Shown here: positions 1-64,000 of the stretch, in pieces
Numbering within the stretch: the first letter of the stretch is position 1
How the letters are laid out: every line of letters starts with the position of its first letter
IMG/VR virus record: IMGVR_UViG_3300049783_000823
Length of the DNA: 64,000 bases
Direction: 5' to 3' (one strand)
DNA from: an uncultured virus (IMG/VR IMGVR_UViG_3300049783_000823)
Taxonomy: Duplodnaviria > Heunggongvirae > Uroviricota > Caudoviricetes
Notes under the pieces: model-generated
Seen by the model: only the letters and a program-made list of their open reading frames with translations
Databases searched by the model: none
What the model was told of the DNA's origin: nothing
Translations under genes and position numbers: made by a program

Positions 1-33
1 GCCTTGTTAGGCGGGAACGAACAGGAGAGATTG

Positions 34-357
34 ATGGAACACTTAAGAGTTAACAAGCATTGTGATTGCACACACAAAATTACATGGTTTGCTGAGAATG
101 TAGAAAACTGTGTTATTGATAGGGAGTATGTAGAGAGACATGAACCGACTTACTCGGGTGTATCGATATCATTCAAGTACCCAGACCCCACCGAAGATGA
201 CATGTACTTAGAATTTGCAGCCAACGAAGAGGGATGGATGTACGTTTCCGATTGGTCAAGAAAAAATAGACCTCTTGAAGTTGTGCCAATCATGGAAGGT
301 ATATTGGCTGTTGAGGCTAATGTTGATCGTGTGCTTGCTGAGATGCAAGACGCATAA
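34..357 (+). CDS. hypothetical protein, cassette-like gene between attC-like half-sites
   Basis: ORF 4..357; ATG at 34 follows GGAGAG; stop TAA lies within GCATAAC. Confidence 0.6.
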   Translation: MEHLRVNKHCDCTHKITWFAENVENCVIDREYVERHEPTYSGVSISFKYPDPTEDDMYLEFAANEEGWMYVSDWSRKNRPLEVVPIMEGILAVEANVDRVLAEMQDA

Positions 358-419
358 CCCCAAGCTAAACGGAGAGGAAAGATGAGATTTACAGATTTTA
401 TAAAAGGATAAGGGATATT

Positions 420-626
420 ATGACTAGAACAGAATTAATAGAAACTGGGTGTTTTTCAGAAGATCTAGAGCCGATTAAATGCTCTGCATGTAAAGATAAT
501 TCTATGAATGACCAAACGTTGGCAGAGGAAGGCGGTTACATATCAGAGGTTGAAAGGCGATGTGCAAACTGTCATAAGATTCTTGGTCACTGGGCGCACG
601 GAAACTGGCGGATATTAGATAATTAA
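420..626 (+). CDS. small Zn-ribbon-like hypothetical protein
   Basis: CSAC and CANC pairs; SD-like AAGGGA upstream. Confidence 0.55.
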   Translation: MTRTELIETGCFSEDLEPIKCSACKDNSMNDQTLAEEGGYISEVERRCANCHKILGHWAHGNWRILDN

Positions 627-701
627 AAAGGTGGTTTTATGAATAGGATTAAAAAAAAAAAATGATTTTGGGCAGCGGGGTATCAACAAAGGAGAAACAA
701 A

Positions 702-935
702 ATGAGCTGTATGTGTTTTGAGTGTGTAAGCGAAAAAGGTTTAGACAACCCACCATTGCCGCCAGACGGATGGCATATTGAGAAGAATATTAAGCCTATA
801 CCTGATAGAAATTTCGATTGGGATTTTTGGCACGACGATTACGATGGCTCAGATGGTGGTAATGGCTTAGCTGGAAATGCGGCAAACTGGGATGATGCTG
901 TTGAGCAGTGCTGGCAAATTGAGAACAACACATAA
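702..935 (+). CDS. hypothetical protein
   Basis: AAGGAG RBS; stop falls in the TAAC of an attC-like site. Confidence 0.6.
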   Translation: MSCMCFECVSEKGLDNPPLPPDGWHIEKNIKPIPDRNFDWDFWHDDYDGSDGGNGLAGNAANWDDAVEQCWQIENNT

Positions 936-990
936 CCTGCCGATGTATTGCCGGAGCGCAGCGAAGGTCAAAACTATGGCGTTGTTATAC
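930..990 (+). repeat. attC-like (integron cassette-type) imperfect palindrome
   Basis: ACATAAC-CTGCC-GATGTATTGCC-GGAGCGCAGCGAA-GGTCAAAACTAT-GGCGTT-GTTATAC: TAAC...GTTRRRY-like ends, 5- and 6-nt spacers, bulged inner stem. Confidence 0.6.
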
Positions 991-1011
991 GGATATTACG
1001 GCGTAATTAAG

Positions 1012-1266
1012 ATGACTAACGAGCAAAAATTTAAAGAGCACGAACAATTGAAAAGTGAGATAAGGCGCAAAGGCGTGATACACACAAAGCCAGAGGTTTA
1101 TGAAATGGAAAAACTAAAATACTCTGATGATCCGTTGTTGCGGAAAGCCTGTGCAATCATCGAGATTGCGGATGAAATGCAGATGGATGCTATTTTGGGA
1201 AAGTCCGTTACCGCTCTTTTTGAAAGACTGGTTATGTTGGATTTGGTGAGGGAATACTATGCTTGA
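1012..1266 (+). CDS. hypothetical protein
   Basis: 3' part of ORF 877..1266; ATG 1012 just after the attC-like site. Confidence 0.55.
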   Translation: MTNEQKFKEHEQLKSEIRRKGVIHTKPEVYEMEKLKYSDDPLLRKACAIIEIADEMQMDAILGKSVTALFERLVMLDLVREYYA

Positions 1267-1495
1267 AAATTTAATGAAAGCTATTAGTGAGAAACGGTTT
1301 GATAAGGCTGGAAACGGGAAAAATAAAGAAGACATCAGGATTATATTCTCAAACGAAGGGTATCAAAAAGCCCTAGCTGACAAGCAGGCATTTAGAGTGT
1401 TTAATTTACAGGAAAACCCATTGCGAACCTTTGCAGGATATAAATTCACAGTAGATCGTGAGCAGGTAGAGGATTTTATAATTGAAGAAACATAA
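1259..1495 (+). CDS. hypothetical protein
   Basis: Overlaps the previous stop; ends in ACATAAC. Confidence 0.55.
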   Translation: MLENLMKAISEKRFDKAGNGKNKEDIRIIFSNEGYQKALADKQAFRVFNLQENPLRTFAGYKFTVDREQVEDFIIEET

Positions 1496-1520
1496 CCCCG
1501 TAAATAAACAGGAGATTAAT

Positions 1521-1760
1521 ATGGATTATGAAATAAAAGAATCGAACGAAAGATCCTTGTCAACATTAGCATGTGGCGACTGCTTTGTTGTAAGAGAAGA
1601 CGATGATAGTCTTGGGTCAGTTACCTTTATGTTAACTCTGATACATCCAGACAGCTTTGTCGTTATGCGTCTAAACGATGGCAAAACGTATCAATGGCCA
1701 GATCAAACCGTTATAACTCTGGAAGTAGAGGCGATATCCAAAGCCGAGGGTGCACTGTAA
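1521..1760 (+). CDS. hypothetical protein
   Basis: AGGAGATTAAT-ATG start, identical to the next gene's start region. Confidence 0.6.
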   Translation: MDYEIKESNERSLSTLACGDCFVVREDDDSLGSVTFMLTLIHPDSFVVMRLNDGKTYQWPDQTVITLEVEAISKAEGAL

Positions 1761-1787
1761 TGCTTATGTATATACTAGGAGATTAAT

Positions 1788-2135
1788 ATGGAATTGCCAA
1801 AAAAGGTCAAGATAGCAGGGATCGATGTCAAGGTTGTCGATTGGGACCATCACGAAGCCGATGCTCAAAGAGCTTATGGTATATTTTCTAAGGTAGAAAA
1901 TTGTATAAAGATCGACACCACTTTAAGCAGCCTAAGGGTTACTGAAACATTTATTCATGAGCTTTTGCATGGTATTTGGGCAGGCTACCGTATGGATGAG
2001 AAAGACGATGAGGAGAGAACAGTGGCGATATTTGCTGCAGGTCTTACTCAAGTATTTAGAGACACTCCTGAGCTACTGGTGTTATTGCAGAAAGTGATAA
2101 AAGAGGCAGACTTAAGCGATACCCACTTGAAGTAA
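1788..2135 (+). CDS. HExxH zinc metallopeptidase-like phage protein
   Basis: ETFIHELLHG motif followed by DEE. Confidence 0.65.
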   Translation: MELPKKVKIAGIDVKVVDWDHHEADAQRAYGIFSKVENCIKIDTTLSSLRVTETFIHELLHGIWAGYRMDEKDDEERTVAIFAAGLTQVFRDTPELLVLLQKVIKEADLSDTHLK

Positions 2136-2143
2136 ACCACAAT

Positions 2144-2207
2144 GCCTCCTCTTGGATTCCCTTAATCGGGTTTCTGAGAGGAGGCTTCCCTTTTATTTTT
2201 TTTTTTT
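2144..2207 (+). terminator. long hairpin plus U-tract, intrinsic terminator
   Basis: GCCTCCTCT...AGAGGAGGC stem, TTAATC loop, long T run. Confidence 0.75.
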
Positions 2208-2238
2208 CTAAGGTTTATCTCACTTATGGACCTTACCC

Positions 2239-2270
2239 AACCCGTTAAATTAACCCCAGCCGGTCCCCCC
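2239..2270 (+). promoter_or_regulatory. putative phage RNAP promoter, class I (AACCCGTTAAATTAACCC)
   Basis: Exact 18-mer also at 19115 and 61945; variants at 48078 and 2570; all intergenic. Confidence 0.7.
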
Positions 2271-2705
2271 TATATACCCATTTATGTCCTATTTACTCAC
2301 CCTTACAGTATCCCAGTCGATAGTGGTTATAATATAGATAATATACTCTATTATCCCTTAAGGGATGGTATAAGGGATCCTTTAAGGTTTCCTATTAGGT
2401 ACGAGTTGGTATTTCTCTAGGACAATAAATCGGCCATAAATGATTAAAACGGAAGAGGAAATGTGTGTAAACACCTATGTCCTACTTGTTGACCTTTAAT
2501 TCGAAATAGGGTACAGAAGAGGTTAGAGGGGTGGACTCTTCAGAGCTATCGTTGGTTGAGGTCTTATTGAACCCGTTAACTTAATGAAGAAGATGCCTAT
2601 AAGGTTTCATGTGAGGTTTTTCATTAAAGCACTTGATAACGATTTGGGTTATCTTAAATTACGTAATAACAAGGACATGCGGGGCAAACAAATGAGAACG
2701 AGAAG

Positions 2706-3449
2706 TTGCAATTTTCGTGTAAGTGTATGAAAGATAAGGGGAAAATTGGGAGAGATAAAGTTGACGTTGGATGTTTGCTAAAGAACAACAGTCGTTCTGC
2801 AAAGTTTCTTAAAATAGCACAAAATAGATCACTCTCTGACTATACCGCAGTTGAACGCAGCAAGTTCTATGACAGGACAAGAGCGGAATACCGTAAAACG
2901 ATTTACAAAGAGAGACCTCCTGTAAAGGCTCTCGTATATAAAACATTAAAGAGCACACAGATTCCCAAAATAGCTCCACGACCTCGTATTGAGGAGATGG
3001 AGATTGAACACGTCACAATGGAATCGCTGATTGCTGACATTCCTGTAGGTGGACGGCCTGTAGGATCATTCAAGATTAAGACATTTATGACAGAAGACGC
3101 AAGGTTAAGGCTTTCCATGCTAGGGTTCGACCCTATGGAAGAGCTGATTAGGACGTATGATGAAGCTACAGCTCTGCTGGATAGGGAGATGAAGAAGGAC
3201 AAGCCAGTCGCTCTTCTGGTGGCTACATATTTTAACACAAAATCAAAAGCAGCAGCTGATCTACTTAGATACGGCTATGCAAGAATCCCTGAGGGGCAAC
3301 AACCGCAAGAGAAGGACATTACACCAGTGAGAATTAATCTTCAAGGTGTAGGTCACAAACCAATGGCCGGTGAGGGTGAACTGATAGTGGACCCCACTGA
3401 TGCTGAAATAATGGATAACACAATAGAAGAGGGTGTTTATGAAGAATGA
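2706..3449 (+). CDS. possible terminase small subunit (true start probably near 2996-3017)
   Basis: Position upstream of terL; helical core LGFDPMEEL...LLRYGYARIPE; positional inference only. Confidence 0.35.
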   Translation: MQFSCKCMKDKGKIGRDKVDVGCLLKNNSRSAKFLKIAQNRSLSDYTAVERSKFYDRTRAEYRKTIYKERPPVKALVYKTLKSTQIPKIAPRPRIEEMEIEHVTMESLIADIPVGGRPVGSFKIKTFMTEDARLRLSMLGFDPMEELIRTYDEATALLDREMKKDKPVALLVATYFNTKSKAAADLLRYGYARIPEGQQPQEKDITPVRINLQGVGHKPMAGEGELIVDPTDAEIMDNTIEEGVYEE

Positions 3450-3577
3450 TGAAAACAAATCAAATGAGACACAAGGTGTTAATAGCTTTATATGCTCTGT
3501 GGCTTTCCTTATATTTGTAACCTTAGGTGAGCCTGATATAATTGATGGTATCGTACACCTATTGAGGAGCTTCGACC

Positions 3578-3811
3578 ATGATTCGCCTCTCTGATGTGTT
3601 AGACCGTATTGGTGCTCAGATTGTGCCAATATTTTCAATGTATGGTAATATGAATGGATACTTATTGTTCCTTAGATTTATATATGGGGTAGAATTAATG
3701 CTGGTCATTTCTCTAATGACACGTAATCTTTCTCTCATTGCTGTCACATTCATAGGGATGTCTATTATCAGTGACATCGTCTTTCTTAAACTAATAAAGA
3801 GATTAAAATGA
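3578..3811 (+). CDS. small hydrophobic hypothetical protein
   Basis: GAGGAG RBS; hydrophobic segments; coupled to next ORF. Confidence 0.4.
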   Translation: MIRLSDVLDRIGAQIVPIFSMYGNMNGYLLFLRFIYGVELMLVISLMTRNLSLIAVTFIGMSIISDIVFLKLIKRLK

Positions 3812-4254
3812 ATTATATTTATTCTGAAAGCGCAGAGGCTTTCACTAAAGAAAAACAGAAAGCTCATGCAGCTTCTTCAGCTGATTTTCAGCCACTTGTA
3901 TCTCTAGCTGATGTTGAGATATTCCCAGGCGACTTGGTGCTTATCGGCGCAGGTTGTGAGAAGAGGGGCGATTACGAGTCCTTTAAGGACATGGCTAGCG
4001 CTGTACCTGCCAATTTTGAAATGCTGAGCGCTTTCCTGCGAAGAATGCACAGTGTTATTGATGTAGATAGTGTTGACGTAGATAGTGTTGACGTAGATGC
4101 TGTCGATGTCGAGGCATTTAAGCAAGAGTACCCTGCTTCTTTTGAAAGGTCTGAAGCGGGGCCTACTGCGCCGGAACCCATGCAAATCGTCGGTAGACAT
4201 ATTGACCTTCAGATAGACGAATCGACAGAAAACGAAGACACATTGTCTTCATAG
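3808..4254 (+). CDS. acidic hypothetical protein with DVDSV repeats
   Basis: ORF with tandem 15-nt repeat at about 4060-4110. Confidence 0.55.
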   Translation: MNYIYSESAEAFTKEKQKAHAASSADFQPLVSLADVEIFPGDLVLIGAGCEKRGDYESFKDMASAVPANFEMLSAFLRRMHSVIDVDSVDVDSVDVDAVDVEAFKQEYPASFERSEAGPTAPEPMQIVGRHIDLQIDESTENEDTLSS

Positions 4255-4296
4255 TAAGTAGAATGGGTTTCTATCGGAAACCACACGGAGATAACA

Positions 4297-5646
4297 ATGT
4301 CCGATATAGATTTACACGAAGGGCAATCTCAAGTATTTTACGACCTATTTGTAGAGAAGAACTGTCTGTTCGCAGTAGCGGCCTGCAGTCGTGGGTGGGG
4401 TAAATCTTACTTTGCCGCCGTTGCTGCTATAAATGCTATTTTTGAACTGCTAGAGCTTGACGCAAGCGTTCCAAACAAGAATGTCTATATCATAGCACCC
4501 ACGTATGGTCAGGTTACTGACATTTATCACCCACTGATAGCCTATCAATTAGGAATGGAAAATCACTGTATCAAGCATTCCAAAGACTTAGGTCGCTTCT
4601 GGTTTCCAAAGGGTGTCGAACTTAGGTTGGTCTCTTATGAGGCCGTTGAAAGACTACGTGGTACTGGTGCATACTTTATTGTTATGGATGAGGTGCGAGA
4701 TTGGACTAAAGGCCAAGGCTTTAAGTCAGCATGGGAAGGTGTATTACAACCCTGCATAACTACACGTTGGTCTAAAAGAAATTCCAAGAGAGTAGGCGCA
4801 AAGAGTCCAGGTCGTGCGTTATGCATTAGTACTACGAAGGGTTATGACTTCTTTTATGACATGTTTAACTTTCAAGAGGCTGACAGCGAATGGAAATCGT
4901 ATCATTACGATTACACGACATCTCCCTATTTAGACCCTGCAGACATTGAGAAGGCTCGCCATATCATTGACCCTTTGACATTTAACAGAGAGTACTTGGC
5001 TAACTTTGAAGATTCAGGTAACAATGTGTTCTACTGTTTCAACAGAACGACACATGTATCACAAGAGATTGCACCATTACAGGACTGGGAAACCGTCCAT
5101 GTAGCAATCGATTTCAACGTAGGTTTGCAATGTTCGTCTATGTTTGTCCTTAGAGGCAATCAGATGCACTTCCTTGATGAGTTCAAAGGCGACCCTGATA
5201 CGGAGTCATTAGCTGTGTCCATAAAAACACGTTATAGAACCGCAACGAATACCCCTGATCGTAAGATTTGTGTGTATCCTGATCCTACAGGGAACAGCCG
5301 CAAAACATCCGCAGCAGTGGGTGTTACAGACTTTAGTATTCTAAAATCACACAAGTTCGTACTACTTGCTCGTAAGAAGTCACCAGGTATTGTAGATAGT
5401 GTGCAATGCGTGAATCGTAAGCTTAAGACAGCAGCCGGAGAGGTGGATATATACCTTCACCCACGCTGTAAAGGGACCATTGAGTCTCTAGAAAGAACAA
5501 CATGGGTGGATAACACAAGTGATTCAGCTACTATCGATAAGAAAGCAGGAGTGGAACATTTCTCTGATGGCGTAAGGTATGCCACAGAGTATCTATACCC
5601 AATACAAGCTGGAAACAAGAAGGTATCAAGAGGCTTCGGGTTCTAG
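4297..5646 (+). CDS. terL: terminase large subunit
   Basis: Walker A SRGWGKS, Walker B IVMDE, nuclease IDFN, C-terminal HFSDGVRY. Confidence 0.93.
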   Translation: MSDIDLHEGQSQVFYDLFVEKNCLFAVAACSRGWGKSYFAAVAAINAIFELLELDASVPNKNVYIIAPTYGQVTDIYHPLIAYQLGMENHCIKHSKDLGRFWFPKGVELRLVSYEAVERLRGTGAYFIVMDEVRDWTKGQGFKSAWEGVLQPCITTRWSKRNSKRVGAKSPGRALCISTTKGYDFFYDMFNFQEADSEWKSYHYDYTTSPYLDPADIEKARHIIDPLTFNREYLANFEDSGNNVFYCFNRTTHVSQEIAPLQDWETVHVAIDFNVGLQCSSMFVLRGNQMHFLDEFKGDPDTESLAVSIKTRYRTATNTPDRKICVYPDPTGNSRKTSAAVGVTDFSILKSHKFVLLARKKSPGIVDSVQCVNRKLKTAAGEVDIYLHPRCKGTIESLERTTWVDNTSDSATIDKKAGVEHFSDGVRYATEYLYPIQAGNKKVSRGFGF

Positions 5647-5675
5647 CATTAATAATTAACACAGGAGAGCCGGTA

Positions 5676-6266
5676 ATGGCAAGAACACCAATAGGGAGCA
5701 TCTCAGCGGATCTCCAGAATGATGATGGCAACGTGTTGTGGTCATTTATTAGAGGCGAACAGCTAGAGTATGAGGTTACACTTAATTTCCTATCGAATGC
5801 TGACGCTGGTTATGAGTATGAAGCTGTAATCATGGAAGCTAATAACATTCCAGGTAATGCTACAGTGCCCACCGATGTAATGGTAGGAGGTACGGAGACA
5901 ACATTAGTAGTTCGTGTACCTCCAGAGAGAGGCGTATGGGACGGCGCGACAGCATACGACAGAGAAGATGTTGTGTACTATGGTGGGCTTTATTATAAGC
6001 TATCAGCAGGTAGCTCTCGAACAAACGTAACAACACCAGATGCAGATAGCGTATGGGTGGCCTATGTCCCAAATAAGGTATTCATCCAGTTCCCTGAAGA
6101 GTTGTCTATTACACCTTTATGGTTAACTGAACCTACCCCAGTTTCGCCTGTATATGGCTTCTTTGAGCTAAGAGTCAAGGAACCAACAGGTGGTGTCTAT
6201 CAAAGAACTTGGAAACCCATGCGTGGTTTAGTCCAATTGCTCTTCAGTCCAACACATCAGGTATAG
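5676..6266 (+). CDS. virion structural protein with CBM5/12-like motif
   Basis: WDGATAYDREDVVYY motif; late position. Confidence 0.5.
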   Translation: MARTPIGSISADLQNDDGNVLWSFIRGEQLEYEVTLNFLSNADAGYEYEAVIMEANNIPGNATVPTDVMVGGTETTLVVRVPPERGVWDGATAYDREDVVYYGGLYYKLSAGSSRTNVTTPDADSVWVAYVPNKVFIQFPEELSITPLWLTEPTPVSPVYGFFELRVKEPTGGVYQRTWKPMRGLVQLLFSPTHQV

Positions 6267-6268
6267 AC

Positions 6269-7159
6269 ATGTCTACTGTAACTAAGACTATATCGATAAA
6301 AGGTGAGGTGGTATCTGTGTCCTCTGAAGATACAGTCCATGTTGTGGAAGAACCCGTGAACGCTGAGATAGTAATTGATGTAGAACATCAAGCGTACGCT
6401 CCAGATAAAGTAGAGCCAATCTATGAGATTGAAGTTGATGGTTTTGGGAAATTCAGCACGCCATCTATGTTTGGACTTATGTTCTTTTTGCGTTACTATG
6501 ATACAGCAATAGTTACTGACGTGACGATCCTTGAGGTTGACTATGCCAGGGAAGACTATGAGTCTTCTTTTGCTTCAGACGTTTCTTGGCTATACTTGCA
6601 GCCAAATAAGCGTGATACAGCCATAGCTTCCGAAGACTTCTCTAGCGTTTTCGACAGGGTTAGGTTAATAAATGAGACTGCTTTATCTAATGAAGTGATT
6701 GCCAAGTATATGTCTAGAGAACTGAATGAAGTGAGCGTTGCTTCTGACGTTGCGCGACTGGCGCATGTGCTCAATAAAGGTGATGAAGCATTGGCCTCAG
6801 AGTCTTACTATGCAACACAGTTCGACAAGAATGTGAACGAAATATCTCAAATAAATGAGACACTTGCTAAACATCTAGCGAGAACAATTAATGAAACAAG
6901 CAATCCTTTCGAGACCGTGCGACTGTCTTTCGGTATAAAGAAAGGAGATAACGTAGCGGCATCTGAAAGTTACTACGCGATTGGGTTCAATAAGAGCCAA
7001 AACGACACCTCAAATGTCTCCGATGTGAACGATAAAGGAGTGCATAAAGCCAGCGCTGATGAGGCCACGGCAAGTAGCCAAGGTCTTGTGACCGTTACTG
7101 ACTACGCTCTCGATTACTTCGGCGAAGACTTTGTAGGTGAAGGACGTAATTTTGATTAG
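6269..7159 (+). CDS. repetitive virion/fibre-associated protein
   Basis: Repeats such as KGDEALASESYYA and KGDNVAASESYYA; likely start MSTV. Confidence 0.5.
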   Translation: MSTVTKTISIKGEVVSVSSEDTVHVVEEPVNAEIVIDVEHQAYAPDKVEPIYEIEVDGFGKFSTPSMFGLMFFLRYYDTAIVTDVTILEVDYAREDYESSFASDVSWLYLQPNKRDTAIASEDFSSVFDRVRLINETALSNEVIAKYMSRELNEVSVASDVARLAHVLNKGDEALASESYYATQFDKNVNEISQINETLAKHLARTINETSNPFETVRLSFGIKKGDNVAASESYYAIGFNKSQNDTSNVSDVNDKGVHKASADEATASSQGLVTVTDYALDYFGEDFVGEGRNFD

Positions 7160-7167
7160 GATTTATA

Positions 7168-7659
7168 ATGAATAAACAAATAGAAGAACTTACAGGAAAA
7201 GGCATCGATGATAACTTGATCGCCAGAGGTAGCCTAACGGTAGAATTGTTCGGCCAAGATGGCAAGCTTAAAGACAAGCGTGAAGTGGACAATCTGATTG
7301 TTACGCTGGGGCGTGCTTACATTGCCAGCCGCATGAAAGACACCTCACAAGCAGCTATGGGATGGATTGCCATTGGTACGAATAGTGCAGCAGCGGCAGC
7401 TGGGGACTCAACGTTAGGCGCAGAAGTCGAAAGAAATGCCGCAAGCTCTACCATTATCACCACAGATGTTACCGAGGACACATGTCAATACGTTGTGACA
7501 TTTGCTCCAGGCGTTGGTGCTGCCGCGCTTACTGAAGCGGGTATCTTCAATGCAGGGGGAGCTAATGCTGGCATAATGCTGTCACGTACTGTATTTGATG
7601 TGGTTAACAAGGGTGCGCTTGACACCATGACAATCACTTGGAACATTAAAATAGCATAA
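7168..7659 (+). CDS. tail fibre attachment/collar-like structural protein
   Basis: NLIVTLG...IAIGT...LTEAGIF...ITW pattern typical of fibre N-terminal/collar domains. Confidence 0.55.
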   Translation: MNKQIEELTGKGIDDNLIARGSLTVELFGQDGKLKDKREVDNLIVTLGRAYIASRMKDTSQAAMGWIAIGTNSAAAAAGDSTLGAEVERNAASSTIITTDVTEDTCQYVVTFAPGVGAAALTEAGIFNAGGANAGIMLSRTVFDVVNKGALDTMTITWNIKIA

Positions 7660-7669
7660 GGAGAGCGAA

Positions 7670-8485
7670 ATGGCCTCCATCACAACACGTGCAGGGAAGG
7701 GTGCACCTCTTCTTAATACAGAAGTTGATGCTAATTTTAACAATCTAAATGATGATAAGGTAGAAAACAGTAGAGTCCTCACGGATGTGCCTGCTGGTGC
7801 CTTGTTTACAGATACTGTCTATGTCCATTCATTGAATGCTGCCGCAGATATCAACACTTCCGGTGCAACAATTGTGGACTCTATCGTGACAGATGCGGAA
7901 GGTCACATCACAGGGATGGCCACGCGTGTCATGACGCTGGCTGACCTAGGTTATACCGGAGAGACAGATGCTACGGCTGATCAGACAAAGGCTGACATAG
8001 ATGCTTTAAATATCAATGCGGATACTTTAGATGGACAACACGCTTCTGCTTTTGAGCCTGCTGATGCAACAATCTTAAAAGATGCAGATATTGGTGTAAA
8101 TGTACAAGCTTATGATGTTAATACAGCAAAAGTTGATGTGGCCGCTGACTGGGCAACAACACAGAGTTATAACCGTGTCACGTTAACCGATGCTGCAACT
8201 ATTAACTGGAACATGGCAACGAGCCCATCTGCTATTGTTTCGTTGTCTGCTAATAGAACGATGGGTAATCCAACAAATATTAAGGCAGGAAACTGGTACA
8301 CATTAAGAGTTTATCATTCCGGAGCACCTAGAACATTGGCGTGGAGTAGTTACTGGAAATTTGGTGGAAATGGTGCTCCTGGACTGAGTACAATAACTAA
8401 CGCCTATGATTTGTTAACTTTCTATGCTCACAGTATAACAGCTTTATCGTTTGTCGGTATAGCTAAAAACATATCGGTGGTGTAA
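7670..8485 (+). CDS. tail fibre-like protein
   Basis: KGAPLLNTEVDANF N-terminus, NADTLDGQHAS motif, beta-rich C-terminal domain. Confidence 0.6.
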   Translation: MASITTRAGKGAPLLNTEVDANFNNLNDDKVENSRVLTDVPAGALFTDTVYVHSLNAAADINTSGATIVDSIVTDAEGHITGMATRVMTLADLGYTGETDATADQTKADIDALNINADTLDGQHASAFEPADATILKDADIGVNVQAYDVNTAKVDVAADWATTQSYNRVTLTDAATINWNMATSPSAIVSLSANRTMGNPTNIKAGNWYTLRVYHSGAPRTLAWSSYWKFGGNGAPGLSTITNAYDLLTFYAHSITALSFVGIAKNISVV

Positions 8486-8487
8486 TT

Positions 8488-9132
8488 ATGAGCGTATTTA
8501 GTTGTGGTGTGCAAGGCGGTAAGACGTCAATTATTCCAGTTATTCCATTTAGAGAGACCTGGGCTAACAATAGAGGCTCATCTTTTCAAAGCAGCAGTGA
8601 TGGGGTACAAACAAAATACTCGACAATTAATATACCATCAAATTGCGATGGTGGAATGTTCTATTTTGAGGGCTATAAAGAGTTGAGCCAAGTGACTGTA
8701 GATGGCGTGGTCGCAGCTTTCGATAATGTTTTAGGTGATAGCTTAATTGTTGTACGACTACCTCCAGGTAAAACAGGTAATCAGTCGTTTGGGTTTACAT
8801 TTAACTTAACTGCTGTAGCAACCCAAACAGTCGATGGTATGTTTTGTAATGCGCCAGACCATGAAGTTGTTGATTATTTATACTCATTTACTTTATCAGA
8901 TGTATCTGTGTCGCAGGGTACTGCGGAGAATCCTGGTATTACGGCAGTAATATCTTATGATGGTGGTAGGAGGGGGGTTTCTTCAATTAGTCCTACACCA
9001 GATGCCTATGTATATAATTCAATAGGAAATAAAGTTGGAATATTTTATGACCACGATAATTATCCTATAACCTTAACAAGCACTGGCGAATTTGCCTATA
9101 AAACAGAAGCTAAAGTAAACGAGCTATATTAA
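8488..9132 (+). CDS. beta-rich protein, possible receptor-binding subunit
   Basis: Between fibre and fibre-assembly genes; AT-richer than flanks. Confidence 0.4.
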   Translation: MSVFSCGVQGGKTSIIPVIPFRETWANNRGSSFQSSSDGVQTKYSTINIPSNCDGGMFYFEGYKELSQVTVDGVVAAFDNVLGDSLIVVRLPPGKTGNQSFGFTFNLTAVATQTVDGMFCNAPDHEVVDYLYSFTLSDVSVSQGTAENPGITAVISYDGGRRGVSSISPTPDAYVYNSIGNKVGIFYDHDNYPITLTSTGEFAYKTEAKVNELY

Positions 9133-9133
9133 T

Positions 9134-9652
9134 ATGAAAGCACATAAAACAGAATTAAAAGCATATAAAAAGTTTCCAAAATCATTCGTAGGCGATGATG
9201 GGGTAACTTATCCTCGTAAATGGTTAGAGGATTTAGATACAGCAGGTCAAGAGGCTCTGGGCTGGTATGAGGTGGTTGATAATACAATTACGCTAGGTGC
9301 TAATGAACGTGCAGTCAAATTACCTTTAGTGTTCACAGGTACAAGTATTGAACAAAACTACACTACGGAAGCCTTTTCTGCTGAAGAAATTGCCTATAAC
9401 GCTAAATTACTTAAAGACGAAAATAGAGCTGCTGATATGAACGCTTTGACGGTAACTACGTCTTCAGGTAAAGAATTCGATGGGGATGAAATATCTCAAA
9501 GTAGAATGGCTAGGGCGGTATCATTCAGTCAACCGCTAGACACGACTCAATGGGTACTGGCTGATAACTCCGTGGCTACTGTTACTCGGGAAGAGTTAAT
9601 AGAAGCTGGTTTATTAGCAGGACAAGCACAGACAGCTCTTTGGACAACTTAA
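9134..9652 (+). CDS. tail fibre assembly-like protein (DUF4376-like)
   Basis: FDGDEISQSRMARA...WVLADN...AGQAQTALW. Confidence 0.6.
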   Translation: MKAHKTELKAYKKFPKSFVGDDGVTYPRKWLEDLDTAGQEALGWYEVVDNTITLGANERAVKLPLVFTGTSIEQNYTTEAFSAEEIAYNAKLLKDENRAADMNALTVTTSSGKEFDGDEISQSRMARAVSFSQPLDTTQWVLADNSVATVTREELIEAGLLAGQAQTALWTT

Positions 9653-9653
9653 T

Positions 9654-10241
9654 ATGATAACAATTTTATACATAATCTTAGCATACCTAATAATCACATT
9701 TGGATTAGTTGGTATTGGTTTATTCTTTAAGAAAGACTTAGGATATAAAACATTTAAAGATGGAACAGTAATCCAAAACTATGAATTACCCGACTGGTTA
9801 AAGTGGTTACAAAATCCTGAAGATAACTTAACAGGTGATAAGCGTGGTTGGTATTGGAATATCTATATGGCAGGCCGTCCTGCTTGGTGGAAGATGTTGA
9901 TATGGTCTGCTTGGAGAAACCCTTGGAATTGGTTAAAACGAATAGGAACAGGGTGTGATGTCAGAACTCATACTATTACAAAGCTATGTGGTGCCAACTA
10001 CGTTAGGGACGATTTTGATAATACTGGCTTTCAAATACTTTTAGCTAAACCAGAAAAAGGTATTACTAAACCTGCTTTATATTGGGTAAGACGTTGGGGA
10101 CAATCTAATAGAGCTATTGTTGTCCAATTAGGATGGAAAATTAAGTTAGAACATAACGGAGTTATCTATTCTGAAGAGGATAAATATGACTACTATAAAG
10201 GCTGGACGATAGAAATACAGCCAGCAAAGGATATATCATGA
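9654..10241 (+). CDS. Trp-rich membrane-anchored hypothetical protein
   Basis: N-terminal TM helix; LPDWLKWLQNPED, WRNP motifs. Confidence 0.6.
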   Translation: MITILYIILAYLIITFGLVGIGLFFKKDLGYKTFKDGTVIQNYELPDWLKWLQNPEDNLTGDKRGWYWNIYMAGRPAWWKMLIWSAWRNPWNWLKRIGTGCDVRTHTITKLCGANYVRDDFDNTGFQILLAKPEKGITKPALYWVRRWGQSNRAIVVQLGWKIKLEHNGVIYSEEDKYDYYKGWTIEIQPAKDIS

Positions 10242-10534
10242 GTTTAGGCAATAAACAAAGAGAGTTTACTCGTAAGGTGGCAGATTTAATAATCTTCGCC
10301 TATGATAACGGGTATGAGCTATCTTTTGGCGACGCTGCTAGGATGGACTTTAAAGGACATAAAGACGGATCTTTCCATTATAAAAGACTGGCAATAGACC
10401 TTAACCTATTCAAAGATGGAAAGTACTTATCAAAGACTTCTGACCATGAGCTTTTAGGAAGATATTGGGAATCAATAGGTGGCACATGGGGTGGAAGATT
10501 TAATGACGGTAATCATTACTCTTGGGGTGAATAG
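10238..10534 (+). CDS. endolysin, peptidase M15 family (copy 1)
   Basis: SFH...LAIDL...WGGRFNDGNHYS zinc ligands H/D/H. Confidence 0.85.
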   Translation: MSLGNKQREFTRKVADLIIFAYDNGYELSFGDAARMDFKGHKDGSFHYKRLAIDLNLFKDGKYLSKTSDHELLGRYWESIGGTWGGRFNDGNHYSWGE

Positions 10535-10879
10535 ATGGGTATATTCTCAAAACTACTAGGTTCAGACAAGGTCATTGATGCAGGTATTAGTGGCATAGAT
10601 TCTATCTTTTATACTGATGAAGAAAAAGCAGAGAATAAAAAAGCATTCTTAAAGTTATATGAGCCTTTCAAGGTAGCTCAACGCTATCTTGCACTAGTGT
10701 TCTCTATCCCTTATGTTATGATGGTACTTATTACTTTTATAGCTTCTTTCTTTCGGGAAGTAGAGACACAAATAGATTTACTAACAGGAGACATTGGTAC
10801 CGTAGTTGGTATCATTGTTGGTTTTTACTTTCTAGGTGGTTCTTTGAGTGGTGGATTTGGGAGAAATAAGAATGACTGA
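10535..10879 (+). CDS. holin-like protein (copy 1)
   Basis: YTDEEKA then two TM helices ending GFYFLG; adjacent to endolysin. Confidence 0.65.
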   Translation: MGIFSKLLGSDKVIDAGISGIDSIFYTDEEKAENKKAFLKLYEPFKVAQRYLALVFSIPYVMMVLITFIASFFREVETQIDLLTGDIGTVVGIIVGFYFLGGSLSGGFGRNKND

Positions 10880-11004
10880 TTATGCAGGGATGCCGCCACA
10901 AATAAAGGCCAAATTGGAGCGTTTAGTTATACCGACCAGATATTTGCGCGGTCAATAAAACAAACCGGTCTTATTCTAGAATATTACAAATACGGAGCAG
11001 AACA

Positions 11005-11376
11005 GTGAAACATCTTACTAAGTTGGAGATAAAGGAAACGAACGAAGGTTCTTATTCTTTGACAAGTCCATTCGTTGTAACGCATGACGGTATCAGGTAT
11101 AAAGTTCCAGAGGGCTTTCCTACAGACCTTGCTACAATACCCTGGCCTGTTACCGTATTCCTGCCCCAAGACGGTCCCTATAAGGCGTCAGCTGTATTCC
11201 ACGACTTCTTATTAGAAGAAATGTATGCTGGAAGACTTGATATCAGCAGGACTAAAGCTTCAAGATTGTTTTATCTTTCTCTAAGGTACGAAAAGATACC
11301 TCTTGTGAAATCGCTGGTGCTGTATAGCGGTGTTCGTTTGAAAGATTTACAAAAGTATATTGAAAAGAAATTATAA
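11005..11376 (+). CDS. DUF1353-like protein
   Basis: VPEGFPTDLATIP...ASAVFHDFL...YSGVR. Confidence 0.75.
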   Translation: MKHLTKLEIKETNEGSYSLTSPFVVTHDGIRYKVPEGFPTDLATIPWPVTVFLPQDGPYKASAVFHDFLLEEMYAGRLDISRTKASRLFYLSLRYEKIPLVKSLVLYSGVRLKDLQKYIEKKL

Positions 11377-11388
11377 AAGAGGTAACTT

Positions 11389-11862
11389 GTGATTGTAATA
11401 TGCGATGACGATAGTTTCGAAAGAGACAACTTAGAGAGATCTCTAAGAAAGATTACAGATATTGACCACATAATCCAAACGTCATCTTGTCACGAGCTGA
11501 TTGGTGTGTTGAGAGAGCACAAAAGCAATGGGAAATTCCCTAAGGTTGTTTTTGTTGATACTTTAATGATAGGGACAAACGGTATTGATTGCATGAAACT
11601 CATCAGTCAAGAATTCCCTCCTTTCCCTCTAGTGGCAGTCTGTGGCGGTGCGACACCTGCTCATATTGCTCATGCCTTTCGTGCAAACGCGAACGTATGC
11701 ATTGAGAAGCCGTATGATTCAGCAGGATGGGATCCATTTGTGGAAAGTATAACCAGGTTGCTACTTCAAACACACCCTGAGTGGTCAGATAGGAGAAGAG
11801 GAAGAGATGCAGAACCAAGAGATGAGTGTGATACGGCTAATTGTCGAAACAATGAACGATGA
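11389..11862 (+). CDS. stand-alone CheY-like receiver domain protein
   Basis: IVICDDD, VVFVD phospho-acceptor, NGIDCM, EKP lysine. Confidence 0.8.
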   Translation: MIVICDDDSFERDNLERSLRKITDIDHIIQTSSCHELIGVLREHKSNGKFPKVVFVDTLMIGTNGIDCMKLISQEFPPFPLVAVCGGATPAHIAHAFRANANVCIEKPYDSAGWDPFVESITRLLLQTHPEWSDRRRGRDAEPRDECDTANCRNNER

Positions 11863-12265
11863 GTTAGGCGATTGGCCTGTATACGCACCCGCTATTATTA
11901 TTATAGGTGCTGTAGTCTGGAAGGGTGTAAAAGGGATTCACAGGTACATAGCACCGTATAGACGCAGGATTGTTTCATCAGGCAAAGAGAAGCTCGCCGG
12001 AATGGCATCTGCGTACATATACAAGCACATGGAGTCAGAAGTTATGAACACATTAGCTAAAGAACTTAAAGCTATTGAAGTAGATATGGTAGCAAATACA
12101 AATAGCATTGAACTGTTGGTTAATGAGCAGATAGCTATGAAACAGCAGCTGCATTACGTGCAATCTCGCTTAGATGAGCGTATTGAGTGCATAGACGGTA
12201 AACTCACTGAGATACTTTCACTTGTAACCGTGCGTGTAGATCAGATAGGGGAGCCAGATGGTTGA
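11852..12265 (+). CDS. single-TM coiled-coil protein
   Basis: APAIIIIGAVVW TM then heptad-like helix; ORF 11807..12265, start uncertain. Confidence 0.55.
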   Translation: MNDELGDWPVYAPAIIIIGAVVWKGVKGIHRYIAPYRRRIVSSGKEKLAGMASAYIYKHMESEVMNTLAKELKAIEVDMVANTNSIELLVNEQIAMKQQLHYVQSRLDERIECIDGKLTEILSLVTVRVDQIGEPDG

Positions 12266-12515
12266 TCTAGTATCAGACCAAATTGAGATATCTTATGCAG
12301 AGTCCACAGCAGGTTGGTCTGGAGACTCTTTTGCCTTAGAGAACGAGATCAAAGCGCAGGGTGATCAACTGATAAAGATCTATCAAATATTAGGTATGGA
12401 TCCAACAAAACCGCTGGTGGTGAACGATAACACGAACAGCCGGTCAGCCGGTGAAATCGTACAATCTGTTATCACAGCAGGCGGCGTCACAACAGTAACA
12501 AGGACAGATATATGA
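12258..12515 (+). CDS. hypothetical protein
   Basis: GGGGAG RBS; coupled ORF. Confidence 0.5.
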   Translation: MVDLVSDQIEISYAESTAGWSGDSFALENEIKAQGDQLIKIYQILGMDPTKPLVVNDNTNSRSAGEIVQSVITAGGVTTVTRTDI

Positions 12516-12688
12516 GTTCAAGAGTAATTGCCGTCGATGGCGTCGGCTCGGGGAATAGACCTATAGCTACACGTGGCCTATCCTTCCCGATTGAGGCTCT
12601 ACAAGAAGTGATCAAGAAACAGAAACAAATGGCAGTAAAACCACCGGAAGCTTATATAGTAAGAAGCTTCTCCCGTTACAACAAATAA
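12512..12688 (+). CDS. 58-aa hypothetical protein (MSSRVIAVDGVGSG...), below track cutoff
   Basis: ATGA overlap with previous stop; open to TAA 12686-12688. Confidence 0.5.
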   Translation: MSSRVIAVDGVGSGNRPIATRGLSFPIEALQEVIKKQKQMAVKPPEAYIVRSFSRYNK

Positions 12689-12704
12689 ATGAATAGGTAA
12701 GAAT

Positions 12705-13007
12705 ATGACTAAAATAAATGCACCTAAAGCGCCTGAAGGCATGGTTGTCCAAGATGATCCGCAAATTCCTGAAGAGAATCCTCAATTCTCTCAAGAAGCG
12801 CCTGCAGAAGAGGCAACAGAGTTTGAACCTGAAGGTTTAAAAGTTGCTAAGCATGTAAAAGGCCCTCGTCTTGAAGCTCAAGACAAAGCTCCTTATTACT
12901 GGCAGGTAAAGCGAGAGGCTGGCAATAATATCTCTGCAGTAAACTCTTCAACAGGGTCAACATTCTCAGGCCCACACAAAGAGCTGTCTGAATACTTTAG
13001 AAGCTAG
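12705..13007 (+). CDS. hypothetical protein upstream of portal
   Basis: ORF with acidic Pro-rich N-terminus. Confidence 0.6.
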   Translation: MTKINAPKAPEGMVVQDDPQIPEENPQFSQEAPAEEATEFEPEGLKVAKHVKGPRLEAQDKAPYYWQVKREAGNNISAVNSSTGSTFSGPHKELSEYFRS

Positions 13008-13016
13008 GAGTAGAAC

Positions 13017-14597
13017 ATGGGCGTATCAAATGCCACTCAAAAAGGGCGCACGGTAGAAGATCCTAATGCTAAGTATGAGTCTATGCGCGGACTTTGGGCG
13101 AGAAGTCGAGCAGTCTGTAGCGGTGAACGATTTGTTAAAGAGTACGATGCTTTTATAGATGTTAATCAGTTCACTAACTTGTTGATACCTTTCTCGCCAA
13201 CAATGACGCAAGAGCAGTTCAACTTCTTCAAAGCTGAAGCGGAACTACCAGGTGTTGTGTCACAGTACGCTCATATTTTAGTTGGTGGGTTACTAAGGAA
13301 ACAGCCACAACTGGTGCTTCCTGACGATGTACCTGAGGGTGCGCTTGACTGGATAATGACTTCTTTCGCACAAGACGGCTCGCCTTTGACTTCTTTCTTA
13401 GATGACGTCCTATGGGAAGAAATGCAGACAAGCCGTGCGTGGGTGTTTGTGGACTATCCTGTGATTAAGTCTAGAGGTGATTACGTCACTAACGACTTCA
13501 AAGAGCTTAAGCCGTACCCTGTTTTTATGAAAGCTGAATCTATCATAAACTGGAGAATGGCGCTCGATGATGCCACTGGCGTTCAAAAGCTTACGCAAGT
13601 CATCGTTCGCGACTTTGAAGAGACTCTTCTAGAAGGTGACTTCCACCCAACAATGATTGACACTGTATGGGTTCATGAGATAGTCAACGGTTTCTACCAG
13701 ATAAGGAAGTACCAGAAGAAGGATGAAGATTCGTCTGTACCTGTGGCTAACGGGCAAACACAACAGAATTATAGTGTGGGCAATAGTGCGGTAGCAGGTA
13801 ATGGTACCGACTTCGAGTTTGTGGAAACTATCGATGACATCGAGTCAAACGGTGAGAGGCTTACAAGGATTCCAGCGTGGCCATTGAATGGTAGCGTAGA
13901 ACTAATTGAGCCGATCCTTACGCCTCTTATTGATAGGGAAATAAACCTTTACAATAAGGTAAGCAGAAGGAACCATCTCCTATATGGGGCTGCGACTTAC
14001 ACACCAGTTATTGCATCTGACATGGATGACGATAGTTTTGAAAAGATCGTATCTGCAGGGTTAGGCTCTTGGCTCAAACTAAGCCAAGGTGATACAGCTA
14101 CAATCCTGGACACACCCACGGATGCTCTGTCAGATATGGATAGAGCTATCGCTGCCACCTTAGAAGAGATGGGTAAGATGGGCATAAGGATGCTTGCCCC
14201 TGAGAGTGCTCAATCAGGTGTTGCTTTAGAGATCCGAAATGCGGCTCAAACGGCACAGCTTGGTACTCTTAATACTAAGATAAGTAACCAGATGGCTGAT
14301 ATTATTGCTTTCATGATTAACTGGAGGTATGGCACAGAGTACGCGGCAACTGACATCGAATTTAATCTGTCAGCTGACTTCAACCCAGCGCCAATAGGGG
14401 CTGATTGGTTACGATTGGTAACCGAGTGGTATGAATCAGGGTTAATACCTCGTAAGGCTTGGTTGCAAATAGTTAAACAAAATGACATATTGTCGCCTGA
14501 TTATGACGATGAAACTGCGCAGGAAGAGATAACCGCTGATGAAATCATTAATGGTAAAGAAGATGAAGATCTTGATGAGATCGATCTAAACAACTAA
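13017..14597 (+). CDS. portal protein (DUF4055-like)
   Basis: 526 aa; RAWVFVDYP, ESIINW, SGVALEIR, acidic tail; precedes MuF gene. Confidence 0.85.
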   Translation: MGVSNATQKGRTVEDPNAKYESMRGLWARSRAVCSGERFVKEYDAFIDVNQFTNLLIPFSPTMTQEQFNFFKAEAELPGVVSQYAHILVGGLLRKQPQLVLPDDVPEGALDWIMTSFAQDGSPLTSFLDDVLWEEMQTSRAWVFVDYPVIKSRGDYVTNDFKELKPYPVFMKAESIINWRMALDDATGVQKLTQVIVRDFEETLLEGDFHPTMIDTVWVHEIVNGFYQIRKYQKKDEDSSVPVANGQTQQNYSVGNSAVAGNGTDFEFVETIDDIESNGERLTRIPAWPLNGSVELIEPILTPLIDREINLYNKVSRRNHLLYGAATYTPVIASDMDDDSFEKIVSAGLGSWLKLSQGDTATILDTPTDALSDMDRAIAATLEEMGKMGIRMLAPESAQSGVALEIRNAAQTAQLGTLNTKISNQMADIIAFMINWRYGTEYAATDIEFNLSADFNPAPIGADWLRLVTEWYESGLIPRKAWLQIVKQNDILSPDYDDETAQEEITADEIINGKEDEDLDEIDLNN

Positions 14598-14607
14598 GAG
14601 GTTAAGC

Positions 14608-17600
14608 ATGGTAAACGTAACAACTGACATTTATGACAAATCTGTAAACAGGTCTGCAATGGTCAGACTATATGAAAAGAGAGTCGTATCTAAGGTGGAC
14701 TTACTTTTGTCAGAGCATAAAGCCCGCGTTGTGAAGCTTATAGAGGGAGGCCGCTTAGATAGAAAAGGGGCGGCTCTCCTGAATAAGTCAATAGAGCGTG
14801 AAATAAAGAATTCATTTAAGCAAATATATGGTACAGCCTCAAGGTCTTTATTAGATCTTGTCGCTGACCAGACCTCTTATATGTATCAAAGCATTGAATC
14901 AGCAACTTCTAAGATATGGAGAGCTAAGAAGCCTCCGCTTAGGGTGTCTGAGGATATAGTGCTTAAGAAGCCTTTGTACAAAAATAAGACGCTCTTAAAA
15001 GGGTGGGAAGGCGTAAGCACAGGAGAGCGTAAGCGTATCTCAGCCGTAATAAGAAGAGGTATTTCAAAAGGCTGGACTGAAGCTGAGCTTGCCAAAGAAG
15101 TAAGACGTGGCAGTGTGTTTAAGATAACGAGAAATCAATCTAGAACATTAGTCACTACAGCTATAACATCCGTTAAGGCTCAAACAGATCATGCTGTGTA
15201 TGAGGCAAACGAAAATCTGATGAGAGGCTGGCAATATGTCTCCGTACTAGATTCTCGGACTACAAGTGTCTGTGTCCATAGGGATGGAAAAGTCTATCCT
15301 ATTTCTGAAACAGAGATGCTTCCACCTGCCCACTATGGTTGCAGGTCGGTGACAATTCCTGTGGTTAAGTCATATGATGATTTAGCCAAGATGGAAGGTG
15401 TTGCCCAGATACGGAAAAGAAACTTAAAAGACCTAACAGCTAAGGAGATTAGCTATTATGATGGTCAGACACCTTTAAAGGAAACATATGATGGATGGCT
15501 TAGGCGACAACCTGTTAACGTTCAACTCAGACACTTGGGAGACTCATCTAGACTGGCACTGTTCAGGTCAGGACAACTTACTATTGATAAGTTCACTAAT
15601 AGTTCTGGCAAATCGGTCGGCATTAAAGAGCTACGAAGAATCACAGACTCAGGATATGATGTCCCAGGACAGACTCGGCGGTTTGCGATGGCCAAGCAGC
15701 ACCTTGATTCTCTTAAATTGACCGCGAATTACCCAGATGAGCTAGTTCATGATAAAGCATTAAGGAAAAGCCTTCGAGAGTACTACCTGCTACAAGCGGG
15801 TGAGCTTGACGGTCAACTGTCGTTGACTAACTATCGTGGCACATTGATGAGTAGCAAAAGAAGCACAAAAACAAGAGTCCTGTCTTCACCTCCCACGGAA
15901 GAGAATTTAAAGTTCAATCCAATAACAGGCAGGTACGAAGACGCGAGACTGTACCAACCGCATCCAGGCGTTCTGGAAAACTCTTACAAATTGATAGATG
16001 AATCAATACTCCCTGATGGCGATAAGCTGTTCATAAAGGGTATCGTTGGAGACCTTAGAGATAAGATGGGCGTAAATGAAAGAGCTGCTGTGGCGGAGAA
16101 CCTTAGAATTGTACTAACACGTGCAAGGAAAGATGGAAAGCCTTGGGCAAATCTCAAAGCTGTCTTGAATGCTCAGATGAAGTTTGATGTTATGAATGTA
16201 TCAGATTACATGGAAACGCAATTAAGGAAGAATTCTAAGCTTCTCCACAGGTTGAAACAAGATAACTATATTGACCCAGTACTAGGTGAAGTGCAATTGC
16301 AAGACTTGCATGATAACTTCATTAAGAATATATTCGCTAAAAATAAATGGGAAGATACGGTGGCTCCTAAGATTGCAAAACAACTTAGAGGTATATTGGA
16401 TCTTAAGATTCCACTGAAAGTCAGAAACAGGCTAGACAACGAACAGCTGCAAGAGTTCTATCTAAGGTTTGCCAATAGGCTTGCCCTTGCTGATTCTCCT
16501 GATAGAGATCAGTTAGCTGTTACGCTTGGGCGTGACTTATATAACATGGCCAACTACCGAGGGTCGCGAGATCAGTGGTATAAGCTAGGGTTGAAGTTAC
16601 TTGATGAAGCAGATTCAAAAGGTATCTTCAAATTAGAGACGTTCGGCGTACAGAAAAGACGAATGAAGAGTAGGTTAGGGAGTCATTACTTCGGACCTTA
16701 CTATGACACATTCGCAGTAAATCTCAGGATTGTAGACCCTCGTATACAGGAGTACGCCAGACTTACGAGACAAGTTGATGTGGGCTTAAGGGTAGCAGTT
16801 ACAAACCCTAAGAATAGATTAATTATTCGCCCAGGTTATAAGACATACTTTGTCGATCGAGGGCTTTTGGGTTACAAAGATACACGCATTCCTATCACTT
16901 CAACAAACTCTTTTTCAGGGTTTCCAACTGAGCTGGTGGACAAAAACCTGTCTACTGCACTTAACTGGGCGGCAGACAGTAAGTACAAAATTGATGAAGA
17001 CTTTCATGACTTTATTAAGAAGTTGATTAACTTTGAAGATGATAGAGGGAGAGCAAAATACTTCCACGATCTTAATGAGTATAGATCGTATATCATTGAA
17101 AGAGGAGATGCCTACGAGAGATTCAAGGCGATGGACTGGTTAAGAGATGGCAACAAAGCGTTCTCCAATCATAGCTTCGTAGATCATCGGGCTAGGATAT
17201 ATGAGCGCGGTTTAATCGGCCCTCAATCAGGAGAGACATTTCGCCCTTTCTTGAACAGTGCTGAAAGTAAACTATTTTCCAAAGATGGCTTCCATGATTT
17301 TGAAGACCAGATAGGGGCTTTCCTTGGCGGTCTCTCGGATAAGCTGGAGGGCAAACACAACTCTCTAACAGTCTTGGGGCGAAAAGCGATCGCCCATGAG
17401 TGGAGGGATGAGATGGTGAAAATCGGCCAGCACATGCTCAGAGGCAAGCCCTCAGACGTCCGTGCGGTGCTCCAGTCGAAATTCATGGCCCAAATTGAAG
17501 GTGAAGAGCAAGGAAAGGCACTACGGTATGCAATCGAGCTGGCTAAGATTTCTGATCACTTAGATGGGAACTTTTCAAGCGTAAACTTAGAGAAGCTTAA

Positions 17601-19089
17601 CAAATATAAAATATCAGTCGCATTAGAGCAAGATGCTTCCTCAAGTGGTGCTCAGATCATTGCGTTAACAACCAAAAATAAACAGCTAGCTGAGATGTCT
17701 AATGTTGTAGCTACAAATCAAAAGAGAAGACTCTATGATGAAATTGCTGCAGCTACATTTAACGACCCTAGATTCAGGGAACTTAATCTTAAGTTAGGCT
17801 TAACTGAGAAGGATCTACGAAAAGCAGCCAAGGCTCAAAACATGGTTACATTCTATGGGGCTGGAGATAAGACAGGCATACTGAACGTTGAGAATAAGCT
17901 TGCTAAGGTATTAGGGAGAGACACTAATGTCTTGGTCGTAAAAGCTGCGGAGCGTGATGCTGTTTTGAACGAGATATCAGCCAGGATGGCAAAGTATACA
18001 GACCTTGACCCTGTCATGCATGATGAGCTTAAAGCCTTACGCAAGGATATCAAAGACATCTTTGATCGTGGGGAAGTTCCAGGTGATGATATAATGAGAC
18101 AGTTATTCTTTCTTGACCCGAAGACAAAAGATTTCGTGGAGAAGATGACTAGGAATTACGGCAAAGTGATAACACCGAAAGACTTCCAAACAATAGCGAA
18201 TATTATGTCAGAGAATTTGGCTACACAAGTCCCTATCTTAAAGGATTTTACCAAGTTCTTCGGTCGTTTAGCTGAGGATTTTGTCACATACGCTGACCCT
18301 CAAAAGAGTTCAAAGTCTCTTGCTGCATTCCTTGAGATGCAGGCTAATGGTGTACGTAAGAAGCGCCCTCCTGAATTCCTTGAGCGTTTTAAGTTCTGGG
18401 ATCCAAATGGTTCGCTTTCTAAGCTTATCTACGGAGTGCCTGATAATAAGCTTCCGAAGAGTTGGACCAATATACCTTGGGTTAACTTTGATGGCAAAAC
18501 TATCGAGCAAAATTTCACGCAAGTATTTGAGCAGAGATTGAGCTACAAAGACAAAGAAGGGAAATGGATAACCAATATACTTCAAGTTCCGCAAAAGACA
18601 GATCCCTCTTTTTGGGATGAAGTTCGTAATAAAACAGGGACTATTAATGACATCGTTGATGCTCAAAAGGCTAGGACAGCTTTTGCGGTGAACGGTAACC
18701 ATTCTAATGACGCTGTTATTGTGAAGCGTTTTCACCTTTGGGGACAGAAGAATGGTGTGCAAACATCTACAATTCATGATGCGTTTTTCACTAATGCAGC
18801 GGATGTTGTGAAAGCTAAAGAAGGCATTCGTAAGACTTATTCAGAAATGGCTAAGACTAATACGATCAAAGCTACTCTGGATGAAATGCGTAGAAGAGGT
18901 CTGCCTAAAAATCTTTATGATAGCTATTTGAATGAGGCCATTGAAACTGGGTTGATACCTGTTGTGGGAAGGTCTAGGGTAGGGGGTAGGCTATTAACTG
19001 ATTCTGACATACTCACACCTGAAGAGATCCTTGACAAGGTTCCAACTGATTACAAGAGCAATCGCAGTTGGTATGGAATCGGTCAATAG
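14608..19089 (+). CDS. MuF/SPP1-gp7 head morphogenesis protein fused to a T7-like single-subunit RNA polymerase (candidate virion RNAP)
   Basis: N-terminal WQYVSVLDSRTTSVC...PPAHYGCRS; C-terminal DHRARIY, EQDASSSGAQ (A), RKAAKAQNMVTFYG (B), TIHDAF (C). Confidence 0.9.
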   Translation: MVNVTTDIYDKSVNRSAMVRLYEKRVVSKVDLLLSEHKARVVKLIEGGRLDRKGAALLNKSIEREIKNSFKQIYGTASRSLLDLVADQTSYMYQSIESATSKIWRAKKPPLRVSEDIVLKKPLYKNKTLLKGWEGVSTGERKRISAVIRRGISKGWTEAELAKEVRRGSVFKITRNQSRTLVTTAITSVKAQTDHAVYEANENLMRGWQYVSVLDSRTTSVCVHRDGKVYPISETEMLPPAHYGCRSVTIPVVKSYDDLAKMEGVAQIRKRNLKDLTAKEISYYDGQTPLKETYDGWLRRQPVNVQLRHLGDSSRLALFRSGQLTIDKFTNSSGKSVGIKELRRITDSGYDVPGQTRRFAMAKQHLDSLKLTANYPDELVHDKALRKSLREYYLLQAGELDGQLSLTNYRGTLMSSKRSTKTRVLSSPPTEENLKFNPITGRYEDARLYQPHPGVLENSYKLIDESILPDGDKLFIKGIVGDLRDKMGVNERAAVAENLRIVLTRARKDGKPWANLKAVLNAQMKFDVMNVSDYMETQLRKNSKLLHRLKQDNYIDPVLGEVQLQDLHDNFIKNIFAKNKWEDTVAPKIAKQLRGILDLKIPLKVRNRLDNEQLQEFYLRFANRLALADSPDRDQLAVTLGRDLYNMANYRGSRDQWYKLGLKLLDEADSKGIFKLETFGVQKRRMKSRLGSHYFGPYYDTFAVNLRIVDPRIQEYARLTRQVDVGLRVAVTNPKNRLIIRPGYKTYFVDRGLLGYKDTRIPITSTNSFSGFPTELVDKNLSTALNWAADSKYKIDEDFHDFIKKLINFEDDRGRAKYFHDLNEYRSYIIERGDAYERFKAMDWLRDGNKAFSNHSFVDHRARIYERGLIGPQSGETFRPFLNSAESKLFSKDGFHDFEDQIGAFLGGLSDKLEGKHNSLTVLGRKAIAHEWRDEMVKIGQHMLRGKPSDVRAVLQSKFMAQIEGEEQGKALRYAIELAKISDHLDGNFSSVNLEKLNKYKISVALEQDASSSGAQIIALTTKNKQLAEMSNVVATNQKRRLYDEIAAATFNDPRFRELNLKLGLTEKDLRKAAKAQNMVTFYGAGDKTGILNVENKLAKVLGRDTNVLVVKAAERDAVLNEISARMAKYTDLDPVMHDELKALRKDIKDIFDRGEVPGDDIMRQLFFLDPKTKDFVEKMTRNYGKVITPKDFQTIANIMSENLATQVPILKDFTKFFGRLAEDFVTYADPQKSSKSLAAFLEMQANGVRKKRPPEFLERFKFWDPNGSLSKLIYGVPDNKLPKSWTNIPWVNFDGKTIEQNFTQVFEQRLSYKDKEGKWITNILQVPQKTDPSFWDEVRNKTGTINDIVDAQKARTAFAVNGNHSNDAVIVKRFHLWGQKNGVQTSTIHDAFFTNAADVVKAKEGIRKTYSEMAKTNTIKATLDEMRRRGLPKNLYDSYLNEAIETGLIPVVGRSRVGGRLLTDSDILTPEEILDKVPTDYKSNRSWYGIGQ

Positions 19090-19114
19090 ATTCTGATAGG
19101 TTGCAGCATTAGCC

Positions 19115-19149
19115 AACCCGTTAAATTAACCCAGGCCGGTCCCCCCCCC
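19115..19149 (+). promoter_or_regulatory. class I promoter upstream of scaffold/capsid
   Basis: AACCCGTTAAATTAACCC then GCCGGT and a C run, as at 2239. Confidence 0.7.
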
Positions 19150-19324
19150 GTATATCATATGAGTGATATAGGTGGCCCTAGGTGACCTAGGTCGTAGATA
19201 GTTCTTAATTATATAATATATAATATTATAAACAAACATACTACATACGTTGTATTTGTGTAGTCAACAATTTCGTGGAGCCGTGCTCTACTTAAAAAAC
19301 AAGGCCGTGCCTTAAGGAAATAAA

Positions 19325-20065
19325 ATGACAGCAGAAGAAATAGCAGCAAAGAAAGCAGCCGACGAAGCTGCAGCAAAGAAAGCCGCCGATGAAGCAGCCG
19401 TAAAAGCAGCAGAAGAAGCAGCCAAAGCTGAAAAAGAAAGACTCGCTAAAGCTAGCGGAGACGATAATTCTAAAGACTCTGATGCGCTTGCCAAAATGGT
19501 GGCCGACAAAGTTGCGGAAGAACTTGCAGGTATTAAAGGGAAGCTAGATAACGCTTATACAGAACGTGATGAACTCAAAGGTAAGCTAGATACCATTGAG
19601 AATGAGAAACGTGAAGCTGAACTAAAGCGTTTGAAGGATGAAGGTGAACACAAAGCTGCTTATGATCTTGAGATTAAGCAACAACGTGAAGAAAACGAAA
19701 AACTTCTTAAAAGAAATACTGAGCTAAGCCGTAACGGAGTGATCAGAGAAGCAATGCGTGGTTTGGACTTCAGAAACACAAAAGCTGCCGACATAGCCTT
19801 TAAAGAGGTGGTTGGTGAGTTAGTGCAATCTGAGACAGGTGATTGGGTTCACAAGACCGGTGTTACTGTTGCGGAATACGTTGAAGCCTTCGCTAAAGAC
19901 GAGGAACAATCTTTTCTATTTAAACCAAAGTCATCTAACGGTGCAGGTACCGGCAAAGGTACAGGAACCACTCAAACCAAAAGCGAAGGTTCTATATTCG
20001 AGCTGACACAAGATGAAGTACTCGCGCGTGCAGCTAAAGGTGAATATGGAAAACCTGGCTATTAA
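19325..20065 (+). CDS. capsid scaffolding protein
   Basis: Charged coiled coil, SFLFKPK...GAGTG tail, directly before MCP. Confidence 0.75.
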   Translation: MTAEEIAAKKAADEAAAKKAADEAAVKAAEEAAKAEKERLAKASGDDNSKDSDALAKMVADKVAEELAGIKGKLDNAYTERDELKGKLDTIENEKREAELKRLKDEGEHKAAYDLEIKQQREENEKLLKRNTELSRNGVIREAMRGLDFRNTKAADIAFKEVVGELVQSETGDWVHKTGVTVAEYVEAFAKDEEQSFLFKPKSSNGAGTGKGTGTTQTKSEGSIFELTQDEVLARAAKGEYGKPGY

Positions 20066-20080
20066 CTTACAGGATAAGAA

Positions 20081-21286
20081 ATGACAGCTTTACAAACTTT
20101 CGGCGGTAACTCGTTTGCATTACAAGCAGCTCTTGGTGCTTATGCAGACGAAGCTTACACAAATGCTCGTAAATTATCGAGCACAGGGATTGTCGGCCCT
20201 AACCCAGACATCAACACTGACACTGAAACCTTTATTGGTCAAGTACGTTGGTTCAAGCCTTTAAACCCGACCATCAACATTGCGTCTTTGACTGACTCTG
20301 CCAAAGGTACAGGAACTAATTACAGTTCTGACTTCAGCACTTATGTTAAATCTGTGCGTACTCACGGTGCTACTCAAATCAATTTAGCTTCAGTTGTTAC
20401 ACGTCAAGATGGCTTAGCTAAAATTGGTCGTGACTTCGCTGAAACTCGTGGTGGTGATGAGCATAATGCAGTATTGGCAACGCTTAAGGGCGTAGCTACA
20501 GCTGAAGCTCTTCATGGCGCTGGCTCTGCTGGCGGCGGTGCTGGATTAGGTGGTCAGACTTTTGACAACGATCCAACTGATAAGAAGTTCGGCTTCTATG
20601 TTGACTTAGGCGCTAATAAGCTTATTGCTGACGCTAGTGTGACAGAGCAAGGTGCTCAACGTGCACAAGGCTTCTTAAATGCATTAGGCATGGCTTGGAA
20701 AGATTATGAGCCAGAATATGCATACTTAGTGACAAGTCCTGAGATTCTTGCATCTTTACGTTCAGCCAACTTGGTCGATCAAGTTCAAATCACTGATGGT
20801 AACATCATGTTTGAGACTATCTTCAATGGCAAGTTCCGCTTGATCCAAACACGTGCTTCTCAAGGTTTCTCTGTAGCTCAGCTTGCTAAGTTGAACTTAG
20901 GTGCAGGTGCTGATATTATCGGTACTAAGACGTCATTTATCGTGCTACCTGGTGCGATTGCTATGGAACCTTTAAGCATTCCTACACCTACTGAGATCTT
21001 CCGCGATGGCGGTGCTTACAATGGTGGTGGAGCTACTGATATTTGGTATCGTTGGGGCTATGTTGCTCACCCTGCTGGTTACAACTGGAATGGTCGTACT
21101 ACGGTCTTTCCTTCTGATGCTGAATTCCAGCAAGTTGTGACTCCTTCGCTTAACGGTGGAGACCCTATCGACTTAATCGATAGTGCTTTGGTAGCAGGCG
21201 CAACTATCGACGGCGCGGTAGGAGTATGGCAGCGTAAAGCTACATCAGCCTTAACGTTGGGTATCTTACCCGTATTTCACAGCTAG
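20081..21286 (+). CDS. major capsid protein
   Basis: 401 aa, high-expression codon bias, WYRWGYVAHPAGYNW near C-terminus, position. Confidence 0.85.
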   Translation: MTALQTFGGNSFALQAALGAYADEAYTNARKLSSTGIVGPNPDINTDTETFIGQVRWFKPLNPTINIASLTDSAKGTGTNYSSDFSTYVKSVRTHGATQINLASVVTRQDGLAKIGRDFAETRGGDEHNAVLATLKGVATAEALHGAGSAGGGAGLGGQTFDNDPTDKKFGFYVDLGANKLIADASVTEQGAQRAQGFLNALGMAWKDYEPEYAYLVTSPEILASLRSANLVDQVQITDGNIMFETIFNGKFRLIQTRASQGFSVAQLAKLNLGAGADIIGTKTSFIVLPGAIAMEPLSIPTPTEIFRDGGAYNGGGATDIWYRWGYVAHPAGYNWNGRTTVFPSDAEFQQVVTPSLNGGDPIDLIDSALVAGATIDGAVGVWQRKATSALTLGILPVFHS

Positions 21287-21299
21287 ATGGAGGTGACTT

Positions 21300-21776
21300 A
21301 TGGCACTAGCTAAAGGCATTAATTCGTACGTAACTGAAGCTGAGGCAGACGCTTACTTTCTGAACAGGTTGGATGTGGACGCATGGACTGCAGCCGATTC
21401 TACTATGAAGGAACAAGCTTTGATCTCCGCTACTCTTATGTTAGAAGACATTGCATGGGTTGGCATGGCTATAAGTGAAACTCAAGATCTAGCATTCCCT
21501 AGGTCTGGCTCTTATTTCGACCCCCGCGTGGGTGCTCTCGTCTATTTATCGGGCGAAGTACCTGCACGGGTAATAAGAGCTACTAAAGAGTTAGCGTATC
21601 ATTTATTGAATAACGAAGGCTTGCAGGATGAAACAGGTGGAGCGCTGGACATTAAAGTCGGCTCTATCGAATTGTCAAAGGTGAGTACTCCAAGTAAGCT
21701 CTCCAGCGTTGTAAGAGATATCATCAAACCTCTTAGGGTTAACGGTGGATCTAACGCATGGTTTAGGGCAAACTAA
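21300..21776 (+). CDS. head-tail adaptor
   Basis: NSYVTEAEADAYF...QDLAFPR...ATKELA. Confidence 0.75.
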   Translation: MALAKGINSYVTEAEADAYFLNRLDVDAWTAADSTMKEQALISATLMLEDIAWVGMAISETQDLAFPRSGSYFDPRVGALVYLSGEVPARVIRATKELAYHLLNNEGLQDETGGALDIKVGSIELSKVSTPSKLSSVVRDIIKPLRVNGGSNAWFRAN

Positions 21777-22147
21777 TGGGGTATCGCGCACTTGTACAAA
21801 GACAGGTAGATTTGGCGTTCAAAGCAATTGGTGATCTTAAAGTGAGCGTTGTGCTCATTAATAGGACTGCTTCTAGCTTTGATTTTGCGGCAGATCAAGC
21901 TGTCACTCTCCCTGATGAAGTTAAAACGATTGAGGGTGTTCTTACAGAAGAAGGAGCAGGATCAAAAGATAGAAAGGGAAGCAACCTTTCTGGAGCTGTT
22001 AAGGCTGAATTGATTCTGAAGTCTACTGATGTGAGGAACCCCGATCTTTATGACACAGCAGTTATCGATGGAGTTGCATGGAAATTTGTGCTCCCTTATG
22101 AAAACAATGGTTACACTATTACTGTAAACTTAGTGAGAGGCTCATGA
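21776..22147 (+). CDS. head closure protein
   Basis: Size and position in neck module. Confidence 0.55.
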   Translation: MGYRALVQRQVDLAFKAIGDLKVSVVLINRTASSFDFAADQAVTLPDEVKTIEGVLTEEGAGSKDRKGSNLSGAVKAELILKSTDVRNPDLYDTAVIDGVAWKFVLPYENNGYTITVNLVRGS

Positions 22148-22554
22148 TGGGTAAGTATTCAGATTTATATGCACACGTCTATTCTGTATTCGGCACGCAA
22201 GAGTGGGTCAATGAGGCGATTGTCACATTTCCTGAGAGTTTCAATGGAAATAAGACGGCTAATGAATACATTACTGTCACAATGATACCCTCCTCTCATG
22301 AGCTAGCTAACCAAACCAGATCAGTATCGGGACAGATACTTATAGATATATTTACGCCTGCTGGTGAAGGCCCTCGTCGGTCTTACGAAATTGCAGACTT
22401 ATTAGATAAACACTTTTCAGGGAAGACCAAATCAAACGGTTCAGGTTCTACTCAATTTATGGCAAGTGTCTTATCAGGACAAGGTGAAGATCCAGATAAT
22501 CCAAGTTTGTATCGAATCCTCTATTCTATTCCTTTTACTTATTACGGAGTTTAA
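22144..22554 (+). CDS. tail terminator/completion protein
   Basis: GQILIDIFTPAGEG...IADLLDKHF. Confidence 0.65.
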   Translation: MMGKYSDLYAHVYSVFGTQEWVNEAIVTFPESFNGNKTANEYITVTMIPSSHELANQTRSVSGQILIDIFTPAGEGPRRSYEIADLLDKHFSGKTKSNGSGSTQFMASVLSGQGEDPDNPSLYRILYSIPFTYYGV

Positions 22555-22559
22555 CAACA

Positions 22560-23126
22560 ATGGCACACATTACTTCAATCGGCGCAGGTATCTATTCTGA
22601 CTTATCAGTAGCTACTGCAGTCTTAACATCGACCGAATTAGCGACAACAGCTAGCACCGCCAAGGCAGATTTTGATGCTTTGATGGATTCAGCTAACCTT
22701 TTAACCCGCATCAAAGATGTACGTGAGTTCCCTTCAATGGGTACACCTGCTAACATCGTGAATGTTCCTGTTTATGGCCAATCAACTAGCCAACAAGTGC
22801 AGGGCCAGGCTGATGCACCTAACTTAGAAATCACTATCAACTATGTTGCTTCTGAATGGGCTGATGGCTCTGTTCTTGGCGATTATGTTGGTGATGGATT
22901 ACCTAAGTTGTTCCGTTTCACTTTGCTTAACGCGGAGCCTGTTTCTGTTCTCCCTGCTGATGATTACGGTTCATCTGCATTAGGTCTAGGCACAGTTGAG
23001 AACACCTATTTCTATTTCATTGGTAAGATGGAAGCGTTATTGGTGAATCCTCAGTTAACGGATGCCAATACAGCGACACTTACGCTGTCAGCTCAGTCTG
23101 AATTCTTCGGTTCTTTCACTGTCTAA
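22560..23126 (+). CDS. major tail tube protein
   Basis: VREFPSMGTPANIVNVPVYG...GQADAP. Confidence 0.75.
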   Translation: MAHITSIGAGIYSDLSVATAVLTSTELATTASTAKADFDALMDSANLLTRIKDVREFPSMGTPANIVNVPVYGQSTSQQVQGQADAPNLEITINYVASEWADGSVLGDYVGDGLPKLFRFTLLNAEPVSVLPADDYGSSALGLGTVENTYFYFIGKMEALLVNPQLTDANTATLTLSAQSEFFGSFTV

Positions 23127-23292
23127 TTGAGCAATCGATTGCAACAGGAAACACAGGTGGTGCGTTCAGTTGAAAGCCTGTAAGCAGCGTTGCAATCATT
23201 TATGAAGGGTATAACCCCGCGCAGAGGTTATATTAAACGACAAATCTTCTTGTGCCCTTTATTTTTTTTAAATATAAATAAAGAATAATAAA

Positions 23293-23529
23293 ATGTCTGA
23301 AGAAAATACGAAACCATTCAGTCAAGCTTATGTCTTAAGAACAACCGCGAAGTACATGCGGAAACAGATAGATGTGAGCATACGTAAGACTTTCGAGCGT
23401 ATGGCTGAGTTTGATGGTAATCAAGAAAAGGCAGCAGAGGTATTCTCCACACTAGCGAATTTGCATTCTATGCGTAAGCAAGTGGACGACTTCCAGCTGG
23501 CAAATAAAGAAAGTTTCATGGGCAAGTAG
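23293..23529 (+). CDS. hypothetical helical protein between tail tube and chaperone genes
   Basis: 78-aa ORF after a structured intergenic region. Confidence 0.65.
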   Translation: MSEENTKPFSQAYVLRTTAKYMRKQIDVSIRKTFERMAEFDGNQEKAAEVFSTLANLHSMRKQVDDFQLANKESFMGK

Positions 23530-23585
23530 CAATGTCTACACCTAATTTGAAAATTAAGAATAATCCAAATAATAAGGTTAACAAA

Positions 23586-23882
23586 ATGAGCATTAAAGAA
23601 TTAGCGAAAAAGAGCATTACAAAGAAAGTACCATTCATGGGCGAAAAAGTTTCAATTAAGAAACTTAGCGTGTCTGAGGTGATGGAGATTCAAGATTTAG
23701 CGAAAGACATCGGTGAAGATGAGTCTAAGGGTTTTGAAATCTTAAAACACGTTATCGTAGTAGCTACTGAAGGCGCTGAGGATCTTTCTGATCAAGACTT
23801 TGATTCTTTCCCTATGGAAGAGTTAAGCAAGCTTTCTGATGAAATTATGAAATTCTCAGGAATGGGTGAGAAGGGAAAGTAG
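23586..23882 (+). CDS. tail assembly chaperone (gpG-like)
   Basis: IKKLSVSEVMEIQ; ends in slippery G GGA AAG; ORF 23532..23882. Confidence 0.75.
   Translation: MSIKELAKKSITKKVPFMGEKVSIKKLSVSEVMEIQDLAKDIGEDESKGFEILKHVIVVATEGAEDLSDQDFDSFPMEELSKLSDEIMKFSGMGEKGK
23873..23879 (+). other. programmed -1 ribosomal frameshift site GGGAAAG
   Basis: Same heptamer as lambda G/T; -1 frame is open into ORF 23900..24235. Confidence 0.8.
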
Positions 23883-24235
23883 AACTCTCCGATCGAGACA
23901 TGATGTTACACGAGATGGCTCATCGGATAGGTTGTTTTGTATGCGAACTTGTATCCATTCCTAACGATGAGTTCATTAAGTGGCAGATGTTCTTCGAGAG
24001 GAGACCGATAGGGTGGCGTGAAGACGACCGTACTATGAAGCTACTACAGGCACAAGGTGTCAAAGAGAAGGCATCTAATATCTTTGAATCTTTAGCTGTG
24101 ATGGCTGAATACGAAGAGAAGCAAAGAAAAGAACGTACTAAAATAAATAAATTATCGTCAGCTAACCTTAAGAGGTCCGCTATGTTTAGTAAACTACTAG
24201 GTGCAAAAGGTGGAGATAAATTAGATGTCCTTTAA
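23879..24235 (+). CDS. gpT-like frameshift extension of tail chaperone
   Basis: HEMAHRIG...EFIKWQMFF...PIGWREDDR. Confidence 0.7.
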   Translation, partial: VELSDRDMMLHEMAHRIGCFVCELVSIPNDEFIKWQMFFERRPIGWREDDRTMKLLQAQGVKEKASNIFESLAVMAEYEEKQRKERTKINKLSSANLKRSAMFSKLLGAKGGDKLDVL

Positions 24236-24557
24236 AATAACCGTAAGCGGTGTTGATGAGGTCTTTGCTGAAATAAATGCTAAGGTTAAATCTACCGCTA
24301 GAAAAGGTGAAGCTGAGAAGGCTTCGGAGATAAAGAATAAGCTCGTATCAGCGACACCTGTAGACACGGGAGAGGCTAAAGCAGGCTGGAGACTTAACAA
24401 AGAAATCAAAGGGTTTTCGATATCTAATGATGTCGATCATATTGGTCCTTTGAATAGCGGGTCTTCTAAACAAGCGCCTTCTCGGTTTATTGAAAAGACG
24501 GTGTTAAGCGTGCCAGGGGTAAAACCCAATGGTGCAATAGTGAAAGATAACAACTGA
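24225..24557 (+). CDS. HK97 gp10-like neck protein
   Basis: TPVDTGEAKAGW...LNSGSSKQAPSRFIE. Confidence 0.8.
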   Translation: MSFKITVSGVDEVFAEINAKVKSTARKGEAEKASEIKNKLVSATPVDTGEAKAGWRLNKEIKGFSISNDVDHIGPLNSGSSKQAPSRFIEKTVLSVPGVKPNGAIVKDNN

Positions 24558-24559
24558 CA

Positions 24560-24603
24560 TGCCCCTGATGGCGAGCCTATATTGGTTCCCGTCAGGGTTT
24601 TTA
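24560..24603 (+). terminator. hairpin before tape measure gene
   Basis: CCCTGATGG...CCGTCAGGG followed by TTTTT. Confidence 0.55.
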
Positions 24604-24622
24604 ATTAAAGAGAGGTGACAAT

Positions 24623-27600
24623 ATGTCAGGTGTACAAGTTGATGTAAACGCAAACACTACTCAGGCTAACAGGGAGCTTGCGAAGTTAAATAGATCCCTC
24701 GGAAACATAGAAGCAACTACAAGTAAGACTTCTAAGGCTATGTCCAGTTTAGCTAAAAGTATAGTTGTAGCTGCAGGCTCATTCGTAGCGACAGGCTACT
24801 TTAAGAATGTTTCTGATGGCTTTACAAATATGAGCAATAGGGTCAGATTGGTTACGGGAGACACCAATGATCTGATTAAAGCTCAAAATGAGCTAATAAA
24901 GATTTCCCAAAGAACAAGAGTGACTTTTGAATCTTCTACTGAAGTTTTCAATAAATTTGGCAGAGCGTTAAAAGGTACAGGCGTGCCTGTTGACAAAATA
25001 CTTAAAGTCACTGAATCGATACAACAAGCTGTTGTCATATCTGGCGCAAGCGTGGAATCCGCTAATTCAGCATTACTACAGTTAGGTCAAGGTTTAGCTG
25101 CTGGTCAGTTGCGTGGGCAAGAGCTTAACTCTGTAATGGAACAGACTCCTAGGATTGCGCAGGCTATAGCTGCCAGCTTAGGCGTAGGAATTGGTGATTT
25201 AAGGAAACTTGCTGAACAAGGTGCACTTACGACCACCGTTGTCTTTGATGCTTTGCAAAAACGAGCAGGTGTGATAGCTGGTGAATTTGAAGGTATGAAT
25301 GCCACTATCGCTCAAAGCTTCTTAGTCTTATCTCAGTCAACCAAAGTGTTCACAGGTGGGTTCTTGAAAGGGCTAGGTAGTGATAACTTAGCCGCCAATT
25401 TCGCACTATCGTTAGCTAAATCAATAGATAAGGCTTCTGAAGATATAACGATCAGAACGGCGCTATTTGTATCTAAATTTAAGGCAATAGTCAGTGACAT
25501 CAGGCTTATCGCAGATCCTCTGGCGCGTGTGTTTAAGCAAATCGGTATAACTATCCTTGAAGCATTGCCTGCGCCTAAGTTGGTGAGTACCTTAGCCAGG
25601 GATATGAAGAAAGCTATCATCTCTTACTTAGGTCCAATAGTGACAGTCTTTAGGTCTGCTCAAAACTCTATGGTTTCGTTTTTCGAATCTATGGACGTGT
25701 TCAACATAAGACCAGTGTTAGGTGCATTATATGATTTAGCTGATATCGACTTCAGCTTTTCGAGAGAGACTCTGACAGCCTACTCTAAAGGTCTTGATAA
25801 GCTTGCCAGTGCTATCAAATTTAATCGTGAGGATAGTATCTTTGTATCTATTGCTCAGGGAATGGTACACGCTGAGCAGGGCGCAAGATCTTTAGGCAGA
25901 TACCTAGGTGTATTTGAGGATACATTCTTGATCTTTAGGGCAGAGCAAGCTGTACCTTTCTTCCGTTTGTTTGAAGAGTTTGGTCAAATAATCCCACGTA
26001 TTGTTCGCGAGGTTAAGACATTAAAATTCACTATGCTGGAGTTGTTAGGTGACTTTGGGCCAGGTTTAACTAAGCTACTGGGAGTGGATGAAGCAATTAA
26101 AGGCTTGTTTGCTGTAGCAGATTTAGTCAATAAGTCTGTTGCCTTTCTAGCCGCACCTTTCGTCTCCTTACTTAATGAGAAAGCGTCTACAACGGTCGAG
26201 ATGATGTCGTCTCTCGAAAAACTTAGCGGCAGCTTTGCGAATAACATAGGGAAATCTTTTGCAAAATTAGGCGACAGCGGTGATATTTTCGGATTAACGA
26301 AAGCTTACAAAGTCATAGATGCTTTCATGGGTAAATTCAGCGAGTTGACTGGTCTTCTTGAATCTGATTCTTGGTGGACTGACACGATTGAAAGCGTAGT
26401 AAGCACTTCTAATGCGTTATGGGGAATGGTCGCTTCTGGCTTCAGACGTTTCCAAAATGGCGTTACCGGAGCGTTTCGCCATCTATTTAACGCCTTTCGG
26501 AGTCTAGGTGAGGCAGTGACTAGTCTGTATGAGAACATATTTGAAGGCGACCAATTGATCGGTAAGTTCTTGATATTCGGTTTGATAGGCGCTGCTCTAC
26601 TAGGTACAGGTACTATTCTCGCTTTCGGTGCTGCTTTCTTGGCAGTCAAGGTTTATTTAGGATATGCAGGGGACGCAACTGATAAACTAGTTGAAGGTTT
26701 CGAGTCACTAGGTTTGGCTGCAACGTCTATCCTCGGTATATTCAAACCATTACTGGATACTTTCAAAAGTGTTAAAGAAATGTCTGTTGAGGGTTTATCT
26801 GACGCAGCTGATTACATTGAAGACTTTTCAGATGACGTCATAAGTTTCTTTGAGAACATTTATGATAAGGTAATCGGTAATTCCTGGTGGACTGATACAA
26901 TAGATAATGTTATTGAAACATCTAGGAGCCTAGCGAATAAGACCAGAGCTGGGTTGACTGACTTTACTAAGAAGACAATAGGTTACTTCAAAGAGATTAA
27001 AGAGGAAGCTAAGTCCCTTACAGCTTACAAGATATCCTTTGATTTGGTATCAGATTTTAAAGCGTCTGACTTGTTTGGTGATGTTCTTTCATTTAATACT
27101 CTGGGGGACACTTTCGGAGAACGTATGATAGTTTTGATGAATACGTTTAAGGAAGAGTTTCCTAATGTGTTTAAATCAGCGTTGTTAGCTTTAGCAGGAC
27201 TGGCTGTGACTATACTGTTCCCAGCAGGTAAGATTAAGACGGCAATCCTTACAGGTTTAACAGGTGCATTCATTGCAACTAGTACACTAATCGCAGATGC
27301 TTTTGGAACCGTTAGATTGAACTCAGGTTTATTTGCAGAACTTAGTCTCCGTTTCGGTCAAGTGGCTGCAGAGTTTATTAACAGCATAGTAAGAAATTTG
27401 CCGAATATCGTATCGGCTCTTATAGACACTGTCGGCGGACTGGCCAGAGGTGTGCTCACGAATTTAATAGGCGTTGGTGGTATATTTAAAGCCTTATTTG
27501 ATGTAGCAGATGTAGCAGGCGTCGGGAATCCTTTAGGGATATTCTTTGGGTACCTCTTCGGTAAGTCTATATTACCCATTCTTAGTGCTACTAAATACGG

Positions 27601-30600
27601 GAAAGCTGCAATATCGGCTTTCTTAGCTGTCACTAACTCAGCACTTGCCGCTAGAATAATAGCAGGTGGAGGGTGGATTTATAAGTTTATCTTCGGAAGC
27701 AGTAAGGGTGTTTTAATCGGTGCTATTGGTTTGTTTGCCAGTTTTACGGGCATTTTAGAGTCTTTGGTCTCTAATTCGTTGATACGCTTTTTACTTGAAG
27801 ACGGTTTCTTTGTTATGCTTCTTTTTGGAAACAAAGGATTGGCTAAGGTTTTGGGAATTTTCCCATTCTTAAAGAAAAGTATCTTAGACTTCAGTCGTAC
27901 TGCATTCTTCGCATTAACTAATGCACTTCCATCTGGAGCAGGAGGGTTGCTATACGGTATGTTCTATGGAGCAAAAGGCTCTAACGGGTCTTTTCTTAGA
28001 GGGATAAGAGATTTAGCCTCAAAGGTTGGTGATCTATTTAGCTTTGGAGCTATTGCAAGAGGCACATCAGGGAGTCTACTACTTAATGCTATTGTAGGGA
28101 ACTTCAAGGACATGCTGGTAATTACCGAGACGTTTGTGACAAGTCTAAGGCTAAAACTTTTAGACTTTGGTCGATTCGTAGCACTTACCTTTTCACGTAT
28201 CGCTACAGTATCAGGAGCCGCATTTACGTTCGCAGGTGCTTCAGCTAAAATTGATTCAATATTAGGTTCGTTTAATAAGCTAGAAACTAAGGTATTAGCC
28301 TTCGCCAGTAGGATATTCGGTGTAATAGGAGCCGGTGGTTTTATTGGTCGCTTCTTATTCGGGAAAGTCGGCATAGGCATTGCAATCGCTGCTCTTGGTT
28401 TGCTTTTCTCTTCATCATCAGAAGCTGCAGGGCAGTCAGTTAAGCAGCTGGAAGATATGGAGGAAAGGGTAAACTCAGCAGACTTATCTGTAACTTCATT
28501 TACCGAGAACTTGAAGAATCTTGGTGTTAGTGAAACATTGACGGATAATATGGGGTTGCTGGCTACAGTAACTATCCCGCTTATGATATTAGGGATTCAG
28601 AAGTTCGCAAAGGCTAGTCTGTTGGCTGCTAAGAACGTATACAAAGCAAGAACAGCAAATTCTAGGGTACGAAAAGACGGCAGAGATAATGCTAAGAAAG
28701 CCGCAGGTGGTCTTGCAGCCGCTACAACCTTCGCAAGTACAGGTGATATCTTTACAGCCGCCGCCACATTTGCTGCTGCTGAGTATGCTTTCGGTTTGCT
28801 ATTTGATCGAATTGGGAAAGCAGCTCAAGCTAAGCTTGCGCTATGGGGTACTAGACTAGTTGCAGGTGTTATTGCTTTCTTCAGTAGTGTGCCTGTATTG
28901 ATTGGGTTAGCCATAACCGCCGTAGTAGTAGGTGGAATTGGCTTATTTGATCTTGTATTTGGCGATGAAAAGTCTTGGTTTGAATCTATGCGTAAGCGTA
29001 TAGACAGCATAAAAGAATTCTTTGGAGTTGTTGAAAAGAAAAAGACTCCAGGTGAGAGACGTTTTGGCTCTATTATTGAAGATAATGCTAATGATGTTCA
29101 GGAAGACGGCTCAGGTATAAAACTAGACTTCAGCAATCGATTGCAACAGATCAATACTTCATTATTATCTGAGAGACAAATAGATCTATTATCGAAGAGT
29201 TTCGAACACTATAATGACATGCTAGGTAGAGTCATTGAGGAACAGGAAGACTTTGGAAAGACAACCGATAAGACAGCGGAAAACGTACGCGAGTTTGGAA
29301 GGCAAATGGATAAACAGTTATCTAGAGCCGCTTTAGAAACAGGCCGCAATGTTGCAGAAATGCGAAAGGATATCAATAGTCTTAATGAGTTCCCCGAAGA
29401 AGACGTAGGATTCTTTAGAGGTATAGCCAATTCTATAGGCCAGGCTGCTAATGATGTAGAGTTCAACACTACTAAATTCCTTATAGGGCTAGCAGGTGAC
29501 GCCAAGTCTAAGAAAAACTTAGCTGAGCTTATAGCGTTGCGCAAAGATTACTTCAACGTGCAAAGAGCTAAGCCTACCGAGAATGTTCTCAATATGCAGA
29601 GTGCGCTAGATGAGGCTGGAGAGCTGAATGTGTTCGGCAGTTTCGATAAATTAGACCAAGATGCTGTTATACAGTTTAAGGCACTTGAGAGGAAACTTAT
29701 TGTTGCAAGCGAAGAGGTATTTGGGGACAAAGATCTTCACGATTCTCTTCGTAGTGGTATATATGCGACAGACATCCTCAATGCTCCAGAGAAGTTGCGC
29801 TGGTTAGCGCGATTTAGATCTGACTATGCAGCCTCTTTAAATGAGCTAATTGAAGAAAAGAAAAGTATTGATTCAGTTTTGGAGAATGATGCTATATTTG
29901 CTGGGCTTCAAGATGCCCTCAAGGGTACAGATATCCAGATAGATAAGAATCTTTTCCAGAGTTTTCTCCCGCATGCTAGACGAGAGCTTCTTGAGATCAG
30001 TGAGGAAATCGACAAAGCTGTTGATGACTACGAAAATGCTGGCATCTATGAGAGGATGTTTGGTGGTGAAAAAGCTAAATTAGACACTCTTACAATAAAG
30101 TTCAATGCAATTTCTGCAATAAACGGTAAGGATGTCTCTCTTGACACTTTCAATGCAGCTGTAGACTTTGCAGATCAGTTGGACTTAGATATTGATAAGT
30201 CTATTTTCTTGAATGTTAACTCTAACGAACTATCTGTGGCTAAAGATAAGCTACAAGAATTGGTTCTATTTAGTGAAAACCTTAAGGCTGAAAACAGCGG
30301 CACACTATCTAAGTCTAAAACTGTGTTGTTCTTAAATGACCTTGGGATCCCCTATGGGAATATCCCTAAGGCTGCATTAGACGGCGACAGAAAGGCGTTA
30401 CTTAAGATTCTAGATGATCAAAAAGAAAAGATAAAGAAGTACTTACTAGGTCGTCCCAGCGTTGAGGGTTCAGAGGCATTAAGGGCTATGTCAGGCTTTG
30501 ACTTTTCATCTGCTACTCTCGGTAATGTACTCGAGCGTGATATCAGTAAACTACAAGGCGTGATAACAAGAGGTATTGAAGCTCGAAACAATTTCACCAA

Positions 30601-32848
30601 AGCGTCAGCGGGTAAAGATTTAGGGGCTACAATAAAAGCAGCAAAGGTTGTCCTTGGGGTAGAGTTAGAATTTAACGACTTAACCAAACCTGCTAAGAAA
30701 GCCGCAGATATCATATCAGGTATTTCTGGTTTAATTGGAAACGATGATCTGCTCCTTCGGGTAACAGATCCTAATGACTTAGCTAATCTGATAACTATTG
30801 AAAGTAAAATCGCTTCATTGGAAGAGAAGTATGCTAATAAGGACGCCTTAGGTTTAAAGCCTGAGAAAATTAGAGAATATCTAAAAGAACTCGATCGCTT
30901 GAAGGAGAAAGCAGAAGATATAGGAGATAAACTAGCCACACCTGAAGAGACGTTTAAACGTATAAAGCAAGCCTTGCCGGACTTAACGGTGACATTCCGT
31001 GACTATTTAAGATTATCGGATACAGCTAAAGATAGATTAAAATCTGATACAAGTGAGATTCTGGATTCACAAGAAGTGTTCAAGGGTAAGACGTTTGCGA
31101 CAAGCGAAGAATTGATAAAATACTTGGATAATGTTGTCACTAAGACACGAGAAGCTCAAAGTGAATTAGATGGAAATTCTTCTTTCAAACGTGCCTTTAC
31201 TGTAGTTGAAGATGTCTTTGACGTCACTAAGGAACAGTTCGCTGGCTTCTCTAAGACATTCCAGGATAAGCTTGTTAAACGAGCAGGGGCTGTTTCAACC
31301 AAGGAAGGCGTATTAGACAGTACAACAGGCTCTAGTCGAAACCATACGGGTGCTTTATATGCGAGTATAGAGGAGCTTAAGAAGGCAGGTCAAGCCACCA
31401 TAGATGCAACTCTAGGGTTCGCTGATGGTATTGTGGCTTCTCTTGATAAGGTTGGTGTCACTGTTAGTAAGGAAGCAGCTGAACGCTTAACGCAGAGTAA
31501 TAAAGAGACCTTGCTGGATATGCGCGATAAGATGAAAGGCGCTCTTAAGACATTAGATAGTTCTGGTGTTAGTGAATCTGCACGAATAGCTGCGCGGCGT
31601 TTGTATGGCCAAACTAAAGAAGATCTAGAGGCTGCTTTGGCTCTCTTTACGCTCACGCGAGAAGAGACGCAGGTCTATAAGGCAGGTCAAGATTTTGCGC
31701 AGACAATGATCGGTAGCTTGAAGGATGGTCTGAAGAGTGTTCTGAAAGGCGATAAGTCTGTCGGTGATTACTTTGGCGATATAATGTCAACGTATGCTGA
31801 TAAGGTGCTTGACACATCTGTTGATGGAATCTTTTCAGCTTTAACCAAGAAGGGTGGAGTTTTAGACGGTCTATTTGAGAGCTTAGGTTCCCGCCAGTTT
31901 GAAACTTTCTCAAAGCTTTTCGGTGGTAGTGACGAGCCTTCGTATGCTACAGAGACCAATAGACTCTTGACTAGTATTGAACGAATTCTTGCAGCTTCTA
32001 CTGGCATAGCTAGCTCATCCCCTGTGCCCGGTATATTAGGTTCAGGTGGAGAGGATAGTTCAGGTGGAATTTTTGGTGGAGTTTTCGATACGGTAAGCGG
32101 ATATGCAAGTGATGGCTTTGACTATGTATCAGGCTTCTTTAACAATGAAAGCCCGAATAGTCCAAATATTTCTGATGTATTTGGAGAGAAATCACCCGTT
32201 GTAAATAAGTCAATAACCGACATGAGTAGTACGTTCGGCAGTGATTTTGATAAATTCGGAACGGTTATCGGTAAAGATTTCACTGGTGGTATGAGTTCCC
32301 TAGAAGGTGTGACAGATAGTGGTCTTAAAGACTTATCTCAGATATCATCTTCTGGTTTTGCAAGCATTGCGGGATCAATAGGCGCAATGGTTGGAGGTGC
32401 TATAGGCGGTACAGGTGGCGCAGTAGCCGGTGCTCTTATATCAGCACTACCTCTGTTACTATTAGCCGATGGCGGTTTCGTCAGAGGACCAGGTACAAGT
32501 ACTTCTGATTCAATTCCTGCAATGCTCTCGGATGAAGAATTTGTAATTAACGCAAATGCTACGAAAAAGAACCGTAGACTGTTAGAGTTTTTAAACAACG
32601 GCGGTTCATTTAAGGATGCAGCTAAGTTTGCAGAGGGTGGGATAGTGAGTAGCAAATCGCTACCTATGCCTACAAAGATAGATATTTCTAAGGATAGGCG
32701 AGAGAGTAAAGAAAAGACTGTTCAAGAATTCAATATCAATATAACAGGTGACGTCAGTCGACAAACCCGTTCTGAGATCCAGAAGATGATACCCCAGATT
32801 GCTAATGGTGTCAATGGATTTAATAATGAATTAGGGAACAGGAGATAA
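24623..32848 (+). CDS. tail tape measure protein
   Basis: 2741 aa; QLGQGLAAGQLRGQELNSVMEQTP N-terminal domain; ADGGFVRGPGTSTSDSIPAMLSDEEFV C-terminus. Confidence 0.92.
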   Translation: MSGVQVDVNANTTQANRELAKLNRSLGNIEATTSKTSKAMSSLAKSIVVAAGSFVATGYFKNVSDGFTNMSNRVRLVTGDTNDLIKAQNELIKISQRTRVTFESSTEVFNKFGRALKGTGVPVDKILKVTESIQQAVVISGASVESANSALLQLGQGLAAGQLRGQELNSVMEQTPRIAQAIAASLGVGIGDLRKLAEQGALTTTVVFDALQKRAGVIAGEFEGMNATIAQSFLVLSQSTKVFTGGFLKGLGSDNLAANFALSLAKSIDKASEDITIRTALFVSKFKAIVSDIRLIADPLARVFKQIGITILEALPAPKLVSTLARDMKKAIISYLGPIVTVFRSAQNSMVSFFESMDVFNIRPVLGALYDLADIDFSFSRETLTAYSKGLDKLASAIKFNREDSIFVSIAQGMVHAEQGARSLGRYLGVFEDTFLIFRAEQAVPFFRLFEEFGQIIPRIVREVKTLKFTMLELLGDFGPGLTKLLGVDEAIKGLFAVADLVNKSVAFLAAPFVSLLNEKASTTVEMMSSLEKLSGSFANNIGKSFAKLGDSGDIFGLTKAYKVIDAFMGKFSELTGLLESDSWWTDTIESVVSTSNALWGMVASGFRRFQNGVTGAFRHLFNAFRSLGEAVTSLYENIFEGDQLIGKFLIFGLIGAALLGTGTILAFGAAFLAVKVYLGYAGDATDKLVEGFESLGLAATSILGIFKPLLDTFKSVKEMSVEGLSDAADYIEDFSDDVISFFENIYDKVIGNSWWTDTIDNVIETSRSLANKTRAGLTDFTKKTIGYFKEIKEEAKSLTAYKISFDLVSDFKASDLFGDVLSFNTLGDTFGERMIVLMNTFKEEFPNVFKSALLALAGLAVTILFPAGKIKTAILTGLTGAFIATSTLIADAFGTVRLNSGLFAELSLRFGQVAAEFINSIVRNLPNIVSALIDTVGGLARGVLTNLIGVGGIFKALFDVADVAGVGNPLGIFFGYLFGKSILPILSATKYGKAAISAFLAVTNSALAARIIAGGGWIYKFIFGSSKGVLIGAIGLFASFTGILESLVSNSLIRFLLEDGFFVMLLFGNKGLAKVLGIFPFLKKSILDFSRTAFFALTNALPSGAGGLLYGMFYGAKGSNGSFLRGIRDLASKVGDLFSFGAIARGTSGSLLLNAIVGNFKDMLVITETFVTSLRLKLLDFGRFVALTFSRIATVSGAAFTFAGASAKIDSILGSFNKLETKVLAFASRIFGVIGAGGFIGRFLFGKVGIGIAIAALGLLFSSSSEAAGQSVKQLEDMEERVNSADLSVTSFTENLKNLGVSETLTDNMGLLATVTIPLMILGIQKFAKASLLAAKNVYKARTANSRVRKDGRDNAKKAAGGLAAATTFASTGDIFTAAATFAAAEYAFGLLFDRIGKAAQAKLALWGTRLVAGVIAFFSSVPVLIGLAITAVVVGGIGLFDLVFGDEKSWFESMRKRIDSIKEFFGVVEKKKTPGERRFGSIIEDNANDVQEDGSGIKLDFSNRLQQINTSLLSERQIDLLSKSFEHYNDMLGRVIEEQEDFGKTTDKTAENVREFGRQMDKQLSRAALETGRNVAEMRKDINSLNEFPEEDVGFFRGIANSIGQAANDVEFNTTKFLIGLAGDAKSKKNLAELIALRKDYFNVQRAKPTENVLNMQSALDEAGELNVFGSFDKLDQDAVIQFKALERKLIVASEEVFGDKDLHDSLRSGIYATDILNAPEKLRWLARFRSDYAASLNELIEEKKSIDSVLENDAIFAGLQDALKGTDIQIDKNLFQSFLPHARRELLEISEEIDKAVDDYENAGIYERMFGGEKAKLDTLTIKFNAISAINGKDVSLDTFNAAVDFADQLDLDIDKSIFLNVNSNELSVAKDKLQELVLFSENLKAENSGTLSKSKTVLFLNDLGIPYGNIPKAALDGDRKALLKILDDQKEKIKKYLLGRPSVEGSEALRAMSGFDFSSATLGNVLERDISKLQGVITRGIEARNNFTKASAGKDLGATIKAAKVVLGVELEFNDLTKPAKKAADIISGISGLIGNDDLLLRVTDPNDLANLITIESKIASLEEKYANKDALGLKPEKIREYLKELDRLKEKAEDIGDKLATPEETFKRIKQALPDLTVTFRDYLRLSDTAKDRLKSDTSEILDSQEVFKGKTFATSEELIKYLDNVVTKTREAQSELDGNSSFKRAFTVVEDVFDVTKEQFAGFSKTFQDKLVKRAGAVSTKEGVLDSTTGSSRNHTGALYASIEELKKAGQATIDATLGFADGIVASLDKVGVTVSKEAAERLTQSNKETLLDMRDKMKGALKTLDSSGVSESARIAARRLYGQTKEDLEAALALFTLTREETQVYKAGQDFAQTMIGSLKDGLKSVLKGDKSVGDYFGDIMSTYADKVLDTSVDGIFSALTKKGGVLDGLFESLGSRQFETFSKLFGGSDEPSYATETNRLLTSIERILAASTGIASSSPVPGILGSGGEDSSGGIFGGVFDTVSGYASDGFDYVSGFFNNESPNSPNISDVFGEKSPVVNKSITDMSSTFGSDFDKFGTVIGKDFTGGMSSLEGVTDSGLKDLSQISSSGFASIAGSIGAMVGGAIGGTGGAVAGALISALPLLLLADGGFVRGPGTSTSDSIPAMLSDEEFVINANATKKNRRLLEFLNNGGSFKDAAKFAEGGIVSSKSLPMPTKIDISKDRRESKEKTVQEFNINITGDVSRQTRSEIQKMIPQIANGVNGFNNELGNRR

Positions 32849-32854
32849 ATTAAT

Positions 32855-32878
32855 GTGGCCACCTTAACGGGTGGTCAC
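32855..32878 (+). terminator. hairpin with TAAC loop after TMP
   Basis: GTGGCCACCT TAAC GGGTGGTCAC; weak U-tract. Confidence 0.45.
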
Positions 32879-32895
32879 TTGACTTGAGGATTAAC

Positions 32896-33516
32896 ATGTA
32901 CGGTATTTTAAGATCATCAACGAACACAGGTGATGATGATGAGCTTGTTTCTAAGTTTGTTGCACCACTGTCAATAAATAGCAATCAGCCGTCTTTTGTA
33001 GCTGATACGCTCTCCTTGAAACGGAGAACAGGAAACCAATTCGCACAGCGTTGGGAACTTACGACTAAACTGGAAACTATAGCAGGGACTCCTGACATTT
33101 TAACACACCTAATTTCTTCGGGCTTCAATGAAGAGATATTTGTGCGTTTCCCTCAAATACACGGACTGAATCTGCTACCCAGTAACTTGAACATAACACT
33201 GACTGATAGTGTGGTTGCCCCGCAATCTACTATTAATGTGTCTGGTCTGCTTGGGGAACAGATGCGGCCAGGGGAGTTCTTCAATATAGCAGGCGACCTT
33301 AAGGTCTATTTAGTAACGGAAGCTGGTACGGACGGTACTAATGTAGGTGTACAACCTCCTATCAGAAAGGACATAGCAGCAGGGGCAGCGCTATCGCTTG
33401 GGGACAAGGTTACAATGGTAGGGAAGTATGATAACAATACAACGCTGGGTATCACATACTCAGACGGTGTGCTAGGCGATGCTGGCACTGTGAACATAGT
33501 TGAGGCGTTGGAATGA
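32896..33516 (+). CDS. distal tail-like protein
   Basis: Follows TMP; AQRWEL motif; GAGG RBS before ATG 32896. Confidence 0.6.
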   Translation: MYGILRSSTNTGDDDELVSKFVAPLSINSNQPSFVADTLSLKRRTGNQFAQRWELTTKLETIAGTPDILTHLISSGFNEEIFVRFPQIHGLNLLPSNLNITLTDSVVAPQSTINVSGLLGEQMRPGEFFNIAGDLKVYLVTEAGTDGTNVGVQPPIRKDIAAGAALSLGDKVTMVGKYDNNTTLGITYSDGVLGDAGTVNIVEALE

Positions 33517-34118
33517 GAACTTATAGCAACTCTGTGGCAACTATACTACAGTTAGATAATATTGCCTCATTCTATCTGGTAGAAGTGCTTAACAATGTGA
33601 TTGACATTAAGCACACCAATGCGCCGTTTGATATTACAATACCAGGTATTGGTGTATTCTCAGCTGACAATGAGTTGAACAGCATTGACGCGCCAAGGTT
33701 GTCAGGCGTGGTAGATCGCGAAGTATATAAAATCATCTATAATGATACCCAATTCTTTTGGAGAGGTATTTTCGAGCAAGGTATCTATGGGGCTCATGTG
33801 GCAGTTCACATTGGTTTTTATAATACAACAGGTGCAAACTTAAATGGAGTTTTGCCAGGAAAGCCTTTGACAGATTCTAATGACCTGGTTACCGCATATC
33901 GAGGCTTTGTCGATACACAGGGGCATAGTACTGATGTAGATGGTGATGTCACAGCTACAATAGAATGTTCTTCCCCTATGGCAGATTTGGATTTGAAGAA
34001 AACAAAGTTTACATCAAAAACAGCAGCCCGTGCAGCGAATGCTGGTGATACTTCATATGATCAAGTGTATGCAGGCTCACTAAGCGTGGATCTAGCATGG
34101 GGTAAAATAAGAGGATAG
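33513..34118 (+). CDS. baseplate hub/minor tail protein
   Basis: YRGFVD...IECSSPMADL...LAWGK. Confidence 0.65.
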   Translation: MRTYSNSVATILQLDNIASFYLVEVLNNVIDIKHTNAPFDITIPGIGVFSADNELNSIDAPRLSGVVDREVYKIIYNDTQFFWRGIFEQGIYGAHVAVHIGFYNTTGANLNGVLPGKPLTDSNDLVTAYRGFVDTQGHSTDVDGDVTATIECSSPMADLDLKKTKFTSKTAARAANAGDTSYDQVYAGSLSVDLAWGKIRG

Positions 34119-34122
34119 AGAC

Positions 34123-37100
34123 ATGGGATTAGAATTAGCTTTATTCGCCCTTAGCTTTGCATTTCAAATGGTGCAAATGCGACAGGCTAGAAAAAGACAA
34201 AAGAAAGCAGAGGCAGAGGCTGCAGAAAGAGCCGACCGCGCTAAAGGTTTCATAGTAACAGTAGAAGGTGAAGCATCACAGCTACCTGTATGTTATGGAA
34301 GGAATCTGATAGGTGGTGTTAGGGTGTATCATCATATTCGCGACACATACAGCCATGCAGAGCCAGCCCCTGGTGGTTCAGCATATGTGAACGGCGGGCT
34401 TAATGAAAGTAAGGGAGGCCGTAAGAATGAATACATGTATATCCAACAGGCTGTAGCTTACGGTGGATTGAGCTCTATCATTGATGTCCAAGTAGATGGA
34501 AAGAGATACAACGACAGTTACTTTAGCAGGAAGGGCGCAGATGACCCTGAGTACTCTGAGGATGGCGTTGGCGCATTACGTATCCATGTATACCCTGAGG
34601 GCGGTTTGGCAGACCCTATGGCTGCCGCGAATGACGAATATACAGGGAACGATACAGACGGTACATCAAATAGGGACGCCGCAGATTTTCCTAATACTGC
34701 ATATGTATCAGGGGTCTTTCGTTTAAATCGAGATGATTACCAGTTTTCAGGTGCGCCTGATGTGAAATTATTTGCCGAAGGAAAAGAAGTATACACTATC
34801 ACAGGAACAGAAGGTAACAGATCGCTTTCTTCTTCTAAAACATACTCTAACAACCCAGCTCTATGTCTTCTTGATTACCTTTTAGACACTGACTTTGGGA
34901 GGGGCCTTCCGGTCACTTTTGTTGACTTAGAATCATTTTACCAAGCTTATTGGATATGCGATAAGACAGTAATCCCGAGTGTCCCTAAGGAAGGAGTCTT
35001 CTGGAAACAGAAAGGCGGAACACGTGAGATTAAGCTTTATGAATGTAATATCTCTTTAGACACAAATAACTCTATAAGAGATAACATAGAGGTTCTACTT
35101 GACACTATGGGGCAGGCTGAACTCTCATGGTCAGATGGTTTGTACAAATTAAGCTTGAAGTATCCTACTGTGTGGAGTGGGGCTCTTACTTATGCTCAAG
35201 AAGATGTAGTGGAATACGACTCAGGTGGCGGTAATTTCGATCTGTACAGATCGTTGATAGCAGGTAATACATCAAACCCTACCATAGCAAACTGGGCTAC
35301 AGATGTTGTTTCTGCATATATCACAGATGATGACATAATTCGTGGTGGTGAAGTGTCTGTTGGTTGGCCTAGCGCACAAGACAGGTATAATCATGTAACA
35401 GTTAGATTCCTCAATGAAGCGGTTGATTTTAGAGAAGATGCCGTAAGTTGGCCACCCAAAGACGGTACGATAGCAGGTGAAGCTAAAGAGAGAGGTATAT
35501 GGTCTTCAGGGACAGCCTACACTAAGAGTGACATTGTAACTTACAGTTCTGTTAAATATCAGAAAACAAATGGTATTGATATAGTTGATGGTACTGCTCC
35601 TAACGTTTCCTCTGATTGGATACTTTATAACATAAGCAGTGTCTACAACACCTATATACAAGAAGATTATGGCGTTCCATTAGAAACTGAATTCTTTGAA
35701 AGCGGTACGACTGATTATTACCATGCACTAAACAAAGCAGAAGAGCGTTGCCGAGCATCAAGAAATAATGTATTATACAAACTGCGAGTTGGCGCTCATT
35801 TGACGCGACTTGAGCCTGGTGATATAGTTAAAGTGAATAGTACAACGCTAGGGATTCCTGGTGTTATTATGCGGATTGAATCATTAGAAGTTAGTGAAGA
35901 AGGTCATGTTGATCTTCAATGCGTCAATTTCAGCGCTGCTGTACTTGCATGGAATGCTCCTGATGATGAGGTTGTAAATACACCTTCAGTTTTCAATGCT
36001 GAGCTAGCGCAGGCTTCTGGTTTGTCGTTTAGTCCTAATGATCCAAATCAATCGCTAACAGGTGGCTCACTAACATGGGTAGCAGCTGATGATGTACGTG
36101 TTAATAGATACAGGGTTAAGTACACAACCACACCAGTCGCATCTATAACAAATGCAACAACTTGGATTGATATTGGTGAGACAGCTTCAACCAACTTTAG
36201 CATCCCTCCTATTATAGCAGGTCCTTACGTGCTAACAGTTGTGGCTTCTTCCAACAGTGGTGACCTAGCGCCTAAAGAAAACAACGCAACAGGTAGTAAG
36301 TGGCCAGAATTATCCGTTAATATTAATGGAATAACACTAGGTGTCAGGTTGACAACAGCCACTATCTACAGACGTAACCCGACTCAACCAACTGCACCTT
36401 CTGGCGGGACTTTCGATTTTGATGCCTTAGGTATGTCCGTACTCCCAACCGACTGGTTCGGTGCGCCTCCTGCTGGCTCTGATACACTCTGGGCTTCCAG
36501 TGCGATTGCCGAGTCACCCGATGGTACAGGCACAGATGCCACGCTTACATGGGCTGAGCCTCTTGTATATATTAATACAAGTTATATTGCAAGCTTGTCG
36601 AATCCAGACGTAGGTGTACTTCAGGATGATTATCAGGTAAACTATGATTATGCTGCAGCTAAAGGCGTATTCAATGTATATGCTGATACCAATGAGTTCA
36701 CAGAGAGTGCTGAGACTACTTTCACAGTGGAGTCTCAAACGGGTTGTACTGTAACGATAAATAATGTGACAGGTGCAGGCAAGGGTGAATATTCTGTAAC
36801 TGACTTAGTTGCTGATACTGGTAGTGCTGTTCTTCGTGTAGTGTTTAGAGGATTTACATTTGACCGTGTATTGTCTGTTACGGCTCTGAAGATTGGTGTC
36901 ATTCGTGATCTAACACCTCCACCTGCACCTACAAACATTACAGTAACTACTGCACTAAACTCTGCATTCATCTCGCAAGATATCTCTCCCGCTTATACGG
37001 AAGGGCATGGACATGCTAGGACTGAAATATGGGGTGTAACAGGTGCTTCTCCATTGTTCTCTAATGCTTCTCTGATGGCAACATTTGAAGGTAACAAGGC

Positions 37101-38262
37101 AACAATAGCATCAACATTCGGTACACAATTGACTGTATGGTTAAAGTGGATATCTAATGATGGTGTTACTGGTCCTGAAAGTGCAGTAGGTATTGATGCA
37201 ACTACTGGCAAAATAGGTAATGCTGACTTGGGTGACCTTATCGTCGAAGCAGGTAACTTGGCTAATGATAGCGTGACAGGTGATCATTTAGCACCCAACT
37301 CTATCGCGGTAGGGACACTGGCTGTTCAAGATGGCGCTATTATAAACGCAATGATCGGCAATCTTGCAGTCGACTCTGCACAGATAGCTGTTGGTGCAAT
37401 CGACACCATACATATTGGTGATGCACAAATTACTAACACTAAGATTGGTAATATAATTCAGAGTGCTGGTTTTGTTTCAGGTCTAACTGGATGGCAGATA
37501 AATAAAGCAGGTTCTGCTGAGTTTGCTGATATGACCATAACAGATGGTTCAGGTAATATCATATTATCGTCTGGTACAGGTGTTGAGTGGACTATGGTTA
37601 ATGGTTCGCCTACTACGCTGCTAGAATTAAGCACAACAGACGGCAATAAGCTTGCAGGAATTGATGCAGGCGCTGATGTCACTGCAGCTAATGTAGCATC
37701 GGCTATAGCAGGTCAGGGTGCTTTCGCTACTCTGTCCCAAATAACAAGCGCTAATATCAGCACTTATATGGCAGGCGCAGCTATCGGTTTCGCTCAGATT
37801 GGAACTGCTGCAATTAAGACTGCAGCCATTGAAGATCTAGCTGTCAATACTTTAAAGATTGCAGGCAGGGCTGTAACAAATCCTCTTTCTTACTGGAACC
37901 CGGCGAAGTGGTACCTCGGCTTATCTAATAATGCTTGGCGAGAGACATCTAGACTGTCTATAGTTTCCACAGGAGAGCCAATACAAGTTCTTATTCAATT
38001 TTATATGGAATACAGCTATAATAGAGATTACGATTCAAGCGGTAATGGCGCATATTTTAGGGTACAGCGAAATGGTACAACTCTGCAGTCCGGGGGTCCC
38101 TTCGGTGATTCAAGTGATACTAGCAGATGGGTATCAGTTCAATTAGTAGACACTCCTGGCGTTGGTACTTTTAATTACAATATAGATATTAAAGAACAAA
38201 CATACTATAACAATTGTAATGTATCCTATAGGTCAATAATACTCTTAGAGGTTAAACGATGA
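34123..38262 (+). CDS. tail tip/central fibre (gpJ-like) with FN3-like and CBM-like inserts
   Basis: LPVCYGR, SNNPALCLLDYL, RLEPGDIV, KIGNIIQS...GWQINKAGSAEF. Confidence 0.85.
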   Translation: MGLELALFALSFAFQMVQMRQARKRQKKAEAEAAERADRAKGFIVTVEGEASQLPVCYGRNLIGGVRVYHHIRDTYSHAEPAPGGSAYVNGGLNESKGGRKNEYMYIQQAVAYGGLSSIIDVQVDGKRYNDSYFSRKGADDPEYSEDGVGALRIHVYPEGGLADPMAAANDEYTGNDTDGTSNRDAADFPNTAYVSGVFRLNRDDYQFSGAPDVKLFAEGKEVYTITGTEGNRSLSSSKTYSNNPALCLLDYLLDTDFGRGLPVTFVDLESFYQAYWICDKTVIPSVPKEGVFWKQKGGTREIKLYECNISLDTNNSIRDNIEVLLDTMGQAELSWSDGLYKLSLKYPTVWSGALTYAQEDVVEYDSGGGNFDLYRSLIAGNTSNPTIANWATDVVSAYITDDDIIRGGEVSVGWPSAQDRYNHVTVRFLNEAVDFREDAVSWPPKDGTIAGEAKERGIWSSGTAYTKSDIVTYSSVKYQKTNGIDIVDGTAPNVSSDWILYNISSVYNTYIQEDYGVPLETEFFESGTTDYYHALNKAEERCRASRNNVLYKLRVGAHLTRLEPGDIVKVNSTTLGIPGVIMRIESLEVSEEGHVDLQCVNFSAAVLAWNAPDDEVVNTPSVFNAELAQASGLSFSPNDPNQSLTGGSLTWVAADDVRVNRYRVKYTTTPVASITNATTWIDIGETASTNFSIPPIIAGPYVLTVVASSNSGDLAPKENNATGSKWPELSVNINGITLGVRLTTATIYRRNPTQPTAPSGGTFDFDALGMSVLPTDWFGAPPAGSDTLWASSAIAESPDGTGTDATLTWAEPLVYINTSYIASLSNPDVGVLQDDYQVNYDYAAAKGVFNVYADTNEFTESAETTFTVESQTGCTVTINNVTGAGKGEYSVTDLVADTGSAVLRVVFRGFTFDRVLSVTALKIGVIRDLTPPPAPTNITVTTALNSAFISQDISPAYTEGHGHARTEIWGVTGASPLFSNASLMATFEGNKATIASTFGTQLTVWLKWISNDGVTGPESAVGIDATTGKIGNADLGDLIVEAGNLANDSVTGDHLAPNSIAVGTLAVQDGAIINAMIGNLAVDSAQIAVGAIDTIHIGDAQITNTKIGNIIQSAGFVSGLTGWQINKAGSAEFADMTITDGSGNIILSSGTGVEWTMVNGSPTTLLELSTTDGNKLAGIDAGADVTAANVASAIAGQGAFATLSQITSANISTYMAGAAIGFAQIGTAAIKTAAIEDLAVNTLKIAGRAVTNPLSYWNPAKWYLGLSNNAWRETSRLSIVSTGEPIQVLIQFYMEYSYNRDYDSSGNGAYFRVQRNGTTLQSGGPFGDSSDTSRWVSVQLVDTPGVGTFNYNIDIKEQTYYNNCNVSYRSIILLEVKR

Positions 38263-38648
38263 AAAATTATAATATATATAATATCTCAACCGGAGAAATT
38301 TTGAGCACGATATCATGTGATTCTTCACAAATAGAAGCACAACTCAAGACTGGCTTAGCCTATCTCGAAGGTGATAAAGATAATGCTCTCTATTATGTAG
38401 TAGATGGTATTTATACCCCTAAAGGGCTATCGAATATCTCAGTTAACAAGTTCTCTATTATGGCAAACGGCCTTGATTACTGTGAGATAACAGGAATAAA
38501 AATAGGGAGCGTTGTCCGTGTTGGCAGCTTCTCTGGGATATGTGAAGATGGTTTATTTAGTTTCAGCTCCGATGCGATCGGTTCTTACGTCATCTCTATC
38601 TCGCATCCGTCTATGTTACTGAAGGAGGTTTCTATAAATGCGTTTTGA
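38259..38648 (+). CDS. tail fibre-associated hypothetical protein
   Basis: YNISTGEI start; coupled to tail tip gene. Confidence 0.55.
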   Translation: MKNYNIYNISTGEILSTISCDSSQIEAQLKTGLAYLEGDKDNALYYVVDGIYTPKGLSNISVNKFSIMANGLDYCEITGIKIGSVVRVGSFSGICEDGLFSFSSDAIGSYVISISHPSMLLKEVSINAF

Positions 38649-39051
38649 TTACAGAAAGTCAAACAACTTAGCTACTACAGTAGCGAATGCAATTCTTAAT
38701 ATCGATACAGAAGCAGGGAAAGCTCGCCTTAGATATATAACAGACGTCCCTGGTCAACAGGCTATTTATACTGAAAAGTTGGTACAAGCTAAAGACTATC
38801 TAGCAAATACACCAGCGGATACCTCTGCTCATAAATATATTGGAGGTGAGGCTTCAGCCAGATCTATCAATGCCACACAAGCTGCAACCGAGATTGTAGC
38901 GATAGCTAGCGCATGGGAAGACTTATCTGTAGCCATTGAATCCAAGCGAATCGAAGCTAAGGCAGCAATAAATGCTTTACCTGAGACAGCTACGGTTCAG
39001 GACGTGATAGATATATCATACCCTGCTATACAGATATTAAAAAGTATATAA
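38638..39051 (+). CDS. tail fibre assembly-like protein
   Basis: IDTEAGKARLRYIT...QQAIYTEK...IESKRIEAK. Confidence 0.6.
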   Translation: MRFDYRKSNNLATTVANAILNIDTEAGKARLRYITDVPGQQAIYTEKLVQAKDYLANTPADTSAHKYIGGEASARSINATQAATEIVAIASAWEDLSVAIESKRIEAKAAINALPETATVQDVIDISYPAIQILKSI

Positions 39052-39052
39052 A

Positions 39053-39523
39053 ATGAAAATCACAAAAATAACTTCAGAGGAAGACATTCAGGAGTGTGTG
39101 GACATGTGGATCGATGCCAATCTATTACATCATCATATTCCATTATCTAGAGAAGCTTCGGCGACTAACCTGCTTAGGCATATAATCGCCAAGGATTTCT
39201 TTAGGGTGATGAAGAAAGATGGTAAAGTTGTGGCATGGATGCTTGCAACCCACCGTGTTCCTGAATACTCTAAATCAAGAGTTACCGATCAGTTGTATTA
39301 TACAACTGCCCTTAAGGGTATTGAGGCTTATAAAACCATGGTAGCTTTCCATGAGCTTCTTATTGAATACGCTGAGTCAAATGGCTCTGAGTATGTGATA
39401 TCTTGTTGCAGTCACTTTGATGAAGATAGAAAATTCGTCAAGGTGCTTGGCAAACAAGGGTGGCGTGTAGATGGATACATGGCATTATGGGAAACATCGA
39501 ATTGTAAATTAAAAAGAGGATAA
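39053..39523 (+). CDS. GNAT-fold protein of tail module
   Basis: DGKVVAWM...ELLIEYAESNG...LGKQGW pattern. Confidence 0.55.
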   Translation: MKITKITSEEDIQECVDMWIDANLLHHHIPLSREASATNLLRHIIAKDFFRVMKKDGKVVAWMLATHRVPEYSKSRVTDQLYYTTALKGIEAYKTMVAFHELLIEYAESNGSEYVISCCSHFDEDRKFVKVLGKQGWRVDGYMALWETSNCKLKRG

Positions 39524-39524
39524 T

Positions 39525-40040
39525 ATGATACAAGCACTATTAGCGCCCGTTCTTACAACCTTAGCATCAAGCGGCTTAACGTTATTAGCCGAAGTGATAA
39601 AGGTTAAAGGAAAACAAGTGGTTGAAGACAAGTTAGGAATGAAAATCCCTGATGAGGTTGAACAACTCACGCCTGAAATTATCTATGGGCTTAAGATAGC
39701 CGAAATGGAACATGAAGAAGCTTTACAAGAGCTCTTGTTAAAAGAATATGAGCTTGATATTGCGCTTGAATCAACGTCTTCTGTTGCCGTTACCGAGCGT
39801 TGGAAGTATGATATGACTTCAGACTCTTGGCTGTCCAAGAATGTACGGCCTTTCGTTCTTCTGGCTTTGCTCTCATTTCTATTTATATTTGCAATACTTT
39901 CAGCCTTCGGTGTAGCACCTGACCCTATTTATGTAGAGCTTCTTAAGGTATGGGGAGGGTTGGCCCTTTCTGCTTACTTCATATGTCGGACTCACGAAAA
40001 AGTCAAAAAGACAAAAGGAGAAAACAATGAGACTAAGTGA
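39525..40040 (+). CDS. holin-like protein (copy 2)
   Basis: RWKYDMTSDSWLSKNVRP followed by two TM helices and AYF..RTHEK. Confidence 0.75.
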   Translation: MIQALLAPVLTTLASSGLTLLAEVIKVKGKQVVEDKLGMKIPDEVEQLTPEIIYGLKIAEMEHEEALQELLLKEYELDIALESTSSVAVTERWKYDMTSDSWLSKNVRPFVLLALLSFLFIFAILSAFGVAPDPIYVELLKVWGGLALSAYFICRTHEKVKKTKGENNETK

Positions 40041-40365
40041 TCATCAAGCTGCCTTCCTGCTAGACTATTGTAAGCTTGTAGCAAAAGCTGTTGAACTTGG
40101 CTTCAAGGTCACCCCTGGGGAGATACAACGGCCTATTGCACAGCAGCGGCTCTACATAAAGCAAGGGCGCAGTCTGACATTAAACTCTATGCATGTCAAG
40201 AAATGCGCAGGAGACCTCAATTTCTTCCTTGACGGTAAATATATTGTCGATAAAGAGATCTTGAGACCCTTAGGCGAATATTGGGAATCTTTAGACCCAC
40301 TTAATAAATGGGGCGGTAATTTTCGTAACTTTAAAGACACCCCTCATTTCCAACGAACTGTATAA
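40027..40365 (+). CDS. endolysin, peptidase M15 family (copy 2)
   Basis: NSMHVKKCAGDL...WGGNF...DTPHFQ. Confidence 0.88.
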   Translation: MRLSDHQAAFLLDYCKLVAKAVELGFKVTPGEIQRPIAQQRLYIKQGRSLTLNSMHVKKCAGDLNFFLDGKYIVDKEILRPLGEYWESLDPLNKWGGNFRNFKDTPHFQRTV

Positions 40366-40373
40366 ACTGTAGC

Positions 40374-40413
40374 GACCCATAGCGTTAGTTAATTCTGATG
40401 CTATGGGTTATTT
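40374..40413 (+). terminator. hairpin ending the late region
   Basis: GACCCATAGCGTTAG TTAATT CTGATGCTATGGGTT. Confidence 0.6.
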
Positions 40414-40420
40414 ACGCTTA

Positions 40421-40433
40421 TAAGTCCTTGATT
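40421..40433 (-). promoter_or_regulatory. IHF consensus site
   Basis: Minus strand AATCAAGGACTTA matches WATCAANNNNTTR. Confidence 0.45.
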
Positions 40434-40576
40434 TGTAAGATTTTTTATCAGAGTGCCACTCACTGGAGCGGTAAATTTTTAGGCTGACTGGAGGGATAGC
40501 TACCCTGAAAACGTCTGAGAGGCGAGACCTCTGGAGGCTGAAAATGGTGTTCCCCGAAAATGTCTCGCTAAGTTTT

Positions 40577-40606
40577 GCGGAAAAAGCGGTATCTTATATG
40601 AAGAAG
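40577..40606 (+). promoter_or_regulatory. putative early promoter, class II
   Basis: GCGGAAAAAGCGGTATCTTATATGAAGAAG, 28/30 identical to 42545-42574. Confidence 0.7.
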
Positions 40607-40640
40607 GTAAGAAGTTAAATTAAATAAATAAGGAAAAATT

Positions 40641-40997
40641 ATGGAAATAGTAAATATAGACATATGCGAAAGTTTTGATGAAGAGTATGAAGGTTACACT
40701 CAGCTGATTAAAACATTTCTAATGACAGAAGAACCTGTGGCTATCATAGATATCAACGAGCAAGAAGAACTCTACAACCTAAATGGTTATAAATTTACTT
40801 CTCAGATGCATACGGTGGAAGCCGCTGTAGAGGGGTTTAGCATTGGTTACTTAGACTTTGGAAGATTGGAACTAGAGAAAGGGAAAACGCTCAGAGCCGT
40901 AATAGAGCAAAATGCATCACCATTGATATTGCATGTCAATCTCGGACATTTGCTTCACATAACACATAGATCAAAATTTAATATAAGGAGAAATTAA
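40641..40997 (+). CDS. early hypothetical protein
   Basis: TAAGGA RBS. Confidence 0.65.
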   Translation: MEIVNIDICESFDEEYEGYTQLIKTFLMTEEPVAIIDINEQEELYNLNGYKFTSQMHTVEAAVEGFSIGYLDFGRLELEKGKTLRAVIEQNASPLILHVNLGHLLHITHRSKFNIRRN

Positions 40998-40998
40998 G

Positions 40999-41967
40999 AT
41001 GAATATAAATAACTTTAAGAAGGAATTTGTTAAGAAATTGCCAGTCCTCAAGCGTGCCAGTGAACATTACTTGTATACAGAAGGGGTTGGCAAAAAGCAT
41101 CGCCATCGGTTGATGCGGGAGATAGAACGGCTAAACCGTATAGCTTCTCGATTCTCTGATGATAATCTGGGTAACATAAGCTGTTGGGAGCTAGCGCCTC
41201 ATATCTCTGAAATGCTATATCAGTCAAGTGCTCCAGCCGAGTTTGATTACAGAATGCCCTACCCTGAGATGTTGGTAAGATTCCCCATTCCGGAAAGTCT
41301 TGAAGACGCTCGTCTAGGTGACTTTGAAATCAAATACATCGAGATGCATATCGATACAAGCATGTCACCATACGTTATGAATTACAAGCTACTCAGTGAT
41401 GATTCGGTTGTCTTAACTGATACTCAGGTTTTGCATGAATTTGAACCTCATGAAATCTCTTACGAGAGTCACATGAGGGTGTACAAGAGGAATAAAGGAA
41501 AGCTCCCCTTGAAGGAAGAGACGCCCGAAGTGATGAAGCATATAATGCTTATGGAAGAACTTAAGATGGATTGTGGCAATGAAGCGTTAGCAGATTTTGC
41601 AGAAGTCGGCTATGGTTTCTTTCTATTGGCTCAACAGACCTTCTTTAGTCTTCTTGCTGCGCTATCTTCTTCAAAAGTACCAACACGTGAGGTAATCGAA
41701 TCTAAGATAAAGAGGAGAAAAGGAAAGGTAATATCATACAAGCAAACCGCTAAGTATAACGTTATAGATATAGCAGCACCGAAAACATCATACAGTTCTT
41801 CAAAAGGAACAGGTGTGACACAACGTCCTCATTGGAAAAGAGGTCACTTTAAAATGCAACCGTTTAAAAACGAAAAAGGGGAGTCTATCAGGAAACAGAT
41901 ATGGATAATGCCTTACATGACAGGTATGGCTAAGACATTGAAAAAGAAACAAGTGAAAGTAATTTAA
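40999..41967 (+). CDS. early hypothetical protein with C-terminal HWxRGH motif
   Basis: RPHWKRGHFKMQP...WIMPYMTG. Confidence 0.7.
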   Translation: MNINNFKKEFVKKLPVLKRASEHYLYTEGVGKKHRHRLMREIERLNRIASRFSDDNLGNISCWELAPHISEMLYQSSAPAEFDYRMPYPEMLVRFPIPESLEDARLGDFEIKYIEMHIDTSMSPYVMNYKLLSDDSVVLTDTQVLHEFEPHEISYESHMRVYKRNKGKLPLKEETPEVMKHIMLMEELKMDCGNEALADFAEVGYGFFLLAQQTFFSLLAALSSSKVPTREVIESKIKRRKGKVISYKQTAKYNVIDIAAPKTSYSSSKGTGVTQRPHWKRGHFKMQPFKNEKGESIRKQIWIMPYMTGMAKTLKKKQVKVI

Positions 41968-41988
41968 ATAACTAAATGGGAACTAAAA

Positions 41989-42282
41989 ATGGAAACTGAA
42001 ATGGAAAATGAAGAACTTATAGTAAAAAGAATATTATCACGCATTGATACAGATTGTAAACACGGCTTTATAACAAAGGAGAAAGCGGAAGCTATAAAAG
42101 CTAACATCCCAAGCCTTGTAGAGCGCCAGGCTGAACGTAGGCGTCAAATGGAAGCAAACCCTGACAACGTCAGAGGAGGGACAATCTTCACAAAAGGCTT
42201 CGGGAGAGATCTCGACTGGTTAGCTATAACGACTTATGTTATATTTGTTTCAGTTATTGCGGGAGTAATGTATGCATCATAA
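41989..42282 (+). CDS. hypothetical protein with C-terminal TM
   Basis: ORF with hydrophobic C-terminus. Confidence 0.55.
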   Translation: METEMENEELIVKRILSRIDTDCKHGFITKEKAEAIKANIPSLVERQAERRRQMEANPDNVRGGTIFTKGFGRDLDWLAITTYVIFVSVIAGVMYAS

Positions 42283-42505
42283 AGGACACGTAGTTTCAGC
42301 TGAGACATATATGGAAGAGGTGTTTGAAGAGATTCAGGAAGAGTATACAGTTTCTGAAGATAACGCTGACTGGACAGGCTTTGATTCATTTCGTCTTGAC
42401 TTTAGTTCGTTTGATTGGAAACGAGGTGAGCCTGAGCCGATGGTCAAAGAAGAGCATGACGTCTATCTTCCCGAAACAATGCTTGAAGAACCTCTATCCT
42501 TCTAA
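42272..42505 (+). CDS. small acidic hypothetical protein
   Basis: GGGAG RBS; D/E rich. Confidence 0.5.
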   Translation: MHHKGHVVSAETYMEEVFEEIQEEYTVSEDNADWTGFDSFRLDFSSFDWKRGEPEPMVKEEHDVYLPETMLEEPLSF

Positions 42506-42544
42506 CGAGGGCATATAAACCTATCCCTTTTCTCCAAAATAAAC

Positions 42545-42574
42545 GCGGGAAAAGGGGTATCTTATATGAAGAAG
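42545..42574 (+). promoter_or_regulatory. putative early promoter, class II
   Basis: GCGGGAAAAGGGGTATCTTATATGAAGAAG. Confidence 0.7.
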
Positions 42575-42631
42575 ACAATAAGGTCTAACTCACAAACGGC
42601 AAGTATGCCATAATTAAATAGAGGAAATATC

Positions 42632-42949
42632 ATGAAAGAAATAACTATGAAAGAAGTAATTAAGACATTAGAGGGTATGAAAGAAATAGCATTTAGCTTC
42701 ATTGCATGGTCTGCAATCGTGTTCGTGTCGTTAATACTCTTCGTAATTGGATCAGCTACAACCTTCTGGGTGTTTACATTTGTAAGCAAAGGCGGCCTTG
42801 CGTTAGTTACATTAGCCTTCAGCTTCCTTGCTGCAGCTGTGTTCATGTATGCAGGTGTATCAGTTACGAAAGCAATACTACAATGGCGTGAAAATCATAA
42901 GGCAAAGACTTCTGATTATGTTAGATCGCTTGGAAGCGAGGAATCGTAG
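42632..42949 (+). CDS. membrane protein with 2 TM helices
   Basis: GAGGA RBS; hydrophobic segments. Confidence 0.6.
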   Translation: MKEITMKEVIKTLEGMKEIAFSFIAWSAIVFVSLILFVIGSATTFWVFTFVSKGGLALVTLAFSFLAAAVFMYAGVSVTKAILQWRENHKAKTSDYVRSLGSEES

Positions 42950-43010
42950 GCGAAGGTACAGTAGTCGTTGAGGGTTATTTTCTACCTGCTTCACAGGCGG
43001 AAGTAACCCT

Positions 43011-43220
43011 TGACACCTTGTTCCTAAACAAAGACTACAAAAGAACATTCAGGCGATTGAACAAGAGAGACATTAGCTTTACAGAAGAGTCAACACAAGT
43101 GTCACTTTTTGGCTCGGTGTTACGAATGTTGTTTGATGTGTCTGATGAAAGGTGTGTTCCCTTCTTCGTGAAGGAAGAGGACATATACAATTTAGTTAAG
43201 AAGATTCACAGCTAGTGTCA
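43011..43220 (+). ncRNA. candidate structured non-coding RNA
   Basis: Closing TGACAC/GTGTCA and nested stems, between a hairpin and a terminator. Confidence 0.35.
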
Positions 43221-43223
43221 CCC

Positions 43224-43270
43224 CCCTCATAACCCTAATCGGGTTGTGGGGGATTTTAATTTTTTTTTTT
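43224..43270 (+). terminator. intrinsic terminator with TAATC loop
   Basis: CCCTCATAACCC TAATC GGGTTGTGGGGG followed by a T run. Confidence 0.75.
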
Positions 43271-43291
43271 CAATAATAATAAGAGCATAAA

Positions 43292-43447
43292 ATGCCAATA
43301 ATACATTTCATATTGTTACTCCCGTTACTGTCAAAATTGTTGTTTTTCTTTGCTACAGTTTTGAATACAGCGGCTTCTATCTTACCGGCTGCACTTATGT
43401 TTGGGGTGTCTTCAGTAATTGGAGCAATACAATACTTATCTAAATAA
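43292..43447 (+). CDS. 51-aa hydrophobic peptide (below track cutoff)
   Basis: MPIIHFILLLPLL...; fills the gap before the RNAP gene. Confidence 0.4.
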   Translation: MPIIHFILLLPLLSKLLFFFATVLNTAASILPAALMFGVSSVIGAIQYLSK

Positions 43448-43459
43448 AGGACAGAGTAA

Positions 43460-46400
43460 ATGATGAAACAAAAATTAGTCAACTCAATAATAGAAAGATT
43501 GGAAACAGAAGTATCGCCAAGGAATCCTGTGAAGTTCTTAAAAGATCTAGACGCAAGCGTGATCACAGACCAGGCAATTGGTTACATATACCTTTACACA
43601 AGAGTAGGTAGAGGTAGCCGAAAGAAGTCAGTGCTGATGGCTGAAATCATATCAGCAATAGGCCACGGTGTACGTGACAAAGCAGGTCTCAAGAAGAATA
43701 GCGCATTGGCTGCAAAAGCTGGCGCATTTATCTTGTACACGTTTGAGGTACTTGGGTATCTCCACACATTGAAGGGACGAGCTGGAAATGGTCACAGCAC
43801 ATATCTCATAGAAGTGGATGATGAAGAAGGCTTGTCTTTATTATGGAGCAAGCTGGAGGCTGATAAAACAGAGAAGCTCCCATCATTAACGCCACACGTA
43901 CCATGGTTGTCAACTAAACATAGTACAGGCGCAAGGCTTGTGAAGACACAAGATAAGGGTGTACTGCAAGAACTGTCTATTGAAAACTGCCCGCTGGTGT
44001 ATGAGTCAGTGAACAGGTCTCAACAAGTTGGCTGGCGTGTTAATGAAGAGATATATGAGATATACACGTGGGCGTTACGAAACAAAACAGACGCTTTCTC
44101 AGATATATGGGAGATTCAAAATCCTCAAGCAAAGGCCAGCAAGACGCGTGAAGCAAAAGCTGTTGGCGACATAGCGAAGAGGTTCCTTGGAAAGACCTTT
44201 TATCATCTATATTATCTTGACTTTAGAGGACGTAAGTACCCAGCTACGGCATACTTTCATGAACAAGGGACCGATCTGAGTAAAGGCTTGCTGCTCAGAG
44301 AAGATAAAGCTCCAATAGGCGAACAGGGCTATTACTGGTTACTGATAAGTATCGCATCCAATTGGGCAGGTGACGCTGGTCGTGAAGATGGTCTCAAAAC
44401 TGATAAGATACCTTTGAACGACCGTGTGTATTGGGCGCTAGATAATGAAGAGATTCTGTTATCATATGTTGAGAATCCAAAGGTCAATCAAGGGTGGATG
44501 AAAGCTGACAAACCTTGGCAATTCTTAGCGGCTTGCAACGAATGGTTGAACCTGATAAGATGGCAGGAAGCGCATACGGGACATAAGGTGTTAGGATATG
44601 ACGGAGAGGTTACCATATCTGATCCTGATTATGAAGATTATAGCTATGAAAGCCACCTTGAGTGTTATATCGATGGTTCCAATAATGGGTCTCAGCATTT
44701 GTCAGCATTGACCAGAGATGATGTAACAGCACCGCATGTCAATCTAGTTCCTTCAGACCTTCCTGGAGATCTATACAAATATGTGGCGGATCATGTATGG
44801 GAGACTATCGACAAGGAGAAAGATGAGCTGACTCGTAGGGAGTTTAAAGCATGTGAAAGCGTCATCGATACCCTTGCTGATGAGAAGACTCAGATAAACT
44901 TAGCGCCTCTCAAGTCAGAAAGAAGGAAAGAGCTTATTGAAGACTTGATTAAGTTTAAGAGAGCTGAGGCAGAGACTATCGGTAAAGCCGCCTGCGTATT
45001 CTGGAGCAATGTGAAAGATGCAAAGCACCGAAGAAAGGTCGTGAAGCGTTAATAACATGGCGCTTTTAAAACAATGTGAATTCGGGGAACATCTAGAACA
45101 GACAATCCCGAGCCAAGCTTAGCTAAGGCTTTGAAGGTGTAGAGACTATCCTGAGAAGGAGTACACTCAAGTGAGTGGAAGCGCATTGGGTCAGAAATGA
45201 TCATGATATAGTCCGATCTACATGGGGACATGTAGTAATTTAAGGAAGCTTATGAGGCTTATTGTGCTAAAGCGATTGAGCATTATGGCGAGTTTGCTAA
45301 ATTAGATTGATATATATTTAACGAATATATATTTAACATAAATGAATGTTATGACGCTCCCGTATGGCGGAACAGCGTATGGTTTGGGTTAATTCGGCTC
45401 AATTAAAACACCTTTAATTGCTGGGACATCCCTCTGGGACAATCAGCAGCCAAGCTTAGCCTTAGGGCTTTGAAGGTTCAACGACTATTCCGAAAGGAAG
45501 TACACTCAAGTGAGTGGAAACGGGGTGCACCGAAAGGTGAAGATATAGTCTAGTCTGCATGGTAACATGCAGCAGATCGTGGTCTCCAACGTTAGGAGAA
45601 GAATGTGAACAAAGAAGAAATACTAAGATTATACGAATATAGGGATGGGGAACTTTATTGGAGAGTAGCTAGATCCAATAGGGTTAAAGTAGGGCAACTC
45701 GCTGGTGATGTTGATGGGAGAGGTTACAGACGTGTGTACTCAAACGGCAGGCACTGGAAGGTACACCGACTTATTTGGATTATGCATAACAGATTCTTAG
45801 ATGACAATGAGATCATAGATCGCATAGATCGAGATAGGACAAATAATAGGATAGAAAACCTTCGCTTGTCAAATAAATCAGCTAATGCCATAAACTCAGA
45901 TTTTACGGAAAGAGCAAAAGGATACCACTATGATTCCAATCGTGGAAAGTGGCGCGCTCAAATATCTATAAATAACAAGTCTGTTACATTAGGCAGATTC
46001 GATACAAAAGAAGAAGCTCAAGCTGCTTATGCTGAAGCTTGCAAGACCAGAAAACAATAAAGACCACGATCGGGGCGTGCTTAACGAACACGCTTGAATA
46101 CAACGCAACAACAGATAGACGATGCTAGGAAGCATGGCATTGAGAGCCTGATGACTATGGAGCACAAATGGGGAAGCTATATGGGAAGAATGGTTTTCGA
46201 GGATTGTAGAGTCTCTCTCAAGAAGCCTATGCAGTTGTTAAGCGTTTTTGAACAAGCAGGCAAGCTGGCAGAACAAGAAGATAGGTTCTTAAGCTGGCAT
46301 ACACCTGTGACGAATTTCCCTGTGGTGCAGCATTACACAGAAGGCACAACCAAAAAGGTTCACATACAGTACGGGCCACAGGTAGGTGAAAAGCTATCAA

Positions 46401-46759
46401 CGGGCTACTATTCGAATGATAGACAATTACATATATGTTTTATCGAACTTGTGAAACCTAGCAAGAGGAAACAGTCCTCTGGAGCATCGCCTAATGCCAT
46501 CCACTCACTTGATGCCACGCATCTAACAATGACGGTATGCGCTGCGCCGTTTCATGTGACGACTATCCATGACTCTTTCGGATGTCTTCTCGGTGATATG
46601 TCAGACTTATTTGTAATTGTAAGGCAATCTTTTGTAGATTTATATAAAGAGAATCCATTGGAATCCCTGATGGAAGAAATAGGAGGTGACATAACAACGC
46701 TAGAAATGGGTAATTTAGATATTGAAGCAATAATGGACAGCGAATACGCATTCGCATAA
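43460..46759 (+). CDS. T7-like RNA polymerase, spliced: join(43460..45049,45345..45389,46106..46759), 762 aa
   Basis: DFRGRKY, IDGSNNGSQH (A), RKVVKR|NVMTLPYG (B, restored by splicing), PNAIHSLDATHL, TIHDSFG (C). Confidence 0.9.
45050..45344 (+). mobile_element. group I intron 1 (no intact ORF; AP2 remnant)
   Basis: Exon ends in U; P1 AGCGT/GCGCT with U-G; P7 GACTAT (45144)/ATAGTC (45208); P10 TAACAT/ATGTTA; terminal G45344. Confidence 0.9.
45390..46105 (+). mobile_element. group I intron 2 with homing endonuclease ORF
   Basis: P1 TTGGGT/GCTCAA; GACTAT (45483)/GATATAGTC (45542); terminal G46105 restores frame LG|QQQIDD. Confidence 0.88.
45605..46060 (+). CDS. intron-encoded HNH-AP2 homing endonuclease, likely inactive
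   Basis: VHRLIW...IDRIDRDRTNNRIENLR and AP2-like KWRAQI...LGRFDTKEEAQAAY; AGGAG RBS. Confidence 0.85.
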   Translation: MNKEEILRLYEYRDGELYWRVARSNRVKVGQLAGDVDGRGYRRVYSNGRHWKVHRLIWIMHNRFLDDNEIIDRIDRDRTNNRIENLRLSNKSANAINSDFTERAKGYHYDSNRGKWRAQISINNKSVTLGRFDTKEEAQAAYAEACKTRKQ

Positions 46760-46772
46760 CAACGGAGAAGGT

Positions 46773-46937
46773 ATGAATTTTTCAAGACAGTTTGTAGTAC
46801 TACGAGACCACCATGTGGTGGCTTACTTTAACACAAGAGAAGACGCATGGGAGCACTATGATAAGCTTAAGAAAGGACACCCTTACACCACTTTTGGTAT
46901 ATTTGAAAAGATAGATAGACCAACCGAAACATCATAA
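46773..46937 (+). CDS. 54-aa hypothetical protein (below track cutoff)
   Basis: GGAGAAGG RBS; MNFSRQFVVLRD... Confidence 0.5.
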   Translation: MNFSRQFVVLRDHHVVAYFNTREDAWEHYDKLKKGHPYTTFGIFEKIDRPTETS

Positions 46938-46952
46938 CTTAAAGGAAACAGT

Positions 46953-47381
46953 ATGAATATTTTATTAAAGACATTTAGATACCTCCAACGACCTGTTAGC
47001 AAAGACTACGAGAAGGAAAAGAGGGCCGTTAACTTTATACACAAGCTGATCGATAAGAATCCTAAAAAGGGTGTAGAAACTCGAAAGTTCGTGGAGGACA
47101 GCATAATATCTCAACTCGAATCTATCAAGTTCAAAGAACGCCGCGTGAATGTGTATTGCAGGAAAGGTCTTGTGTCTAAGTTCGGTCTGATAAAGCTTTA
47201 TACAGAGGACGGTGGCATTGCTGGTTCATTTTCTTACTTCATGGTTGGCGATCGTGATCTGAACGCAAACTACCTTAGGATGCAAGCGGCTATTCGAGGG
47301 GAGGAGGTGCCAGCTTTTGACCCTTATTCTAGCCTCAGATATGACTATTGGAAATCAAAGGACAGGAGAAACAAATGTTAA
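46953..47381 (+). CDS. hypothetical protein
   Basis: AAGGA RBS. Confidence 0.6.
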   Translation: MNILLKTFRYLQRPVSKDYEKEKRAVNFIHKLIDKNPKKGVETRKFVEDSIISQLESIKFKERRVNVYCRKGLVSKFGLIKLYTEDGGIAGSFSYFMVGDRDLNANYLRMQAAIRGEEVPAFDPYSSLRYDYWKSKDRRNKC

Positions 47382-47677
47382 ATGAAGAAGAAAGACTTAC
47401 GCTGAAGAAGGCAATACAGGGATGGGGTGAAAACTTCCAGTTGGAGATGGTTATAGAAGAGTGCTCTGAACTGATTCTTGCAATACAACACGCCAAGAGA
47501 GGACGTCATGAGAATAATGATGCTTTGATCGAAGAGTGCGCGGATGTTCTAATAGTTTGTGAACAGATGAGTATCATCCTCGGTGAGGATAAAGTCCACA
47601 ATGTCGTCAGAGAAAAGATGGAACGTCTGGCTAGAAAAGTTGCATCCTGTAACCCTAATCTGGAGACTATCAAATGA
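47375..47677 (+). CDS. MazG-like NTP pyrophosphohydrolase
   Basis: IEECSELI...IEECADVLI...KMERL. Confidence 0.75.
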   Translation: MLNEEERLTLKKAIQGWGENFQLEMVIEECSELILAIQHAKRGRHENNDALIEECADVLIVCEQMSIILGEDKVHNVVREKMERLARKVASCNPNLETIK

Positions 47678-48036
47678 GAAAGTTTGAAAGAAGTGAAGAT
47701 CTCTCGTATCCTCTTCCAGGGCTACCTGAAGACTTTAGATTGCAAATACAAACTGACATCAAGGCTATTGAAGATTCCCTCTCTAATGATGCAGGCGTTG
47801 AATACGAACCTGAAGACTATGGCTGCTTCTATTGGATAGAGTCTTCTGCGGAAGCACAACGTCTAGCTGATCGTTTTGATAAGATCGTCTGGGAACGTGT
47901 TATAATCAAGAACGGCCTTGTGAGCATGCTTGAAATCCAGGGAGACTCATATGGCGTTCAATACTATATGGCTACGCGTCATGTTACAGAGAGTATGCGG
48001 CGCGGAGTTTTGAGACAGAAACTAGAAGGAGGCTAA
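47674..48036 (+). CDS. hypothetical protein
   Basis: ATGA coupling. Confidence 0.55.
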   Translation: MRKFERSEDLSYPLPGLPEDFRLQIQTDIKAIEDSLSNDAGVEYEPEDYGCFYWIESSAEAQRLADRFDKIVWERVIIKNGLVSMLEIQGDSYGVQYYMATRHVTESMRRGVLRQKLEGG

Positions 48037-48077
48037 ACAAAACTTATAATAGAAAACAGTGACGATTTACAAAAACC

Positions 48078-48095
48078 AAACCGTTAGATTAACCC
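48078..48095 (+). promoter_or_regulatory. class I promoter variant upstream of ssb
   Basis: AAACCGTTAGATTAACCC, 16/18 match. Confidence 0.6.
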
Positions 48096-48133
48096 TGCGA
48101 AGGGTTCTTTACCCTTAACAAATAGGATTTTAA

Positions 48134-48766
48134 ATGATTATTAGAAAAGCAACAATATTTTTCCCGAAGTTAGTAAAACCAAGCTCACGTTTTAACAAAG
48201 AAAACCCTACATGGGAACTTCAGATTAGAACAAAAAGTAAAGCCCAAAGAAACTCTTGGCGAGAAATGGGTCTAAATGTGAAGCTTGTAGAAGATGACGA
48301 AAACGGTGATTTCTACAGAGTTAACCTGAAGAAGAAGTCTAAGAAGCAAGACGGAACCCCAGGTAACCCTATCGAAGTTTGTGATGGGAATCTGAACCCT
48401 ATTGATCCTAACACTATCGGCAATGGCAGCGTCGGTAATATCCGTATCTTTCAGTCAGAATATGAAAACGCAGAAGGTAAAACTGCAATTCGCTCAACAC
48501 CTATGAAAATCCAACTCACTAAGCATATTGTCTATGAGTTTGAAGAAGAAGAAGGTTTTGAGATGCTTGATGAAGAAACTGAAGTTATCGTTGCAGAACC
48601 AGATGAGCTGGAAGACGATATCGGCAGAGAAGATGATGATGAGTTTGACGAAGATGAAAGTCCGAAAGCTGCGCCGAAAGCGACCGCAAAGCCTCCAAAG
48701 ACACCAAAGACACCAAAGCCCCCTAAGCCGAAAGTTTTAGATGATATTGAAGACGAAGATTATTAA
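48134..48766 (+). CDS. single-stranded DNA-binding protein (T7 gp2.5-like)
   Basis: IGNGSVGNI motif; acidic C-terminus ending in aromatic Y. Confidence 0.7.
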   Translation: MIIRKATIFFPKLVKPSSRFNKENPTWELQIRTKSKAQRNSWREMGLNVKLVEDDENGDFYRVNLKKKSKKQDGTPGNPIEVCDGNLNPIDPNTIGNGSVGNIRIFQSEYENAEGKTAIRSTPMKIQLTKHIVYEFEEEEGFEMLDEETEVIVAEPDELEDDIGREDDDEFDEDESPKAAPKATAKPPKTPKTPKPPKPKVLDDIEDEDY

Positions 48767-48775
48767 GGGGATCAT

Positions 48776-49027
48776 ATGCCATTTCTAACAGCTGAAAAGA
48801 AAAGGCAAATGGAAAAGACGAAGTTATCAGAGCTTAATCCGAAAGACGCTCTGGAGCTTAGCCATGTTCTCCATATTGTTGCCAAAAGATATTTAGGCCC
48901 AAATGTAACACACACCAAGGTTAATGAAGTGATGGGTGCTTTCGAGAATGTAAAGCAAGAAATCTTCAGAGACAAAATAGCGCCATTCAACCGCCAAGCA
49001 CAGCACGACAATGACAATGACTACTGA
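48776..49027 (+). CDS. hypothetical protein
   Basis: NEVMGAFENVKQEIFR..IAP pattern; AAGGGG RBS. Confidence 0.6.
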   Translation: MPFLTAEKKRQMEKTKLSELNPKDALELSHVLHIVAKRYLGPNVTHTKVNEVMGAFENVKQEIFRDKIAPFNRQAQHDNDNDY

Positions 49028-49094
49028 CAAGCCTAGGATGAAGAAGCGTCCGAGATAAGGGTAAACATTAAATCTGTCAAGCACATGTGCGACA

Positions 49095-49670
49095 ATGACT
49101 AATAAAGGATATAACATGCGATATAATTATGAAATAAACAGATCAGTGCCTATGCCAACAATCAACGAGCCTGGCAGAAAGGTTACTAAAAAACATGTCA
49201 CCACACGCTGGGAAGAAGCGGTGCAAGAGGTGAAGAATGATGGCGGAGTTATCTATGTCTTCGACAACCGCAATGCCGAAGGTCTTGACGCTATTGACTT
49301 GCTAGAGTGTGAGGATGATATTGCGGCTTGGCAAGAGAAGTTGGAACGAGATTACGCTTGGAAACCTGAGACGCTTGAACCGGCTGATCCGAAAGACCAT
49401 ATCAACCCCTCTCACTATAAGTCCTATGTGAAAGAGATGCAATGGATTGAAGCCATGCAGTATGTAATAGGCGAAAGGAAAGGGCCTGACCACTTTGTCG
49501 CAGCGGTGGAGCTTCAAGTTCGCAAATACCTCGATAGGAACGGGAGAAAAGACGCGGAGCTGCAAGAGCTGACCAAAGGTCTATGGTACTACAAGTTTAT
49601 GCTTGCCTATGTCAAGAACGGAAAGAAGCCTATTCGTGTTAAAGATATACACGGGATATTAGGCGAATGA
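49095..49670 (+). CDS. DUF3310-like protein
   Basis: DHINPSHY...KYLDRNGRKD...KGLWY. Confidence 0.7.
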   Translation: MTNKGYNMRYNYEINRSVPMPTINEPGRKVTKKHVTTRWEEAVQEVKNDGGVIYVFDNRNAEGLDAIDLLECEDDIAAWQEKLERDYAWKPETLEPADPKDHINPSHYKSYVKEMQWIEAMQYVIGERKGPDHFVAAVELQVRKYLDRNGRKDAELQELTKGLWYYKFMLAYVKNGKKPIRVKDIHGILGE

Positions 49671-49888
49671 GCTTCATAGTTATATTATTTGACCCTGAGG
49701 GTCCTCATAGCGATAAGCCGGATTGGATTGCACTCTCTGACTCTAAACTCTTAGACTCTAAACTCTTACCTAAGATTGAAACCCGAGTGTTTGATTCATT
49801 TGAAGAAGCAGAAGAGGTAAGAGAAGCAGCTGAGAGAGAGTTCCCTGGTTTAATTTACAATGTAGCTGAAATACACAATATTGGTTAG
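49667..49888 (+). CDS. hypothetical protein
   Basis: ATGA coupling; internal 15-nt duplication. Confidence 0.5.
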   Translation: MSFIVILFDPEGPHSDKPDWIALSDSKLLDSKLLPKIETRVFDSFEEAEEVREAAEREFPGLIYNVAEIHNIG

Positions 49889-49897
49889 GAGAATAAT

Positions 49898-51970
49898 ATG
49901 GCTGATTATCTGTTTGATATAGAAACAGATGGTCTATTACTGGAGGCCACACGGATGTGGCTTTTAGTTATGACAGATCTCGAAACAGGTGAATCCTTTG
50001 AGTACATAGGGGATGATGACGGGTGGAAAGAAAGGATGTCCAGTGCTGATGTGCTGGTTGGTCATAACATAATAGGCTTCGACATACCTTGCCTTGAAAA
50101 ATTATTCGGTTGGAAGGTAAGTAAAGGAACAAAGATAAGGGATACTCTCATAATGTCTCAGGTCTTAAACTATCGGAGGTTTGGCCATGACGGTCACAGC
50201 TTGGGAAGATGGGGTGAAGCGTTAGGCTATCCTAAAGGTGACCATGACGACTGGACAAAGTATTCAGAAGAGATGCGTGTATACTGCCATCGAGACGTTG
50301 AATTAAATATTAAGATATATAGAGTCTTAATGAAAGAGCTGAAGATAGCAAGCGTCAATGCGCCATTGTTGGGAACGTATCTGAAGTGCGAGCAAGCTGT
50401 TGGAGAGTGGTCAGCGCAAGCTGAGCTGAAAGGATGGCCTTTTGATCGTAAAAAAGGAATAGCTCTATTCGAAGAAATGACCCTAGAGTTGGAGAATACC
50501 ACAGAGAAGATTGAGCATAAGCTCGGTCTGAAGGCTGTAAAGGTCGATAACATTACCCCCAGCTACTTGGCGAATGTTGCTGAGAAGGCAGAGAAGGCCA
50601 AGAGAGAGTTATCCAATCTTGAAGCCGAGTTAGATATGCTGCCAGAATATATGGATGGAGAAGAGCTGGAATACGCCAAAGTTTCTCTTGGACTAGAGCT
50701 AAGACAGCATAAGTCTATGATCGCAACTTTGATACAAGATCTTAAGAGACCTTTAGGAGATAGTATCGTGAAGTCACCTAAGTGGTTAAAGAGCGGTAAG
50801 TATGACCACCATTTAGCTAAGTGGTTCGATATTGACGCCAGCACAGGTCAAGATGAAGACAGAATAGTTGAAGGTGATTACTGCCGTGTTAAGATCGAAC
50901 CATTGAAGCTAAGCAGCGTCTCTGATGTTAAAGTCTTCTTGTTCAGGAATGGATGGGAGCCAACAGAGTGGAATTACAAGTCTAAGCAAAACAGCAACGG
51001 GAGATGGGAACGTTATAAGACATCCCCTAAGATCACGGAAGACAGCTTAGAATTTCTAGGAGGGGATGGTAAGCTATACTTAGACTATTTAACAACCTCT
51101 TCTAGACACGGTATCTTGAATACTTGGCTTGAAGAAGTTGATGAAAATGATAGACTGCATGGTAGCTGTATGGTTGTAGGAACGCCAAGTATGAGGATGC
51201 GGCACTCTATTATTGTAAACGTACCATCTGTAGATAGCGCGTGGGGAAAAGAAATGCGACAGCTATTCACTTGTAAGAAAGGGTGGAAGATAGTAGGGTG
51301 TGATAGCTCAGGCAACCAAGCCAGAGGGCTTGCACACTATCTTAAATCTCAGTCTTACATTGATTTGCTACTGAATGGTGACATACATCAACACAATGCT
51401 GATATTCTTACAAATGTAATGCAAGCCATTGGTTTTGATATAGTTGTACCGCGTAGTGCTGCAAAGCGTTGTCTGTATGCTACTTTGTTTGGCGCGAGTG
51501 GGGCTAAGTTATTCAGCTACATAATGGCCGCACAAGATGAAGTAAACGGAAAGATTGTAAAGCGTGATTTCCTTAAAGCTATACCAGGGTTTAGAGACTT
51601 AATGGATGAGCTTGAAGGGACATTCGGCAATACAAAGAAGATAGGTCCAGGTTATATCATCGGGATAGCTGGTAACAAAATCTTTTGTGATTCATTTCAT
51701 AAGTTATTAGTTTACCTCTTACAAGCTACAGAGAAGGCGACATGTTCTGCAGCCGTGTTCTTGACTATGCGTATCTTGGAAAAAGAAGGTATACCCTATC
51801 AACCTCTTATCATGATGCATGATGAATTTCAGGTGATGGTTCCTGACGAACATGCTGAGAGAGTTCTTGAGATAGGTTCCATGGCTTTCAAAGAGGGTCC
51901 GAAGCTCTTTGGTGTCACCATAATGGATGGTGATGGGAGCATCGGTGATAACTGGTTTGAAACACACTAG
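49898..51970 (+). CDS. DNA polymerase family A with 3'-5' exonuclease
   Basis: FDIETDG, GHNIIGFD, YCHRDV; DSSGNQAR, RSAAKRCLYATLFG, HDE. Confidence 0.93.
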   Translation: MADYLFDIETDGLLLEATRMWLLVMTDLETGESFEYIGDDDGWKERMSSADVLVGHNIIGFDIPCLEKLFGWKVSKGTKIRDTLIMSQVLNYRRFGHDGHSLGRWGEALGYPKGDHDDWTKYSEEMRVYCHRDVELNIKIYRVLMKELKIASVNAPLLGTYLKCEQAVGEWSAQAELKGWPFDRKKGIALFEEMTLELENTTEKIEHKLGLKAVKVDNITPSYLANVAEKAEKAKRELSNLEAELDMLPEYMDGEELEYAKVSLGLELRQHKSMIATLIQDLKRPLGDSIVKSPKWLKSGKYDHHLAKWFDIDASTGQDEDRIVEGDYCRVKIEPLKLSSVSDVKVFLFRNGWEPTEWNYKSKQNSNGRWERYKTSPKITEDSLEFLGGDGKLYLDYLTTSSRHGILNTWLEEVDENDRLHGSCMVVGTPSMRMRHSIIVNVPSVDSAWGKEMRQLFTCKKGWKIVGCDSSGNQARGLAHYLKSQSYIDLLLNGDIHQHNADILTNVMQAIGFDIVVPRSAAKRCLYATLFGASGAKLFSYIMAAQDEVNGKIVKRDFLKAIPGFRDLMDELEGTFGNTKKIGPGYIIGIAGNKIFCDSFHKLLVYLLQATEKATCSAAVFLTMRILEKEGIPYQPLIMMHDEFQVMVPDEHAERVLEIGSMAFKEGPKLFGVTIMDGDGSIGDNWFETH

Positions 51971-52009
51971 GGTTGAACATATTTATTTAAAAGGAAAAGG
52001 AGATTCAAG

Positions 52010-52201
52010 ATGTTAATATTAACTAGAAAATTAGGCGAATCGATTATAGTAGGTGGAGATGTTAAAGTTACAGTGCTCAGTCGGGTTGGTAATCGGGTAA
52101 GCATAGGCGTGGAGGCGCCTGACGACGTCTCAGTACATCGAGAAGAGATACAAGAAAGATTGGATAAAGGAGAAACTTTTGAAAGAAAAGACATCATCTG
52201 A
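52010..52201 (+). CDS. csrA: CsrA/RsmA carbon storage regulator homolog
   Basis: [15 protein letters not shown]...[16 protein letters not shown]. Confidence 0.92.
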
Positions 52202-52391
52202 AGAAAGATTACAGACAGCAGTGAATGACATAACAGGAGCACCGATAAGAGGTACAATACCTCCTACATTCCGTTCAAGCTATAGAGTCTGTGATAACTG
52301 TAACAAGAAAGATGAAACTACAAACATGCATTGTGTTATGTTTGAATTAAAACCTAGCGAGGGAACTTGCGTAAAATTTAGAGGAAAATAA
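52179..52391 (+). CDS. small Cys-containing hypothetical protein
   Basis: CDNC...HC...C; AAGGAG RBS before TTG. Confidence 0.45.
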
Positions 52392-52392
52392 T

Positions 52393-52569
52393 ATGCTATC
52401 ATTTAATAACGACATACTAGGAACAGCCAGAAACAGCCGTGAGTCTGGGATGAAGAAGAATCGTCACTATACAAAGAAAGGGCCTGGACGTGTGACTTAT
52501 AACAAAGGTAACCCCCATAAACCTCATAACACAATTTCCACAGGTAACGTATTGGTGATGCCTAAATGA
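52393..52569 (+). CDS. 58-aa basic hypothetical protein (below track cutoff)
   Basis: GAGG RBS; ATGA overlap with exonuclease start. Confidence 0.45.
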   Translation: MLSFNNDILGTARNSRESGMKKNRHYTKKGPGRVTYNKGNPHKPHNTISTGNVLVMPK

Positions 52570-53393
52570 AGTCTTACGCATTAATCGATGGCGACGTTAT
52601 AGCCTTTCACGCATGCCCTTATGTCAGACATGATGTTCCCGGTCAAAACGGTGTGCCTGTATTAGACGAGAACGGTGATGTTGAATTCAAAGCTGGGAGA
52701 CCTGTATTTGAGTATAGCGAAGCTGAAGATGAAGCCTTTCTGGCTCTTTGTTGGGAAAATCTTGTTCGCAGATACAACATTATCATTGAAAAGACATTTT
52801 CTGATGAAGCCAAGTGTGCCGTAAAAGGCCCAACAAATTTCAGAGATGAAGTTCATGACAACTATAAAGGTCATCGTGACAAGTCAGCCGCAACTCGTAA
52901 TAACTTTGTGCCAGCTCTAAGGCTTATGATGGTTGAAGAAGGTCTAGCGATTGAAGCCCAAGGGATGGAGGCTGATGATTACCTTCGTATCTGGGCTGAA
53001 GAGTGCAGAGACGATGGCGATGACTTTACTATCTGCTCAGTTGATAAAGATCTTAAGTGCATTCCAGGAAAGTATTTCAACATGAAGACGGATAAAGTTG
53101 AAATGATTACCCCTGAATTTGCATCAAGGTTCTATTACGAGCAGTTGTTAAAAGGTGATAGCGTTGATAACATCCCAGGTCTTCCTGGGGTTGGCCCTAA
53201 ACGTGCGACAAGCATACTCGCAGATTGTAACACGGAAGAAGAGTTTCAGATTGTTGTTCAAGCTTCTTATCGAGAGAAGTTCGGCGACAACTGGCATAAA
53301 GAGCTTATGTTTACAGGGCAGCTCATTTACATCCTGAAGCATGAGAAAGATAGGTTCTCAACAGCGTCATGGCCTAAGCTTCTTGATGAATGA
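52566..53393 (+). CDS. 5'-3' exonuclease (T7 gp6/FEN-like)
   Basis: IDGD, YKGHR, EADD, DKDL, GDSVDNIPGLPGVGPK. Confidence 0.92.
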   Translation: MKSYALIDGDVIAFHACPYVRHDVPGQNGVPVLDENGDVEFKAGRPVFEYSEAEDEAFLALCWENLVRRYNIIIEKTFSDEAKCAVKGPTNFRDEVHDNYKGHRDKSAATRNNFVPALRLMMVEEGLAIEAQGMEADDYLRIWAEECRDDGDDFTICSVDKDLKCIPGKYFNMKTDKVEMITPEFASRFYYEQLLKGDSVDNIPGLPGVGPKRATSILADCNTEEEFQIVVQASYREKFGDNWHKELMFTGQLIYILKHEKDRFSTASWPKLLDE

Positions 53394-53592
53394 ATGGCGA
53401 AAAGAAAAGAGCATTTAATGTAAGTGTGGCTGTCATAACACACCTGCGAGTAGATGCAAGCTCTAGCGAAGAAGCTCTCGAAACGGTGGCTTCTCTTCCA
53501 GTTAGCGTACTAATCACGGAGGCAGGGGTATCTGCCGCCTACAACCCTAAAGACTCGATAATAATCGGGCAAAACATATCGGAGACACAATA

Positions 53593-54000
53593 ATGGGAAA
53601 TAAAGAAAGTAATGAAATGCCAGGTGATCCAAGCGGATCTGTAAGAGATATCGATGGAAACTTTGCCATAACGTCAGAGAGCGCATCTGAAGCGAGTTCA
53701 GAAGACAGAGCAGCCCTAGCGAGAAAAGGCGAACAAGAACTCGCTGATATGTCGGATATCGGTTTTGTCAATCACTTGATGCTTAACTCGCCATCGCCTA
53801 GATTCGCCAACTTATTTATTCTAGCGGCAGCTGAAGCCTATGCTTTCGGTGTGATACAACAGATGGAGGAAAGCCAATCTGCTGAAGAAGCGCAAGGGGT
53901 TATGCCTTGGAAAGACATAGCGCCGTGGGTGCTAGAAGAGTTTGACAAGCGATACAAAGAGCTGGAAAGAAGAAAACAAGAGGAGCTGTCAGATGCATGA
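53593..54000 (+). CDS. hypothetical protein
   Basis: GGAG RBS. Confidence 0.55.
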   Translation: MGNKESNEMPGDPSGSVRDIDGNFAITSESASEASSEDRAALARKGEQELADMSDIGFVNHLMLNSPSPRFANLFILAAAEAYAFGVIQQMEESQSAEEAQGVMPWKDIAPWVLEEFDKRYKELERRKQEELSDA

Positions 54001-54225
54001 TGTGTTAGTAGAAGTAAATGCTAATGGCGTAAAACCGCTCACAGGGGATCCTTACAGATTAGGTGGGGAAAAGTCCACAGCGGCAGCCATTGCTTTGCAT
54101 CCGACGTGTTCTGAGTGCGGACGAGAGAACCCTTATAATGGGTTAAACAGTAATGGTCAGCTAAAAGAATTCTGTGAAAGCGGTAGATGCTGTAGCTGCC
54201 AGATCTCAATATTTGGGAGATAAAT

Positions 54226-54858
54226 ATGAGTGTGCCTAAGTTCCCGCTAAGAGGAAAAGGTAAGATTAAATCTAAGAAGGCTTTCCTTCCTGACCTTCAA
54301 AATGAGCGTGTAAAACCTAACCAGATAACTAGCGTTTGGATAGACGAAGCAGGAGAGATATCTGAAAGAAAACCCTCAGTATCATTAGAAGGGCAGGTCG
54401 GAAAGCGTGTTAACCGAAAGAAATATGACGATCTTCCTAACGGTCATTGGGAGTTCGAGGGCGATATGCGAAGCGGAAAAGCTGTTGGCTTCATATACGT
54501 CATTAAAGATCTCAGAAATAATATGCTGTATCTTGGAAAGAAGAGTTATGTAGGGGCGGGTAAGTTAAACAAAGGTGTAGAGTCAAACTGGCGGTGGTAT
54601 ATATCGTCATCTAAACTCTTAAGTGAATCAGTTAAGACAAACGGTAAAGAAAACTTCAAATTTTATGCTATAGAAGAGTATAGCTTTAAAGGTGGGCTAA
54701 GCTTTGCTGAGACATGGTCTCTCTGTAAGGTGGAAGCTCTGAACGAAAACAGCCGTTGGTATAATGGTCTGATTGGGAAGGTATCTTGGAAAGTTAAAGA
54801 ACCTGTAACAGCTAGACACAGAAGGCGACTTCAACAGATAATAGATGGAGAGATATGA
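54226..54858 (+). CDS. GIY-YIG-like nuclease family protein
   Basis: GFIYVI...YLGKK...WRWYISSS...E...WYNGLI. Confidence 0.7.
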   Translation: MSVPKFPLRGKGKIKSKKAFLPDLQNERVKPNQITSVWIDEAGEISERKPSVSLEGQVGKRVNRKKYDDLPNGHWEFEGDMRSGKAVGFIYVIKDLRNNMLYLGKKSYVGAGKLNKGVESNWRWYISSSKLLSESVKTNGKENFKFYAIEEYSFKGGLSFAETWSLCKVEALNENSRWYNGLIGKVSWKVKEPVTARHRRRLQQIIDGEI

Positions 54859-55079
54859 AAACAGTATCAAGTATTTTAGTGATTATATTATTCGGATTAA
54901 TTGGCTACAGGTCGTATCTGATATTAACAGCCGGAGTTCCGCTTGACTCAGCTGACTACCTGGTCTTAGCTGCGGCTACCTACTTGCTTAACGCAATTGT
55001 AACAATATGGAATGACAGTGCTGCCAGCAAGATAGCAAATAAGACATTTAATATAGATGAAAATAGCCCAAGGCATTAG
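54855..55079 (+). CDS. small membrane protein
   Basis: Two hydrophobic segments; GGAG RBS. Confidence 0.5.
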   Translation: MKTVSSILVIILFGLIGYRSYLILTAGVPLDSADYLVLAAATYLLNAIVTIWNDSAASKIANKTFNIDENSPRH

Positions 55080-56867
55080 ATGGGACGCATTGTAGAACAT
55101 AACAAGCCCTGCATTTCGTGCACCAGTTCAGACGCGATGCAGATATATGAAGATGGAGGGGCTAAGTGTTATTCTTGCGGAAAGTCCTTCCACCACTCAA
55201 AAGTTGAAAAGGAAAATATGACATCACCTAGGGGGTTTAAAGTACCAAAGAAAAGAGGGCCATTAGACCCTGAAGATTTTGCTAAAGCTAAAACAGAAGT
55301 AGTGAAGGCGACACCGAAAGTATCTTGCGATGAGATCGAAGAGTTTGGAGTGCGTGGTTTTAAAGACAGGCTTGTCAAGAAGGCAACGAACGAATTCTAT
55401 GGTGTCAAGGTAGGTTACGATTCAAATGGTCAGATAGATTCTCACTATTACCCTTACGGTAATGACAAAAAGCGTGGCTATAAAATCAGAGAGTTGCCTA
55501 AGACTTTCTCTTTCGTTGGCACATTCGGAGGTCTCTTTGGAAGAGAAAAGTTTTCAGCCGGAGGGAAGCGTCTCATCATAACGGAGGGAGAAGTTGATGC
55601 CCTTTCTGTTGCCCAAGCTTCTTTTGACAGGTATAATAAGTACTATCCTGTAGTCTCTCTGCCAAGCTCTTCTTGTTCCTCTGTGCTAATGGAAGAACGC
55701 GAATGGATTCGTAGTTTTCAAGAAGTAGTCCTATGGATGGATAACGATGAGGCGGGTATCACGGCAAGAGATAAGGCCATAAAGATAATTGGCGCTGATA
55801 AGGTAAAAGTTGTAGAGATTGCAGAAAATGACGCGTCTGATGTCCTCACAAGCGGTGAAGATGGCAGCAAGCGAATAATGGAAGCGATATGGGATGCGCA
55901 GATGTTCAAGCCTGCTGGCATTATTGGCCAAACAGAGCTTTGGGATGCGTTGGTAAACTACAACGAAATCAAGGCCATTCCGTATCCTGAATGTCTGACA
56001 GGGATTAACTCAAAGATAAAAGGGGCACGCTTGGGAGAGATTGCGCTCTTTATATCAGGGACAGGTAGTGGCAAGAGTACCATTGTTAGAGAAATAGGTC
56101 TTGAGTTTCTAAGGGCTACTGAAGATAAAATTGGTATAATTTCTTTAGAGGAAAGCCCAGGTGAAACTGCAAGATTGTTCTCAGGAATGGCTATCCATCG
56201 TAACCCTGCAGAAGAAGAAATACCTCTTGATGAGTTGAAGGTTGGCTTTGATAGTGTATTCGGCGAAGACAGGGTTGTTGTTCTGGATCATCAAGGCTCC
56301 ATAAAGGACGATAGCATTTTAGACCAGTTCGAGTACATGTGTCTCTCTGGCTGTAAATATTTATTCGTTGATCACATAACTATTTTAGTATCGGAAGGCG
56401 CTGATGGGCTGACAGGTAATGAGGCTATAGATAAGATTATGAATGACCTGCTGAGGCTGGCTAAGCGTCATACTGTTTGGATCGGCCTTATCTCTCATTT
56501 GAGAAAAGCAGAAACAGGTCGGAAAAGCTTTGAGGAGGGCAGGTTGCCATCTATAGATGATATACGTGGCTCAGGTAGTATCAAGCAGGTCTCATTTGAC
56601 ATAATAGCCTTCGCTAGAAATATGACGGCTAGACAAGAGCGTGTAAGAAACAGGATTGAGATGGCAATTCTTAAATCCAGAACAACAGGTAAAACAGGGC
56701 CAGTTCTAGGGGCTGACTATAATGTAAAGACAGGTCGTCTTGTAGCAGCTCCGCCTGACCTTGAAGATGATGAAGAAGCCTTTGGCGAGGAGAAGACGGA
56801 AACAGTAGTATACGAAGAAGCGTTATCCGAAGAAGATCTTATAAATAAATTCAAAAGAGACAAATAA
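55080..56867 (+). CDS. DNA primase-helicase (T7 gp4-like)
   Basis: CISC...CYSC Zn finger, TEGEVDA and DNDEAG TOPRIM, SGTGSGKST, VDHI, GSGSIKQ. Confidence 0.93.
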   Translation: MGRIVEHNKPCISCTSSDAMQIYEDGGAKCYSCGKSFHHSKVEKENMTSPRGFKVPKKRGPLDPEDFAKAKTEVVKATPKVSCDEIEEFGVRGFKDRLVKKATNEFYGVKVGYDSNGQIDSHYYPYGNDKKRGYKIRELPKTFSFVGTFGGLFGREKFSAGGKRLIITEGEVDALSVAQASFDRYNKYYPVVSLPSSSCSSVLMEEREWIRSFQEVVLWMDNDEAGITARDKAIKIIGADKVKVVEIAENDASDVLTSGEDGSKRIMEAIWDAQMFKPAGIIGQTELWDALVNYNEIKAIPYPECLTGINSKIKGARLGEIALFISGTGSGKSTIVREIGLEFLRATEDKIGIISLEESPGETARLFSGMAIHRNPAEEEIPLDELKVGFDSVFGEDRVVVLDHQGSIKDDSILDQFEYMCLSGCKYLFVDHITILVSEGADGLTGNEAIDKIMNDLLRLAKRHTVWIGLISHLRKAETGRKSFEEGRLPSIDDIRGSGSIKQVSFDIIAFARNMTARQERVRNRIEMAILKSRTTGKTGPVLGADYNVKTGRLVAAPPDLEDDEEAFGEEKTETVVYEEALSEEDLINKFKRDK

Positions 56868-58777
56868 TGACTGATAAAATAGAAACACCCTGGAGTTCCG
56901 TAGGTTACTTAACATACAAGAGAACCTATTCACGCCCCATTCCAGGGGAAGGCAGGACAGAAGAATTCCCTGAGACCATTGACCGTGTAATTAAGAGCTG
57001 TAGAGAGCAGCTCAAAGTAGGTTTCACAGAAGAGGAGGAAGAGACGCTTCGTGGTTACCTCTTAGAGCTTAAAGGATCAGTAGCCGGTAGATTCCTATGG
57101 CAGATGGGTACAGAGACAGTCGATCGAATCGGTCTTGCTAGCTTGCAAAATTGTGCATTTACAGTTGTTGATGACCCTATCGTGCCGTTCACTTGGTGCA
57201 TGGATATGTTAGCCCTAGGCAGCGGAGTCGGTTATAACATCCAACGGGAGCATGTCGAGAAGATTCCAGCCGTTCGAGAGTGGTTCGCCGCGCCTACCAG
57301 AGTGGACGATGGTGGGGCGGATTTCATAATTCCAGACTCTCGTGAGGGGTGGGTGCGTTTCTTAGCTAAGACGCTTAAAGCCGCCTTCCTATCGGAAAGG
57401 CAAGAAAAAGGATCTTTCACATATTCAACGCAAGTTATTCGTGGGAAAGGAACACCAATCAAGGGATTCGGTGGTGTAGCAAGCGGGCCTGAAGATCTGG
57501 TGAAAGGTGTAGGCCAGATAAGCGCAATCCTAGAGAAAAGGAGAGGAAAGAAAATCAGACCTATTGATGCCTTGGATATAATGAACATAATCGGTGCAAT
57601 CATTGTAGCCGGTAACGTTCGTAGATCAGCTCAAATTGCCATAGGTGATGGTGATGATATTGAGTTCCTTCTTGCAAAACGGTGGGATCTAGGGCACATC
57701 CCTCCTTGGCGTGGCATGTCTAACAACAGCGTGGTGTGCTCAAATATCGAAGAACTTCATGATTACTTTTGGGATGGGTATGAAGGAAAAGGAGAGCCGT
57801 ACGGATTAATCAATCTCGATCTGTCCAGAAAAGAAGGTAGATCAGGTGAGACAGAATATCCCGACCCTGAAGTCATGGGGTATAATCCGTGCGCTGAGCA
57901 ATCTCTTGCGCCATATGAGACATGCTGTCTGGCTGAGATCTATTTGCCAAACATAGACTCATTGGGCGAATTCCTTGATTTGCTGACATTGCTTTATAAA
58001 ATAAATAAGCACTCTCTTACACTGCCTGCACATCATCCTGAGACTGCCGCTATTGTCCATAAGAATATGCGAATGGGAATAGGTATGACAGGTATCATGC
58101 AAGCATCTGAAGAGCAGCTTAGTTGGTTGGATGAAGGTTATCGCTATCTTCGTGACTTTGACAACCGCTACTCTGAGCTGAAAGGCTTTGAAAGATCAAT
58201 AAAGCTTACGACAGTAAAGCCTTCAGGCACTCTATCATTGTTGCCAGGTGTTACTCCGGGTGTTCATCCAGGGTACTCACAGTATATGATACGTCGTATA
58301 TGTGTATCGGCGGAGCATCCTCTTATTGCCACATGTAAAGAGCATGGATATGAAATGGAATTCCAAAGAAGATTAGATGGTAGCGAAGATTACAATACAT
58401 ACGTTGTATCTTTTCCTTTCAGATACCCTGAAGGGACTATTCTTGCCAAAGACATGACAGCCATAAAACAGCTGAAAACTGTTAAGCAGATGCAGAAAGT
58501 TTGGTCAGATAATAGCGTCAGCTGTACAGTCTACTATCGGAAAGAAGAGATACCTGAAATAAAACAGTATCTTAAAGAAAACTATGCCAAGACACACAAG
58601 TCTTTATCATTCTTGCTACACAACGAGCACGGTTTCGACCAAGCGCCTTTTGAAGAAATTACGGAGGAATTATACAATGAAATGACTAAATCTACCAGCA
58701 CCATAACAGCTATTGCTGACCTTACAAGCTTAGGGTTAGAAGATGAATGTGCAAGCGGTGCTTGCCCTGTACGATAG
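56867..58777 (+). CDS. nrdJ: class II (B12-dependent) ribonucleotide reductase
   Basis: LQNCAF, GNVRRSA, NPCAEQ, TTVKPSGT, C-terminal CASGACP. Confidence 0.9.
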   Translation: MTDKIETPWSSVGYLTYKRTYSRPIPGEGRTEEFPETIDRVIKSCREQLKVGFTEEEEETLRGYLLELKGSVAGRFLWQMGTETVDRIGLASLQNCAFTVVDDPIVPFTWCMDMLALGSGVGYNIQREHVEKIPAVREWFAAPTRVDDGGADFIIPDSREGWVRFLAKTLKAAFLSERQEKGSFTYSTQVIRGKGTPIKGFGGVASGPEDLVKGVGQISAILEKRRGKKIRPIDALDIMNIIGAIIVAGNVRRSAQIAIGDGDDIEFLLAKRWDLGHIPPWRGMSNNSVVCSNIEELHDYFWDGYEGKGEPYGLINLDLSRKEGRSGETEYPDPEVMGYNPCAEQSLAPYETCCLAEIYLPNIDSLGEFLDLLTLLYKINKHSLTLPAHHPETAAIVHKNMRMGIGMTGIMQASEEQLSWLDEGYRYLRDFDNRYSELKGFERSIKLTTVKPSGTLSLLPGVTPGVHPGYSQYMIRRICVSAEHPLIATCKEHGYEMEFQRRLDGSEDYNTYVVSFPFRYPEGTILAKDMTAIKQLKTVKQMQKVWSDNSVSCTVYYRKEEIPEIKQYLKENYAKTHKSLSFLLHNEHGFDQAPFEEITEELYNEMTKSTSTITAIADLTSLGLEDECASGACPVR

Positions 58778-58784
58778 CACCTAC

Positions 58785-58810
58785 GGCCCTCTGTAACGGA
58801 GGGCCTTTTA
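58785..58810 (+). terminator. intrinsic terminator
   Basis: GGCCCTCT GTAAC GGAGGGCC TTTT. Confidence 0.75.
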
Positions 58811-58825
58811 ATTGAGGAAAACAAA

Positions 58826-59095
58826 ATGAATGGAGATAGTGAGAGCAACGAAGAATTTTATAAAGTTGGTGACAAGTTCAAATGGGAGAACAAAAACTGG
58901 CCTTCAAAAGACTACAAGCCTGTGGTATATGTAATAGCTCGGGTGGATGCTGAAAGAGTGCTTATTCTTAACACTGAAACCTGGAACAGATGGTCTAACT
59001 CTGTGTTAACAGAGAGTAATACACGTATAACGGAAGAAGAGCTAACAGAAATCATGGGAGGGGCGCGTAATGAGTTCACAAAAATCGAAGGGTAA
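58826..59095 (+). CDS. hypothetical protein
   Basis: GAGG RBS. Confidence 0.55.
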   Translation: MNGDSESNEEFYKVGDKFKWENKNWPSKDYKPVVYVIARVDAERVLILNTETWNRWSNSVLTESNTRITEEELTEIMGGARNEFTKIEG

Positions 59096-59399
59096 TGTAT
59101 CAGCAGAAGACCTCATAAAGGACATAGAGTTTAACGGAATACAGGTAAAGAGAGGTCTGACCCACATTGACAATATGCTGCAAAAGTTGCTTGAAGATTC
59201 GCCTCTAATGGGGTGTTTCCACCCTCAATCACCTGGGTTCTGTTTTTCCATATGGAGAGAGGATGGTGAGGTGGCTGATCGCGCTTATGTCGTTTTTGAA
59301 AAAGGAAAATGGAAACACCTTGATGAAGGAAACCAAAACCCAAGGAAAAGAGAAGTACTTGAAATACTAACCGAATTAATAGGAGAAGAATATGTTTAA
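59070..59399 (+). CDS. hypothetical protein
   Basis: GGAGG RBS. Confidence 0.5.
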   Translation: MSSQKSKGNVSAEDLIKDIEFNGIQVKRGLTHIDNMLQKLLEDSPLMGCFHPQSPGFCFSIWREDGEVADRAYVVFEKGKWKHLDEGNQNPRKREVLEILTELIGEEYV

Positions 59400-60306
59400 A
59401 CCTTTACTTGCCCCAAATGACGACCCTTTAAGAAACCCTAAATTCTTCGACTTATTGAAGTATCCACTAATGGTATCACCAAAACTGGATGGAATACGTG
59501 CCGTTATGCGCAAAGACATATGCAGCTCGCGTACCAATAAAGAACTCCCTAACATCAATTTGGGGGAGTTTGCTTTCAACCTGCGTGGGCTTGATGGTGA
59601 ATTCATAGCAGGTGAAGTTACTGACCATGATGTTTACAATCGAACGCAAAGTGTTATCATGTCAATCAACAAACCTACGGATGATATTACTTACTATGTA
59701 TTTGATGTGGCGGACCCTGAGTTCGCTAATACTCCTTTTAAGACTCGTATTCAGATAGCGGAACGAGACGTGAGAGCAGCTAATCTTAAGCACCCAGGTC
59801 TCAAGGTTGAATTTGTTGAGCATAGCCTCGTTGAAACATATGAAGAGCTTATAGCTTACGAAGAAGAGATGCTTGAGAAGGGGTTTGAAGGTATCATGCT
59901 AAGGGATCCTGAAGGGGTTTATAAACATGGCCGATCTACGATGCTGCAAGGGCATCTTATAAAGTTGAAGCGGTTTCAAGATGATGAGGCTGAAGTTATT
60001 GGGTTCATCGAGCAGCAAACCAACAACAATCCTATTTTTGTAAATGAAGTAGGCGGATCCTCGCGTTCAACTAAGAAAGACGGTCTAACACCAGCTGGTA
60101 CTCTAGGGAAGCTGATTGTGAGCTACAATGATATGGATCTAGAAGTATCATGTGGAACGCTCTCGCATGCTGATAGGAAGGTCATATGGAAAAACCAAGA
60201 TGCCTTTTTAGGACAACATATAACATTCAGACATTTCTTGCATGGCGCTAAAGACAAGCCGAGGTTTCCGAGATTCGTTGGATGGCGCAACATGGAGCAT
60301 ATGTGA
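59392..60306 (+). CDS. ATP-dependent DNA ligase
   Basis: SPKLDGIR, LDGE, YYVFD, EGIMLR, KLK, PRFP. Confidence 0.93.
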   Translation: MFKPLLAPNDDPLRNPKFFDLLKYPLMVSPKLDGIRAVMRKDICSSRTNKELPNINLGEFAFNLRGLDGEFIAGEVTDHDVYNRTQSVIMSINKPTDDITYYVFDVADPEFANTPFKTRIQIAERDVRAANLKHPGLKVEFVEHSLVETYEELIAYEEEMLEKGFEGIMLRDPEGVYKHGRSTMLQGHLIKLKRFQDDEAEVIGFIEQQTNNNPIFVNEVGGSSRSTKKDGLTPAGTLGKLIVSYNDMDLEVSCGTLSHADRKVIWKNQDAFLGQHITFRHFLHGAKDKPRFPRFVGWRNMEHM

Positions 60307-60539
60307 TGGGTATACAGTTCACAGAAGTTAAGAGAGTGCGACCTAACCTTTCGATAGCCCGTAAAGTAGATACATCGGTTGCGTATGCCATGAGGGTGCT
60401 GACACCTACTAAGCTACAGATGATGAAATCTAATGTAGATATATTAGATTCAGTAATCCGCACTTCGAGAGATCCAGAAGCTGTCGAGCGAGCTAAAGAA
60501 TCTAAACAAAATATAAAAGAACAAATGAAAGGAGCATAA

Positions 60540-61343
60540 ATGACTACGTCATTAACACCTGAATACTTAAGACTTGATAGCGCATTGTCTCGTTTCTTCG
60601 GAGACGGCTTCGGAGAAGACTATGAGTTTAGTCTTCAGGATCTTAAACGCGACTTTGCTGAAGCTGGCACAATGCTGTGCGGAGGTGCGATAACAAGCAT
60701 TTATTCAGGTATGAAGATCAATGACCTCGACTTCTATGTAAGAGACGAAGCTGGTGCTGATAAGTTACGAAAGGCTATTCTAACGCGTGGATACGAAGAA
60801 GTTTGCATCTCGAGAAATGCAATGACATATAAGCGCAAGAGCGTCAACTCTAGAAAGGTATGGACCATTCAAATCATAACAAGATTTATGGGACCGCCTT
60901 CTGAAATATTTGACACTTTCGATTTCACAATAACTCAGGGAGCTTATGATTTCAATCTAGGTTTCACAGCTTGTGAAGACAACCATGCTATGCCTAAAGG
61001 GGGTTTCGTTCTAGGAACCAGATTCTTGGAGGACATAGCCAGAAGAAGATTAGTATACCTCGGCGGGTCTAGATACCCCCTGTGCGCAATGTACAGAACA
61101 AAGAAGTATGAAGCAAAAGGCTATCGACTCCCAGGTAGTACCATAATGCATATCGGAATATCTATAATGCGTCTTGAGCTAGAAACCTATGGTGATCTCA
61201 AGGAACAGCTAAACGGTATCGATACGCAATTTCTTGGTAATATCTTGGGTGACTACGATGATATGCAAGAAGATGCTCCTCTAGATTATTCTTTATTTCT
61301 AGAAAGAGTTTTTGAAAAAATGACACCAGAACTATTCGATTAA
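60540..61343 (+). CDS. Pol-beta/CCA-type nucleotidyltransferase
   Basis: CGGAITS...NDLDFY; FDFTI...RTKKY. Confidence 0.7.
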   Translation: MTTSLTPEYLRLDSALSRFFGDGFGEDYEFSLQDLKRDFAEAGTMLCGGAITSIYSGMKINDLDFYVRDEAGADKLRKAILTRGYEEVCISRNAMTYKRKSVNSRKVWTIQIITRFMGPPSEIFDTFDFTITQGAYDFNLGFTACEDNHAMPKGGFVLGTRFLEDIARRRLVYLGGSRYPLCAMYRTKKYEAKGYRLPGSTIMHIGISIMRLELETYGDLKEQLNGIDTQFLGNILGDYDDMQEDAPLDYSLFLERVFEKMTPELFD

Positions 61344-61361
61344 TATAATACAGGAAAAATT

Positions 61362-61829
61362 ATGACAAGCTTTTTTAGAAACATTTGGGAAAAATTAGTG
61401 GGAAGACCTAAAGAGGTTCAAGCAGAATACGACAAACTTGTGGATACAACGCCTAGAATCGCCTCCACAGGATATGGTGAAAGCGGTTATTTCACTGAAG
61501 ATGATATCATATCCATAGCTGCAGCGAGCGGATCTGTCCGTTCTCGGCTGGAAAGAAATTCCGAAAGAGTAATGTCTATTGTAAAGAAGAGATCAAGGAT
61601 ATCTGATCCCAACTTTGTTAAGTCTGGAAGGATATCAAGACAATGGAAGGTAGAAGGAAGTCTTCTTTGTTACAGGATGCCGGCAAGCGTCAATCCTAAG
61701 CGGCTTATTCTGATGGCTTTTGATCCAAACACCACGTCTACCTTTACAGATAGCGTGGGTGTAACTTTAGAAGCGCTTGGGAAAGTTATGCCTAAGTGTC
61801 TCGAAGAGACCGAACGTCACCCGAACTAG
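61362..61829 (+). CDS. hypothetical protein
   Basis: AGGA RBS. Confidence 0.55.
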   Translation: MTSFFRNIWEKLVGRPKEVQAEYDKLVDTTPRIASTGYGESGYFTEDDIISIAAASGSVRSRLERNSERVMSIVKKRSRISDPNFVKSGRISRQWKVEGSLLCYRMPASVNPKRLILMAFDPNTTSTFTDSVGVTLEALGKVMPKCLEETERHPN

Positions 61830-61944
61830 CCCCGTTTGGGGCACAGTTGGCAGACAGGATGTTTTTCGCCAGCGAAGTGAGCTTCACCACGGCTCTCTCA
61901 AAACGCCTCAGGGTTTCGCTCTCTCAGCGTGCCTAGGCGTGTTT

Positions 61945-61962
61945 AACCCGTTAAATTAACCC
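61945..61962 (+). promoter_or_regulatory. class I promoter
   Basis: Exact AACCCGTTAAATTAACCC. Confidence 0.7.
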
Positions 61963-62088
61963 TGAAAGGGAAGTCGAATTAGCGGTATCACATCTCAGTT
62001 AGATTGGGAAATTGCCATAGGCAAATAATGGCCTATGGTATTACATTAAAAAGATTCAATAATGAATCACAACATACAGGAATATAAC

Positions 62089-62703
62089 ATGTCTGAATTA
62101 AAAAAAGGTTTCGTAGTAGAAGGTCAATTTTTCGCAACTAAAGCAGACGCAGAAGAATTTTTGCGTACACCGGTTGTCTTAGAAGCTTTGACAGTACTAA
62201 CTTCTGACGAAGCAAGTTCGAAGTGGTTGTTAGAAAATCGCGATGCAATTCTTAGCACGTATAAAGCAGGTCAAATCAGACGTGTATCAAAAGCTGAGCG
62301 TAAAGCATTGGTTAAAGCGTTAGATGAAGTTACCGAAGGTTTCTTAGCAGATAACCGTGATAGCATTATCACATCATTCCGCTGGCCTAAAGTAACCCGT
62401 GACACGGACTCAGCTGAAGCCCTTAAAACAGCTTTTGTTGAGCTATGCGAAGGTAACGAAGAACTAGCTGATTGGTTGCTTGCTACTAAAGCTGAATTGG
62501 AAGAAGCTTTCAATGCAGGCAAGCCTAAGCGTAAAGTTTCTCAGAAAGCTTTAGATGCTCTTGCCGAGTTCCGTAACTTGTCTAAAGAAGAGCAAGAAGC
62601 TCGTCGTGCAGAAAACCGTGCCAAGAAAGCAGCCGCTACAAAATCAGTTGAAGAAGCTACAGAAGCTCCAGAAGCTGAAGAAGCAAAGGCTGACAAAAGC
62701 TAA
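62089..62703 (+). CDS. probably highly expressed helical repeat protein
   Basis: CAGGAA RBS before ATG 62089; high-expression codon bias; three internal repeats. Confidence 0.65.
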   Translation: MSELKKGFVVEGQFFATKADAEEFLRTPVVLEALTVLTSDEASSKWLLENRDAILSTYKAGQIRRVSKAERKALVKALDEVTEGFLADNRDSIITSFRWPKVTRDTDSAEALKTAFVELCEGNEELADWLLATKAELEEAFNAGKPKRKVSQKALDALAEFRNLSKEEQEARRAENRAKKAAATKSVEEATEAPEAEEAKADKS

Positions 62704-62724
62704 TTAATTAGCTAAATGAGCATA

Positions 62725-62996
62725 ACCGACAAGGTCGGTCTAGCTTAAAGTACTATAAAACCACTCGATGTCTATTTGAAGATCACTGCCTACTGTCTAG
62801 CCGTAGGGTGTCCCTTTGATTTGACTAGAGTGGTTTTATTTTTGAACATTATAGGTTAGCAGACCTTTTCTGCTAGGGTGGGCTTACTCTCCACCCGCGT
62901 TACACTTTGGTGTAATTAGACTGAATATTAATACCACCAATGCCTTTCTCCTTTATAGGCAGAAATCTCATCAGAGACGCTGTACTTGGGTGGTAT
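62725..62996 (+). ncRNA. candidate structured RNA cluster
   Basis: At least eight stems in an ORF-free gap, including a perfect 12-bp stem. Confidence 0.4.
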
Positions 62997-63020
62997 GATT
63001 TCTTCAGTTATCATAATGGT

Positions 63021-63045
63021 AGCCCCTCTTAATTGAGGGGTTTTT
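63021..63045 (+). terminator. intrinsic terminator
   Basis: AGCCCCTC TTAATT GAGGGGTT TTT. Confidence 0.75.
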
Positions 63046-63047
63046 AA

Positions 63048-63647
63048 TTGAAAGAGGAGACTATAATGAAACGAAAAGGCATAGATACAGCTGCGTTAGC
63101 GAAGGCTTTCAGATTGAGAAGCTCCGCCGCAGATCTTGAGAAGGCAATGCTAGCCTTCAGCAAATTTAATCAAAACAAACAGAGGTTAGAAGAAATGAGC
63201 GAATCACTAAAAAACGATTACTTGGTAAGATTTTATGATAACGACAACGGCCCTGTGCCTGTTAAAGAAGATATCTATAGAGGCAGGTCAGCCACAGAAG
63301 TTATAAATTCCATCGAGAATAGCCAAATGTATGAAAACAGTCGTTTCTCTAGCTTTGCCGTCCGTAAGGTGGACGATATTGTAAGAATTAGAAACAGGAC
63401 TCTGAGAAAGAGAGTGTTAATACGAAGGGTTGCGAATGGTGTTCCGTTTCAGATAATCGAAGAGAATGGGGGTCTAGGCAGTATGGCTATGAAAGTCAAA
63501 TCCTCAAATACGACAAAAGATGCAAAAAACATTTTAGTGAACCTAAACACCAATACATCCTTTAGGATTAGAGGCGATGATCGCGAATGCTATCTTATCA
63601 ACTGGACGTCCCATTTTACTGGCTATGTACTTGAGGGAGATGAATAA
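63048..63647 (+). CDS. hypothetical protein (start likely 63066)
   Basis: GAGGAG RBS before ATG 63066. Confidence 0.55.
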   Translation: MKEETIMKRKGIDTAALAKAFRLRSSAADLEKAMLAFSKFNQNKQRLEEMSESLKNDYLVRFYDNDNGPVPVKEDIYRGRSATEVINSIENSQMYENSRFSSFAVRKVDDIVRIRNRTLRKRVLIRRVANGVPFQIIEENGGLGSMAMKVKSSNTTKDAKNILVNLNTNTSFRIRGDDRECYLINWTSHFTGYVLEGDE

Positions 63648-64000
63648 TGGAGCACATACCAAAACTTTGCATATATCACGGGGACTGTTTAGATGGATTC
63701 ACTGCAGCTTGGGTTGTTGATAAAGCTCATGATTCTATAGAGTTTCATGCAGGTAAATATGGAGAAGTCCCACCTGACTGCTCTGGAATGGATGTCATTC
63801 TGGTGGATTTCAGCTATCCAAGAGATGTTATGGTAAAGATAGCGAATGAAGCTAATAGTGTCTTAGTTATCGATCATCACAAGACAGCGCAAGCAAACCT
63901 GGTAAACCTTCCAGGCAATGTTACGCTTGTCTTTGACATGGAGAAAAGCGGTGCTAGATTGACTTTCGAATTCTTTTTCCCGCTTGAACCTGTGCCTGAT
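63647..64000 (+). CDS. DHH-family phosphoesterase, truncated by window end
   Basis: IYHGDCLDGFTAAW...VDFSY...IDHHKTA...SGA. Confidence 0.8.
   Translation, partial: MEHIPKLCIYHGDCLDGFTAAWVVDKAHDSIEFHAGKYGEVPPDCSGMDVILVDFSYPRDVMVKIANEANSVLVIDHHKTAQANLVNLPGNVTLVFDMEKSGARLTFEFFFPLEPVPD

Follow-up and report, generated by a model that had tools for sequence, protein, structure and literature searches.

A MuF minor head protein fused to a complete T7-type RNA polymerase, a candidate virion transcription enzyme of a long-tailed phage

Phage N4 (Schitoviridae) carries in its capsid an RNA polymerase (RNAP), gp50, which transcribes before a second phage RNAP acts. This late-encoded podovirus protein is a single-subunit enzyme of the T7 superfamily without any cysteine in its 3500 aa, and its polymerase part is described as flanked by its own ejection/encapsidation regions, including a zincin-like peptidase domain (PMC5512222). 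In the long-tailed Thermus phage P23-45, the virion RNAP gp96 is reported to be fused to the tape measure protein and to transcribe the pre-early genes, among them the gene of the non-virion RNAP gp64; this account presents both RNAPs as two-barrel (cellular-type) enzymes, with two dissimilar promoter motifs, and makes no mention of MuF (PMC10770324). Among MuF proteins, which are encoded after the portal gene, SPP1 gp7 is reported to bind the portal and to be present in 1-2 copies per capsid (PMC5576092), 80alpha gp44 is described as an ejection protein with ~2 copies per capsid (PMC7290940), and enzymes fused to MuF are taken to be packaged in the head and injected (PMC5512222, PMC9503650). 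A C-terminal enzyme carried on MuF is the pattern common to the cargo-bearing forms, such as 80alpha gp44, the polymorphic toxins and the MuF-ADP-ribosyltransferase of Xanthomonas phage Xp12. The cargos known are toxins or enzymes that modify the host, a few hundred residues long at most, mostly from temperate phages and accompanied by immunity genes, and these sources list no RNAP among them (PMC5576092, PMC5512222, PMC9503650).

We analysed a DNA stretch of 64,000 nucleotides from an uncultured virus (IMGVR_UViG_3300049783_000823; Caudoviricetes), hereafter the window. Its late structural block encodes, in the interval between the portal and scaffold genes, one polypeptide that joins a MuF/SPP1-gp7 module, a helical linker and a whole T7-type RNAP (MuF-RNAP):

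13017..14597, + strand: portal gene, directly upstream of the MuF-RNAP gene (phrog_145 portal, E 2.2e-49; Pfam DUF4055)
14608..19089, + strand: MuF-RNAP fusion gene (P0001), ATG start, 1493 aa
14608..15657, + strand: MuF/SPP1-gp7 minor capsid module, aa 1-350 (phrog_241 over aa 7-345, E 7e-60)
15658..16290, + strand: linker, aa 351-561, mostly helical, beyond the T7-aligned range
16291..19086, + strand: complete T7-type single-subunit RNAP, aa ~562-1493, from structural alignment to T7 RNAP
19325-20065, + strand: scaffold gene, directly downstream of the MuF-RNAP gene (phrog_206, E 6.4e-6)
20081-21286, + strand: major head protein gene, after the scaffold gene (phrog_247, E 1.4e-18)

The original prediction had placed a 1493-aa ORF between portal and scaffold, and both this ORF, with its adjoining portal, scaffold and head genes, and its signatures were confirmed: LDSRTTSVC at 15247-15273, PPAHYGCRS at 15322-15348, DHRARIY at 17182-17202, the motif A Asp (D1009) at 17632, motif B at 17818-17865 and IHD at 18772. 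The domain parse that it proposed, carried out here on structure models, gave the three parts listed above and corrected it in one respect: the 500-600 aa described as unrecognised are mostly the N-terminal domain of the RNAP, since the model aligns with T7 RNAP 39-883 from ~aa 562, and only the ~210 aa of the linker are left without a domain assignment. Similar fusions had been expected in related phages, and they were found in the cultured roseophages DSS3_VP1/PM1, in EBPR siphovirus 1 and in metagenomic relatives. Literature searches returned no published description of this design, and no mention of an RNA polymerase was found in the two Naomviridae papers searched.

MuF-RNAP has the same N-terminal module, fold and gene position after the portal gene as the MuF/SPP1 gp7 proteins. 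Its matches to PF04233 Phage_Mu_F (aa 143-249; 52 bits) and NCBIfam TIGR01641 phageSPP1_gp7 (57.1 bits) exceed the curated cut-offs of 29.6 and 39.65. The modelled module (pLDDT 86.5; confidence is low at a hinge, aa 348-355) consists of a long N-terminal helical hairpin followed by the MuF core, in which C222, H242 and C245 are invariant among the aligned relatives, and it superposes on standalone minor capsid proteins of ~360 aa (A0A6G5YJ26; TMt 0.80, rmsd 3.6). The MuF module is complete. The remaining ORFs of the phage yielded neither a second MuF protein nor a prohead protease, and three complete relatives have exactly one MuF match each, in frames of 1103, 1539 and 1540 aa. The linker is confidently modelled (pLDDT mostly 80-95 in both models); PDB Foldseek, the VIA wide search and the Atlas gave no fold match for it. 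Unlike the known MuF cargos, that of MuF-RNAP comprises a polymerase of ~930 aa plus the linker, and no lysogeny gene was found in the phage.

The polymerase module matches PF00940 RNA_pol (51.5 bits, curated cut-off 22), and the model of aa 351-1493 (pLDDT 86, pTM 0.82) contains an N-terminal domain, thumb, palm, fingers, specificity-loop-like beta hairpins and the C-terminus. VIA-align places residues 214..1142 of this model on T7 RNAP 8dh5_E 39..883 (Z 30.1, rmsd 3.4, 532 residues), and Foldseek matches include POLRMT (E 6.4e-20) and T7 RNAP (E 1e-19). The model is nearer to the T7 and mitochondrial RNAPs (Z 30.1, 27.8, 26.6) than to the N4 mini-vRNAP (Z 20.2), so that homology gives a virion role no direct support, and the analogy with N4 drawn in the original prediction holds at the level of function alone. 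Fold and catalytic motifs are common to MuF-RNAP, the T7/T3/SP6-type RNAPs (Autographiviridae) and the mitochondrial RNAPs over T7 39-883, at just 12-17% sequence identity. The T7/T3/SP6-type enzymes are free, made early and cytoplasmic, and contain cysteines, whereas MuF-RNAP is fused to a head protein and late-encoded, with a Cys-free polymerase part. The catalytic motifs are:

17182..17202, + strand: DHRARIY, aligned to T7 RNAP residues 421-427; R863 invariant
17626..17655, + strand: motif A, EQDASSSGAQ, aligned also with motif A of a second phage RNAP (RNAP2, see below); D1009 invariant
17818..17865, + strand: motif B, RKAAKAQNMVTFYGAG; K1072, K1075, Y1083 and G1084 invariant
18772..18786, + strand: motif C, IHDAF, aligned to T7 IHDSF; D1391 invariant

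All these residues, together with D1368 of an HSND upstream of motif C, do not vary across 39 sequences that reach down to 19% identity, and on this conservation the polymerase module is apparently active.

The cysteine content of MuF-RNAP, as read from its sequence, fits that of a virion protein. Its only cysteines are C222 and C245, both in MuF; aa 246-1493 contain none, against 8.6 expected, and the polymerase module is Cys-free in 37 of 38 relatives, a lack of cysteine that it shares with N4 gp50. The virion proteins of this phage are nearly Cys-free (0/2741 in the tape measure protein, 0/401 in the major head protein), its intracellular enzymes, replication enzymes included, contain 1-2.5% Cys, and exon 1 encodes 4-7 Cys in each of 25 RNAP2 orthologues. 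Since low Cys is common to all virion proteins of the phage, this favours a virion protein, and not specifically ejection or activity.

The second polymerase gene and two classes of promoter-like motifs were located in the window as follows:

2236..2275, + strand: class I motif, heading the packaging/structural block that holds the MuF-RNAP gene
19112..19151, + strand: class I motif, just past the MuF-RNAP stop codon, preceding the scaffold and major head genes
48075 and 61942: further class I copies
40568..40610, + strand: class II motif, copy 1 (PWM 34.9 bits, shuffle maximum 7.5), heading the early block, just past a terminator hairpin 3' of the lysis genes
42536..42578, + strand: class II motif, copy 2 (PWM 41.6 bits), ~0.9 kb upstream of the RNAP2 gene
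43460..46759, + strand: RNAP2, compact T7-like RNAP gene with three exons (borders approximate) and two group I introns
45040-45235 and 45310 to ~46090, + strand: RNAP2 group I introns (RF00028, 58.1 and 84.2 bits)
45605-46060: HNH-AP2 ORF inside the second RNAP2 intron

RNAP2 matches PF00940 (E 7.2e-31, 2.4e-25) and phrog_414 (E 1.7e-62, 4.6e-41), both halves of its motif B were seen, and in BLASTP it is barely similar to MuF-RNAP (E 0.18, 0.001). Class I has four matches in the window against 0.05 expected (PWM 23-35.5 bits, shuffle maximum 15.7), is found in 38 of 40 related loci, with four copies in EBPR siphovirus 1, and stands at the head of every block except the early one, which has class II. 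The latter is a promoter-like two-block element of 25 bp with exactly two copies in the window, both within 3 kb before the RNAP2 gene, and it lies upstream of this gene in all 28 related loci with at least 1.8 kb of DNA upstream of RNAP2. N4 promoters are DNA hairpins, whereas no conserved inverted repeat was seen in class II across the related loci. The two-polymerase layout recurs in DSS3_VP1, which has a second RNAP and a promoter-like motif of its own (12 copies; the first one downstream of the RNAP2 gene is preceded by 16 kb free of the motif). Its early block is headed by a unique 33-nt exact repeat, which provides the top two genome-wide matches of the class II matrix, at scores (4.9 and 1.2 bits) inside the shuffle range.

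On balance, we favour the reading that MuF-RNAP is a virion RNAP that reaches the capsid by fusion to the phage's minor head protein and then initiates a relay. A minor head protein joined to a complete RNAP makes an in-capsid transcription enzyme probable, and the phage probably carries such an enzyme to start infection before RNAP2 takes over. Late in infection, a class I promoter would drive the synthesis of MuF-RNAP alongside the head proteins, and its MuF module would dock it at the procapsid portal in a few copies, like SPP1 gp7 and 80alpha gp44. In the next infection it would exit the head via the tail along with the DNA and, in the new cell, read the class II promoters (40568, 42536), giving the early genes and the intron-split RNAP2. 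RNAP2 would in turn read the class I promoters (48075, 61942, 2236, 19112) for replication, packaging and structural genes, including that of MuF-RNAP. All computable tests agree with a MuF tag delivering an RNAP for early transcription, as originally predicted: the fusion is conserved, the T7-like fold complete, the MuF the only one found and the gene part of the late block, and, in line with the relay, the early block has upstream of RNAP2 a promoter-like class of its own that occurs nowhere else in the window. From these features we infer presence in the virion, ejection, RNA synthesis and independence from the host RNAP. Counted against delivery, a folded enzyme of 170 kDa must traverse a siphovirus tail; such passage is established for other large proteins, and we know of no demonstration for a MuF cargo as large as 170 kDa. 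In about ten relatives, a class I site precedes the class II pair by ~1 kb, which also blurs the clean two-step scheme. The proposed role resembles the N4 relay, with MuF as the carrier in a long-tailed phage instead of a podovirus protein lacking MuF. It also resembles P23-45, as far as described, in the long tail, the fusion of an RNAP to an exiting structural protein and the two dissimilar promoter motifs, but here the RNAP is T7-type (right-hand) and the carrier is a portal-adjacent head protein instead of the tail tape measure (PMC10770324).

Class II contains a -10-like hexamer, perfectly matched in the DSS3_VP1 repeat, which makes the host RNAP a possible reader. MuF-RNAP could thus be packaged and ejected while the host RNAP reads class II to produce RNAP2, an alternative that we consider unlikely; MuF-RNAP would then synthesise RNA at the incoming DNA for some other purpose, such as replication priming, transcription-driven DNA entry or the reading of a few unrecognised sites. 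Its closest folds are compatible with such roles, as T7-type and mitochondrial RNAPs also prime replication and T7 RNAP aids DNA internalisation. A role at the incoming DNA would also recall 80alpha gp44, which is reported to act at genome ends after ejection (PMC7290940). However, class II has no -35 element at a workable spacing (the spacer to the hexamer would be ~14 nt, and the base before the upstream block varies), and sigma-70-like sites are not enriched in the window (37 found, 44.1 expected). Its 13-bp core is near-invariant among phages whose RNAP2 proteins are just 50-65% identical, and a related element occurs in a roseophage with a different host, which is the behaviour of phage-RNAP promoters.

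It is rather improbable that MuF-RNAP is not delivered at all, acting instead in the producing cell, either as a polymerase of the late phase or held at the portal vertex by its MuF module (e.g., in a packaging-coupled step), or that its MuF part is cleaved off and alone kept in the head. The gene follows the class I site at 2236 and would be expressed with the late genes, T7 RNAP has concatemer-processing and packaging roles, and ejection is a step that we infer. Yet the late genes are already served by RNAP2 and the class I sites, and the loss of Cys from the polymerase part contrasts with the Cys-rich intracellular enzymes and RNAP2. The failure to find a prohead protease among the phage ORFs, or a convincing ribosome-binding site inside the gene that would yield a free polymerase, also argues against this reading, as does the retention of the fusion in distant long relatives (26/27, see below).

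It is highly improbable, and already close to refuted, that the RNAP part is an inactive relic (bulk cargo or a domain for binding DNA) or that the fusion arose from misassembly or faulty gene calling: in sequence, T7 RNAP is matched weakly (E 0.012) and the Pfam RNA_pol match spans just parts of the profile, but the catalytic residues are all invariant, the whole T7 fold is modelled at high confidence, and the identical 1493-aa protein is recorded on nine contigs, alongside hundreds of independent full-length fused relatives, three named phage records among them. Among metagenomic relatives (480 clusters at E<=1e-3), both domains are present in 117 of the best 120, and MuF was detected at aa ~140-250 in 26 of the 27 distant representatives longer than 1000 aa that were scanned; an assembly artefact is rejected on these counts. 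An exhaustive phmmer search of 1.84 billion representatives with aa 351-1493 found just 162, nearly all of the fused family. By these comparisons, the MuF-RNAP architecture is ancient and widespread. The fusion gene of EBPR siphovirus 1 is split by a sub-threshold group I intron and an HNH gene.

The MuF-RNAP gene, which joins a MuF module, a linker and a T7-type RNA polymerase (RNAP) in one product, is located between the portal and scaffold genes, and the motif positions named in the original prediction were all correct when checked on the translation.

Head-module genes and motifs of the MuF-RNAP fusion
13017-14597, portal gene, directly upstream of the fusion start at 14608 (phrog_145, E 2.2e-49)
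14608-19089, + strand, MuF-RNAP fusion gene, single uninterrupted ORF, 1493 aa (ORF listing, translation)
aa 214, MuF motif LDSRTTSVC; aa 239, MuF motif PPAHYGCRS
nt 17182 (aa 859), DHRARIY motif
nt 17632 (D1009), motif A Asp
aa 1071-1086, motif B, RKAAKAQNMVTFYGAG
nt 18772 (aa 1389), motif C, IHDAF
19325-20065, scaffold gene, next after the fusion
20081-21286, major head protein gene, after the scaffold gene

This protein belongs to two families, MuF/gp7 and T7-type RNAP. Pfam detected PF04233 (Phage_Mu_F) at aa 143-249 (52 bits, curated cut-off 29.6) and PF00940 (RNA_pol; 51.5 bits, curated cut-off 22), and nothing beyond these two, and NCBIfam detected TIGR01641 (phageSPP1_gp7; 57.1 bits, cut-off 39.65). 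Among PHROGs, aa 7-345 correspond to phrog_241 'head morphogenesis' (E 7e-60), and the RNA polymerase families phrog_414 (E 6.9e-21) and phrog_2051 (E 5.9e-11) match over aa 1001-1107 and 1287-1429. The order portal, fusion, scaffold, major head protein is also found in the roseophage DSS3_VP1; in EBPR siphovirus 1, the upstream neighbour of the fusion, gp46, is annotated only as hypothetical. The window is part of a long-tailed phage genome with every gene on one strand, and codes for a 2741-aa tape measure protein, a terminase, lysis genes and replication genes (family A DNA polymerase, primase-helicase, ribonucleotide reductase and ligase). Its structural block also contains, between a tail-chaperone-like gene and the portal gene, a response-regulator receiver ORF at 11389-11862 (PF00072, E 7.5e-12) with 7 Cys in 157 aa.

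AlphaFold models of the fusion were built from a 39-sequence alignment and reached pLDDT 86.0 and pTM 0.82 for aa 351-1493 and pLDDT 86.5 for aa 1-575, with a hinge of low confidence at aa 348-355. Foldseek matched the C-terminal model to T7 RNAP and mitochondrial RNAPs (E about 1e-19). The best VIA-align row was T7 RNAP 8dh5_E (Z 30.1, rmsd 3.4, 532 aligned residues), followed by the yeast and human mitochondrial RNAPs (Z 27.8 and 26.6) and, with lower values, N4 mini-vRNAP 3c46_A (Z 20.2), N4 RNAP II (Z 14.8) and 9pnq (Z 13.0), so that by Z the fold similarity decreases from T7 to mitochondrial RNAPs to N4 mini-vRNAP. Since model residues 214..1142 align to T7 residues 39..883, the polymerase module corresponds to about aa 562-1493, and the chain ends at the polymerase C-terminus, aligned with T7 residue 883. 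As modelled, this module has every part of a T7-type enzyme, from the N-terminal promoter-binding domain to the C-terminus. The stretch that the original prediction had left as unrecognised is, in the T7-aligned model, mostly the polymerase itself, and only about 210 aa (351-561) are left. This linker is helical, well modelled and moderately conserved. A Foldseek search of the PDB with aa 1-575 gave no match at E<=1e-3, a wide VIA search with the same model retrieved only generic helical bundles over aa 1-207 (Z<=10.6), and an Atlas feature search with the linker gave no usable match; the linker thus appears without an assigned fold, which, as it was modelled inside larger constructs, does not imply a new one.

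At the other end, aa 1-350 superposes on standalone minor capsid/head morphogenesis proteins of ~360 aa in BFVD (best match A0A6G5YJ26, 361 aa, TMt 0.80, rmsd 3.6; Halfdan head morphogenesis protein, TMt 0.67), and also matches MuF proteins with other cargo, e.g., the ADP-ribosyltransferase of Xp12. A complex prediction for the portal monomer and aa 1-350 (score 0.00, mark 0.32) counts neither way. Three distant relatives (P0219, P0230 and P0249) present an extra CxxxC pair at aa ~354-362, just past the MuF module, at the hinge where the fusion of the window has its low-confidence linker.

The exact 1493-aa protein was recorded from 9 contigs. With aa 350-1493 as query, 480 clusters (90% identity) were retrieved at E<=1e-3; both Pfam domains are present in 117 of the 120 best-listed of these clusters, with lengths of about 1500 aa, and many listed clusters carry the source name 'SPP1 gp7 family putative phage head morphogenesis protein'. 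An exhaustive phmmer search with aa 351-1493 over 1.84 billion representatives led to only 162 proteins, indicating that the fusion polymerase forms a distinct clade, far from ordinary T7-like enzymes. We scanned 30 of these matches for MuF: the domain is located at aa ~140-250 in 26 of the 27 proteins longer than 1000 aa, down to 19-35% identity, and the remaining three, which are short, are plain RNAPs. The 9 contigs and the conserved fused relatives rule against an assembly artefact, the case that the original prediction had named as refuting it. Invariant positions in the 39-sequence alignment (R863, E977, D1009, N1032, K1072, K1075, Y1083, G1084, D1368 and D1391) take in the T7-type catalytic set (DxRxRxY-type, motif A Asp, motif B Lys/Tyr/Gly and motif C Asp), and HMMER pairs DHRARIY and IHDAF with the corresponding T7 motifs. 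The fusion is genuine and conserved, and appears to be active.

Three named phages have the full fusion: EBPR siphovirus 1, at 53.5% identity, and two roseophages of the Naomviridae, DSS3_VP1 and DSS3_PM1, at 31%. Megablast with 14000-20000 matched no named phage. The RefSeq copy of DSS3_VP1 annotates the fusion protein as 'head morphogenesis', and the GenBank records of DSS3_VP1 and DSS3_PM1 name it 'minor head protein-like protein'. In EBPR siphovirus 1 (JF412302), the gene is annotated as gp47 'head protein' and gp49 'hypothetical' around the HNH gene gp48. At 7179-7405, a group I intron scoring below threshold (40.5 bits, E 1.4e-8) starts where gp47 ends; it was seen only in a looser search, Rfam at the gathering threshold giving no match at this locus. 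Its position indicates that the gp47/gp49 split corresponds to an intron and not to two proteins, the annotation hiding a spliced fusion gene.

No further MuF match and no prohead protease were detected among the other ORFs of the window, and each of three complete relatives (one with terminal repeats) has a single MuF match, the open frames being 1103, 1539 and 1540 aa long. By these matches, the fusion is the MuF protein of the phage itself. Its gene is a late gene, located within the structural block behind the motif at 2236 that belongs to class I, one of the two promoter-like motif classes of the window.

The cysteine content of the fusion is that of a virion protein. Its two cysteines, C222 and C245, are both invariant MuF residues, and aa 246-1493 contain none (8.6 expected from the window average). 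Among 38 relatives, 33 have those two cysteines only and 37 have a polymerase module without Cys. In the window, cysteines are rare in virion proteins (tape measure 0/2741, major head 0/401, scaffold 0/246, portal 1/526) and make up 1-2.5% of cytoplasmic enzymes (terminase 10/449, DNA polymerase 10/690, primase-helicase 9/595, reductase 12/636). The exons of RNAP2, the second, free and compact T7-like RNAP of the window, encode 9 Cys, and exon 1 of this gene, translated in 25 of 40 related loci, encodes 4-7 Cys in each; this count leaves out 15 loci, namely the copy in the window itself, near-duplicates, and matches that are partial or interrupted. In N4, no Cys occurs in the 3500 aa of the virion RNAP gp50, nor in gp51 or gp52. 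The Cys-free chain is common to aa 246-1493 of the fusion and N4 gp50 as a shared signature, which is no formal family criterion. Cysteine content thus groups the fusion polymerase with virion proteins, and does not in itself demonstrate ejection. The adaptor and tube candidates are also without Cys (the comparison covers 24623-32848 and other virion genes), and in this genome the contrast is sharp enough to assign ORFs without a known function to the virion or non-virion proteins. A free polymerase produced from an internal start was considered and rejected, no convincing ribosome-binding site preceding the in-frame starts at aa 300-620.

RNAP2 shows hardly any similarity to the fusion by BLASTP (E 0.18 and 0.001), and phrog_2166 'N4-like RNA polymerase' matched RNAP2, not the fusion. 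The first of its two introns lies inside motif B, exon 1 ending in ...HRRKVVKR and exon 2 carrying ...VMTLPYGGTAYG.

RNAP2 locus and promoter-like motifs of the window
2236, class I site, ahead of the packaging/structural block
19112, class I site, ahead of the scaffold and head genes
40568, class II site, 34.9 bits (shuffle maximum 7.5)
42536, class II site, 41.6 bits (shuffle maximum 7.5)
43460-46759, RNAP2 gene, three exons, two group I introns (RF00028)
45040-45235, first group I intron of RNAP2, 58.1 bits
45310-45572, second group I intron of RNAP2, 84.2 bits
45605-46060, HNH-AP2 homing endonuclease ORF, after the second intron
48075, class I site, ahead of the replication block
61942, class I site, ahead of a further block

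Class I, with a core of 16-18 nt that we take to resemble the upstream half of a T3-type promoter, has 4 copies in the window (0.05 expected). The core is followed at 2236 and 19112 by about 8 nt and a C-run, and at 48075 and 61942 by a CCCT...AGGG hairpin. Class II consists of two blocks over about 25 bp and contains a -10-like hexamer; it has exactly two copies in the window, both within the 3 kb that separate RNAP2 from the lysis genes. N4-type hairpin promoters were rejected, neither class having a conserved inverted repeat in its core; only some class II copies show TATC/GATA pairing. In 1-20000, sigma-70-like sites show no enrichment (37 vs 44.1 expected). A set of 40 related loci, sharing 50-70% identity, was collected with RNAP2 as query. 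Class I was found within 4 mismatches in 38 of them. Wherever a locus extends at least 1.8 kb upstream of RNAP2 (28 loci), class II is present there on the coding strand; the other 12, which have no class II site, extend less than 1.3 kb upstream. About ten relatives have a class I site of the C-run type some 1 kb ahead of the class II pair. After the endolysin gene, a 275-nt intergenic region (40366-40640) contains, ahead of the first class II site, a terminator-like hairpin followed by short direct repeats (CTGGAG three times, GAAAAYGTCT-like) and an inverted repeat; this region could act as a regulatory leader or as a small RNA.

A comparable layout is found in DSS3_VP1 (NC_055826), where a second RNAP is encoded at 42436-44634. 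The roseophage's own promoter-like motif, of 23 nt, occurs 12 times on the coding strand from 2250 to 59204, with no copy between 29404 and 45934 and none in the early block. The early block is headed, upstream of the second RNAP, by a unique exact 33-nt repeat (35790 and 36237), which lies just past a terminator hairpin and contains a perfect -10-like hexamer. In a hand alignment, 14 of 19 positions agree between the repeat core and the class II core. The top two matches of the class II matrix in the whole DSS3_VP1 genome are the two copies of this repeat, with scores (4.9 and 1.2 bits) that lie inside the shuffle range, and the similarity is no more than suggestive. The two-polymerase design predates this phage group. 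The relevant passages of two Naomviridae papers mention neither the promoter-like motif nor the 33-nt repeat. In the available passages of PMC12697855, DSS3_VP1 is described as having dU-DNA via a dCMP-deaminase-family enzyme and an HD hydrolase. Neither family was found in the window, which covers about 64 of about 71 kb of the genome; with about 7 kb outside it, no inference is drawn on uracil in the DNA of this phage.

Since RNAP2 cannot produce its own first transcript, class II must be read by an enzyme present at entry, i.e., the host RNAP or the fusion. We propose that the fusion would be produced late in infection, brought into procapsids in few copies by a contact between MuF and the portal, and ejected along with the DNA; it would then read class II to give early proteins and RNAP2, and RNAP2 would read class I for all else. 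We regard this scheme as a whole as rather probable. Its first two steps are based on homology to SPP1 gp7 and to 80alpha gp44, which we take to be a member of the MuF/gp7 family; the later steps we infer. In the available passages of the source papers, SPP1 gp7 binds the portal, with 1-2 copies per capsid (PMC5576092), the 80alpha gp44 gene lies between portal and scaffold and encodes an ejection protein with about 2 copies per capsid (PMC7290940), and portal binding with low-copy presence in procapsids and virions is known for both proteins (PMC5576092, PMC7290940).

Two observations go against this scheme: class II contains a -10-like hexamer, and about ten relatives have a class I site ahead of the class II pair. 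An ejected fusion could have another job, class II being read by the host RNAP; we consider this unlikely. The nearest modelled folds of the fusion enzyme, which are free cytoplasmic polymerases, also count against the scheme. That the fusion acts in the producing cell only is improbable in our view; its cysteine content stands on the other side. An inactive relic or an artefact is very unlikely indeed, given the wide conservation and the invariant catalytic columns.

To our knowledge, virion-carried RNAPs are known from few groups only (N4-like, crAss-like and jumbo phages, and P23-45), and each of them has taught how transcription starts free of the host and how large proteins pass the envelope. 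MuF-RNAP is most likely a new way to carry a virion RNAP, a different and simple solution that places a complete T7-type polymerase on an ordinary portal-side minor head protein. The function proposed for it from sequence and models is like that of N4 gp50. According to the available parts of PMC5512222, N4-like vRNAPs are giant proteins with flanking ejection/encapsidation regions and a zincin-like peptidase domain; the fusion is without flanking ejection or peptidase regions and its fold is nearer T7, and it lacks the architecture of the N4 vRNAP family. A functional parallel is gp96 of P23-45, a virion RNAP fused to the tape measure protein, which transcribes the gene of the non-virion RNAP (available passages of PMC10770324). 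MuF toxins and polyvalent proteins share with the fusion an N-terminal MuF and a C-terminal enzyme in one chain. A MuF toxin-immunity system was rejected, the cargo being a polymerase and the next gene the scaffold; PHROG scans of the window ORFs (about 64 of about 71 kb) detected no integrase or repressor families.

In its available passages, the polyvalent-protein survey limits N4-like virion RNAPs to N4-like phages and lists no MuF-RNAP (PMC5512222). The word 'polymerase' is absent from the MuF toxin paper and 'RNA polymerase' from the two Naomviridae papers. A search of full-text literature, subscription-only papers being outside its scope, found no description of the fusion, which is unpublished as far as this search reaches.

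A broader reading, possible but as a whole somewhat short of probable, is that MuF-RNAP represents a third, independently evolved virion-RNAP lineage, of T7 type (neither N4-type nor two-barrel), loaded at the portal by a generic head-protein tag. This lineage would be frequent among uncultured long-tailed phages of freshwater and the sea and would extend to the Naomviridae, a globally distributed group with dU-DNA; class II would have been inherited with the enzyme from freshwater phages to roseophages, and the whole programme would run on two phage polymerases without host RNAP. As part of this reading, MuF may tether the enzyme to the portal-proximal DNA end, coupling transcription to genome entry. 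The family includes DSS3_VP1 and DSS3_PM1, cultured and harmless marine phages of Ruegeria pomeroyi, which makes the proposed role of the fusion as a virion RNAP directly testable at the bench. If this role is confirmed, MuF would be seen to carry and deliver an enzyme of ~1100 residues, and host-RNAP independence from the first minute would be accounted for in widespread environmental phages, some with uracil-DNA. A further gain would be a compact polymerase-promoter pair not available before, probably with high specificity and of interest for in vitro transcription, and the present 'head morphogenesis protein' annotation of MuF-RNAP genes would need correcting.

In the replication block, the ORFs at 52010-52201, 54226-54858 and 47348-47677 comprise a CsrA-like regulator (phrog_9500, E 6.4e-24), a SegE-like GIY-YIG homing endonuclease and a MazG-like pyrophosphohydrolase.

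Follow-up and report, generated by a model that had tools for sequence, protein, structure and literature searches.

Introns in phage RNA polymerase (RNAP) genes, of both the T7 type and the multi-subunit type, are already in print, as are tandem phage introns set around small exons. In the N4-like coliphages N4G2 and Sz33, the g16 intron interrupts RNA polymerase 2 subunit A, a T7-type RNAP gene; it is about 800 nt long, carries a nuclease ORF and self-splices, with splicing observed by RT-PCR (bioRxiv 10.1101/542787). Group I introns with HNH nucleases also lie at conserved RNAP residues in PhiPA3, where the nuclease gp210 is active (PMC11620839), and in AR9/PBS1 (PMC12350094), all of which have multi-subunit polymerases. 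Tandem group I introns with small exons, for which skipping was observed, are described in Twort orf142, Bastillevirinae phiNIT1 nrdE and SIOphi (PMC3073962 and PMC11878797); the interrupted genes there encode a tail tube protein, a ribonucleotide reductase, and a terminase or DNA polymerase, the SIOphi gene being given as both in PMC11878797. Finally, Pectobacterium phage PPWS1 (L399, about 2500-3280) and Pseudomonas phage Draal03 (L400, about 2490-3280) carry a core similar to those described here (75-79% over the aligned pieces) in motif B of a T7-type RNAP. Their cores are interrupted by a long insert, and the database records show split CDSs with the intron unannotated.

The window analysed here is a 64,000-nt stretch of an uncultured virus, which its terminase, major head protein and tape measure genes identify as a tailed phage. 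Its free T7-type RNAP gene (43460-46759, plus strand) consists of three exons and two group I introns, the introns flanking a 45-nt micro-exon in motif B. The N4-like g16 gene, by comparison, has one intron, a two-subunit enzyme and no micro-exon; the tandem systems of Twort, phiNIT1 and SIOphi are described in genes other than an RNA polymerase; and, unlike gp210 as reported, both nucleases in the window are damaged. Judged on their sequence, the introns appear to behave as phage group I introns with HNH nucleases generally do, with every testable group I feature found save a clear P10 in the second. The first-pass annotation had regarded two introns in a single-subunit RNAP as unusual, a view that two findings weaken: an intron core is present in this gene in 27 of 112 non-redundant protein-search loci (from the best 80 of 474 viral and the best 80 of 511 metagenome matches), and the N4-like RNAP II intron splices, as the preprint reports. 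Our literature search on introns in T7-type or single-subunit RNAPs, a leaky one that missed the N4 g16 preprint, returned nothing on the seven-site series or the motif-B hotspot of the clade described below.

The interrupted polymerase gene and its two introns

When joined by script, the exons, each a whole number of codons, encode 762 aa with zero internal stops, and the product matches Pfam PF00940 and contains the DxxGR motif and motifs A, B and C in that order. Exon 1 (43460-45049, plus strand; residues 1-530; Pfam RNA_pol, E 7e-31) holds the DxxGR motif, motif A, and motif B as far as the equivalents of T7 R627, K631 and R632. Exon 2 (45345-45389, plus strand; 45 nt; residues 531-545, T7 633-647) holds the end of the O helix with the equivalents of M635, Y639 and G640, and also spans two more sites used in relatives, inside the codons of Tyr537 and Tyr542. 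Exon 3 (46106-46759, plus strand; residues 546-762; Pfam RNA_pol, E 4e-25) holds motif C. Numbering follows an alignment of the intronless relative L037 with T7 RNAP and places the first intron between the equivalents of R632 and S633 (site 530) and the second between those of R647 and Q648 (site 545). In T7 RNAP, Y639 is the gating residue, R627, K631 and R632 bind the NTP, and M635, Y639 and G640 have described roles (PMC9836923). The R-x3-K-x7-YG motif that the annotation expected upon exon joining is found in the joined protein, and the sequence supports restoration of motif B only by double splicing.

The alignment to intronless homologs proposed earlier as a check yielded discrete insertions and colinear exons: the spliced RNAP is colinear with intronless relatives at up to 68% identity, and 85 non-redundant intronless relatives run colinear over both insertion sites. 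The closest cultured match to the host gene, the RNAP of Bacteriophage DSS3_VP1 / DSS3_PM1 (31% over 92% of exon 1), was matched in one unbroken piece, residues 44-530, unlike the split gene of the window. We take these phages to belong to the Naomviridae; they are too distant to place the window in that family.

Both introns match the group I model (Rfam RF00028; cut-off 50 bits), at 58.1 bits for intron 1 and 84.2 bits for intron 2, and neither Rfam nor a profile from 18 clade introns revealed further introns in the window. The junctions proposed in the first-pass annotation, 45049/45345 and 45389/46106, were recovered independently: a search scored only against a 93-sequence intronless profile returned exactly these four junctions, with a best score of 156.8 against 134.1 for the next best. 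Intron 1 (45050-45344, plus strand; 295 nt) and intron 2 (45390-46105, plus strand; 716 nt) both have a U before the intron, TAA as first bases and a terminal G, and lack P2. The core helices P3, P4, P6, P7 (with the G site), P8, P9 and P9.0 are present in both by Rfam alignment and folds, and the P7 strands noted in the first-pass annotation (45144/45208, 45483/45545) were likewise found. As assigned by inspection and comparison among introns, intron 1 comprises a P10 strand (45052-45058), guide (45059-45065), P3 (45072-78/45182-88), P4 (45081-86/45107-12), P7 (45144-48/45209-13), P7.1 (45149-60), P7.2 (45164-77), P8 (45189-202), P9 (45218-35) and P9.2 (45310-32). Intron 2 comprises a guide (45396-402), P3 (45409-15/45519-27), P4 (45418-23/45444-49), P7 (45483-87/45546-50), P7.1 (45488-99), P7.2 (45503-16), P8 (45528-39), P9 (45555-72), P9.1 (45575-84/46062-71, with an ORF inside) and P9.2 (46074-94).

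The pairings that define the splice sites are well matched to their exons. P1, with its U-G pair at the 5' splice site, spans 7 bp in intron 1 and 6 bp in intron 2, and across 58 related introns it averages 7.1 bp with the own exon as opposed to 3.0 bp with the exons of other sites. Moreover, all 52 of the 52 introns that could be scored for the variable P9.0 have a Watson-Crick pair there, whereas mismatched partners give one in 56% of cases. Covariation in P3 is modest (4.66 versus 3.81 of 6 pairs in the 29 of 58 introns that could be scored), and the P4 test, with several of its 25 rows mis-anchored, is weaker than those of P1 and P9.0. Intron 1 forms a P10 of 7 bp, while that of intron 2 with its own 3' exon is negligible (+0.6 kcal/mol), so that the 3' site of intron 2 has to be fixed by P9.0, P9.1 and its terminal G. 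We infer that both introns splice.

Two hairpins, P7.1 and P7.2, lie between P7 and P3' in both introns. This arrangement is a criterion for subgroup IA2, the phage type. The two hairpins are also named as class features in PMC3984707. Since P2 is absent, and the T4 and Twort introns have it, we use the label IA-like rather than IA2. The in-frame TAA and phase 0 pointed out in the first-pass annotation are present in both introns, though the TAA is not special across the 58 related introns: 39 of them start with TAA, 13 of these at phase 1, and just 29 have a stop in frame at the junction. We therefore rejected the in-frame TAA as a designed feature.

Endonuclease sequences within the introns

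The P9.1 loop of intron 2 contains a 151-aa HNH-AP2 homing endonuclease ORF (45605-46060, plus strand; Pfam HNH_3 and AP2). Its layout, HNH_3 followed by a DNA-binding domain, is that of I-HmuI (1U3E) and of HNH-AP2 phage homing endonucleases; it differs from I-HmuI in the AP2 type of its C-terminal domain and in an Arg that replaces the general-base His. This Arg is residue 73 (codon at 45821), aligned through a weak match (E 0.1) with I-HmuI H75, the general base (PMC3384342). All 40 other motif-bearing intron ORFs have His at this position. The metal-binding Asp and Asn are kept, and the Arg codon is identical in contigs of runs X3 and X4, both of which are possible sources of the window DNA.

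In intron 1, only the last 22 codons and the stop of a site-530 HNH-AP2 endonuclease are left (45242-45310, plus strand). This relic has neither a start nor an HNH domain and has lost most of AP2, the alignment indicating a deletion of about 420 nt; its identity to the ends of full-length site-530 ORFs is 76-86% for the six closest and 50-65% for six others. The general-base His expected of an active HNH enzyme is thus found in neither intron, intron 2 having Arg in its place and intron 1 no HNH domain. Because the intron 2 nuclease has lost this His and that of intron 1 is mostly deleted, both introns are probably unable to home by themselves.

A hairpin predicted by folding (45583-45599, plus strand) covers the purine-rich ribosome-binding site of the intron 2 ORF, a possible means of translational damping. 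A search for a sigma-70 promoter for this ORF gave 14 sites in 42400-48300 against 13.1 expected, none informative. Elsewhere in the window, a free-standing GIY-YIG (SegE-like) endonuclease gene (54226-54858) lies just upstream of the primase-helicase region.

Intron sites among related polymerase genes

Protein and pattern searches together yielded 130 non-redundant loci, 44 with an intron core, a set that the pattern searches bias upward for introns. In the protein-search subset, 110 loci cover motif B, of which 19 carry an intron in it and 91 do not; the frequency is probably an undercount, since it is based on the best 80 of 474 viral and the best 80 of 511 metagenome matches. We mapped 58 introns in 42 loci to seven sites of the RNAP gene, which lie after residues 249 (6 introns), 406 (6), 410 (1) and 530 (19), inside codons 537 (17) and 542 (2), and after residue 545 (7). 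They adjoin the DxxGR motif or sit in motif A or motif B, and four of the seven fall within a 45-nt stretch of motif B. The PPWS1 and Draal03 introns occupy a fifth motif-B site, inside the T7 V634 codon and 5 nt downstream of site 530. Genomes range from zero to four introns in this gene, and all 34 intron-bearing loci kept for the tree step yield a stop-free protein of at least 600 aa after in-silico splicing.

Tandem insertions in relatives leave micro-exons of 19 nt (L197, L214, L220, L265), 26 nt (L214), 15 nt (L190, L197) and 11 nt (L190); the 45-nt exon of the window is the longest seen, and its plain pairing of sites 530 and 545 occurs in no other mapped locus. Co-occurrence was too rare for a test of linkage or exclusion between neighbouring sites (7 loci for site 530, 10 for 537, 2 for 542 and 3 for 545 in the protein-search set minus the window), and both site-542 loci come from one assembly. 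At L197 (4483-5565), consecutive introns occupy sites 530, 537 and 542 around 19- and 15-nt exons; the third is cut off by the end of the contig, and a fourth may follow. L190 (4559-7118) carries three motif-B group I introns around 15- and 11-nt exons, the first with a KilA-N ORF, broken by a stop, in place of an HNH gene. All three cores belong to the site-545 clade, suggesting local copying or core exchange.

Site-530 introns are scattered on the RNAP tree, from which 23 of the 130 loci were left out as short or below 35% identity: presence requires 12 changes for 14 rows, compared with a mean of 13.3 when shuffled (80 of 500 shuffles as low), and L034 and L040, with near-identical RNAPs, differ in intron content. 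The intron cores group by site (12 changes versus 28.5 when shuffled, 0 of 200 as low; 7 of the 58 introns left out of this tree). Homing and loss would be expected to leave just such scattered presence alongside cores that group by site. On the core tree neither the site-530 nor the site-537 introns form a single clade, which suggests that cores were exchanged in addition to homing. The two introns of the window have a 60-nt stretch in common (82%), but their cores fall in different supported clades, and we therefore rejected the idea that one arose from the other by local duplication.

All 19 intron alleles at site 530 have CGT as the preceding codon, and a T at the end of this codon is present in only 15 of the 83 intronless alleles. 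The segments around the insertion sites are conserved (75th-94th percentile; p=0.03 over three regions). Conservation alone fails to explain four sites in 45 nt, since the most conserved segment, near residue 350, has zero introns in the sampled loci, as does motif C.

Some relatives carry unusual intron contents. The site-530 intron of L243 is 3408 nt long (617-4024, minus strand), with ORFs totalling about 2.2 kb inserted in P6 and another ORF, of 312 aa, downstream of P9; its three longest ORFs had no Pfam match, and they look like cargo genes inside the intron. L361 and L214 have non-HNH inserts inside the intron core. Genome-wide, 20 whole relatives gave 25 Rfam matches: 10 in the free polymerase, 9 in a MuF-fused polymerase, 4 in terminase and 2, both below cut-off, in ribonucleotide reductase. 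Nine of these genomes were chosen for a polymerase intron, and the other eleven have 3 matches, 2 of them in the MuF-fused polymerase. The fused polymerases of L401 (genome G006), L402, L406 and L408 also have motif-B introns; that of G006 has a tandem pair separated by an exon of about 19-20 nt, and the genome as a whole has 5 Rfam matches in the fused and 4 introns in the free polymerase. The window's own B12-dependent (class II) ribonucleotide reductase gene (56867-58777) is uninterrupted; two relatives have the weak matches in theirs. L385, a complete relative, lies in a Gammaproteobacteria bin, which we did not take as host evidence.

Probable origin of the introns and predicted dependence on splicing

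We consider it likely that the locus holds two homing introns that were acquired independently and are now in decay, and that each splices itself and both have to be removed for the full-length enzyme to be made. Each intron would fold into its own ribozyme, the guide marking the preceding U, and be excised in two GTP-dependent steps; unspliced RNA would stop at the first intron codon, so that full-length enzyme would come from doubly spliced mRNA only. We infer that each intron arrived by endonuclease-driven homing into a protein-constrained stretch, and that both now stand late in the homing cycle, with nuclease activity lost through deletion in intron 1 and through replacement of the catalytic His in intron 2. 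Constraint in motif B would let targets persist and make imprecise loss lethal. The 45-nt exon would then be the mere distance between two of the four sites used in the clade, and any exon skipping a wasteful by-product.

A reading with a modest chance of being correct is that the introns are past or present weapons and shields among co-infecting phages, in which a nuclease nicks the intronless RNAP gene of a rival and the occupied site is immune. Such a role is reported for the nuclease gp210 of PhiPA3, whose intron lies in a multi-subunit RNAP gene (PMC11620839), intact site-specific HNH ORFs occur in relatives at six of the seven sites, and damage to an early-needed polymerase would disable a rival; neither nuclease in this genome, however, looks active, and the immunity of intron-plus alleles is putative. 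Some HNH homing nickases cut both alleles. This reading is compatible with two decaying homing introns as an account of their history and is not a true alternative to it.

The window also encodes a second T7-type RNAP, which forms a fusion with a MuF minor head domain (14608-19089, plus strand; Pfam Phage_Mu_F and RNA_pol); uninterrupted and with motifs A, B and C intact, it is a candidate virion-packaged enzyme. A promoter-like repeat, its function presumed, lies upstream of the intron-bearing gene (42545-42582, plus strand), with a second copy at 40577-40614, both in the early region, and a second repeat class occurs at 2239, 2570, 19115, 48078 and 61945, ahead of replication and structural genes. 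A plausible cascade has the fused enzyme transcribe the free RNAP gene and the free RNAP transcribe later genes. The first-pass annotation had all downstream transcription depend on double splicing; the second polymerase, with its intact motifs, weakens this claim, and the dependence is limited at most to genes whose promoters are of the class read by the free RNAP, itself a putative assignment.

It is improbable that the introns are kept as a regulatory gate, whereby GTP- or translation-dependent double splicing would delay the second polymerase of the cascade and hence all middle and late transcription. The layout of the two repeat classes would suit such a gate, both introns persist without working nucleases, and a 'molecular switch' has been proposed for phage introns (PMC11878797). 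Moreover, 19 of the 25 Rfam matches in the 20 whole relatives fall in the two polymerase genes, although nine of those genomes were preselected for a polymerase intron. Intron sites and combinations, however, vary freely, and the cascade works without a gate, because most loci covering motif B are intron-free there (91 of 110, from the best 80 of 474 viral and the best 80 of 511 metagenome matches) and close relatives differ.

Equally doubtful is the proposal that motif B is a selected stacking ground, in which introns with dead nucleases would shield the RNAP gene from a rival's nickase and the stack would make late transcription conditional on ordered, GTP-dependent splicing. In this group of two-polymerase phages, up to three introns tile the 45 nt of motif B, with exons of 11-26 nt.

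The first-pass annotation further held that exon skipping would give an in-frame enzyme without the YG. The skip product would indeed be in frame, both sites being phase 0, and would be without M635, Y639 and G640, residues with roles described in PMC9836923; pairing speaks against a meaningful product, and relatives do not preserve the frame. Documented cases of skipping between tandem group I introns are those of Twort orf142 (PMC3073962) and of SIOphi, where it reached 47% of transcripts (PMC11878797), and P9.0 would discriminate only weakly between the two 3' ends (G-C versus G-U). Against this, pairing of the intron 1 guide is worth -5.8 kcal/mol (7 bp) for exon 2, as opposed to +0.1 kcal/mol for exon 3, and the 10-bp P9.1 of intron 2 (-18 kcal/mol) holds its own 3' end. 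Skipping would shift the frame at 6 of 8 motif-B micro-exons of relatives (19, 19, 19, 19, 26 and 11 nt, as opposed to 15 and 15 nt), and the in-frame 530 and 545 pair is confined to this locus among those mapped. Because guide pairing favours exon 2 and the micro-exons of relatives would frameshift, programmed skipping is unlikely, and a second, YG-less polymerase form with a role such as promoter-binding repressor is very improbable; skipping may occur as noise or a by-product, as in Twort and SIOphi.

It is hardly credible that the locus is a pseudogene, a split gene giving two polypeptides, or the product of misassembly. In favour of a split gene, a TTG at 46094 could serve exon 3 as an in-frame start, and bioRxiv 10.1101/542787 describes a non-splicing intron-like insert in a DNA polymerase, phage 10Gb g39, whose N- and C-terminal halves are made separately without splicing. 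A two-piece protein would, however, leave out exon 2 with Y639-G640, and all pairing elements are intact. Moreover, in runs from 2024 ice metagenomes that may be one campaign, contigs bridge the exon 1-intron 1 junction and the nuclease deletion (X5, which is not marked as a source of the window DNA) and the intron 2-exon 3 junction (X6) with zero differences and cover 43400-46723 unchanged (X4, a possible source).

Read as two decaying homing introns, the case in the window is by itself an ordinary selfish element. It has a consequence for annotation, in that gene callers skip exon 2 and report a broken polymerase without Y639. Greater use can be made of the clade, in which seven sites in a single gene, four of them in 45 nt and the majority with a site-specific HNH nuclease family of their own, form a compact natural series. 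This series would make it possible to test how 3' splice sites are selected by tandem ribozymes when the exons between them measure 11-45 nt, whether neighbouring introns block or help homing, and whether nuclease-less introns bring a benefit, and part of this may be testable in culture, because the cultured phages PPWS1 and Draal03 carry a motif-B intron.
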